From: Kineococcus radiotolerans SRS30216 = ATCC BAA-149 | Lineage (GTDB): Bacteria > Actinomycetota > Actinomycetes > Actinomycetales > Kineococcaceae | Length of the DNA: 32,000 nucleotides | Direction of reading: 5' to 3' | Assembly (NCBI RefSeq): GCF_000017305.1 | Contig: NC_009664.2 | Location: 930,001 to 962,000, forward strand | Shown here: positions 1 to 32,000 of the stretch, in pieces | How the letters are laid out: the number at the start of each line of letters is the position of its first letter | Position numbering within the stretch: the stretch's first letter is position 1 | Made by a program: the position numbers and the translations under genes | The notes under the pieces: model-generated | Told to the model about the DNA's origin: nothing | The model's input: the letters and a program-made list of their open reading frames with translations, nothing else | Databases searched by the model: none

Positions 1-1590
<1,590 letters not shown>

Positions 1591-1635
1591 GGTGGCCGCG
1601 CCCGCCGCGCCCGCCCCGCCGGCCCGGCCGCCGCG

Positions 1636-2496
1636 TCAGCGCCGTCCGGCGTCGGGTCCCCACTTCGTCAGGACCAGCGTCTCGACGATGCTGACGAGGG
1701 TGTAGAGCAGGATGGAGGCGAACGTCACGACCACGACGATCGACCAGAGCTTGCTGTACTGGACCTGGGCGTTGGCGCGGAAGATCTCCGCCCCCAGCCC
1801 CCGGCCGCTGAACAGCCACTCGTAGAGCATTGCGCCGATGACCGCCCCGGGCACGGAGATCCGGATCGCGGCGAAGAGGTTCGGGAGGGCCGTCGGGACC
1901 GCGACGAGGCGCAGCGCCGTCCACCTGCTGCCGCCGTTGACGCGGATGACGTCGAGCGCCTGCGGCGAGGCCGACCGCAACCCGATGGCGGCGTTGACCA
2001 GGACGGGGAAGAAGACCACGACACCGCCGATGGTCGCGGCCCGCAGCCACTCGGCGTGGAAGGTCATGCCGATGATCGGCGCCATCGCGACGAGCGGCAC
2101 CGAGCGCAGCATCATCGCCAGCGGCATGAAGACGAACTCCAGCGGCCGGAGGACGGTGAACAGGGACGCGACCACGACGGCGCCGACGACGCCGGCCGCG
2201 AAACCGGTGGCCGAGTCGGCGAGGGTCGTGGCGAGCCAGCCCCCCACGTCGCTGCGGTGGACCGCCGCGTCCTCGTCCGTGACGAGCCACCGGTAGACGT
2301 CGACGGGGCGCTTCCCGATGAACTCGTCGATCGCCAGGACCCGCAGCAGGGCGTACCAGGCGACGACGAGGACGATCGAGGAGATCACCAGGGTGAGCAC
2401 GGAGACCCCGATGCGCCTCCCCACCGCCGCGGCGACGGAGGCTCCGCTGCGGTTCTCGTGGACCTCGGCGGGGGCCGGGACCGTCGTGGTGGCCAT
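1636..2496 (-). CDS. ABC transporter permease (NitT/TauT, SsuC/TauC-like), second permease of the operon
   Basis: 286 aa, strongly hydrophobic with multiple predicted TM helices. It has a BPD-type permease core (...RSASPQALDVIRVNGGSRWTALRLVAVPTALPNLFAAIRISVPGAVIGAMLYEW...). Its ATG overlaps the stop of the upstream permease by 1 nt (TGATG at 2494-2498). Confidence 0.85.
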   Translation of the reverse strand: MATTTVPAPAEVHENRSGASVAAAVGRRIGVSVLTLVISSIVLVVAWYALLRVLAIDEFIGKRPVDVYRWLVTDEDAAVHRSDVGGWLATTLADSATGFAAGVVGAVVVASLFTVLRPLEFVFMPLAMMLRSVPLVAMAPIIGMTFHAEWLRAATIGGVVVFFPVLVNAAIGLRSASPQALDVIRVNGGSRWTALRLVAVPTALPNLFAAIRISVPGAVIGAMLYEWLFSGRGLGAEIFRANAQVQYSKLWSIVVVVTFASILLYTLVSIVETLVLTKWGPDAGRR

Positions 2497-3335
2497 CAGA
2501 GACCCGCCTTCCGTTCACCCGTCGAGGACCAGGGCGTGAGCAGCTTCGCGACGAGCCCGATGAGGACGTAGGCCAGGCCGGCGACGGCGCCGCACAGGAT
2601 CGCCAGACCCCAGATCCGGGCGTACTCGAGGTTCGTCTGCGCGGCGATGATCATGATGCCGATGCCGGAGTCGACCCCACCGAGGTACTCCCCCAGCACC
2701 GCGCCCAGGAAGGCCGCCGGCGCGGCCAGCTGGAGCGCGCCGAACACGTTGGGCAGCGCGGCGACGAGGCGGACCTTCACCAGCGCCGTCCACTTCGAGC
2801 CGCCGTAGGCGTGCACGACGTCGAGGGCGGTCCGGTCCGCGGCGCGCAGTCCGAGGAGGCAGCCGACGACGGAGGTGAAGACGACGCTGAGCGCGGCCAG
2901 GAAGGTCGACGCCGTCCGCGCCCCGGGCTCGGAGACGATGAGCACGATCGGCCCGATGGCCGTCAGGGGGATGCAGTAGGAGATGACCGCGACCTGGTTC
3001 GCGGCGCCCTCCAGCGCGGGGACCAGCAGCACCACGACCGCGAGGGCGACGGCCACGAGGTTGCCCCACAGCCAGCCCTGGGCGGCCGACGCCGTGGTGA
3101 CCGACAGGTTGTTCCAGTAGGTCGGGAACCCGGTGTCCCCGAACTCGCGCAGGACGCCCCAGGGGGTGGGGACGATCCCGTCGGCCCCAAAGAAGACCGA
3201 GCTGACCAGGCTCCAGACCACCAGCACCGAGACGGCGCCGATCGCCCCGCCGGCCCACGGCGGCACCTCGCGGCCGCCGGCGCGCCCGCTCCGGGGGGTC
3301 CCGACGGCGGGGCCCGCGACGTGGACGTCGGTCAT
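2496..3335 (-). CDS. ABC transporter permease (NitT/TauT family), first permease
   Basis: Only the 3' 279 codons of the 989-aa track ORF look real (MTDVHVAG...[45 protein letters not shown]...). The ATG at 3333-3335 overlaps the ATPase stop (ATGA). The hydrophobic profile is typical of a permease. Confidence 0.85.
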
Positions 3336-4231
3336 CGGTGGTCGTCCTCCGCCCGGGACGTGCCGCCGCCGAACAGGATCTCCGAGAGCCGGTCGTGGTA
3401 GGCGTGGAACTCCGGGGTGCGCATCATGTCCGGCGTGCGCGGGCGCGGGAGGTCGATCTCGACGACCTCCACGACCCGGCCCGGGCGGGGGCTCATGACG
3501 GCGACGACGTCGGAGAGGAAGATCGCCTCGGAGATCCCGTGGGTCACCATGAGCGTGGTGGCCGGCTTCTCGGTCCAGATGCGCAGCAGCTCGACGTTCA
3601 GGCGCTGACGGGTCATGTCGTCCAGCGCGCCGAACGGCTCGTCCAGGAGCATGACGGTGGGCTGCACCACGAGGCAGCGCGCGATGGAGACGCGCTGACG
3701 CATGCCGCCGGAGAGCTGGGCCGGCTTCGCCTTCTCGAAGCCCTTCAGCCCGACGAGACCGATGAGGTCGTCGACGAGCCCCTTCTCCGGGCGCACCCCG
3801 GCGACCTCGAGGGGGAGCCGGATGTTCTGGGCCACCGTGCGCCACGGCAGCAGCGCGGAGTCCTGGAACGCGACGCCGAGCTCGTGGGCGCGCTGCAGCT
3901 CCCTGGTCGTCATGCCGTTGACCAGCGCCGCGCCCCCCGTGGGGGTCTCCAGACCGGCGAGGATGCGCAGGATCGTCGACTTCCCGCAGCCCGAGGGCCC
4001 CAGCAGCGAGAGGAAGGCGTTCTTCCGGGTGCCCAGGTCGGTCTGCTCCAGCGCGAGCACGCTCTTGCGGCCCAGGTCGAAGCGCTTGGTGAGGCCCTGG
4101 AGGTTGAAGCCCGTGGCCGCCCCGGGGTGGCGCCGGGGATCGGTCGTGGCCGAGACCGTGGCGGAGACCGTGGCCGGGACCGTGACCGGCGGGCCCGGGG
4201 CGGTGGAGAGGGACGAGGTGTCGTGCGGCAC
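3332..4231 (-). CDS. ABC transporter ATP-binding protein (NitT/TauT family, SsuB/TauB-like)
   Basis: Walker [10 protein letters not shown], signature LSGGMRQRV, Walker [13 protein letters not shown]-loop VTHG. The roughly 40-aa Thr/Val/Ser/Ala/Pro-rich N-terminal extension makes the exact start uncertain. Confidence 0.9.
4149..4184. repeat. imperfect 12-bp x3 in-frame tandem repeat (GCCGAGACCGTG / GCGGAGACCGTG / GCCGGGACCGTG) in the 5' region of the NitT/TauT ATPase gene
   Basis: Read directly. On the minus strand it encodes the [13 protein letters not shown] stretch of the N-terminal extension. Confidence 0.8.
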
Positions 4232-4276
4232 GATCTGGCCTTTCTCGGGGACGGCGTCGGGTGACCGCGAGGCGTC

Positions 4277-5371
4277 TCAGCCGGTGATGAGGTCCGGGTT
4301 CTCCTGGTAGACCTCCTCCAGCAGCGACAGGTCGAACAGCTCCTCGGCCGTGATCTCGGTCCCCATCAGGGACAGAGCCCGGATGTTCTCCTCGATGAGC
4401 TCCCCGGTCATGGTGAAGAGACCGTGGGTGCGGGTGTCCTCGGAGACGACGAGGGTGTTCTGCGCCTCGGCCTCCGCGGTCTGCTCCTCGAGGTCGAGCC
4501 CCTGGTCCTTGCCGTAGGTGTCCACCGCGAGCGCGGCGCTGGCGGCCGGGTCGGCGACGGCGTCGTTCCAGCCCCGGACCTCGGCGGCGAGGAAGGCCTT
4601 GAGCATGTCGCGGTCGCTCTCGATCAGCGAGCTGAGGACGGTGAAGGTCTCGCTGACCACGGGCAGGCCGTTGTCGGCGAAGCCCAGGGTGACCGGGGTC
4701 AGGCCGCGGCCGGCGAGCAGGATCGGCTCGTTGGTGAGGTAGGCCATGAACGCGTCGACCTCGCCGGTCTCGACGACCGAGGGGTCGTACTGCACCGGGA
4801 CGATCGTGAAGGACGAGGCGTCGATCCCGTTGGCGCGGCAGAACCCGTCGAAGATGGTCTCGTTGCCGCCGGTCTGGATGCCGAGCCGCTTGCCGGCCAG
4901 GTCGGCCAGCGTGGCGACCGGCGTCTTCTCCTGCACCGAGACCAGGCAGAACGGGTTCTTCTGGAAGGTGGAGCCGATGATCTTCAGCGGCGCGTCCTCG
5001 TTGACGATGGCGGGCGCGGTGAGGGTCGGGGAGGACAGGCCGACGTGGGCCTTCCGGGACAGGACCATGGCCTCGGCCGCGGTGCCCGAGCTGCCGCCGG
5101 CGAGCAGGTTGACCTTCGAGAAGCCGGCGTCGCTGAAGTAGCCCCGGCTGTCGGCCATGTACTCGCCGGCGAACTCGATGTTCTTGATCCAGGACAGCTG
5201 GATCGAGATCTCGCCGAACCCGTCGGAGGCACCGCTGCTGGAGCTGGTGCTGGAACCGGCGTCGTCGTTCCCGCAGGCGGCGAGGGACGCGGCGCCGAGC
5301 AGCCCGAGGCCGCTGCCGCGCAGGAAGGTGCGCCGGTCGGCGGTGAGGCGCGGGCGACGGGTCTCGTTCAT
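4277..5371 (-). CDS. ABC transporter substrate-binding lipoprotein (NMT1/THI5-like, sulfonate/nitrate/taurine type) with a Tat-like signal
   Basis: The N-terminus RRTFLRGSGLGLLGAASLAACG has a twin-arginine motif plus a lipobox Cys. The body resembles NMT1/SsuA-type binding proteins. GGAG lies about 10 nt upstream of the ATG. It is the first gene of the minus-strand transporter operon. Confidence 0.8.
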   Translation of the reverse strand: MNETRRPRLTADRRTFLRGSGLGLLGAASLAACGNDDAGSSTSSSSGASDGFGEISIQLSWIKNIEFAGEYMADSRGYFSDAGFSKVNLLAGGSSGTAAEAMVLSRKAHVGLSSPTLTAPAIVNEDAPLKIIGSTFQKNPFCLVSVQEKTPVATLADLAGKRLGIQTGGNETIFDGFCRANGIDASSFTIVPVQYDPSVVETGEVDAFMAYLTNEPILLAGRGLTPVTLGFADNGLPVVSETFTVLSSLIESDRDMLKAFLAAEVRGWNDAVADPAASAALAVDTYGKDQGLDLEEQTAEAEAQNTLVVSEDTRTHGLFTMTGELIEENIRALSLMGTEITAEELFDLSLLEEVYQENPDLITG

Positions 5372-5522
5372 GGGCTGCTCCGTGGGTGCGGGTGTCCTGC
5401 GGTCCAGGACCGACGGGAACGGGGGGGGCCGGGTCGGGTTCGGCTCTGGTCCCGTACTGAAGCACCCGGGCGATGCCGAGGTGTCACGGACGTGTGAACG
5501 CGGGGTTACGCCGGAGGCCGGC

Positions 5523-5544
5523 GCGTCACACCCGCGTCACACCC
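5523..5544. repeat. perfect 11-bp tandem direct repeat (GCGTCACACCC x2) in the divergent transporter/monooxygenase control region
   Basis: Read directly: 5523-5533 and 5534-5544 are identical. Confidence 0.85.
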
Positions 5545-5585
5545 GGCCCACGGTTACACGACCGAAACACCGGCGTGCTCTCATG

Positions 5586-5601
5586 TGAACCGTCCGGTTC
5601 A
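5586..5601. promoter_or_regulatory. 16-bp inverted repeat TGAACCG-TC-CGGTTCA, 18 nt upstream of the monooxygenase start (candidate operator)
   Basis: Perfect 7-bp arms, read directly. Its position between the likely promoter and the RBS (GAGAGGGG at 5605-5612) suits a repressor site. No regulator can be assigned from the sequence alone. Confidence 0.4.
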
Positions 5602-5619
5602 ACGAGAGGGGTCAGGCCC

Positions 5620-7047
5620 GTGCGCACCATGCACCTGGGAGTCTTCGAGGTCGCCGCGCCGCAGGTCGGCGGGACGCTGAGCTGGTCGCACCCCTACAGC
5701 GATTCGGTGCACCACCGCGAGATCCAGCACTGGATCGACGTGGCGCAGCTGCTCGAGGCCGCGGGGTTCGACTTCCTGTTCTTCGCCGACGGGTACGGCT
5801 ACCCCACCGTCGGGGGCGACCTGCCGGCCGCGGCCGCCGCGGGGGGCCTGAACTTCACCGGCCTGGACCCGATGCTCCTCATCCCCACGCTGGCCCACCA
5901 CACCTCGTCCCTGGGGTTCGTGGTGACCAGTTCGACCGGGATCGACCACCCGGTCGCGATGGCCCGCCGCTTCGCAACGCTGGACCACCTCACGCACGGG
6001 CGGGTCGGGTGGAACATCGTCACCGGCGCCTCCCAGGACACCGTTGCCGGGTTGTTCGGCCACTCCGAGATGACCGCCCACGACACCCGCTACGAGATCG
6101 CCGAGGAGTACGTCGACCTCGCCCTGCAGCTGTGGGAGGGGTGCTGGGAGGACGACGCCCTGGTGGAGGACAAGGCGGCCGGCGTCTTCGCCGACCGCGA
6201 CAAGCTGCACCGGGTGGAGCACGTGGGGAAGCACTTCCGCTCCTCCGGGTTCTTCACCGTCGTCCCCTCCCCCCAGCGCACCCCGGTCCTCTTCCAGGCC
6301 GGCACCTCCACGCGCGGCCGGGAGTTCGCCGCCGGGCAGGCCGAGTGCGTCTTCCTGCAGGGCACCACGCTGCCGCACGCCGCGGCCAACGTCGCCGACA
6401 TCCGGGCCCGCGCCGCGGCCGCCGGGCGCGACCCGCGCTCGGTGAAGGTCCTCGTCGGCGCCACCGTCACCGTCGCCGCCACCCACGACGAGGCGCTCGC
6501 CCGCCGGCGCGAGTTCGAGGACATGCAGACCGACGAGGTGGCCGCGGTCATCTACGCCGGCAACACCGGCATCGACCTGTCCGCCCTCGACCCGGACCGG
6601 CCGCTGAGCCAGATCCACGACGAGGGGGCCGACGGCCGCATCGGGCAGATGGGCCAGAGCAACATCGACCGGTTCAAGCGCCCGGACGGGACCTGGCCGC
6701 TGGTGCGCGACGTGCTGGCGGAACTGCGGGGACGCGGCACCCGCGGGTTCACCGTCGTCGGCGACCCGATCGAGGTGGCCGACCGACTGGAGGAGATCAT
6801 GGACGTCACCGACGTCGACGGTTTCCTGCTCGAGGCGATCTTCTCCCCCTCCGACCACCGGCTGTTCTGCGACCTGGTCGTTCCCGAGCTGCGCCGCCGC
6901 GGGCGGCTGATCGCCGAGGAGGACCGCCCGGCGGGGTCCGGTTCGCTGCGCGAGCGCTTCGGGGCCCCCTCGCCGCGGTTGTCCCCCGACCACCCCGGCG
7001 CGCGCTACGCGCCCGGCTCCCCCCTCAGAGAACCCGCGGGGGCGTGA
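5620..7047 (+). CDS. LLM-class flavin-dependent monooxygenase (NtaA/SnaA/DszA family)
   Basis: MHLGVFEVAAPQ...LDHLTHGRVGWNIVTG...VLFQAGTSTRGREFAAGQAECVFL... matches the luciferase-like NtaA/DszA family pattern. The start is GTG 5620 (GAGAGGGG at 5605-5612) or the in-frame ATG at 5629. The track start at 5473 is probably too far upstream. Confidence 0.85.
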   Translation: MRTMHLGVFEVAAPQVGGTLSWSHPYSDSVHHREIQHWIDVAQLLEAAGFDFLFFADGYGYPTVGGDLPAAAAAGGLNFTGLDPMLLIPTLAHHTSSLGFVVTSSTGIDHPVAMARRFATLDHLTHGRVGWNIVTGASQDTVAGLFGHSEMTAHDTRYEIAEEYVDLALQLWEGCWEDDALVEDKAAGVFADRDKLHRVEHVGKHFRSSGFFTVVPSPQRTPVLFQAGTSTRGREFAAGQAECVFLQGTTLPHAAANVADIRARAAAAGRDPRSVKVLVGATVTVAATHDEALARRREFEDMQTDEVAAVIYAGNTGIDLSALDPDRPLSQIHDEGADGRIGQMGQSNIDRFKRPDGTWPLVRDVLAELRGRGTRGFTVVGDPIEVADRLEEIMDVTDVDGFLLEAIFSPSDHRLFCDLVVPELRRRGRLIAEEDRPAGSGSLRERFGAPSPRLSPDHPGARYAPGSPLREPAGA

Positions 7048-7627
7048 CCTCCCCGACGCGGGCGCAGAACGCCTCCAGGGCCTGCGCCTGCACCCGCCCC
7101 ACCGCGGCGGCGTCCCCGGTGATGATGAGCGTCATCTGCAACCCCCGCCACAACGCGGTGAGCTCCACCGCGCGGGCCTCGGCCAGCGCGGGGGTCATCC
7201 CCTCGCGCTGGAACCGCGCGACGGCCGGGCCCTGCCAGGACCCGATGTCTCCGAGCAGGTCCGCGTACCCGGCCTGCTGGGAAGCCTGGCCGAAGACCTC
7301 GAAGAACAACCGCAGGAACGGCAGGTTGCCCGGGGCGGCGATCTGGTCCCAGACCCGCTGCAGGTCCGCGCGCAGGTCGCCGTCGCCGTTCTCCAGCGCG
7401 GCCCAGGCGTTCTCGAACGAGGGGAACGCGTCGCGGCCGACGGCCCGCAGGGCCTCCCCCACCAGCTGTTCCTTGCTGCCGAAGTAGTACAACAGCATGC
7501 GGTTGTTGGAACCCACGGCCCGGGCCAGCCCGCGCAGCGTCAGCGACGTGACGCCGTGGGCCAGGACGTGCTCCGCCACCAGCCGCAGCAACCGGTCCCG
7601 TTCCACACCCCCAGGGTAGCCACCCAC
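7025..7627 (-). CDS. TetR/AcrR family transcriptional regulator
   Basis: N-terminal HTH: LTLRGLARAVGSNNRMLLYYFGSKEQLV. About 200 aa, mostly helical. The start is GTG at 7627 or the in-frame GTG at 7606. The 3' end overlaps the monooxygenase 3' end by 23 nt (convergent). Confidence 0.85.
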   Translation of the reverse strand: MGGYPGGVERDRLLRLVAEHVLAHGVTSLTLRGLARAVGSNNRMLLYYFGSKEQLVGEALRAVGRDAFPSFENAWAALENGDGDLRADLQRVWDQIAAPGNLPFLRLFFEVFGQASQQAGYADLLGDIGSWQGPAVARFQREGMTPALAEARAVELTALWRGLQMTLIITGDAAAVGRVQAQALEAFCARVGEVTPPRVL

Positions 7628-7638
7628 CAGGAGGAACC

Positions 7639-8616
7639 ATGCGCGATCTCGCGGCCCTGCCCAAGGCGCACCTGCACATCCACCTCGAGGGCGCCATGCG
7701 CCCCTCGACCCTCGCGGAGTTCGCGGCGGAGGCCGGCGAGACCGCTCCCCCGACCCGGGGGTTCACCTCCTTCCCGCAGTTCGTGGAGATGTACGACGGC
7801 GCCGTCGCGTTCATCCGGACGCGGGAGCAGCTGGCCCGGGTCGTCCGCGAGGTCGTCGAGGACGCGGCGCTCTCCGGCGCCGTCTGGATCGAGGCCCAGG
7901 CCAACCCGATGTTCTACGTGCCCCGGTTCGGGACTCCCGAGGAGGTCCTGACCTTCATGCTGGAGGTCGGCCGGGCCGAGGCCGCCCGCCTCGGCATCGG
8001 TTTCGGGATGATGGCCGTGGCCATCCGCAGCCTGCCGACCGCCGAGGCTGAGGCGCTGGCCGTCCTGGCCGCCGAGTTCGCCGACCGCGGGGTCGTCTCC
8101 TTCGGCCTCGCCGCCGACGAGGCGCTGTGGCCGCCGGCCCCCTTCGAGCGGGCGTTCGCCATCGCCCGCGAGGCCGGGCTGACGTCGGCCCCGCACGCCG
8201 GGGAACTGCTCGGGCCGGAGAGCATCGTCGGGGCCCTCGACCTGCTCGGGGCCCAGCGCATCCAGCACGGCGTCCGCGCCGTCGAGGACCCCGAACTGGT
8301 CCGGCGCCTCGCCGCCGAGGGCATCGTCCTCGACGTCTGCCCGACCTCGAACGTCGAGCTGTGGGTCGTCCCCGAGATCGGCGCGCACCCGCTGCCCGCG
8401 TTGCTGGAGGCCGGCGTGCGCTGCTCCATCAACGGGGACGACCCGCTCCTCTTCGGACCCGGGCTGCTGGAGGAGTATGAGACGGCCCGCACCGCGCTGG
8501 GGCTCTCCGACGACCAGCTCGCCGGTGTCGCCAAGGCGTCGCTGGAGGGCTCGGCCGCCCCCGCGGAGCTCGTCACCGCCCAGGTCGCCGCCGTCGACGC
8601 CTGGCTGGCGGGGTGA
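7639..8616 (+). CDS. add: adenosine deaminase family protein
   Basis: Metal-binding HxH motif LPKAHLHIHLEG, the HAGE motif (SAPHAGELLGPE), and a C-terminal SINGDDPLLFG (xNxDDP) motif. AGGAGGAA lies 4 nt upstream of the ATG. Confidence 0.9.
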   Translation: MRDLAALPKAHLHIHLEGAMRPSTLAEFAAEAGETAPPTRGFTSFPQFVEMYDGAVAFIRTREQLARVVREVVEDAALSGAVWIEAQANPMFYVPRFGTPEEVLTFMLEVGRAEAARLGIGFGMMAVAIRSLPTAEAEALAVLAAEFADRGVVSFGLAADEALWPPAPFERAFAIAREAGLTSAPHAGELLGPESIVGALDLLGAQRIQHGVRAVEDPELVRRLAAEGIVLDVCPTSNVELWVVPEIGAHPLPALLEAGVRCSINGDDPLLFGPGLLEEYETARTALGLSDDQLAGVAKASLEGSAAPAELVTAQVAAVDAWLAG

Positions 8617-8680
8617 GCGCACCCGCCGGTCCCGGCGCGGCCGTCCCGGGCCCGGGAAGCGGAGCGCGGGCACACCGCCC

Positions 8681-8721
8681 GGCTCCGGTCCGCGGTCCCG
8701 GCGGGACCACGGACCGGAGCC
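8681..8721 (-). terminator. 19-bp stem-loop starting 1 nt downstream of the glgP stop (candidate intrinsic terminator, usable on either strand)
   Basis: GGCTCCGGTCCGCGGTCCC / ggc / GGGACCACGGACCGGAGCC. There is one C.A mismatch on the plus strand, which becomes a G.U wobble in the minus-strand (glgP) RNA. It sits between convergent add and glgP. There is no clear U-tract. Confidence 0.5.
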
Positions 8722-8722
8722 G

Positions 8723-11287
8723 TCAGGCGTTGGCGACCAGGCCGAGCTCGGCGGGGCCGGCCAGCCCGGGGTGGCGGGGCAGGACCCGCACGGTGTAGCC
8801 GAACGGGCCGGTCTGACGCAGGGCGAACTCCCCCTCGAACCGGTGCCGGCCCCCGCCGAGCGCCTCGCCGTGGTGCAGGGGGACGGTGCCCGAGGGACGC
8901 AGCTCGTCGGACTCGCTGACCCGCCCGTGCACGACCTGCACCTCGACGTCGTCGACGGACAGCTCCCCCAGCGACACGTTGGCGCGCACGTGCACGACGT
9001 CGCCGATCTGGGCGGAGTCGCCGACGCCGGCGGACTCCACGTGCTCGACGCGGACCTCGGCCCACCCCGAGCGCACCGCCGCCTTCCAGCGGGCGAGGTC
9101 GCGGGCCGCCGCGGCCGAGGAGGCGAGCGCCGCGCGCCCGGCCCGGGCCGCCGGCACGTACAGCTGCTCGACGTAGTCGGTGACCATGCGGCTGGCCAGC
9201 ACCTTCGGCCCCAGCGAGGCCAGGGTGTGGCGGACCATCTCCAGCCAGCGGGCGGGCAGGCCCCGCTCGTCGCGGTCGTAGAACCGCGCGGCGACGGAGT
9301 TCTCCACGAGGTCGTACAGCGCGGCGGCCTCGAGGTCGTCGCGGTGCTCGGGGTCGTCCACGCCGTCGGCGGTGGGGATGGCCCAGCCGTTGCCGCCGTC
9401 GTACCACTCGTCCCACCAGCCGTCGAGGATGGAGAGGTTCAGCCCGCCGTTGAGCGCGGCCTTCATCCCGGACGTGCCGCAGGCCTCGAAGGGGCGCAGC
9501 GGGTTGTTCAGCCACACGTCGCACCCGGGGTACAGCGTCAGCGCCATGGTGATGTCGTAGTTGGGCAGGAAGACGATGCGGTGGCGCACCGCGGGGTCGT
9601 CGGCGAAGCGGACCATCTGCTGGATGAGGCGCTTGCCCGTCTCGTCGGCGGGGTGGGACTTGCCGGCGATGACGAGCTGGACGGGGCGCTGGGGGTGCAG
9701 CAGCATCGACCGCAGCCGTTCGGGGTCGCGCAGCATGAGGGTCAGGCGCTTGTAGGTGGGCACCCGGCGGGCGAAGCCGATGGTGAGGACGTCGGGGTCC
9801 AGGACGTCCTTGGTCCAGGCCAGCTCCGCCTCCGAGGCCCCGCGCTGCAGCCAGGACAGCTTCAGCCGCCGCCGGGCGTCCTCGACGAGGCGGGCGCGCA
9901 GCAGCCGCCGGGTCCGCCAGATCTCCTCGTCGGGCACCTGCCCGACCTTCTCGAAGCCCAGGCCCTCGCGGGGCAGCTCGGGGCCGATGTACTGCTTGCC
10001 CATGGTGATGACCTCGGGAGCCACCCAGGTGGGGGCGTGCACGCCGTTGGTGATGGAGGCGATGGGCACCTCGGGGGCGTCGAAGCCGGGCCAGAGGCCG
10101 TCGAACATGCCGCGGCTGACGGCGCCGTGCAGCTGCGAGACCCCGTTGGCCCGCTGGGCCAGGCGCAGCCCCATGACGGCCATGTTGAAGACGCCGGGGT
10201 CGCCGCCCTCGTAGTCCTCCGCGCCCAGCGCCAGGACCCGGTCCAGGGGGACCCCGGGCAGCGGGTTGCCCGCGCCGAAGTACAGCTCGATCTGGTCGCG
10301 GCCGAAGCGGTCGATCCCGGCCGGGACGGGCGTGTGGGTGGTGAAGACGGTCGCGGCGCGCACGGCCTCCAGCGCCTCGTCGAAGGTGAGGCCGCGCTCG
10401 ACGTGCTCGCGGATCCGCTCCACCGACAGGAACCCCGCGTGCCCCTCGTTGGTGTGGTAGACCTCCGGCTCCGGGGCGCCGGTGAGCCGGGACCAGGTCC
10501 GCAGCGCGCGCACCCCGCCGATCCCGCAGAGCAGCTCCTGCTGCAGGCGGTGCTCCCCGCCCCCGCCGTAGAGGCGGTCGGTGACCCCGCGGGCGGCGTC
10601 GTCGTTCTCCTCCACGTCGGAGTCCAGCAGCAGCAGCGGGACCCGCCCCACCTGCGCCTTCCACACCTGCGCCCACAGCCGGCGCCCGCCGGGCAGGTCG
10701 AGGGAGACCTTCGCCGCGGTCCCGTCGGCCTCGCGCAGCAGCGACAGCGGCAGGCCGTCGGGGTCGAGCACGGGGTAGGTCTCCTGCTGCCAGCCGTCGC
10801 GGGACAGCGACTGCTTGAAGTAGCCCGTCGCGTAGAACAGGCCCACCCCCACGATCGGCACGGCCAGGTCGCTGGCGGACTTCAGGTGGTCCCCGGCGAG
10901 GATGCCGAGCCCGCCGGAGTACTGCGGCAGGGCGCCGGTGATGCCGAACTCCATGGAGAAGTAGGCCACCGAGGCGGGGGCGTCGTCGCCGAGCCCGGCG
11001 TACCAGCCCGGGCGCTGGAGGTAGGTGCGCAGGTCCGCCGCGGCGGCGTGGACCCGCTCCACGAAGCGCGGGTCCGCGGCCAGGACCTCCAGGCGCTCGG
11101 TGCTCAAGGCCCCCAGCAGCGCGCCGGGTTCGCGGTGGACCGCGACCCAGGCGGTGGGGTCCATGGACTCGAAGAGGTCGCGGGTGGGTTTGTGCCAGGA
11201 CCAGCGGAGGTTGCTCGCCAGTTCCCCCAGCGGCGCCAGCGGCGCGGGGAGGACGGTGCGGACGGTGAAGCGCCTGATTGCTCTCAC
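8723..11287 (-). CDS. glgP: alpha-glucan (glycogen/maltodextrin) phosphorylase, actinobacterial GlgP type
   Basis: The N-terminus (V)RAIRRFTVRTVLPAPL is characteristic of actinobacterial alpha-glucan phosphorylases. It also has LRWSWH and the PLP-lysine region EACGTSGMKAALNG. I prefer the GTG at 11287 as the start; the track start (GTG at 11299) is the alternative. Confidence 0.93.
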   Translation of the reverse strand: MRAIRRFTVRTVLPAPLAPLGELASNLRWSWHKPTRDLFESMDPTAWVAVHREPGALLGALSTERLEVLAADPRFVERVHAAAADLRTYLQRPGWYAGLGDDAPASVAYFSMEFGITGALPQYSGGLGILAGDHLKSASDLAVPIVGVGLFYATGYFKQSLSRDGWQQETYPVLDPDGLPLSLLREADGTAAKVSLDLPGGRRLWAQVWKAQVGRVPLLLLDSDVEENDDAARGVTDRLYGGGGEHRLQQELLCGIGGVRALRTWSRLTGAPEPEVYHTNEGHAGFLSVERIREHVERGLTFDEALEAVRAATVFTTHTPVPAGIDRFGRDQIELYFGAGNPLPGVPLDRVLALGAEDYEGGDPGVFNMAVMGLRLAQRANGVSQLHGAVSRGMFDGLWPGFDAPEVPIASITNGVHAPTWVAPEVITMGKQYIGPELPREGLGFEKVGQVPDEEIWRTRRLLRARLVEDARRRLKLSWLQRGASEAELAWTKDVLDPDVLTIGFARRVPTYKRLTLMLRDPERLRSMLLHPQRPVQLVIAGKSHPADETGKRLIQQMVRFADDPAVRHRIVFLPNYDITMALTLYPGCDVWLNNPLRPFEACGTSGMKAALNGGLNLSILDGWWDEWYDGGNGWAIPTADGVDDPEHRDDLEAAALYDLVENSVAARFYDRDERGLPARWLEMVRHTLASLGPKVLASRMVTDYVEQLYVPAARAGRAALASSAAAARDLARWKAAVRSGWAEVRVEHVESAGVGDSAQIGDVVHVRANVSLGELSVDDVEVQVVHGRVSESDELRPSGTVPLHHGEALGGGRHRFEGEFALRQTGPFGYTVRVLPRHPGLAGPAELGLVANA

Positions 11288-11388
11288 GGGCGCCGACACT
11301 AGACCCGCGGTCGGCGCAGGTCGACGCCTCCGGGCGCAGCGGGCGCTCCCGCGCGACGCGGCGCCCTCCCCTCGGTAGGTTGCGGGTC

Positions 11389-13443
11389 GTGACCATCGAG
11401 CGCGGAGCGGACCAGGGCACCCGAGGAGACACGTTGACCGTGCGGACGGACGCGGGGAGCACCCCCGTGGTGGGGCGCATCCCGGTGCTGGGCGTGGAGC
11501 CCGTCGTCGACGCCGGCCGGTGGCCGTCGCAGGCGGTGCCCGGGGAGCTCGTCCCGGTGCGGGCCACCGTCTTCCGCGAGGGGCACGACGCGGTGGCCGC
11601 GACCGCGGTGCTGGTCCGCCCCGACGGCACCGACGGGCCCTCGGCCCGGATGACCCTGGTGAACGCCGGCAAGGACGCCTACGCCGCGACCCTCTCCCCC
11701 GACGCCGAGGGCGATTGGGGCCTGCGCGTGGAGGGCTGGTCCGACCCCTACGGCACCTGGGACCACGACGCCACGATCAAGGTCGAGGCCGGGGTCGACG
11801 TGGCCCTCATGCTGGAGGAGGGCGCGCGGCTGATGGAGCGCGCCGCCGCCGCGCCCGGGCGCGCCGACGCCGACGTGCAGGTGCTGCGGGAGGCCGCCGA
11901 CGCCCTGCGCGACACCTCCCGCGGCGACCACGAGCGCCTGGACGCCGGCCGCAGCGAGGCCGTGCGCGAGGTCCTGGACCGGCTGCCGGTGCGCGACCTG
12001 GTGACCGCGTCGGCGACCTACCCGCTGCGCGTGGAGCGCAGGCTGGCGGCCTTCACCGCGTGGTACGAGTTCTTCCCCCGCTCCGAGGGGGCCTACTGGG
12101 ACGAGGAGGCGCAGCGCTGGGTGTCGGGGACGTTCCGCACCGCGGCCGAGCGGCTGCCGGCGATCGCCGAGATGGGCTTCGACGTCGCCTACCTGACCCC
12201 GATCCACCCCATCGGGCGCGTCAACCGCAAGGGCCCGAACAACAGCCTCACCGCCGGCCCGCTGGACCCCGGTTCGCCGTACGCGATCGGGGCCGCCGAG
12301 GGCGGGCACGACGCGCTGCACCCGGACCTGGGGACCTTCGAGGACTTCGACGCCTTCGTGGCCCGGGCGAAGGAGCTGGGCCTGGAGGTCGCGATGGACA
12401 TCGCCCTGCAGTGCGCCCCGGACCACCCCTGGGTCACCGAGCACCCGGAGTGGTTCACCACCCGGGCCGACGGGTCGATCGCGTTCGCGGAGAACCCGCC
12501 CAAGAAGTACCAGGACATCTACCCGCTGAACTTCGACAACGACCCGGCGGGGATCTACGCCGAGGTCAAGCGCGTCGTCGAGGTGTGGATCGACCACGGC
12601 GTGACGCTGTTCCGGGTCGACAACCCCCACACCAAGCCGGTGGAGTTCTGGGAGTGGCTCATCACCGAGGTGCGCCGGGACCACCCGGAGGTGATCTGGC
12701 TGGCCGAGGCGTTCACCAAGCCCGCCATGATGCACACCCTGGCCAAGGTGGGCTTCCAGCAGTCGTACTCCTACTTCGCCTGGCGCAACGCCGCCTGGGA
12801 GATCCGGGAGTACCTGGAACAGCTGACCACCGAGTCCGCGCACTACATGATCCCCAGCTTCTGGCCGACCACGCACGACATCCTCACCCCGACCATGCAG
12901 TACGGCGGGCCGCCGGTGTTCAAGCTGCGCGCGGTGCTGGCCGCGCTGCTGAGCCCCTCGTGGGGCATCTACACCGGCTACGAGCTCGTCGAGCACGCGG
13001 CGCGGCCCGGGGCGGAGGAGCAGCTGGACAACGAGAAGTACCAGTACCGCCCCCGCGACTTCGCGAAGGCCGAGGCCGAGGGCTGGTCGCTGGCCCCCTA
13101 CCTGAAGCGGCTCAACGAGGTCCGCCGCGCCCACCCGGCGCTGCAGCAGCTGCGCGGCACCGTCTTCCACGCCAGCGACGACGAGAACGTCCTCTGCTTC
13201 TCCCGCCGCCGCGTCGAGGCCGACGGCACCGAGGACCTCGTGATCGTGGTGGTCAACCTCGACCCGCACTCGACCCGGGAGACCACCGTCCACCTGAACA
13301 TGGGCGCGCTGGGCCGGCAGTGGTGGGACCGCTTCACCGTGCGCGACGAGCTGACCGGGGCCGAGTTCGAGTGGGGCGAGCACGACTACGTGCGCCTGGA
13401 CCCCCACGTCGAACCCGCTCACGTCTTCTCCGTGCGGTCCTGA
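11389..13443 (+). CDS. glgE: alpha-1,4-glucan:maltose-1-phosphate maltosyltransferase GlgE
   Basis: [20 protein letters not shown]...[10 protein letters not shown]...[11 protein letters not shown]...[10 protein letters not shown]...LAEAFT... is the GlgE signature. The start is ambiguous. GTG 11389 lies 7 nt after a TAGGTT -10-like hexamer, which would fit a leaderless transcript. TTG 11434 lies 5 nt after GAGGAG. The track start at 11278 would overlap glgP. Confidence 0.93.
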
Positions 13444-13445
13444 CG

Positions 13446-15193
<1,748 letters not shown>

Positions 15194-15197
<4 letters not shown>

Positions 15198-16597
15198 GCG
15201 CGGACGTCCGCACCTCCGCCGCCTCCGACGAGGCCGTCGCCGCCCTGCTGCTCGAGTGGGCCCCGGCTCAGCGGTGGTTCGCGCACAAGGGCGTCGCCGC
15301 CCACGTGGAGCGCATCGAGCGCACCCCCCTCGACGAGGGCGGGGTGGCGCAGCTCGTCGCGCTCACCGTGCGCTCCGGGGAGGGCGAGGACGCCCCGCGC
15401 ACCGTCTACTCGGTGCCGATCAGCGTCCGCCCGGCCCCCGACGAGGCCCTGGCCGCGGCCCTCGTCGGCGAGCTCCCCGACGTCGACGGGGCCCGGGCCT
15501 GGGTCTACGACGGCCCGCACGACCCGACGTGGACGCGCGCGCTGCTGACCCTCGTCGCCAGCGAGGAGGGGGCCGGCTCGCGCAGCTTCGGCGTCCACGG
15601 CACCAGCGCCGACGGCGGGCTGCCCGTCCCGGCCGGGGCGCGCACCAAGGTGCTGGGCGGGGAGCAGTCGAACACCTCGATCGTCGTGGCCGCCGACGAG
15701 GGCGAGACCCCCCTCATCGCCAAGGTCTTCCGGGTCCTCTCCGCCGGGGACAACCCCGACGTCGTCGTGCAGACCGCCCTCGCCGACGCCGGCTGCGGGC
15801 GGGTCCCGCGCCCCTCGGGGTGGGTGGACGGCCACTGGACCGACGTCTCGGGCGAGCGGGTCGCGGGCCACTTCGTCCACCTGACGGAGTTCCTGGCCGG
15901 GTCCGAGGACGCCTGGCGGGTCGCCACGGCGGCCGTGGCGCAGGGGCGCGACTTCTCCGCCGAGGCCCGCGAGCTGGGCCGGGCCACCGCCGAGGTGCAC
16001 GCCGTGCTCGCGGCGGAGCTGGCCACCGAGGAGGCCACCCCGCAGCGGCTGGCGGCGCTGGCCGACGGCCTCCTGGAGCGGGTCGAGTGGGCCACCACGG
16101 CCGTCCCGCAGCTGCGCGAGGTGGCCGGGGCCGCCCGCGCCCGCGTCGACGCCGTCCGCGGCGTCGCGCACGCCCCGGCGCTGCAGCGCGTGCACGGGGA
16201 CTACCACCTGGGCCAGGTCCTGCACTCGGCCTCCCGGGGCTGGGTGCTGCTGGACTTCGAGGGCGAGCCGCTGCGGCCGCTGTCCGAGCGCAGCCTGCCC
16301 GACCTCGCGCTGCGCGACGTCGCGGGGATGCTGCGCTCCTTCGACTACGCCGCCTCCACCGTGCCCGACCCGGGCGACTGGGGCCCCCGGGCCCGGGAGG
16401 CGTTCCTCGACGGCTACGCCGAGGTCGTCGGCACCGACCCGCGGCAGGGCGAGCAGGCCGTGCTGCTGGCCGCCCTCGAGCTCGACAAGGCGCTCTACGA
16501 GGTCGTCTACGAAGCCCGCAACCGGCCCGACTGGTTGCGCATCCCGCTGGACGCCGTGCACCGGTTGCTCCAGTCCGCCTCCGCCGACCCGTCCTGA
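15194..16597 (+). CDS. pep2: maltokinase (maltose 1-phosphate-forming) Pep2/Mak
   Basis: Has the [12 protein letters not shown] motif, the catalytic [10 protein letters not shown]...DFEGEP motif and a [14 protein letters not shown]-terminus, all typical of Mak/Pep2. GTGA start/stop overlap with treS. Confidence 0.9.
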
Positions 16598-16634
16598 GAG
16601 GCGAGGTCCTGACCACCACGGGAGACTCCCAACC

Positions 16635-18833
<2,199 letters not shown>

Positions 18834-18841
18834 TCCTCCGC

Positions 18842-18897
18842 CCCCGCACGACACGACGGCCCCGCCGGGTTCCCGGCGGGGCCGTCGTCGTGCGGGG
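18842..18897 (+). terminator. long GC-rich hairpin downstream of glgB (candidate terminator)
   Basis: 25 bp of pairing between 18842-18868 and 18873-18897, with a 2-nt bulge (18851-18852) and a GTTC loop. It starts 9 nt after the glgB stop. Confidence 0.6.
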
Positions 18898-18912
18898 CGT
18901 CGTCGTGCGGGG
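18883..18912. repeat. perfect 15-bp tandem duplication (CGTCGTCGTGCGGGG x2) spanning the 3' arm of the glgB terminator hairpin
   Basis: Copy 1 is 18883-18897 and copy 2 is 18898-18912, read directly from the sequence. Confidence 0.85.
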
Positions 18913-18950
18913 CGGAGGACGCCGAGCGAGGCTCGCGCCGTCGTGGACGG

Positions 18951-18982
18951 CGGCCCGGGACCCCGGGCGGGGTCCCGGGCCG
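18951..18982 (-). terminator. 14-bp stem-loop downstream of the betaine-type ABC operon (candidate terminator)
   Basis: CGGCCCGGGACCCC / gggc / GGGGTCCCGGGCCG, ending 8 nt beyond the stop of the minus-strand binding-protein gene (18990). Confidence 0.5.
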
Positions 18983-18989
18983 GGTGGGC

Positions 18990-19925
18990 TCAGGCCAGGC
19001 CGAGCTCGGTCAGGAACGCCGTGGCGACGGCCGCCGAGGACTTCTTGTCCACCTGCACCTGGGCCAGGAACTTCGTGAGGTTCTCCGTCGTCAGCTTCGC
19101 CGACAGGCCGTCGAGGGCCTCGGTGATCTCGGGGGTGTTCTTCTCGGACCGGATGAGCGGGAGGATGTTCTCCGCCAGGAACAGCTGCTTGGTGTCCTCC
19201 AGGACGACGAAGCCGTTCGTCGTGATGGCGGAGTCGGTGGAGAAGATGTTGCCGACCTGGATGGTGCCGTCGGCCAGCGCCCCGACGGTCAGCGGGCCGC
19301 CGGCGTCCAGCGGGCGGAACTCCTTGAACTGCACGCCGTAGAGCTCCTTGAGCCCCACGAGGCCCTGGTACCGCTCCTGGAACTCCGGGCCGGCGCCGCA
19401 GACCAGCTCGCCGGCCACCGGCGCGAGGTCCTCGATGGTCTTCAGGCTGTACTTCGACGCCGTCTCCGCGGTCACGGAAAGGGTGTCCTTGTCCTCGGCG
19501 GCGGACTGCTCGAGGACCTCGGTCCCCTCCGGCAGGACCTCCTTCAGCGCCCCGAGGACGTCCTCGGGGGCCGAGACGCCCTCGGGGGCGCCGCCGTCGG
19601 ACAGGGCGGCGAGCAGCGCGCCGTTGTACTCCGGCAGCAGGTCGATGGAGCCGTCCTGGAGGGCCTTGAGGTACACCTCGCGGGCGCCGATGTTGAACTT
19701 CCGCTGGACCTCGACACCGGACTTCTCCAGCACCTGGGCGTACATCTCCGCGAGCAGTTCGCTCTCGGGGAAGTTGGCCGAGCCGACGATGACGGCGGCG
19801 GTGTCGGTGGCGGCCCCCGTCGAGGTGTCGGTGGCGGCCAGCGGGTCCTCCCCGCCACCGCAGGCGGTCAGCGCAGCGGTGAGGGAGCCCGCGAGGGCGA
19901 GACCGAGGAGTGACCTGCGATTCAT
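18990..19925 (-). CDS. glycine betaine/choline-type (OpuC/ProX family, OpuAC fold) ABC substrate-binding lipoprotein
   Basis: Signal peptide plus lipobox (LAGSLTAALTACGG). VIVGSANFPESELLAEMYAQVLEKSG...IDLLPEYNGALL... resembles OpuCC/OsmX-type quaternary-amine binding proteins. ATGA overlap with the upstream permease. Confidence 0.85.
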   Translation of the reverse strand: MNRRSLLGLALAGSLTAALTACGGGEDPLAATDTSTGAATDTAAVIVGSANFPESELLAEMYAQVLEKSGVEVQRKFNIGAREVYLKALQDGSIDLLPEYNGALLAALSDGGAPEGVSAPEDVLGALKEVLPEGTEVLEQSAAEDKDTLSVTAETASKYSLKTIEDLAPVAGELVCGAGPEFQERYQGLVGLKELYGVQFKEFRPLDAGGPLTVGALADGTIQVGNIFSTDSAITTNGFVVLEDTKQLFLAENILPLIRSEKNTPEITEALDGLSAKLTTENLTKFLAQVQVDKKSSAAVATAFLTELGLA

Positions 19926-20677
19926 GACGTGCCTTTCGACGTGCCTGCACCGATGAGTTCGGTGTCGGGTTCAACGGGGGACTCTGCCACGGATCCGCGG
20001 CGCCCCGCGCGGGAGCGGCCGCGGCCGCTGATGCCCGGGGAGACGACGTAGCGCTGGACCAGGCCCAGCAGCAGGTCGAGGACGATGGCCAGCGCCGCGA
20101 CCACGACGGCCCCGGCGACGACGCGGCCGTAGTCGTTGACGGCGAGGCCGTCGACGAGGAGGCGACCCAGCCCGGAGAGGCCGACGTAGGCGGCGACCGT
20201 CGCGGTCGCCACGACCTGCAGCACCGCGGCGCGGACCCCGCCGAAGACGACGGGCAGCGCCATGGGCAGCTCGACGCGGAAGAGGACCTGGGAGGAGGTC
20301 ATGCCCATCCCCCGGGCCGCGTCGACGGCGTTGCGGTCCACCGAGCGCAGCCCGGCGTAGGTGGAGGTGAGGATCGGGGGGATGACGAGCACGACGAGGG
20401 CGATGAGGACGGGGACGAACCCGAGCCCCATGAGCGTCACGAGCAGGCTCAGCAGGCCCAGCGTGGGCAGCGAGCGCCCGGCGTTGCCGGCGTTGATGGC
20501 CAGGAAGGACCCCTTGCCGGTGTGGCCGATGAGCAGGCCGATCGGGAAGGCGATGAGGAAGCCCACGGCCACCGAGATCGCGGTGTAGCCCAGGTGCGAC
20601 ACCAGCAGGTGCGGGATGGAGCCGGTGGTCCCCCAGTCCCAGTGGGCGGGGTCGAGCAGGTACGGGGTGCCGTCCAC
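19922..20677 (-). CDS. ABC transporter permease (OpuCB/OpuCD-like) with a roughly 40-aa hydrophilic C-terminal tail
   Basis: Hydrophobic BPD-type permease (...AGNAGRSLPTLGLLSLLV...DAARGMGMTSSQVLFRVELPMALPVVFGGVRAAVLQVVATATVAAYVG...). The GTG start lies 1 nt after the stop of the preceding permease. Confidence 0.85.
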   Translation of the reverse strand: MDGTPYLLDPAHWDWGTTGSIPHLLVSHLGYTAISVAVGFLIAFPIGLLIGHTGKGSFLAINAGNAGRSLPTLGLLSLLVTLMGLGFVPVLIALVVLVIPPILTSTYAGLRSVDRNAVDAARGMGMTSSQVLFRVELPMALPVVFGGVRAAVLQVVATATVAAYVGLSGLGRLLVDGLAVNDYGRVVAGAVVVAALAIVLDLLLGLVQRYVVSPGISGRGRSRAGRRGSVAESPVEPDTELIGAGTSKGTS

Positions 20678-20678
20678 G

Positions 20679-21335
20679 TCAGGCCCCCCGTTCCAGCCGC
20701 GTCCAGGGGGTCACGGCCCGCTGGAACAGCACGATGACGACGTCGGCGATGGCGGCCAGGGCGATGGAGAGCACGATCCCCACGACGATCGGGGCGGTGT
20801 AGAAGAGTTGGAACCCGCGGGTGAACAGCGCGCCCAGCCCGCCCACCCCGAGCAGCGCGCCGACGCTGACGAGGGAGATGTTGGACACGGCCGCGACGCG
20901 CACCCCGGCGAGGACGACCGGCGCGGCCAGCGGCAGCTCCACCTCGAGCAGGCGGCGGGTCCGCCGGTAGCCCATGGCCGTCGCGGCCTCGGTCAGGGTC
21001 GGGTCGACCGAGCGCAGGCCGTCGGCGACGGTGCGGGCCATCAGCGCGATCGTGTAGATCGTCAGCGCCACCACGATGTTCACCGGGGAGAGGATCCGGG
21101 TGCCCAGGACGTAGGGCAGGGTCACGAACACGGCCAGGGAGGGGATCGCGTACACGATCCCGGAGACCCCCAGCAGGGGCTGGTAGAGCCAGCCGAAGCG
21201 CACCCCGAGGTAGCCGATCGGCAGCGCCAGGGCGACCCCGATCACCAGCGGCAGGACGGCCAGCAGGACGTGCTGGCCGAGGGCGTCCAGGACGAGCCCG
21301 GAGTTGCCGGAGAGGTAGTCGAGGATCCCGTTCAC
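20679..21335 (-). CDS. ABC transporter permease (OpuCB/OpuCD-like)
   Basis: 218 aa, hydrophobic. ...EAATAMGYRRTRRLLEVELPLAAPVVLAGVRVAAVSNISLVSVGALLG... is an EAA-type loop. GTGA overlap with the ATPase stop. Confidence 0.85.
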   Translation of the reverse strand: MNGILDYLSGNSGLVLDALGQHVLLAVLPLVIGVALALPIGYLGVRFGWLYQPLLGVSGIVYAIPSLAVFVTLPYVLGTRILSPVNIVVALTIYTIALMARTVADGLRSVDPTLTEAATAMGYRRTRRLLEVELPLAAPVVLAGVRVAAVSNISLVSVGALLGVGGLGALFTRGFQLFYTAPIVVGIVLSIALAAIADVVIVLFQRAVTPWTRLERGA

Positions 21336-22312
21336 CGGCGCTCCTCCAGCAGGTCGACGACGTCGTGGTGGTGCACGATCCCGGTCGCCCGGCCCCGGTC
21401 GTCGACCTGCACCGCGATCCCGAGCGGGGAGGTGAGGGCCAGGTCGACGACGGTGCGCAGGGAGTCCCCGGCGCGGAAGCCGTCGACGCCGACGGGGCGG
21501 CCGTCCCCGTCGAGGACGAGCTGCGCGGCGCGCGCGTCGGTGAGGGGGCGCACCGGCAGGCCGTCCAGGCCCTCGAAGGACAGCCCGCGGTAGCCGCGGT
21601 CGCGGCCGACGAAGGTGCGCACGAAGTCGTCGGCGGGCTTGGTGAGCAGGTCGCGCGGGCTGCCGACCTGGGCGAGGTGCCCGCCCTGGCGGAAGACGGC
21701 GATGCGGTCGCCCAGGGTGATCGCCTCGTCGACGTCGTGGGTGACGACGGCGATGGTCTTGCCCAGCTCGCCCTGCAGGCGGAGGAACTCCTCCTGCAGC
21801 TGCCCGCGCACGACGGGGTCGACGGCGGAGAAGGGCTCGTCCATGAGCATGACCGGCGGGTCCGCGGCCAGGGCGCGGGCGACGCCGACGCGCTGCTGCT
21901 GGCCGCCGGAGAGCTGGGCGGGGTAGCGGTCGGCGAAGGCCGCGGGCAGCCCGACGCGCTCGAGCAGCTCGAGGGCGACCTGGCGCTGCCTGCCCCGCCC
22001 GACGAGCTTGGGCACCGTCAGGACGTTGTCGAGGACGGTCTTGTGGGGGAAGAGGCCCGCGTGCTGGATGACGTAGCCGATGCCCCGGCGCAGCGCGGCG
22101 GGGTCCTTGCCGCGGACGTCCTCGCCGTCGATGGTGACGCGGCCCGCGGTGGGCTCGACCATCCGGTTGATCATGCGCAGCGACGTCGTCTTCCCGCAGC
22201 CCGAGGGCCCCACGAACACCGTGATCTGCCCCGTGGGCAGTTCGAGGTCGAGGTGCTCGACGGCCACCGTCCCGTCGGGGAACTGCTTGCGGACGGCCTC
22301 GAACGTGATCAC
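21332..22312 (-). CDS. ABC transporter ATP-binding protein (OpuCA/ProV-like) with a C-terminal CBS-like region
   Basis: Walker A GPSGCGKTT, signature LSGGQQQRVGVARAL, Walker B VMLMDEPFSAVD, H-loop VTHD. I prefer the GTG at 22312 as the start (VITFEAVRKQF...), preceded by AGGAG. The track ORF extends to 22570, but the added N-terminus is low-complexity. Confidence 0.9.
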   Translation of the reverse strand: MITFEAVRKQFPDGTVAVEHLDLELPTGQITVFVGPSGCGKTTSLRMINRMVEPTAGRVTIDGEDVRGKDPAALRRGIGYVIQHAGLFPHKTVLDNVLTVPKLVGRGRQRQVALELLERVGLPAAFADRYPAQLSGGQQQRVGVARALAADPPVMLMDEPFSAVDPVVRGQLQEEFLRLQGELGKTIAVVTHDVDEAITLGDRIAVFRQGGHLAQVGSPRDLLTKPADDFVRTFVGRDRGYRGLSFEGLDGLPVRPLTDARAAQLVLDGDGRPVGVDGFRAGDSLRTVVDLALTSPLGIAVQVDDRGRATGIVHHHDVVDLLEERR

Positions 22313-22493
22313 TGGCGGCTCCTGGGTTGAACCGACGACGCCACGGGGCGCGCCTGCTGTGCTGCGGTCTCGGGCGGGTACATGGTTGGCGGTGGGTCGG
22401 GCCCGGTCAACTCCAGCCGACCGGGGACGACCAGCTTTCACCAGATCGAGACCTCGCACGGACCCGGGGTCGCGCGGGACCTGCGGAGGAAGA

Positions 22494-23987
22494 GTGCAGC
22501 ACGAGGACGCCCCGGGCGCGACTCGCGGGGTGCGGGTCGAGGGTCGCGGCCTCGGGCTGGACGACCTCACCGACCTCGCCCTGGGCCGCGCGCACGCGGT
22601 CGTCGACCGCGACGTGCTGGGCCGTCTCGGCGTGCTGCACGAGGCGATGGGCGCCGCCCGCGAGCGCGGCGCGGTCTACGGCGCGACGACCGGGGTGGGC
22701 GCCAACAAGGACGTCGAGGTCGACGACGAGCAGCACGAGCACCCGCAGGCCCACGGGCTGCGGCTGCTGCGCAGCCACGCGGCGTCGCTGGGCCCGGTGG
22801 AGGACGAGGCGACGACCCGCGCGGCGCTGGTGGTGCGGCTGAACCAGCTGCTGGCCGGCGCGCACGCGGGCCTGGGGGCGGGGATCAGCCCGCCGGTCCT
22901 GCGCGCCCTGGCCGAGGCGGTGGAGTCCGGGGCGCTGCCGACGCTGCACCGCTTCGGCGGCATCGGGACCTCGGACCTGGCGCCGCTGGCGGAGCTGGGG
23001 CTGACCCTCGTCGGGGAGCGGCCGTGGCGGCGCGGGGCGGTGGCGCCCGTGCCGCTGGGCGCCGCCGACGCGCTGCCGCTCATCAGCTCCCACGCCCTGA
23101 CGCTGGCGACGGCGTCGCTGGCCCTGTGCCGGTTGCGGCAGCTGCTGCTGGCGGGGACGGGGATCTCGGCGCTGTCGTTCCTGGCGCTGCGCGGCAACCC
23201 GCAGGCGTGGGCGCCGCCCGTGCACGCCGCCCGCGCCCACCCCGCCCAGACCGGGCTGGCCGCGACGCTGCACGCGCTGGTGGCCGGCGGCCCGGAACCC
23301 GCGCGGTTGCAGGACCCGTTCGCGCTGCGGACCGCGCCGCAGGTGCTGGCCCCCGCCTTCACCGCGGCGCAGGCCCTGGAGGACGTGCTGGCGCTGGAGG
23401 CCTCGACGCCCGGGGAGAACCCGCTGGTCTCCCCCGAGGGGGTCTTCCACCACGGCCAGTTCCACGCCGCGTCCCTGGCCACCGCCCTGGACACGTTGCG
23501 GGCGACCACCTTCGGGGTGCTGACGCTGTCCGCGGCCCGCCTCGCGCTGCTGCTGCGCCCGGAGCACACCGGGTTGCGGGCGTTCCTGGCCGCCGGTCCG
23601 CGCGGGAGCTCGGGCCTGATGATCGGCGAGTACGTCGTGCAGGACGTGCTGGCCGAGCTGCGCCCGGCGACGGCCCCCTCCACGTCGGGGACGGTCAGCA
23701 TCTCCCTCGGCCTGGAGGAGCACGCGAGCTTCGCGACCCAGGGGGCGCGCGCGCTGCGCCAGACCGCGGAGCTGGCGCCGGTGGTGCTGGCCGTCGAGGC
23801 GCTGGCCGCGGTGCGCGCGCTGCGGGCCGCGCCGGACCGGATGTCGCCCGGGGCGGCGGCGCTGTTCGCGGTCTTCGACGAGGTGCTCGGCCGCGACTCC
23901 CGCGACGCGCCCATCGGCCCGGACGTGGAGGCGGTGGTGGCGCGGGTGGTGGACCTGTCGCTGTTGGTGCGGGTCCCGCCGGTCTGA
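22494..23987 (+). CDS. histidine/aromatic amino-acid ammonia-lyase family protein, paralogue 1, lacking the canonical MIO-forming Ala-Ser-Gly triad
   Basis: Family motifs are present: AVYGATTGVG (Tyr loop), LLRSHAAS, GGIGTSDLAPLAELGL, LQDPFALRTAPQV, GENPLV...HHGQFHA, and GLEEHASF. Where the family has GASGDLAPL, this protein has GTSDLAPL (Gly-Thr-Ser, 22965-22973). The start is GTG 22494, preceded by GGAGGAAGA. The upstream part of track ORF 22080.. is antisense to the ATPase gene. Confidence 0.8.
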   Translation: MQHEDAPGATRGVRVEGRGLGLDDLTDLALGRAHAVVDRDVLGRLGVLHEAMGAARERGAVYGATTGVGANKDVEVDDEQHEHPQAHGLRLLRSHAASLGPVEDEATTRAALVVRLNQLLAGAHAGLGAGISPPVLRALAEAVESGALPTLHRFGGIGTSDLAPLAELGLTLVGERPWRRGAVAPVPLGAADALPLISSHALTLATASLALCRLRQLLLAGTGISALSFLALRGNPQAWAPPVHAARAHPAQTGLAATLHALVAGGPEPARLQDPFALRTAPQVLAPAFTAAQALEDVLALEASTPGENPLVSPEGVFHHGQFHAASLATALDTLRATTFGVLTLSAARLALLLRPEHTGLRAFLAAGPRGSSGLMIGEYVVQDVLAELRPATAPSTSGTVSISLGLEEHASFATQGARALRQTAELAPVVLAVEALAAVRALRAAPDRMSPGAAALFAVFDEVLGRDSRDAPIGPDVEAVVARVVDLSLLVRVPPV

Positions 23988-24002
23988 GGGCCGCGGGGCG
24001 GG

Positions 24003-24563
24003 TCAGTCCAGGGGGCGCAGCTCGTCGGCGTAGCTGACCGACATCCGGCGCATCACCCCGGAGGGGCTGATCGAGTACTGGCCCATCCGCCACAGCGGCG
24101 GGGAGTAGGCGTGGATGGACACCGAGCCGTCGACGGCTCCGGACATCCGGTGGATGTGGTCGGGGCCGAAGGCGAAGGACCGCCCGGCGGCGACGGTGCG
24201 GACGGCGGGTTCCCCGCCCATGCGGGGGTTGGCCTCGACGACGGCGCCGCGGGTGACGGCGACCGCGCCGGAGGAGGTGTCGTGGTCGTGCCAGCCGGTG
24301 TCGTCGTCGGTGTTCCAGCACAGCAGCCACACGTCGAGGTCGCCGTCGCGGTGCAGGGAGGCGTAGTGGCGTCCCCCGGTGTCGTGGCGGACGAGGTGCT
24401 CCCACGCCCCGGGCCGGCGGGCGGCCTCGTCGACCCAGTCCTTCAGCTCGCGCGGGGTGAGGGTGCGCCCGGGCGCGGGGGGCAGCCCGGCGGGCGGGCC
24501 GGCCGGGGCGCCGGGGGCGCCGGGCGCTCCGAGAGCTCCGGGGGCGTCGGGGGCGAGGGTCAT
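24003..24563 (-). CDS. cysteine dioxygenase type I-like cupin (thiol dioxygenase family)
   Basis: 186 aa. The cupin metal-ligand pattern TGWHDHDTSSGAVAVTRG ... GPDHIHRMSG ... SIHAYSPPL resembles bacterial CDO/MDO homologues. The N-terminal roughly 30 aa are Pro/Gly/Ala-rich. ATGA overlap with the upstream amidohydrolase gene. Confidence 0.75.
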   Translation of the reverse strand: MTLAPDAPGALGAPGAPGAPAGPPAGLPPAPGRTLTPRELKDWVDEAARRPGAWEHLVRHDTGGRHYASLHRDGDLDVWLLCWNTDDDTGWHDHDTSSGAVAVTRGAVVEANPRMGGEPAVRTVAAGRSFAFGPDHIHRMSGAVDGSVSIHAYSPPLWRMGQYSISPSGVMRRMSVSYADELRPLD

Positions 24564-25471
24564 CGGGGGCTCCCGTCGAGGAGGTGGGCGGGGTTGGTGG
24601 TGGTGAGGGCGTGCGCGAAGGCCGCCCCGAAGCCGGGGAGGTCCGCGGCCTCGAAGGGCTGGGCGTAGGGCCGGTCGGTGCCCAGCACGAGGGGGTCGAC
24701 GCCGACGACGCGGACGAGGGCGTCGATCGCGCGGGGCCCGTAGGAGCTGCTCTCGTAGTGCACCAGCGGGTCCAGGGGGCCCAGGGCGCCGCCGCGGGCG
24801 GCGAGGCGCTCGTGGTGCAGCGGCGCCAGCCCCGCCAGGGCGACGAAGGCGGTGCGCAGCCGGGGGTGCCGGGCGCGGCCGGCCACGTGCCAGGCCAGCC
24901 AGGCGGCGTGCAGCTGCTGGACGTAGGGCACCAGCGCGGGCCACCAGGGCGGCAGGGCGGCGTGGTCGCCCGCGGGCGCGGGCCCGGGGTGGACGAGGAC
25001 GGGCTTGTCGGCGAGCTCGCACTCGGCCAGCAGCGGGGCGAGGCGCTCCACGGCGCGGGGGTCGGCGAGGGCGGTGGCCGGCAACTGCAGACCGACGACG
25101 CGCTCGTGGCGCAGCGTCTTCGCGAGCGCGCCGGGGTCGAGGTCGGTGACCCCGGCGGCGGCCCAGACCCGGAAGGGCTCGGGCAGCTCGACGGCGCCCT
25201 CGTGCCAGGCGTCCAGCAGCGGCTGCGCCTCCTCGCCCGGCAGGTGCTCCAGCCCCAGCGGGGAGGACAGCGAGACCAGGGCCCGGCCGGTGCCGTCGGC
25301 GGCCTCGGCGGCGGCCCGGGCGGCGACGTCGTGGGCGGCGGGGTCGAGGGCGCAGGGCGGCTCGCCCGGCAGGTGCAGGGTCCAGCCGTCCAGGCGCGGC
25401 GGGGTGCGCCGCGCGCGCAGGGCCGCCAACAGGGACGGCGGCCACAGGTGCTGGTGGCAGTCGGTGCGCAC
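24560..25471 (-). CDS. Amidohydro_2 (ACMSD/LigI-type) metal-dependent hydrolase/decarboxylase family protein
   Basis: N-terminal HxH motif (VRTDCHQHLWPP), a late Asp motif (LVLGTDRPY), and about 300 aa in length. I prefer the GTG at 25471 as the start, preceded by GGAGGGGAGGGGG. The track start at 25534 lies inside an operator palindrome. Confidence 0.75.
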   Translation of the reverse strand: MRTDCHQHLWPPSLLAALRARRTPPRLDGWTLHLPGEPPCALDPAAHDVAARAAAEAADGTGRALVSLSSPLGLEHLPGEEAQPLLDAWHEGAVELPEPFRVWAAAGVTDLDPGALAKTLRHERVVGLQLPATALADPRAVERLAPLLAECELADKPVLVHPGPAPAGDHAALPPWWPALVPYVQQLHAAWLAWHVAGRARHPRLRTAFVALAGLAPLHHERLAARGGALGPLDPLVHYESSSYGPRAIDALVRVVGVDPLVLGTDRPYAQPFEAADLPGFGAAFAHALTTTNPAHLLDGSPR

Positions 25472-25495
25472 GGCGTCCCCCTCCCCTCCGGCTCT

Positions 25496-25509
25496 GTGAA
25501 GCGCTTCAC
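25496..25509. promoter_or_regulatory. LacI-family operator candidate O1: perfect 14-bp palindrome GTGAAGCGCTTCAC
   Basis: Perfect dyad with a central CG, matching the LacI/GalR-type operator architecture (TGnAAnCGnTTnCA). It lies 25 nt upstream of the amidohydrolase start and in the divergent intergenic region shared with the LacI gene. Confidence 0.65.
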
Positions 25510-25520
25510 TCCTCCGTCGA

Positions 25521-25534
25521 GTGAAGCGCTTCAC
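25521..25534. promoter_or_regulatory. LacI-family operator candidate O2: second identical 14-bp palindrome GTGAAGCGCTTCAC
   Basis: Identical copy, 25 bp centre-to-centre from O1. With flanking bases, the two form 16-bp perfect inverted arms (TGTGAAGCGCTTCACT / AGTGAAGCGCTTCACA) separated by 9 bp. Confidence 0.65.
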
Positions 25535-25592
25535 AGGGAGGTCGTCAAGTCGGGCCGCCCGGCGCGCGGCGGCCCGGGGTTACGCTGCGGCC

Positions 25593-26594
25593 GTGCCGAA
25601 CCGAGCGCGCCGCACGCTGCAGGACGTCGCCGACGCCGCCGGGCTCTCGCTGGCCGCGACCTCCTACGCCCTGCGCGGGGCCCGCGGGTCGGCCGCCACC
25701 ATCGAGCGCGTGCAGGCCCTCGCCCTCGAGCTCGGCTACCGGGTCGACCCCATCGCGCGCGCCCTGGCCAGCGGGCGGACCGGGACGGTGGGCATCAGCG
25801 GGTCGCTGCGCGACCTCTGGCAGCAGGACCTCTCGGTGATGCTGACCCGGGCCCTGCGCGCCGCCGACCGCGACGCCACCATCGCCGACGCCGACGCCGA
25901 CCCCGCCGTGGAGCGCCGCGTCGTGGAGCGCTTCGCCGAGCAGCGCGTCGACGGCGTCCTCGTCTCCCCCGTCGACCCCTCCGCCGACTACTGGTCCGCG
26001 CTCCCGCCCTCCACCGCGGTCGTCTCCATCGGCGACGCGCTGCCCGGCCGCCCCGGCAGCGGCGCGGTCCTCTTCGACAACCGTCACGGCGTGACGACGG
26101 CCCTGCGGCACCTGCGCGACCTCGGCCACCGGCGCGTCGCGCTGCTCACCACCTCCCTGCCCACGACCCCGGGCCGGCCCGCGGAGCTGCACGCCGTGGA
26201 GGCCGCGAAGCGCCTGGGGCTGGACCTGCTCGTCGTCCCGGCCACCGCCGCGCGGGCCGCCGCGGCCGCCGCCGGGCCCCTCACCGCCCCCGACCGGCCC
26301 ACCGCGGTGCTGTGCCTGTCCGACTCCCTCGCCTTCGGCGTCTACCGCGCGGCGGCCGACCTCGGGCTGCGGATCCCCGGGGACCTGTCCGTGGTCGGCT
26401 TCGACGACCACCAGCTGGCCGCCCTCGTCGCCCCCGGGCTCACCACCGCGGCCTGGGACGAGGACGCCGTCGTCGAGGCCGCCGTCGCGCAGCTGCTGGC
26501 CCTGGAGGGCGGTGGGGAGGTCCCCGCTCCGGTCACCTTCCGGCCCGAGCTCGTGGTGCGCTCCTCCACCGGCCCCCCGGCCGGCGCGGACTAG
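25593..26594 (+). CDS. LacI family transcriptional regulator
   Basis: N-terminal HTH TLQDVADAAGLSLAATSYALRG...IERVQALALELGYRVDPIARALASGRTGTVGI, followed by a periplasmic-binding-protein-like effector domain (...VDGVLVSP...LSVVGFDD...). The GTG at 25593 lies 7 nt after a TACGCT -10-like hexamer, so the transcript may be leaderless. The track start at 25521 is inside operator O2. Confidence 0.85.
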   Translation: MPNRARRTLQDVADAAGLSLAATSYALRGARGSAATIERVQALALELGYRVDPIARALASGRTGTVGISGSLRDLWQQDLSVMLTRALRAADRDATIADADADPAVERRVVERFAEQRVDGVLVSPVDPSADYWSALPPSTAVVSIGDALPGRPGSGAVLFDNRHGVTTALRHLRDLGHRRVALLTTSLPTTPGRPAELHAVEAAKRLGLDLLVVPATAARAAAAAAGPLTAPDRPTAVLCLSDSLAFGVYRAAADLGLRIPGDLSVVGFDDHQLAALVAPGLTTAAWDEDAVVEAAVAQLLALEGGGEVPAPVTFRPELVVRSSTGPPAGAD

Positions 26595-28018
26595 GCGCCC
26601 GCACCGCCCCAGCCCGCCTCCAGCAGGGCGCCGAGGCGGCCCAGGTCGCGGCCGTAGGGCCGGTCCGCGACGTCCTCGCCGAGCTCGGCGCCCACCGCGT
26701 CGAGCAGCGCGCCCAGCTCCGCCGACACCCCCGCCAGGCCCCCGCGCAGCAGCCGGGCGCGGTGCACGGCCAGCAGCTCCACGGCCACGACCTCGCGCAG
26801 GCCCGCGAGCACCTCGGCGAGGCCCTCGGCGGACTCCAGGGCGAAGCTCTGCACGTCCTCCTGCCCCAGCGAGGTCTCCACCGCCCCCAGCCCCGCCGGC
26901 AGCGCGAACCGCCGCAGCCGGTGCACGACCCCCACCGCGCGCTTGTGGACGGCGACCAGCCCCGCCTGCACCCCGGGCTCGGGCGAGAGCTGCGGGGGCA
27001 GCCCCGTCCGGGCGGGGTCGAGCATCCGGTGGGTGCGGGCCGCGCCGGTCTCGGCGAGGTGGACCAGCGCCGCGGCCAGGGCGTCGGAGTCGGCGCCGAG
27101 GTCGGTCCCGGCGAAGCCCGCGGTGCCGCCGAACCGCCCGTCGAGGAACGCGGGGGAATCGGTCACCCCCTCCAGCGCCCGGTCCGCCGCCGCCGCGAGC
27201 GCGTGGACGCGGCGGTGCACCAGCGCGCAGGCGGCGGCGCCGACCCGCACCGACACCGGGGCCTGCAGGCCGTGGACCTCCCCGCCCGGCCGCCGCTCGC
27301 GCAGCCGCGCCAGGACCGCGGCCAGGACGTCGTCGCCGCGGGCCGCCCCGGCCCGCACCGGGTCGCGGCTGGCCCGCAGGACCTCCCCGGAGGCGGCCAG
27401 CACGAGCTCGGCCTGCGCGAGCAGGAGGTCCGCCGCGGCGACGTGCAGCGTCGCCAGGGCGGTCGCGACGGGAACCCCCTCCAGGAACGCGACCCCCTCC
27501 TTGGGGCCGAACGGGAACTCCGGCAGGGCCCGCCCGTCGAGGGTCCCCGACCCGCCCAGGACCACGGCGCCCACGTGGGCGAGGGGGATGATCTCCCCCG
27601 CCGCCCCGTTGCCGCGCCGGGGGACCTGCGGGTGCACGCGGGCGTTCAGCAGTTCCACGAGCCGTTCGCACAGCTGCGGGGAGACGCCCGCCTCCGGGTG
27701 CAGGTACGTCCGCAGCCGCACGGCCAGGACGGCACGGACCTCCCGCTCGGACAACCACGGGGCCGACCCCACGGCCCGGCCGACGACCAGGTTCGCCTGG
27801 TGCCGGGCCCGGGCGGCGTCGTCGAGGTCGACCCCGGCCATCGCCCCCATCCCGGTGCTCACGCCGTAGACCGGGCCGGAACCCTCCAGCGCGGTCAGGA
27901 CCGCCGCCCGGGAACCGGCCAGCCGCCGCCGCAACCCCGCCGACAGCTCGACGCGCTCGCCGGCGGCGACCCGCAGGACGGCCGCCCGGTCCAGGTCGGG
28001 ACCGCGGTGCAGCAGCAC
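26591..28018 (-). CDS. histidine/aromatic amino-acid ammonia-lyase family protein, paralogue 2, lacking the canonical MIO triad (Ala-Ala-Gly)
   Basis: Family pattern: PVYGVSTGMG (Tyr loop), RRGNGAAGEIIPLAHVG (in place of KGSVGASGDLAPLAH), LQAPVSVRV, and GQEDVQSF. The GTG start lies 1 nt after the stop of the upstream serine hydrolase (TGAGGTG). Its stop overlaps the lacI-family stop (CTAG). Confidence 0.8.
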   Translation of the reverse strand: MLLHRGPDLDRAAVLRVAAGERVELSAGLRRRLAGSRAAVLTALEGSGPVYGVSTGMGAMAGVDLDDAARARHQANLVVGRAVGSAPWLSEREVRAVLAVRLRTYLHPEAGVSPQLCERLVELLNARVHPQVPRRGNGAAGEIIPLAHVGAVVLGGSGTLDGRALPEFPFGPKEGVAFLEGVPVATALATLHVAAADLLLAQAELVLAASGEVLRASRDPVRAGAARGDDVLAAVLARLRERRPGGEVHGLQAPVSVRVGAAACALVHRRVHALAAAADRALEGVTDSPAFLDGRFGGTAGFAGTDLGADSDALAAALVHLAETGAARTHRMLDPARTGLPPQLSPEPGVQAGLVAVHKRAVGVVHRLRRFALPAGLGAVETSLGQEDVQSFALESAEGLAEVLAGLREVVAVELLAVHRARLLRGGLAGVSAELGALLDAVGAELGEDVADRPYGRDLGRLGALLEAGWGGAGA

Positions 28019-28019
28019 C

Positions 28020-29408
28020 TCAGACGGGCCGGCGCAGGGTGCGCAGCGGCGGCCCGTGCAGCGGGGTGGTCGCCCACGTGCCGCGGAACTCCCCGCCGCG
28101 CAGGGTCAGGTGCAGGCGGTGCGGGGTTTCCAGGAACACGACCTCCAGGCCGCCCGCGCCGGCGCTGACAGCCAGGGGCCCGGTCACCGCCCACTCCCCC
28201 GCGCCGACCGCCGCGCGCAGCTCGTCGCCGGAGTCGTGCAGCACGACCTCGCCGCCCTCGACCACCACCCGCGTCAGCGAGGCGGGCTCGCTGCCGGCGG
28301 CGGCGGTGAACTCCCCCACCGGCAGGTCCCCCGCCGCGGCGGGCGGCAGGGCGAGCTGCGACAACCGCTGCGCCAGTTCGGCTTCGGCCGGGCCGGGGTC
28401 GGCCGGCAGCTCGGGATCGCCCAGCGCGGGCAGCAGGTGCTCCCACGCCGCGTCCAGGACGGCCTGCATGTCCGGGCTCTGCGAGGTGACCGCCACGACG
28501 GCGTCCTGCTCGGGCAGGACCACGCAGAACTGGCCGTAGGCGCCGTCGCCGCGGTAGCCGTGGCGGGCCACCCAGAACTGGAACCCGTAGCCCTGCTGCC
28601 AGTCGGGGTTGTCGTTGAACGAGGCGTTGTCGACGTGGGAGCGGGTGGCCTCCTCGACCCAGGCCTCCGGCAGCAGCCGTTCCCCGTTCCAGACCCCGCG
28701 CTGCAGGTACAGCTGCCCCAGCTTCGCGACGGCCTCGGTGGGGGCGTGGAAGCCGGACCACCCCAGCTCGCGGTCCTGCCCGTCGCGCAGCCAGCCGATG
28801 TCGCCGGCGTCGATCCCCAGCGGGTCGAGCAGGCGCGGGCGCAGGTACTCCAGCAGCCCCTGGCCGGACCGCCGCTGGACGATCGCCGAGAGGGCGAAGG
28901 TGCAGGGCTGGTTGTAGCAGAACAGGGTGCCGGGTTCCGCGTCGGGACGGAGCTGCAGGAAACCCCGCACGACGTCGCCCGAGGGGTGCTCCAGGGCCCG
29001 GCCGAGGGTCTCCTCGCGGTGCCCGCTGGCCATGGCCGCCACGTGGCGGACGAGGATGCGCCGGGCCCGGTCGTCGGTCACCTCGGCGTCGAACTCGGGG
29101 AAGTACGACACCACCGTCGCGTCGAGGTCCACCAGACCCTCCTCGACCGCGAACCCCAGCGCGGTCGAGGTGAAGCTCTTGCTGAGGGAGTAGAGCAGGT
29201 GCGGGCGCTGCGGCGCGTAGGGCGCCCACCACCCCTCGGCGACGACGGCCCCGTGGCGCAGGACCTGCACGCTGTGGGGTTCGACGTCCGGGGCGGCCTC
29301 CAGGGCGTCGAGGAACGCGGAGATCCCGCGGGCGTCGACCCCCTGGGCCGAGGGGCTCGTCCGGGGCAGCGGGCCGGGGACGGGGGACGGGGTGGCTTCG
29401 GTGCTCAC
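28020..29408 (-). CDS. beta-lactamase-fold serine hydrolase (class C/esterase/aminopeptidase-like)
   Basis: SxxK nucleophile motif in LLYSLSKSFTSTALG. The GYGFQFW motif and a roughly 460-aa length fit the 'serine hydrolase domain-containing protein' family. I prefer the GTG at 29408 as the start (VSTEATPSP...). The track start at 29513 adds an Arg/Gly-rich stretch. Confidence 0.8.
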   Translation of the reverse strand: MSTEATPSPVPGPLPRTSPSAQGVDARGISAFLDALEAAPDVEPHSVQVLRHGAVVAEGWWAPYAPQRPHLLYSLSKSFTSTALGFAVEEGLVDLDATVVSYFPEFDAEVTDDRARRILVRHVAAMASGHREETLGRALEHPSGDVVRGFLQLRPDAEPGTLFCYNQPCTFALSAIVQRRSGQGLLEYLRPRLLDPLGIDAGDIGWLRDGQDRELGWSGFHAPTEAVAKLGQLYLQRGVWNGERLLPEAWVEEATRSHVDNASFNDNPDWQQGYGFQFWVARHGYRGDGAYGQFCVVLPEQDAVVAVTSQSPDMQAVLDAAWEHLLPALGDPELPADPGPAEAELAQRLSQLALPPAAAGDLPVGEFTAAAGSEPASLTRVVVEGGEVVLHDSGDELRAAVGAGEWAVTGPLAVSAGAGGLEVVFLETPHRLHLTLRGGEFRGTWATTPLHGPPLRTLRRPV

Positions 29409-29610
29409 GGCGACGACTCTAGGCCCCGGGCGTCCCCTCCCCCGGGACCCGGGGACGGGCGGGAAACGGGTTGCGGTCCCGGCCCGGCGGGCGCACGATC
29501 GCCGGGTCCCCACCCCCGACCCCGGGAGCGACCGCGGTGCTCAGCTGACGTGCCCGAACCCCCCGACCCGCCGCCCCGCGCGGGTCCCCGGCGCACGTCC
29601 TGGAGCTCCC

Positions 29611-31266
29611 GTGACCGCAGACGCCCCCACCCCCGCAGGCACCCCCACCACCGCCACGACCCTCGCCCTGCGCGGGGTCACCAAGAGCTACGACCACGTG
29701 GTCGTCCTCGACGCGGTGACGCTCACCCTCCTCCCCGGCGCCGTCACCGGCGTCGTCGGCGAGAACGGCTGCGGCAAGTCGACGCTGCTGCGCGTGCTCG
29801 CCGGGACCGAACCCGTCGACGCCGGCCGGGTCGTCGCGACCGCCGACGGCGGGATCGGGTACCTCCCCCAGGACGCCGGCGCCCCCTCGCGGGCCACCGT
29901 GGGCGAGGTCGTCGACGCGGCCCTGGCCGGCCTGCGCGCCCGGGAGCGGCGGCTGCGGGAGCTCGAGGGGCTCATGGCCGCGGGCGGGGACCTCGAGGAC
30001 GTGCTCGCCGAGTACGGCGAGGCGCAGACCGCCTTCGAGCTGCGCGGCGGCTACGGCGCCGACGTCCGGGTCGAGCGGTCGCTGGCCGGGCTGGGGCTGG
30101 CGTCCCTGGACCGTTCCCGGCCGCTGCGGACGCTCTCCGGGGGGCAGCGCTCCCGCCTGCACCTGGCGGCGCTGCTGGCCGCCGCCCCCGAGGTCCTGCT
30201 GCTGGACGAGCCCACGAACCACCTCGACGAGGACGCCGCGCACTGGCTGGAGGAGCACCTGCGCACCCGCACCGGCACGACCGTCGTGGTCTCCCACGAC
30301 CGGGAGTTCCTCGACGCCGCCGCCCGCGAGCTCGTCGAGGTCGACCCCCGCCACGAGGGCGGCGTCGCCCGCTACCCCGGCCGGTACGCGGACTTCCTGC
30401 GCGCCAAGGCCGCCGAGCGGCGCCGCTGGGAGCAGGACCGCGCCGAGTGGGAGAGCGCCGTCGAGCGGCTGAGCACCACGGGGGACGCGGTGGCGCGCAC
30501 CGTGTCCCACCACCGGGAGCGCCGCGACGGGGACAAGGTGCAGTACGACTTCAAGGGCGGGCGGGTGCAGGAGTCGATCGCCTCCCGGGTCCGGGCGAAC
30601 GCCGAGAAGCTGCGCCGGCTGCGCGAGGACGAGGTCCCCCGGCCCCCGGATCCGCTGCGGTTCACCCCGCCCCCGGGGTCGGGCTCGCGGCACGGGTGGG
30701 TGCGGGCCGAGGGCGTCTCGGTGCCGGGCCGGCTGGGACCGGTCGACGTCGAGGTCGCCGGCGGCGACCGGTTGCTCGTCACCGGACCCAACGGCAGCGG
30801 GAAGTCCACGCTGCTCGACGTCCTCGCGGGGGTCCTGGAACCCGCCACCGGCGCGGTGCGGCGCCGGGGGCGCGTCGGGCTGCTGCGCCAGGACCCCGAC
30901 GACACCGGACCCGACCGCTCGGTGGCGGCCACCTTCGCCACCGGCCGGGCGGGCACCCCCGAGGAACTCGTCCACCGGCTGCTGGGCACCGGGTTGTTCC
31001 ACCCGGAGCAGCTGACGACCGCGGTCCGCAAGCTGTCGACCGGGGGCCGGCGCCGCCTCGACCTGGCGCGGCTGCTGGCCGACCACCACGACGTCCTGCT
31101 GCTGGACGAACCCACCAACCACCTCGCCCCGCAGCTGGTCGAGGAGCTCGAGGCGGCCGTCGACGCCTTCCCCGGGGCCGTCGTCGTCGTCAGCCACGAC
31201 CGCCGGTTCCGGCGCAGGTTCCGCGGGGACGTCCTGGACCTGGGGGACGTCCCCGCCCGGTCCTAG
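29611..31266 (+). CDS. ABC-F family ATPase (two tandem ABC domains, no membrane domain)
   Basis: NBD1: GENGCGKST, LSGGQRSRLHLAALLA, LLLDEPTNHLD. NBD2: GPNGSGKST, LSTGGRRRLDLARLLA, LLLDEPTNHL. A charged interdomain linker separates them (...AAERRRWEQDRAEWESAVERL...). The start is GTG 29611, with GGAG 5 nt upstream. Confidence 0.9.
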   Translation: MTADAPTPAGTPTTATTLALRGVTKSYDHVVVLDAVTLTLLPGAVTGVVGENGCGKSTLLRVLAGTEPVDAGRVVATADGGIGYLPQDAGAPSRATVGEVVDAALAGLRARERRLRELEGLMAAGGDLEDVLAEYGEAQTAFELRGGYGADVRVERSLAGLGLASLDRSRPLRTLSGGQRSRLHLAALLAAAPEVLLLDEPTNHLDEDAAHWLEEHLRTRTGTTVVVSHDREFLDAAARELVEVDPRHEGGVARYPGRYADFLRAKAAERRRWEQDRAEWESAVERLSTTGDAVARTVSHHRERRDGDKVQYDFKGGRVQESIASRVRANAEKLRRLREDEVPRPPDPLRFTPPPGSGSRHGWVRAEGVSVPGRLGPVDVEVAGGDRLLVTGPNGSGKSTLLDVLAGVLEPATGAVRRRGRVGLLRQDPDDTGPDRSVAATFATGRAGTPEELVHRLLGTGLFHPEQLTTAVRKLSTGGRRRLDLARLLADHHDVLLLDEPTNHLAPQLVEELEAAVDAFPGAVVVVSHDRRFRRRFRGDVLDLGDVPARS

Positions 31267-32000
31267 AAGAGGGCGCGGGTCAGCGCCGCACGGGCCTTCA
31301 CGACCCGCGGGTCACCGGTCCCGACGACGGTGAACAGCTCCAGCAGGTGCGTGCGGGCCAGGTCGCGGTCCTCCCCCGCCGTGCGCTGGACGATCCCCAG
31401 CAGCCGCGCGAAGGCGTCCTCGACGTGACCCCCGACGAGGTCGAGGTCGGCGACCACCAGCTGCGCGGCGACGTCGTCGGGCGCCGCGGCGGCCGCGGCC
31501 CGCGCGGTGGCCAGGTCCACGCCGTGCACCCGGCGCAGCACCCCGACCCGGGCCAGGCCCTCGGTCGCGGCGGCGTCGCGCGGGTCGCCGGCCAGCGCCT
31601 TCTGCCACGCCGCGGCGGCGGCGTCGTAGTCGCCCTCGCCCAGGGCGGCCAGGGCCTCCGCGTGCAGCGGCGGGACCGCGGGCTCCTCGTCGGCGACCTC
31701 GCCCGGCGCGCCCTCCACCCGGCCGGTCACCCCGTTGGCCGCGGCGACCTTCAGGACCTCCTCCAGCACCGGGCGGATCTCCTCCGCGGTGGGGTAGGAA
31801 CCGGTGAACAGCGGGATGGGCTGGCCCTTGACGATGGCCGCGACGAGCGGGATGGCCCTGGCCTGCAACGACTGCACGAGGGACTGGGCGAGCTGGGGTT
31901 CGGCCTGGGCGTCCACGCGCCCGAGCAGGAACGTCCCCGCGTACTCGTCGGCGAGGGCCTGCAGGGCCTCGGCGCCCTGGTCGTAGCCCTCGGCCCACAG
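31263..32000 (-). CDS. YbbN/CnoX-like thioredoxin-domain plus TPR co-chaperone family protein (5' end outside the window)
   Basis: The frame is open to nt 32000 (LWAEGYDQGAEALQALADEYAGTFLLGRVDAQAEPQLAQSLQARAIPLV... is thioredoxin-fold-like, and no CxxC lies in the visible part). It is followed by a TPR-like C-terminus (GDYDAAAAAWQKALAGDPRD...ELFTVVGTGDPRVVKARAALTRALF). Its stop overlaps the ABC-F stop (CTAG). Confidence 0.7.
   Translation of the reverse strand: MWAEGYDQGAEALQALADEYAGTFLLGRVDAQAEPQLAQSLVQSLQARAIPLVAAIVKGQPIPLFTGSYPTAEEIRPVLEEVLKVAAANGVTGRVEGAPGEVADEEPAVPPLHAEALAALGEGDYDAAAAAWQKALAGDPRDAAATEGLARVGVLRRVHGVDLATARAAAAAAPDDVAAQLVVADLDLVGGHVEDAFARLLGIVQRTAGEDRDLARTHLLELFTVVGTGDPRVVKARAALTRALF

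Follow-up and report, generated by a model that had tools for sequence, protein, structure and literature searches.

To our knowledge, ergothionase is the sole characterised enzyme of the HAL family that lacks MIO. It sets the precedent for an MIO-less trimethylamine lyase of this family (PDB 6S7J), and in its pathway it is followed by thiourocanate hydratase, a desulfhydrase, and hydantoin-propionate hydrolase. Ergothioneine (ET) is also the substrate of ergothioneine dioxygenase (ETDO), a dimeric, 3-His thione dioxygenase whose sulfinate product slowly loses sulfur by itself. ETDO and an ergothioneine-sulfinate desulfinase were reportedly published as a pair by Nalivaiko, Vasseur and Seebeck (Seebeck laboratory) in Angew. 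Chem. in 2024, and the original ETDO authors are said to have proposed a role in managing cellular ET levels, not in catabolism. For the catabolism of ergothioneine sulfonate in Agrobacterium radiobacter (Yan, Huang and Zhang, ACS Catal. 2022), the first step is reportedly catalysed by a trimethylamine lyase that resembles ergothionase and whose substrate is an oxidised ET derivative.

Here, a 32-kb stretch of Kineococcus radiotolerans DNA (the window) was analysed. We consider it rather likely that it carries this species' version of a locus, widespread among actinobacteria, that serves ET import and oxidative degradation.

Results

The order and strands of six genes at positions 22494-29408, as placed by a first-pass annotation, were confirmed in the sequence of the window. 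The ATGA overlap that couples the amidohydrolase and cupin genes and the 1-nt gap between the serine hydrolase and HAL2 genes were likewise seen. The cluster had been set apart from the hut operon by the absence of urocanase and, in agreement, tblastn of the 32-kb window revealed neither hutU nor canonical hutH.

The cupin (24003..24563, minus strand) was rightly called "CDO-like", i.e., thiol-dioxygenase-like: it matches Pfam CDO_I (E 1.3e-12) and, in a phmmer search, is ca. 70% identical (E 2e-69) to PDB entries 8QFL-8QFR, entitled [quoted passage not shown] and released 2023-12-27. Neither the 3-His residues nor the counterparts of His147 and Tyr149 vary. Judged by its sequence, the cupin is an ergothioneine dioxygenase, a 3-His iron cupin orthologous to the crystallised T. 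tengchongensis enzyme.

The amidohydrolase coupled to ETDO (24560..25471, minus strand) has no direct match to any Pfam or NCBIfam model. The Amidohydro_2 identity assigned to it earlier nevertheless stands, on other evidence: a profile search of the PDB matched ACMSD over the full length (E 5.7e-6), precomputed PF04909 matches exist on its orthologues, and Foldseek with an AF2 model (pLDDT 89.6) retrieved IDCase, ACMSD, and LigW (E ca. 3e-14, TM 0.76-0.81), with gamma-resorcylate decarboxylase also among the structural matches. Residues H6/H8, H161, H219/H220, and D266, which provide the HxH, His, and Asp ligands, are invariant in the orthologues. Because of the modelled fold, the metal ligands, the coupling to ETDO, and the desulfinase reportedly published with ETDO, we infer that this enzyme may be the ergothioneine-2-sulfinate desulfinase.

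HAL1 (22494..23987, plus strand) and HAL2 (26591..28018, minus strand) both match Pfam Lyase_aromatic (E 4e-92 and 3e-80, respectively) and are 28.5% identical to each other; HAL2 shows 100% identity to a protein recorded for K. radiotolerans. The NCBIfam hutH model gives the two lyases 217 and 208 bits, against a cutoff of 539 bits. Ergothionase 6S7J is matched with 103 bits by HAL1 (E 1.8e-28) and with 83 bits by HAL2 (E 2.3e-22), and is no nearer to either than ordinary HALs are. In an alignment to P. putida HAL, the HAL1 loop reads G-I-G-T-S-D-L: it contains G-T-S and, relative to the HAL motif GASGD, is shortened by one residue. In HAL2 (52 orthologues aligned), A-A-G occupies the MIO site, Arg stands in for His83, and Glu for Asn195. 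Because of G-T-S in the shortened loop and of A-A-G, neither protein can form MIO, just as the first-pass annotation had held. All 53 HAL1 orthologues share a short loop, G-[AG]-I-G-T-[GAS]-D-L, with Ser-Ser replacing Asn195-Gly and Phe replacing Tyr280, and keep the equivalents of Tyr53, His83, Gln277, Arg283, Phe329, and Glu414; HAL1 retains the catalytic Tyr and the imidazole- and carboxylate-binding residues of HAL, having lost only the MIO loop and residues around the amine. The equivalents of Tyr53, Gln277, Arg283, and Glu414 are kept in the 52 HAL2 orthologues, where A-A-G and Arg81 are near-invariant. Both proteins thus look, at the level of sequence, like lyases that are maintained by selection and whose active sites are of an alternative type. 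On the basis of residue patterns and of synteny, we infer that HAL1 is a candidate hercynine (N-alpha-trimethylhistidine) trimethylamine-lyase, and HAL2 a candidate for a second, anciently diverged betaine trimethylamine-lyase.

Divergent from HAL1 is an importer composed of OpuAC, two BPD_transp_1, and ABC_tran/CBS proteins (Pfam), all encoded on the minus strand: an OpuC/EgtU-like substrate-binding protein (18990..19925; OpuAC, E 4.4e-48), permease 1 (19922..20677; E 6e-24), permease 2 (20679..21335; E 2e-17), and a ProV-type ATPase with a C-terminal CBS domain (21332..22312; NCBIfam proV subfamily, E 1.2e-90). These domains, and the GTG start of the ATPase gene at 22312, bear out the earlier description of a head-to-head OpuC/ProU-type quaternary-amine importer. 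Among proteins of solved structure, the ergothioneine-binding EgtUC domains match the binding protein best (E 2e-29).

Synteny was assessed in 80 actinobacterial loci, the best of 419 matching stretches that a species-genome collection yielded. The set conserved in these best 80 loci comprises the OpuC/EgtU-like importer (66-72 loci), HAL1 (53), the amidohydrolase-ETDO pair (adjacent in 79), LacI (60), and HAL2 (52). A binding-protein homologue, 58-79% identical, is encoded in an ABC operon at most 10 kb from ETDO in 66 of the 80, and each of the two permeases near ETDO in 67. HAL1, HAL2, and LacI are all kept with ETDO in Kineococcus, Actinoplanes, Paractinoplanes, Nocardioides, and Arthrobacter. 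Because the arrangement recurs in dozens of species of several actinobacterial genera, it is far beyond chance. The genes whose joint occurrence the first-pass annotation had proposed to survey (both HAL-like types, CDO-like, and Amidohydro_2) do co-occur in several actinobacterial genera, as does LacI; the serine hydrolase is confined to Kineococcus. Minimal clusters, with HAL1-type, LacI, amidohydrolase, and ETDO genes, are present in Nonomuraea gerenzanensis, Millisia (L027), and a MAG (L053); their retention of HAL1 suggests that this enzyme is tied to the ETDO product. In a Nocardioides subgroup of the best 80 loci, the importer, amidohydrolase, and ETDO occur alone. Blastococcus has a HAL2-type gene alone beside an orthologous importer, without ETDO, which suggests that the imported compound is itself the substrate of HAL2. 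These two patterns connect the importer with the substrate of the pathway. In two loci (L045, L056), amidohydrolase-ETDO is immediately preceded by canonical hutH (CSG motif) and hutU; in four others (L012, L022, L037, L065), these two genes immediately precede HAL2 and a gene of the ornithine-cyclodeaminase family (OCD/mu-crystallin). Such adjacency is seen in some Nocardioides. Because the cupin is orthologous to ETDO and the cluster is syntenic with a betaine importer and, in some loci, with hutH-hutU, the substrate inference made at first pass, uptake and degradation of an ergothioneine/hercynine-type betaine by a route other than thiourocanate hydratase, is supported.

The LacI-family repressor gene (25593..26594, plus strand; LacI HTH and Peripla_BP_3/1 domains in Pfam) is present in 60 of the best 80 of 419 loci, and is always divergent from the amidohydrolase-ETDO operon. 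The window contains two perfect palindromic operators, GTGAAGCGCTTCAC, at 25496..25509 (0 mismatches) and 25521..25534, a count reached in none of 100 shuffles. The tandem pair occurs in nearly all loci that have lacI; in loci without lacI, there is no site at this place. Neither HAL1/ABC nor the hydrolase-HAL2 unit has a LacI operator upstream. In the divergent promoter region of the ABC operon and HAL1 (22313..22493), an imperfect repeat, GTCTC-N6-GTGAA, takes the place of the GTCAC-N6-GTGAC found in other Kineococcus loci. The initial description of a "LacI-controlled cluster" has to be narrowed: LacI control, as predicted from operators whose presence tracks that of lacI in different genera, is supported for the amidohydrolase-ETDO operon and lacI itself, and not for HAL1/ABC or hydrolase-HAL2.

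The serine hydrolase (28020..29408, minus strand; Beta-lactamase family, PF00144, E 2.8e-35, with an SxxK motif), initially counted as a cluster member, is encoded in five of the best 80 of 419 loci, all of them from Kineococcus; in 48 others, an OCD/mu-crystallin gene takes its position. It is probably not a core member, being a genus-specific passenger co-transcribed with HAL2 in Kineococcus only.

Discussion

The reading that we regard as fairly probable is as follows. ET would be taken up by the OpuC/EgtU-like ABC importer, and ETDO, by orthology to the crystallised enzyme, would use O2 and iron to oxidise the thione to ET-2-sulfinate. The IDCase/ACMSD-like metalloenzyme would convert the sulfinate to hercynine and SO2, much as related enzymes decarboxylate (hetero)aromatic acids. 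HAL1 would then convert hercynine to urocanate and trimethylamine, a quaternary amine that can leave without MIO, as in ergothionase, and urocanate would enter the Hut pathway, encoded elsewhere in this genome. HAL2, in which the side-chain pocket is remodelled by the replacement of His83 with Arg and of Asn195 with Glu, would be a second betaine lyase, probably acting directly on an imported betaine: ET itself, oxidised ET, or hercynine. Through the two operators, the LacI-type repressor would control its own gene as well as the amidohydrolase-ETDO operon; the importer/HAL1 promoters carry a different palindrome.

Several observations count against this pathway. Two lyases exceed the needs of so simple a scheme, which also has no place for the OCD-family gene that most genera couple to HAL2. 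Genes of the HAL2 type are found in unrelated surroundings too (L084, L085), hutH and hutU are missing from the window, the binding protein lacks the Lys242/Ile243 pair of S. pneumoniae EgtUC, and the importer does not have the fused EgtU architecture. HAL1/ABC and hydrolase-HAL2 have no LacI operator before them, the lyases are no closer to 6S7J than HALs are, and the ETDO authors reportedly favour ET level management.

It is possible, though unlikely, that HAL1, HAL2, or both are actinobacterial ergothionases that act first, converting ET to thiourocanate and trimethylamine, while ETDO and the amidohydrolase desulfurise thiourocanate (or, in parallel, ET) to urocanate, hercynine not being a lyase substrate. 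The one characterised MIO-less HAL enzyme we know of is an ergothionase matched by both lyases, HAL2 stands beside the importer without ETDO in Blastococcus, and the Arg at the His83 position of HAL2 might interact with a thione or with an anionic group at C2. However, no genes for thiourocanate hydratase, desulfhydrase, or hydantoin-propionate hydrolase are present in the loci examined; the urocanase genes adjoining some clusters have canonical hutH as a neighbour and share ca. 87-93% identity; the crystallised ETDO was named and studied for ET itself; and HAL1 keeps the imidazole-binding His and Glu of HAL, as expected for an unsubstituted ring.

Management or recycling of the cell's own ET, either back to hercynine, its biosynthetic precursor, or as a source of sulfite, with the HAL-like genes as neighbours that have another job, seems doubtful. 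Control of ET content is what the ETDO authors are said to have proposed, and would suit the lyase-free Nocardioides subgroup; against it are the retention of HAL1, HAL2, and LacI with ETDO in five genera and of HAL1 even in minimal clusters, the adjacency of hutH-hutU in some loci, and the combination of a dedicated high-affinity-type importer with a substrate-type repressor, typical of catabolic loci. We think it improbable that one of the two paralogues, HAL2 or else HAL1, is inactive as an enzyme and serves solely as the other's structural or regulatory partner in a mixed tetramer: both lack MIO and nearly always occur together in larger clusters, but each keeps the catalytic Tyr, carboxylate-binding Arg, Gln, and Glu in more than 50 orthologues, they share little identity, and each is found without the other in some genomes. 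The initial alternative of sugar acid or glycosylated thiol (mycothiol) degradation, with a lactonase and a sugar-sensing LacI, draws on the facts that LacI-family regulators often sense sugars and that some Amidohydro_2 members are lactonases, but is effectively refuted by the identity of the cupin to ETDO and by an amidohydrolase whose nearest folds in Foldseek are non-oxidative decarboxylases, not lactonases, the importer also being of betaine type and no sugar-metabolism gene being conserved in the best 80 of 419 loci.

The first-pass view of an "undescribed catabolic system" no longer applies to the core ETDO/desulfinase pathway, which has already been described, the ETDO structures having been public since 2023. 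A literature search outside the original ETDO paper and its supplement returned no description of the two ancient MIO-less lyases, the importer, or the regulation, which are, as far as we found, the parts still uncharacterised.

The ET catabolic locus proposed here shares with the ergothionase pathway of Treponema denticola (6S7J) and Burkholderia sp. HME13 an MIO-less HAL fold and, presumably, elimination of a quaternary amine, trimethylamine. It differs in the distance of HAL1 and HAL2 from 6S7J, in having no thiourocanate-processing genes, and in the proposed oxidative departure of sulfur, either ahead of the lyase reaction or independently of it. Ergothioneine sulfonate catabolism of A. 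radiobacter might serve as a model for HAL2, whose pocket is remodelled by Arg and Glu; no downstream genes associated with that pathway were recognised at this locus. HutH belongs to the same lyase superfamily, HAL1 retains six of its active-site equivalents, and Nocardioides clusters adjoin genuine hutH-hutU, whereas HAL1 and HAL2 have no Ala/Cys-Ser-Gly triad, Asn195 is replaced, and the window has no hutU. EgtU (EgtUV) of Firmicutes and Helicobacter is likewise an OpuC-type betaine system, is represented by EgtUC among the best solved relatives, and resembles the window's importer in genomic coupling to ET enzymes; EgtU, however, is a fused permease/binding-domain protein, while the importer has four separate components, identity is ca. 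30%, with other OpuC/ProX proteins scoring almost equally, and the positions of Lys242/Ile243 of S. pneumoniae EgtUC are Ala/Asn in an alignment with the window's binding protein. The closest counterpart is the T. tengchongensis ETDO/desulfinase pair, with the same iron ligands and His147/Tyr149 equivalents in the cupin; here too, the partner of ETDO is a metal-dependent enzyme of the amidohydrolase superfamily, translationally coupled to it and with a fold that would suit SO2 extrusion. To this pair, the window adds a dedicated betaine importer, a LacI repressor with its operators, and two MIO-less HAL-family lyases.

Gene organization of the window

The window has a G+C content of ca. 75%, and one of the proteins it encodes matches a K. 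radiotolerans protein at 100% identity. Genes were called from third-position G+C and ORF analysis, with junctions read directly in the sequence. The genes of an ABC importer form one minus-strand operon (18990-22312), which encodes a binding protein (18990-19925, Pfam OpuAC), two permeases (19922-20677 and 20679-21335, both BPD_transp_1), and an ATPase (21332-22312, ABC_tran with CBS). Next come HAL1 (22494-23987, plus strand, Lyase_aromatic), a cupin gene (24003-24563, minus strand, CDO_I), an amidohydrolase gene (24560-25471, minus strand, identified by profile search, by PF04909 on orthologues, and by a structure model), lacI (25593-26594, plus strand, LacI domains), HAL2 (26591-28018, minus strand, Lyase_aromatic), and a serine hydrolase gene (28020-29408, minus strand, Beta-lactamase). 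ORF analysis gives these last six genes, and Pfam confirms the domains of all but the amidohydrolase; their order and strands are those of the first-pass annotation, and the ATGA overlap of the amidohydrolase and cupin genes and the 1-nt spacing between the hydrolase gene and HAL2, which it had also reported, were both seen on direct reading. No homologue of the ornithine-cyclodeaminase/mu-crystallin family (OCD), no hutU, and no canonical hutH was found within the window.

A separate cluster at 1636-8616 encodes an ABC permease, an ABC ATPase, an NMT1/THI5-like binding protein, a luciferase-like monooxygenase, and a TetR regulator. It resembles sulfonate/alkanesulfonate-type utilization systems and is followed by an adenosine deaminase gene; tying it to sulfur scavenging from ergothioneine would be speculative. 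An alpha-glucan block (8723-18833), which includes genes for a glucan phosphorylase-like protein (DUF3417 and Phosphorylase), a GlgE maltosyltransferase, and a GlgB branching enzyme, is unrelated to the ergothioneine locus.

The cupin and its predicted substrate

A phmmer comparison of the cupin with PDB sequences returned entries 8QFL, 8QFM, 8QFN, 8QFP, 8QFO, 8QFQ, and 8QFR as the best matches (E 2e-69, ca. 70% identity over 157 residues), whereas ordinary cysteine dioxygenases reached E 4e-5 or worse in the same search. The entries are titled 'Ergothioneine dioxygenase from Thermocatellispora tengchongensis', were released on 2023-12-27, and include, according to their titles, variants H147A and Y149F. 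The cupin motifs GWHDHD, GPDHIHR, and SIHAYSPP are those of 8QFL, and the 3-His iron ligands, together with the equivalents of His147 and Tyr149, are invariant in the window cupin and 14 homologues. The cupin is very probably an ergothioneine dioxygenase (ETDO), predicted to carry out the O2-dependent conversion of ergothioneine to its sulfinate. With this level of identity, the first-pass proposal of an ergothioneine-type substrate, made from sequence alone, was essentially right. In an independent preprint, ETDO is characterized as a dimeric thione dioxygenase of the 3-His type; spontaneous desulfination of its sulfinate product is slow.

For ETDO, a structure model based on 15 close homologues was of low quality, with a pLDDT of 48.5, and its Foldseek hits were used for PDB titles, not as evidence of fold. 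The N-terminus of the K. radiotolerans protein (24480-24563) carries a Pro/Gly/Ala-rich extension of ca. 25 residues, APGALGAPGAPGAPAGPPAG, which the alignment with the crystal structure does not cover and which is shorter and different in sequence in most homologues.

Conservation of the locus

An ETDO-anchored scan, with one genome per species, gave 419 matching stretches. The best 80 were kept; they come from Kineococcus, Actinoplanes/Paractinoplanes, Nocardioides, Arthrobacter, Millisia, Frigoribacterium, and MAGs. Genes were counted in these best 80 of 419 loci by tblastn with the window proteins. The amidohydrolase gene was adjacent to ETDO in 79 loci, ABC importer genes were present in 66-72, LacI in 60, HAL1-type lyases (at least 45% identity) in 53, HAL2-type lyases in 52, and the serine hydrolase in five, all Kineococcus. 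The gene combination proposed earlier thus recurs across genera, with the exception of the serine hydrolase.

In 48 of the best 80 of 419 loci, an OCD gene (PF02423, E 2.7e-52) is found upstream of HAL2, and it is directly upstream in every HAL2-bearing non-Kineococcus locus of this set but one (L041). It is 70-85% identical across genera, more conserved than HAL2, and its stop/start often overlaps HAL2. An example is positions 5530-6546 (plus strand) of locus L008; Kineococcus has the serine hydrolase at that position. Smaller gene sets also occur. One Nocardioides subgroup has the importer, amidohydrolase, and ETDO only, and in Nonomuraea gerenzanensis, Millisia, and one MAG the set is limited to a HAL1-type lyase, LacI, amidohydrolase, and ETDO. 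A metagenomic contig carries a full Pfam-labelled set consisting of RpiR, OCD, HAL2, LacI, amidohydrolase, ETDO, HAL1, and ABC genes. In some loci, further genes separate ETDO from HAL1; they are mutually unrelated and add no conserved enzyme.

In several Nocardioides-type genomes, canonical hutH and hutU lie on the same strand directly upstream of OCD-HAL2 or amidohydrolase-ETDO (L012 2250-5488, L022 1315-4502, L037 1236-4456, L065 2194-5435, L045 3942-9018, and L056 5682-8959, in the coordinates of each locus). The hutH adjoining the cluster has a Cys-Ser-Gly MIO motif and scores 618 bits to Lyase_aromatic; in L012, stop and start codons overlap.

The amidohydrolase as a predicted desulfinase

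The first-pass assignment of the amidohydrolase to Amidohydro_2 has no direct match in Pfam or NCBIfam behind it, even at E up to 1, but is backed by precomputed PF04909 matches on some orthologues, by a profile search, and by a structure model. A profile of 14 orthologues matched ACMSD over its full length in a PDB search (E 5.7e-6). Residues H6, H8, H161, and D266 align with the ACMSD motifs HSH, VHPW, and SDYP, the aspartate motif being SD(R/Y)P in the profile alignment; these residues and a His-His pair, H219/H220, are invariant in 58 amidohydrolase sequences. The protein thus has the metal-ligand pattern of an N-terminal HxH, a His of strand 5 or 6, and a C-terminal Asp. A Foldseek search with its AlphaFold (AF2) model (pLDDT 89.6) found IDCase, ACMSD, LigW, and gamma-RSD (E ca. 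3e-14 to 1e-10, TM 0.66-0.81). Model and search together identify the fold as the TIM barrel of metal-dependent non-oxidative decarboxylases. These four enzymes, of which IDCase, LigW, and gamma-RSD are the iso-orotate, 5-carboxyvanillate, and gamma-resorcylate decarboxylases, extrude CO2 from (hetero)aromatic carboxylates, and the extrusion of SO2 from imidazole-2-sulfinate would be the obvious analogue.

In 2024, the Seebeck laboratory reportedly described ETDO along with a metal-dependent ergothioneine-sulfinate desulfinase, whose products are N-alpha-trimethylhistidine (hercynine) and SO2. We take the amidohydrolase to correspond to this desulfinase, an assumption based on that work and on operon coupling to ETDO in 79 of the best 80 of 419 loci. 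The fold of the amidohydrolase and its coupling to ETDO are demonstrated; judging from both, the enzyme is likely an ergothioneine-sulfinate desulfinase.

Two lyases without the MIO triad

HAL1 and HAL2, the two HAL-family lyase-like proteins, are only 28.5% identical to each other, and each is ca. 30-32% identical to a canonical actinobacterial HutH. Judged by these sequences, they are ancient separate subfamilies, not recent duplicates. Their scores against the hutH equivalog TIGR01225 are 216.8 and 207.8 bits, respectively (cutoff 539). Neither has the MIO triad, as had been claimed: the loop reads G-T-S in HAL1, where it is one residue shorter than GASGD, and A-A-G in HAL2, and both motifs are conserved in orthologues (the HAL1 consensus from 53 orthologues is G-[AG]-I-G-T-[GAS]-D-L).

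Mutagenesis of HAL has assigned Tyr53 as the base, Arg283 to carboxylate binding, and His83 and Glu414 to imidazole binding; Asn195, Tyr280, and MIO surround the amine. Alignment of HAL1 and its 53 orthologues with P. putida HAL revealed that equivalents of Tyr53, His83, Gln277, Arg283, Phe329, and Glu414 are kept, while Ser-Ser replaces Asn195-Gly and Phe replaces Tyr280. Since only amine-side residues are replaced, only the part of the HAL1 pocket that faces the leaving group is changed, as would be expected if the substrate were histidine whose amine is trimethylated. HAL1 is therefore a candidate hercynine lyase, an assignment to which we give an even chance. In the orthologue alignment, HAL2 retains counterparts of Tyr53, Gln277, Arg283, and Glu414; its A-A-G is near-invariant, and it has Arg for His83, Glu for Asn195, and Val/Leu for Tyr280. 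Such a pocket points to a different side chain, perhaps one that bears a thione or has an anionic substituent at C2. HAL2 may be a second betaine lyase, and any specific substrate can be proposed for it only tentatively. A reading of the two proteins as pseudo-enzymes was rejected, since the catalytic residues are invariant across orthologues and such strict conservation argues against it.

Blastococcus sp. LR1 (locus L082, 10001-15091) has a HAL2-type lyase (56% identical, with the A-A-G motif and Arg in place of His83) whose gene immediately precedes those of an importer with 68-76% identity to that of the window, and no ETDO, amidohydrolase, HAL1, or LacI gene was found within 10 kb. The occurrence of HAL2 beside the importer alone suggests that it acts directly on the imported compound. 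A FAD_binding_2 oxidoreductase gene and two Amidohydro_1/3 genes are located near this lyase gene.

HAL2-like lyases, 55-61% identical, are also encoded on two metagenome contigs (L084 10001-11476 and L085 10001-11509) with no ergothioneine-related genes in context; they adjoin aldo-keto reductase and TetR genes, or a zinc alcohol dehydrogenase gene. The HAL2 subfamily may thus not be restricted to the ergothioneine pathway. When plasmids were searched for ergothionase genes by tblastn, with HAL1 as the query, the only hits were ordinary hutH genes and two actinobacterial HAL1-type genes.

The importer

The best solved relatives of the binding protein are EgtUC ergothioneine-binding domains (E 2e-29), with other OpuC/ProX proteins only slightly behind. 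The positions of S. pneumoniae EgtUC Lys242/Ile243 are occupied by Ala/Asn in the window protein, at an overall identity of ca. 30%; H. pylori EgtUC differs there too. Mainly on the strength of genomic coupling, including the loci that pair the importer only with ETDO and the desulfinase, specificity for ergothioneine is moderately likely.

Regulation

The LacI protein consists of an N-terminal LacI HTH and a periplasmic-binding-protein-like effector domain. The amidohydrolase-lacI intergenic region contains two perfect 14-bp palindromes, GTGAAGCGCTTCAC, at 25496-25509 and 25521-25534, 59-97 bp upstream of lacI. Among the best 80 of 419 loci, a tandem pair occurs at the same place in nearly all that bear lacI (as the variant GTGAACCGGTTCAC in Arthrobacter and Frigoribacterium), a few lacI-bearing loci have only one site within two mismatches, and loci without lacI have no site at that position. 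No such operator was found, at up to three mismatches, upstream of HAL1/ABC or of the hydrolase-HAL2 unit. The whole cluster had been thought to be LacI-controlled; the predicted operators, limited as they are to the amidohydrolase-lacI region, support control of the amidohydrolase-ETDO operon and autoregulation of lacI, and not control of the rest. The repressor and its operators could also act as a switch that responds to ergothioneine or hercynine.

In mechanical ORF calling, both the amidohydrolase and LacI start with 'MKRFT' (25496-25534). This is because the long ORFs start inside the palindromic operators, where GTGAAGCGCTTCAC reads V-K-R-F-T whichever strand is translated; the genes actually start downstream of the operators, at 25471 for the amidohydrolase and 25593 for lacI.

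Between HAL1 and the ABC genes lies a conserved palindrome unlike the LacI operator, with the form TGAAT-N6-ATTCA in Actinoplanes and Arthrobacter (TGAATAGCGCCATTCA and TGAATCAACTTATTCA, respectively) and GTCAC-N6-GTGAC in Kineococcus loci (GTCACGATCGGGTGAC); the copy in the window (22313-22493) is imperfect. In 42 of the best 80 of 419 loci, OCD occurs together with a gene for an RpiR/MurR-type regulator, which may be the cognate factor of this palindrome.

Proposed pathway

Ergothioneine would be imported and converted by ETDO to ergothioneine 2-sulfinate, from which the desulfinase would release SO2 and hercynine. HAL1 would then eliminate trimethylamine from hercynine, and the resulting urocanate would enter the Hut pathway, encoded elsewhere in the genome; HAL2 would be a second betaine lyase beside HAL1. 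In its full form, this scheme has HAL1 as a dedicated hercynine (N-alpha-trimethylhistidine) trimethylamine-lyase and HAL2 as a mechanistically related lyase, with an Arg/Glu pocket for ergothioneine or oxidized ergothioneine and an OCD-family partner in most genera; together with ETDO and the desulfinase, they would make up a complete aerobic conversion of ergothioneine to urocanate, sulfite, and trimethylamine. We consider the full scheme possible, though with rather less than even confidence. If true, it would be a route not described before, with two new HAL-superfamily enzyme specificities.

To our knowledge, the environmental turnover of ergothioneine, an antioxidant abundant in microbes and in the diet, is poorly understood: the ETDO/desulfinase step is known, the fate of hercynine is not. 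Should the lyases convert hercynine or similar betaines to urocanate and trimethylamine, ergothioneine mineralization in soil actinobacteria would be complete and aerobic, a new microbial source of trimethylamine would be identified, and two new cases would be added in which the MIO scaffold is re-used for quaternary-amine elimination.

Comparison with known systems

The description of the cluster as an undescribed system was overstated, since its core of ETDO and desulfinase has already been described, the former in PDB titles and the latter reportedly by the Seebeck laboratory. A search of the open literature, which did not extend to the primary ETDO paper, found no hercynine or trimethylhistidine lyase and no paper linking ergothioneine with ornithine cyclodeaminase. 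Within the same scope, we found no description of the conserved pairing of this core with two MIO-less lyases, nor of the importer, the operator/repressor pair, the OCD partner, or the hut adjacency. Thiourocanate hydratase and desulfhydrase are absent from the window and from the conserved gene families of the best 80 loci.

EgtU has a permease and solute-binding domain fused in one protein (EgtUBC) and an ATPase, whereas the window importer has a separate binding protein and two permeases. From HutH, both HAL1 and HAL2 differ in lacking the Ala/Cys/Thr-Ser-Gly triad and in scoring below the equivalog cutoff. The Treponema denticola ergothionase structure, 6S7J, ranks only 9th with HAL1 as the query (103 bits) and 13th with HAL2 (83 bits), and is outranked for both by ordinary HALs and tyrosine aminomutases; yet HAL1 and HAL2 are like ergothionase in combining a HAL/PAL fold without the MIO triad with a retained catalytic Tyr.

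Follow-up and report, generated by a model that had tools for sequence, protein, structure and literature searches.

HAL1, a HAL-like protein encoded in the window (the whole stretch of 32,000 nucleotides of Kineococcus radiotolerans DNA that was analyzed), is predicted to be a catalytically competent, cytoplasmic trimethylammonia-lyase that works without MIO. By analogy with known lyases, we consider this assignment reasonably probable, with hercynine to urocanate and trimethylamine as the reaction most probably catalyzed, and this reaction is probably the last step of a gene cluster for ergothioneine breakdown. The phenomenon is already known, and HAL1 is most likely a further member: ergothionase and the histidine-betaine lyases are MIO-free PF00221 enzymes that remove trimethylamine (bioRxiv 10.1101/2025.08.13.670108; bioRxiv 10.64898/2026.04.22.720169), and it is the trimethylamine leaving group that makes MIO unnecessary. 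Since this effect of a quaternary ammonium leaving group is established, a specialist would expect the finding rather than be surprised by it.

22494 to 23987, plus strand: HAL1 (HAL-like paralog 1), 497 aa, PF00221; proposed MIO-less trimethylammonia-lyase

The gene starts with GTG at 22494, with a GGAGGA Shine-Dalgarno sequence just upstream, and its product is 100% identical to a 497-aa database protein of K. radiotolerans. The protein matches Lyase_aromatic (PF00221) with an E-value of 2e-91. It falls far below the NCBIfam hutH cut-offs, with 217 bits against 539 for TIGR01225 and 231 against 524 for NF006871, a score less than half of the equivalog cut-off. Its best sequence matches in the PDB are HALs (P. 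putida 1B8F and T. acidophilum 7TQR, E 1e-39 to 1e-30). The AF2 model (pLDDT 89) has a confident HAL fold, with TM-scores of about 0.85 against structures of HAL, tyrosine aminomutase, PAL and ergothionase; as enzymes of such different function score alike, the fold search is uninformative on what HAL1 does. Neither NCBIfam nor Pfam holds a model for MIO-less lyases or for clusters of the ergothioneine dioxygenase (ETDO) type.

22956 to 22976, plus strand: cofactor loop, Gly155-Gly-Ile-Gly158-Thr159-Ser160-Asp161, with Thr-Ser where HAL has Ala142-Ser143-Gly144

The original prediction located a Gly-Thr-Ser at 22965-22973, and the codons GGG ACC TCG (Gly158-Thr159-Ser160) are indeed found there, in the reading frame of the ORF that stops at 23987. 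However, its ungapped pairing of this triplet with the MIO-forming Ala-Ser-Gly misaligns the left flank, and both HMMER (against solved HALs) and MAFFT instead open a gap of one residue within the loop. GGIG then pairs with GSVG and DLAPLA with DLAPLA, and with both flanks in register the loop is truly one residue short. No X-Ser-Gly triad appears in HAL1 in any alignment register, and comparison with known lyases, which had been suggested as a check, revealed no genuine ASG or TSG triad elsewhere in the loop.

The short loop was found in all 119 loop-covering sequences out of the 120 closest HAL1 homologs, as well as in 113 of 119 full-length representatives of clusters at 50% identity. The 6 representatives that carry ASG are exactly the 6 that retain Asn195; among the 119, the short loop is strictly coupled to the change Asn195→Ser. 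Judging from these alignments, the short loop is a trait of the family, neither a chance nor a strain-specific change, and we infer from the sequence that MIO is absent from the HAL1 protein.

HAL1 could instead be an ammonia-lyase or aminomutase with a Thr-derived electrophile, the Gly-Thr-Gly of most relatives cyclizing to an ethylidene-imidazolone. Gly-Thr-Gly is present in 83 of the 119 representatives if the register of the original prediction is used, and Asp145 and the surrounding scaffold are retained. The residue following the Thr nevertheless varies across the family between Ala, Gly and Ser: 23 representatives have Ala there, and 2 have Ser, as does HAL1. At the Thr position itself, 5 representatives have Ile, Val or Cys, and 5 close homologs have Met or Ile. 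With both positions variable, no conserved cyclizing or dehydrating chemistry is encoded. Asn195 is gone, both flanks of the shortened loop are in register, a short-loop enzyme without MIO has been characterized structurally, and all MIO-deficient lyases published so far need a trimethylamino group. We therefore regard a Thr-derived electrophile as extremely unlikely.

22677 to 22679, plus strand: Tyr62, equivalent of HAL Tyr53 (beta-proton acceptor), kept in 120/120 homologs
22776 to 22778, plus strand: His95, equivalent of HAL His83 (imidazole binding), kept in 119/120 homologs
23085 to 23087, plus strand: Ser198, at the position of HAL Asn195; Ser in 120/120 close homologs
23310 to 23330, plus strand: Gln273-Asp-Pro-Phe276-Ala-Leu-Arg279, with the carboxylate-binding Gln and Arg kept and HAL Tyr280 replaced by Phe
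23628 to 23633, plus strand: Glu379-Tyr380, with Tyr380 in the column of ergothionase Lys384 (thiolate binding)
23715 to 23717, plus strand: Glu408, equivalent of HAL Glu414 (imidazole binding), kept in 120/120 homologs

The rest of the active site is conserved. Equivalents of Tyr53, His83, Gln277, Arg283, Asn313, Phe329 and Glu414 are 99-100% kept in the 120 close homologs, and the ligand set of trimethylammonia-lyases is present in HAL1 (Tyr62, Gln273, Arg279, Asn309, His95 and Glu408). Residues 63-70 of the model form a low-pLDDT mobile loop, where Tyr62 is placed. The motifs VYGATTGVG, SHAA, LQDPFALRTAPQV and EEHAS that had been listed as retained are all there, and Phe276 aligns with HAL Tyr280 by HMMER and MAFFT, in agreement with the substitution noted earlier. 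This column holds 61 Tyr and 52 Phe among the 119 representatives, and on this count Tyr280→Phe is no hallmark of the HAL1 family. The two-residue loop, the Asn195→Ser change and the kept binding residues all favor the earlier view of a functional-looking scaffold in which MIO is probably absent or different.

The loss of the family cofactor and the presence of a second paralog in the cluster might also suggest that HAL1 is a relic without catalytic activity, or that it serves in binding or regulation. Against this, the catalytic Tyr and all substrate-binding residues are near-totally kept across more than 100 clusters at 50% identity, and synteny with the neighboring transporter is stable; we find such a role hardly probable at all.

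For HAL1 as a hercynine lyase, the carboxylate of hercynine (N-alpha-trimethylhistidine) would be held by Gln273, Arg279 and Asn309, and its imidazole by His95 and Glu408. Tyr62 of the mobile lid would take the beta-proton, and the quaternary ammonium would depart without electrophilic help. The short Thr159-Ser160 loop, together with Ser198, may give space for N(CH3)3+ at the site of HAL's MIO.

Sw_HBL (Swoo_3913), an assayed enzyme of Shewanella woodyi, is similar in many of these respects. It has no Ala-Ser-Gly (its loop is GSVG-LS-D, against GGIG-TS-D in HAL1), carries the Asn195→Ser change, retains the catalytic Tyr and the carboxylate and imidazole ligands, has a neutral residue in the Lys384 column (Asn, against Tyr in HAL1) and catalyzes the reaction predicted for HAL1, hercynine to urocanate and trimethylamine (bioRxiv 10.1101/2025.08.13.670108). 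It is, however, only 24% identical to HAL1 and lies in another clade of a rough tree; it also acts in the periplasm, depends on Mg2+ and serves anaerobic respiration together with a urocanate reductase to which it is coupled (bioRxiv 10.1101/2025.08.13.670108), while HAL1 has no signal peptide, and its gene neighbors encode an importer and ETDO, a dioxygenase that depends on O2. Td_ETL, the ergothionase of Treponema denticola (PDB 6S7J), is likewise MIO-free, with the same fold (TM 0.85-0.86), a short loop (SSIG-EG-D) and Asn195→Ser, but it is 25% identical to HAL1, has Lys384 in place of Tyr380 and belongs to a non-oxidative thiourocanate pathway. Ser thus occupies the Asn195 position in Td_ETL and Sw_HBL too, and Asn is found only in the ASG-bearing representatives. 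Compared with HutH (P. putida 1B8F, T. acidophilum 7TQR), HAL1 shares the fold and keeps equivalents of the substrate-binding residues but differs by the missing Ala-Ser-Gly, Asn195→Ser and Tyr280→Phe.

HAL1 is less similar to Td_ETL and Sw_HBL (24-25%) than to P. putida HAL (30%). In a neighbor-joining tree of 30 sequences, which is rough because the distance was crude and the outgroup and rooting arbitrary, common descent of HAL1 with ETL/HBL was unsupported (8/100 bootstraps), and ASG-HALs grouped with ETL/HBL in 72/100. Due to this low identity and the lack of grouping, the analogy with ETL/HBL rests on active-site features and not on orthology, and HAL1 apparently represents a separate lineage of the already known cofactor-free lyases.

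18990 to 22330, minus strand: OpuA/EgtU-type ABC transporter operon, divergent from HAL1 (Pfam and NCBIfam)
21332 to 22330, minus strand: transporter ATPase with CBS, in this operon
20679 to 21335 and 19922 to 20677, minus strand: transporter permeases, in this operon
18990 to 19925, minus strand: transporter binding protein; best solved relative EgtUC, E 2e-29
24003 to 24563, minus strand: ETDO ortholog (PF05995), convergent with HAL1 across a 15-bp gap
24560 to 25534, minus strand: putative ergothioneine-sulfinate desulfinase, amidohydrolase_2-like, coupled to ETDO; start uncertain
26591 to 28018, minus strand: HAL2 (HAL-like paralog 2), a second MIO-less PF00221 protein (Pfam)

The genes around HAL1 include several linked to ergothioneine. 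The EgtU-like betaine transporter adjoins HAL1, in divergent orientation, in 63 of 74 loci. Its binding protein keeps two ergothioneine-contact residues of EgtU, Glu375 and Arg379, and has the changes Lys242→Ala, Ile243→Asn and Asp381→Gln, the last at a position called 'invariant' (S. pneumoniae numbering). On the other side, the ETDO ortholog matches PDB 8QFL-8QFR, titled 'Ergothioneine dioxygenase from Thermocatellispora tengchongensis', with a phmmer E-value of 1.9e-69; its AF2 model is poor (pLDDT 51), and its identity is based on the PDB titles and the sequence match rather than on TM-scores. It overlaps its upstream gene by ATGA, and the two are translationally coupled, so that the window resembles the ETDO and desulfinase system of T. 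tengchongensis in having an ETDO ortholog coupled to an amidohydrolase-like gene, here beside HAL1. The product of the upstream gene has zero Pfam or NCBIfam matches and only weak matches to IDCase/ACMSD decarboxylases. It may be the desulfinase that reportedly acts with ETDO in the 2024 work. The pathway published in 2024 reportedly ends at hercynine and SO2. No lyase step following ETDO and desulfinase was found in the literature searched, a search that had the original 2024 ETDO paper outside its range.

ETDO and the putative desulfinase are present in 49 of 69 loci and directly convergent with HAL1 in 37 of them. In Nocardioides, ETDO, desulfinase and transporter occur together without any PF00221 gene; conversely, in about 15 loci HAL1 and the transporter are found with no ETDO within 10 kb, which indicates that a linear pathway is not obligatory. 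No urocanase gene is present within the window, and conserved-neighbor clustering revealed no conserved urocanase or thiourocanate hydratase-like gene in the loci. With the transporter, ETDO and putative desulfinase beside HAL1, the context points to trimethylamine-releasing chemistry. Ergothioneine or hercynine would be taken up by the divergent EgtU-like ABC transporter, ETDO and the putative desulfinase would convert ergothioneine to hercynine and SO2, and HAL1 would then channel the carbon skeleton of hercynine, as urocanate, into the Hut route.

The substrate can be addressed through the Lys384 column. Lys at this place is typical of ergothionases, in which its binding of the thiolate is reported to be essential to activity, and a neutral residue is typical of lyases acting on sulfur-free betaines (bioRxiv 10.1101/2025.08.13.670108; 10.64898/2026.04.22.720169). 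HAL1 has Tyr380 here, and Tyr is found in 120/120 close homologs and 113/119 representatives; the actinobacterial-type ASG HALs likewise have Tyr in this column. In HAL2, the triad is Ala-Ala-Gly, with Ser143→Ala in 120/120 members of its family, and His83→Arg and Asn313→Ser are further changes from HAL. The Lys384 column of the HAL2 family is Lys in 120/120, and a HAL2 ortholog is present in 49 of 69 loci of the conserved cluster. Next to HAL2, the conserved-neighbor clustering showed genes for OCD/mu-crystallin and RpiR.

These residues bear on whether HAL1 is itself an ergothionase, which would form thiourocanate and trimethylamine from ergothioneine. Such an activity would suit a MIO-less protein encoded in an ergothioneine-related cluster beside an EgtU-like transporter, in particular in the genomes where HAL1 and the transporter occur and ETDO is not nearby, and a review reports that deletion of the putative ergothionase of Mycolicibacterium neoaurum (Mn_3042) slowed ergothioneine loss. 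Yet the Lys reported as essential is Tyr in every HAL1 member, it is the co-clustered HAL2 family that has the Lys, and the loci have no conserved thiourocanate hydratase-like gene. We thus consider an ergothionase activity of HAL1 quite improbable.

A trimethylammonia-lyase acting on another histidine-derived betaine, such as N-pi- or N-tau-methyl-hercynine, ergothioneine sulfinate or sulfonate, or a selenoneine-derived compound, must also be weighed. The Lys384-column rule has been wrong once on the exact substrate: SO_3299 of Shewanella oneidensis, which is MIO-deficient and has the neutral Gln434 for Lys384, does not accept hercynine and needs N-pi-methyl-histidine betaine, which means that enzymes with a neutral residue can require a modified betaine (bioRxiv 10.64898/2026.04.22.720169); it is likened to HAL1 here by description and not by sequence. 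Moreover, Glu379-Tyr380, His319-His320 and His324 are invariant in the HAL1 family and absent from Sw_HBL, and the binding pocket of the transporter is unlike that of canonical EgtU. A methylated ring, however, is disfavored by the two ligands of the imidazole nitrogens, His95 and Glu408, which are kept as in HAL; a sulfinate or sulfonate would be repelled by the invariant Glu beside the Lys384 column; and plain hercynine would already be supplied by the enzymes of the cluster. Another betaine is therefore unlikely as the substrate, and hercynine remains our preferred assignment.

If HAL1 is a hercynine lyase, it would provide the missing step from the product of ETDO and desulfinase to urocanate, a central metabolite, and soil actinobacteria would release trimethylamine that derives from ergothioneine. 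The names 'histidine ammonia-lyase' and 'aromatic amino acid lyase' would then be wrong for several hundred database entries that now carry them, and a two-residue loop with Ser at HAL position 195 would serve as a sequence rule for MIO-free members. A broader proposal is possible, if rather doubtful: MIO loss in the HAL1 clade (113 or more clusters at 50% identity, many of them actinobacterial) may have been an event separate from that in the ergothionase/Shewanella lineage, with convergence on the loop deletion and the Asn→Ser change; HAL1 and HAL2 may have two new specificities and divide the betaines derived from ergothioneine between them; and the cluster may be a complete, undescribed O2-dependent route from ergothioneine to urocanate and trimethylamine.

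The HAL1 relatives that are 44-49% identical (L067-L079) showed no conserved gene context. Their surroundings include MFS, MMPL, methyltransferase and response-regulator genes.

25521 to 26594, plus strand: LacI-family regulator (Pfam), start uncertain
25494 to 25536, no strand: region of two perfect 14-bp palindromes GTGAAGCGCTTCAC at 25496-25509 and 25521-25534, probable LacI operators

Finally, the LacI-family regulator gene is present in 49 of 69 loci. A search of the HAL1/transporter intergenic region with up to 2 mismatches gave no copy of the LacI palindrome. In 13 related loci, the exact GTGAAGCGCTTCAC 14-mer recurs at the corresponding position.

The Gly-Thr-Ser that the original prediction read in HAL-like paralogue 1 (HAL1) is encoded by GGG ACC TCG, in frame with the ORF ending at 23987. 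The probable start is the GTG at 22494, with GGAGGA just 5' of it in a window of 74% G+C, which gives a protein of 497 aa. The surrounding cluster comprises the following features.

18990-22330, divergent from HAL1: OpuA-type ABC transporter operon
18990-19925, minus strand: binding protein of this transporter
22494-23987, plus strand: HAL1
22965-22973, plus strand: Gly-Thr-Ser codons of HAL1
24563-24561, minus strand: start ATG of the ergothioneine dioxygenase (ETDO) gene
25496-25509 and 25521-25534: two perfect 14-bp palindromes, GTGAAGCGCTTCAC, inside 18-nt inverted arms (region 25494-25536)
26591-28018, minus strand: HAL-like paralogue 2 (HAL2)
28020-29513, minus strand: beta-lactamase-fold gene

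HAL1 matches a Kineococcus radiotolerans database protein at 100% rounded identity, with one Met/Leu difference visible between the window translation and the database entry (P0001). The PF00221 (Lyase_aromatic) domain is present at full length (E 2e-91), and every other family motif quoted as retained was found in the translation. The AlphaFold2 model is confident (pLDDT 89, pTM 0.91), with confidence dropping, among other places, in the mobile Tyr lid (residues 63-70) and at 405-407; a fold search with it did not discriminate between functions.

The family cofactor MIO is built from Ala-Ser-Gly (ASG). The ungapped pairing of Gly-Thr-Ser with this triad, as first proposed, is not the best register. 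HMMER against solved HALs and MAFFT alignments that included P. putida HAL, the accurate sequence of Treponema denticola ergothionase (Td_ETL) and Shewanella woodyi histidine-betaine lyase (Sw_HBL, from a preprint supplement) all insert a one-residue gap: GGIG on the left pairs with GSVG, DLAPLA on the right with DLAPLA, and Thr159-Ser160 lie opposite Ala142-Ser143-Gly144 of HAL. In this comparison with HAL and ergothionase, which had been suggested along with the original prediction, no register yields an X-Ser-Gly triad in the HAL1 loop.

Among the 120 closest homologues, one of which does not cover the loop, the first loop residue is Thr (114), Met (4) or Ile (1) and the second Ala (69), Gly (31) or Ser (19), and the position of HAL Asn195 is Ser in all 120. 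The loop is also short in 113 of the 119 full-length representatives at 50% identity (Thr-Gly 83, Thr-Ala 23, Thr-Ser 2, Ile/Val/Cys-Gly 5), with Ser at position 195 in 109 of these 113; the six that bear Ala-Ser-Gly all have Asn there. Loss of the triad is coupled to Asn195-to-Ser family-wide. For MIO to form, the dehydrating residue cannot be Ile, Val or Met, and the residue with the attacking amide is not free to vary to Ala or Ser. Since the loop residues of the HAL1 family vary beyond these requirements, the sequence encodes no conserved MIO-type chemistry. HAL1 itself is very probably MIO-free; an alternative electrophile derived from the loop Thr, which gives way to other residues in some relatives, is highly improbable.

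The equivalents of Tyr53, His83, Gln277, Arg283, Asn313, Phe329 and Glu414 are 99-100% conserved in close homologues, and the active site is under selection; a non-catalytic protein is just as improbable. The predicted replacement of HAL Tyr280 by Phe is present in HAL1, though about half of the 50%-identity representatives have Tyr in this column. With the triad missing and the binding residues conserved, the observation is real, and the original view of a functional-looking scaffold whose MIO is probably absent or chemically different is sound.

A MIO-less HAL-like protein is a known kind of enzyme, and hence no new principle. Those on record in PF00221 are ergothionase (PDB 6S7J), the histidine-betaine trimethylammonia-lyase Swoo_3913 (bioRxiv 10.1101/2025.08.13.670108), SO_3057 (ergothionase) and SO_3299 (N-pi-methyl-histidine-betaine lyase; bioRxiv 10.64898/2026.04.22.720169). 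All documented examples remove trimethylamine, and every reported MIO-deficient lyase requires a trimethylamino group; MIO is unnecessary because trimethylamine is a good enough leaving group. The loops of Td_ETL (SSIG-EG-D) and Sw_HBL (GSVG-LS-D) are one residue shorter, like that of HAL1, and both have Ser at position 195. HAL1 is accordingly likely, by analogy, to be a trimethylammonia-lyase.

The specificity marker applied in the preprints is the column of Td_ETL Lys384, where Lys binds the ergothioneine thiolate and Asn or Gln goes with sulfur-free substrates (bioRxiv 10.1101/2025.08.13.670108; 10.64898/2026.04.22.720169). This column is occupied by Tyr in HAL1 and in each of its 120 close homologues, as it is in the ASG-type HALs nearest the HAL1 clade. 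HAL1 as an ergothionase is quite unlikely given this Tyr, whereas HAL2 has Lys. HAL1 would work like ergothionase or histidine-betaine lyase, yet it is a close relative of neither (24-25% identity to Td_ETL and Sw_HBL, 30% to P. putida HAL, 28% to HAL2). A rough NJ tree, crude in method and arbitrarily rooted, grouped the HAL1 clade in 76 of 100 bootstraps, ETL with HBL in 100, ETL/HBL with ASG-type HALs in 72 and with HAL1 in only 8, which hints that MIO loss in the HAL1 clade was independent. Identification of HAL1 as HutH fails: it lacks the triad and Asn195 and falls below the NCBIfam cut-offs (231 bits against 524 for hutH).

The gene context was compared in 80 loci from GTDB species representatives, with genera including Kineococcus, Actinoplanes, Paractinoplanes, Arthrobacter, Frigoribacterium and Labedella; denominators are loci with enough flank. 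The transporter is divergent from and adjacent to HAL1 in 63/74 loci. Its binding protein has ergothioneine-binding EgtUC as its nearest solved relative (E 2e-29), keeping Glu375 and Arg379 with Lys242 changed to Ala, Ile243 to Asn, Thr274 to Ala and Asp381 to Gln; it appears EgtU-like with a different pocket, and its ligand is possibly hercynine. Convergent with HAL1 across a 15-bp gap is a cupin gene matching PDB 8QFL-8QFR (E 1.9e-69), ergothioneine dioxygenase of Thermocatellispora tengchongensis by the entry titles. The stop of an upstream amidohydrolase_2-like gene overlaps the ETDO start in ATGA (24557-24566), which suggests translational coupling. We take this gene to be a putative ergothioneine-sulfinate desulfinase. 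ETDO and desulfinase lie within 10 kb of HAL1 in 49/69 loci, with ETDO directly convergent in 37/69, and some 15 loci have HAL1 and the transporter without ETDO nearby. Conversely, in Nocardioides sp. NBC_00368 (L081, 9096-14229) ETDO clusters with a putative desulfinase and an ABC transporter of the OpuA type, and no PF00221 gene lies within 10 kb; dioxygenase module and lyase are therefore separable. No conserved gene context was found among more distant HAL1 relatives (44-49% identity).

On the most economical reading, HAL1 would be a cytoplasmic trimethylammonia-lyase acting on a histidine betaine that lacks sulfur, with hercynine the most probable candidate. As the substrate, hercynine itself is modestly favoured; another histidine-derived betaine is unlikely. 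Hercynine would be supplied by import, or from ergothioneine by ETDO and desulfinase, and would yield urocanate and trimethylamine. What is new is the proposed functional assignment of the large HAL1 clade, now annotated histidine or aromatic amino acid ammonia-lyase; a literature search, the 2024 ETDO paper being outside its scope, found no paper describing it. The HAL1 genes lie beside the ETDO system, whose pathway their products would plausibly complete.

HAL2, in the same conserved cluster, also lacks the MIO triad. Its homologues have Ser143 changed to Ala (120/120; Ala-Ala-Gly in 114) and, in 120/120, His83 to Arg, Asp145 to Glu, Asn313 to Ser and Lys at the Lys384 column. HAL2 could be ergothionase-like, or its substrate as a lyase could be an anionic derivative of ergothioneine. 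In Actinoplanes-type loci its neighbours are a gene of the ornithine cyclodeaminase (OCD)/mu-crystallin family, found in 39 loci, and a regulator of the RpiR family, found in 31, as at L008:15563-16597 (minus), L011:16587-17705 (plus) and equivalents; in Kineococcus the beta-lactamase-fold gene, found in only 5 loci, takes this place.

In the window, ETDO and desulfinase are followed by a LacI regulator and then HAL2; the regulator and a HAL2 orthologue are each present in 49/69 loci. The palindromes are flanked by the desulfinase/ETDO operon on one side and the LacI gene on the other, and are probably the LacI operator. In 13 related loci a 14-mer of identical sequence is found at the equivalent position, usually as two copies. 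The palindrome region gives the two flanking mechanical ORFs mirror-image 'MKRFT' N-termini, so the desulfinase and LacI start codons are probably further in.

Window positions 1-18833 appear unrelated to the HAL1 cluster and hold the following.

1636-7047: NMT1-type ABC system with luciferase-like monooxygenase
7639-8616: adenosine deaminase
8723-11299, 11278-13443 and 16635-18833: glycogen-type alpha-glucan genes (phosphorylase-like, GlgE-like and GlgB, respectively)
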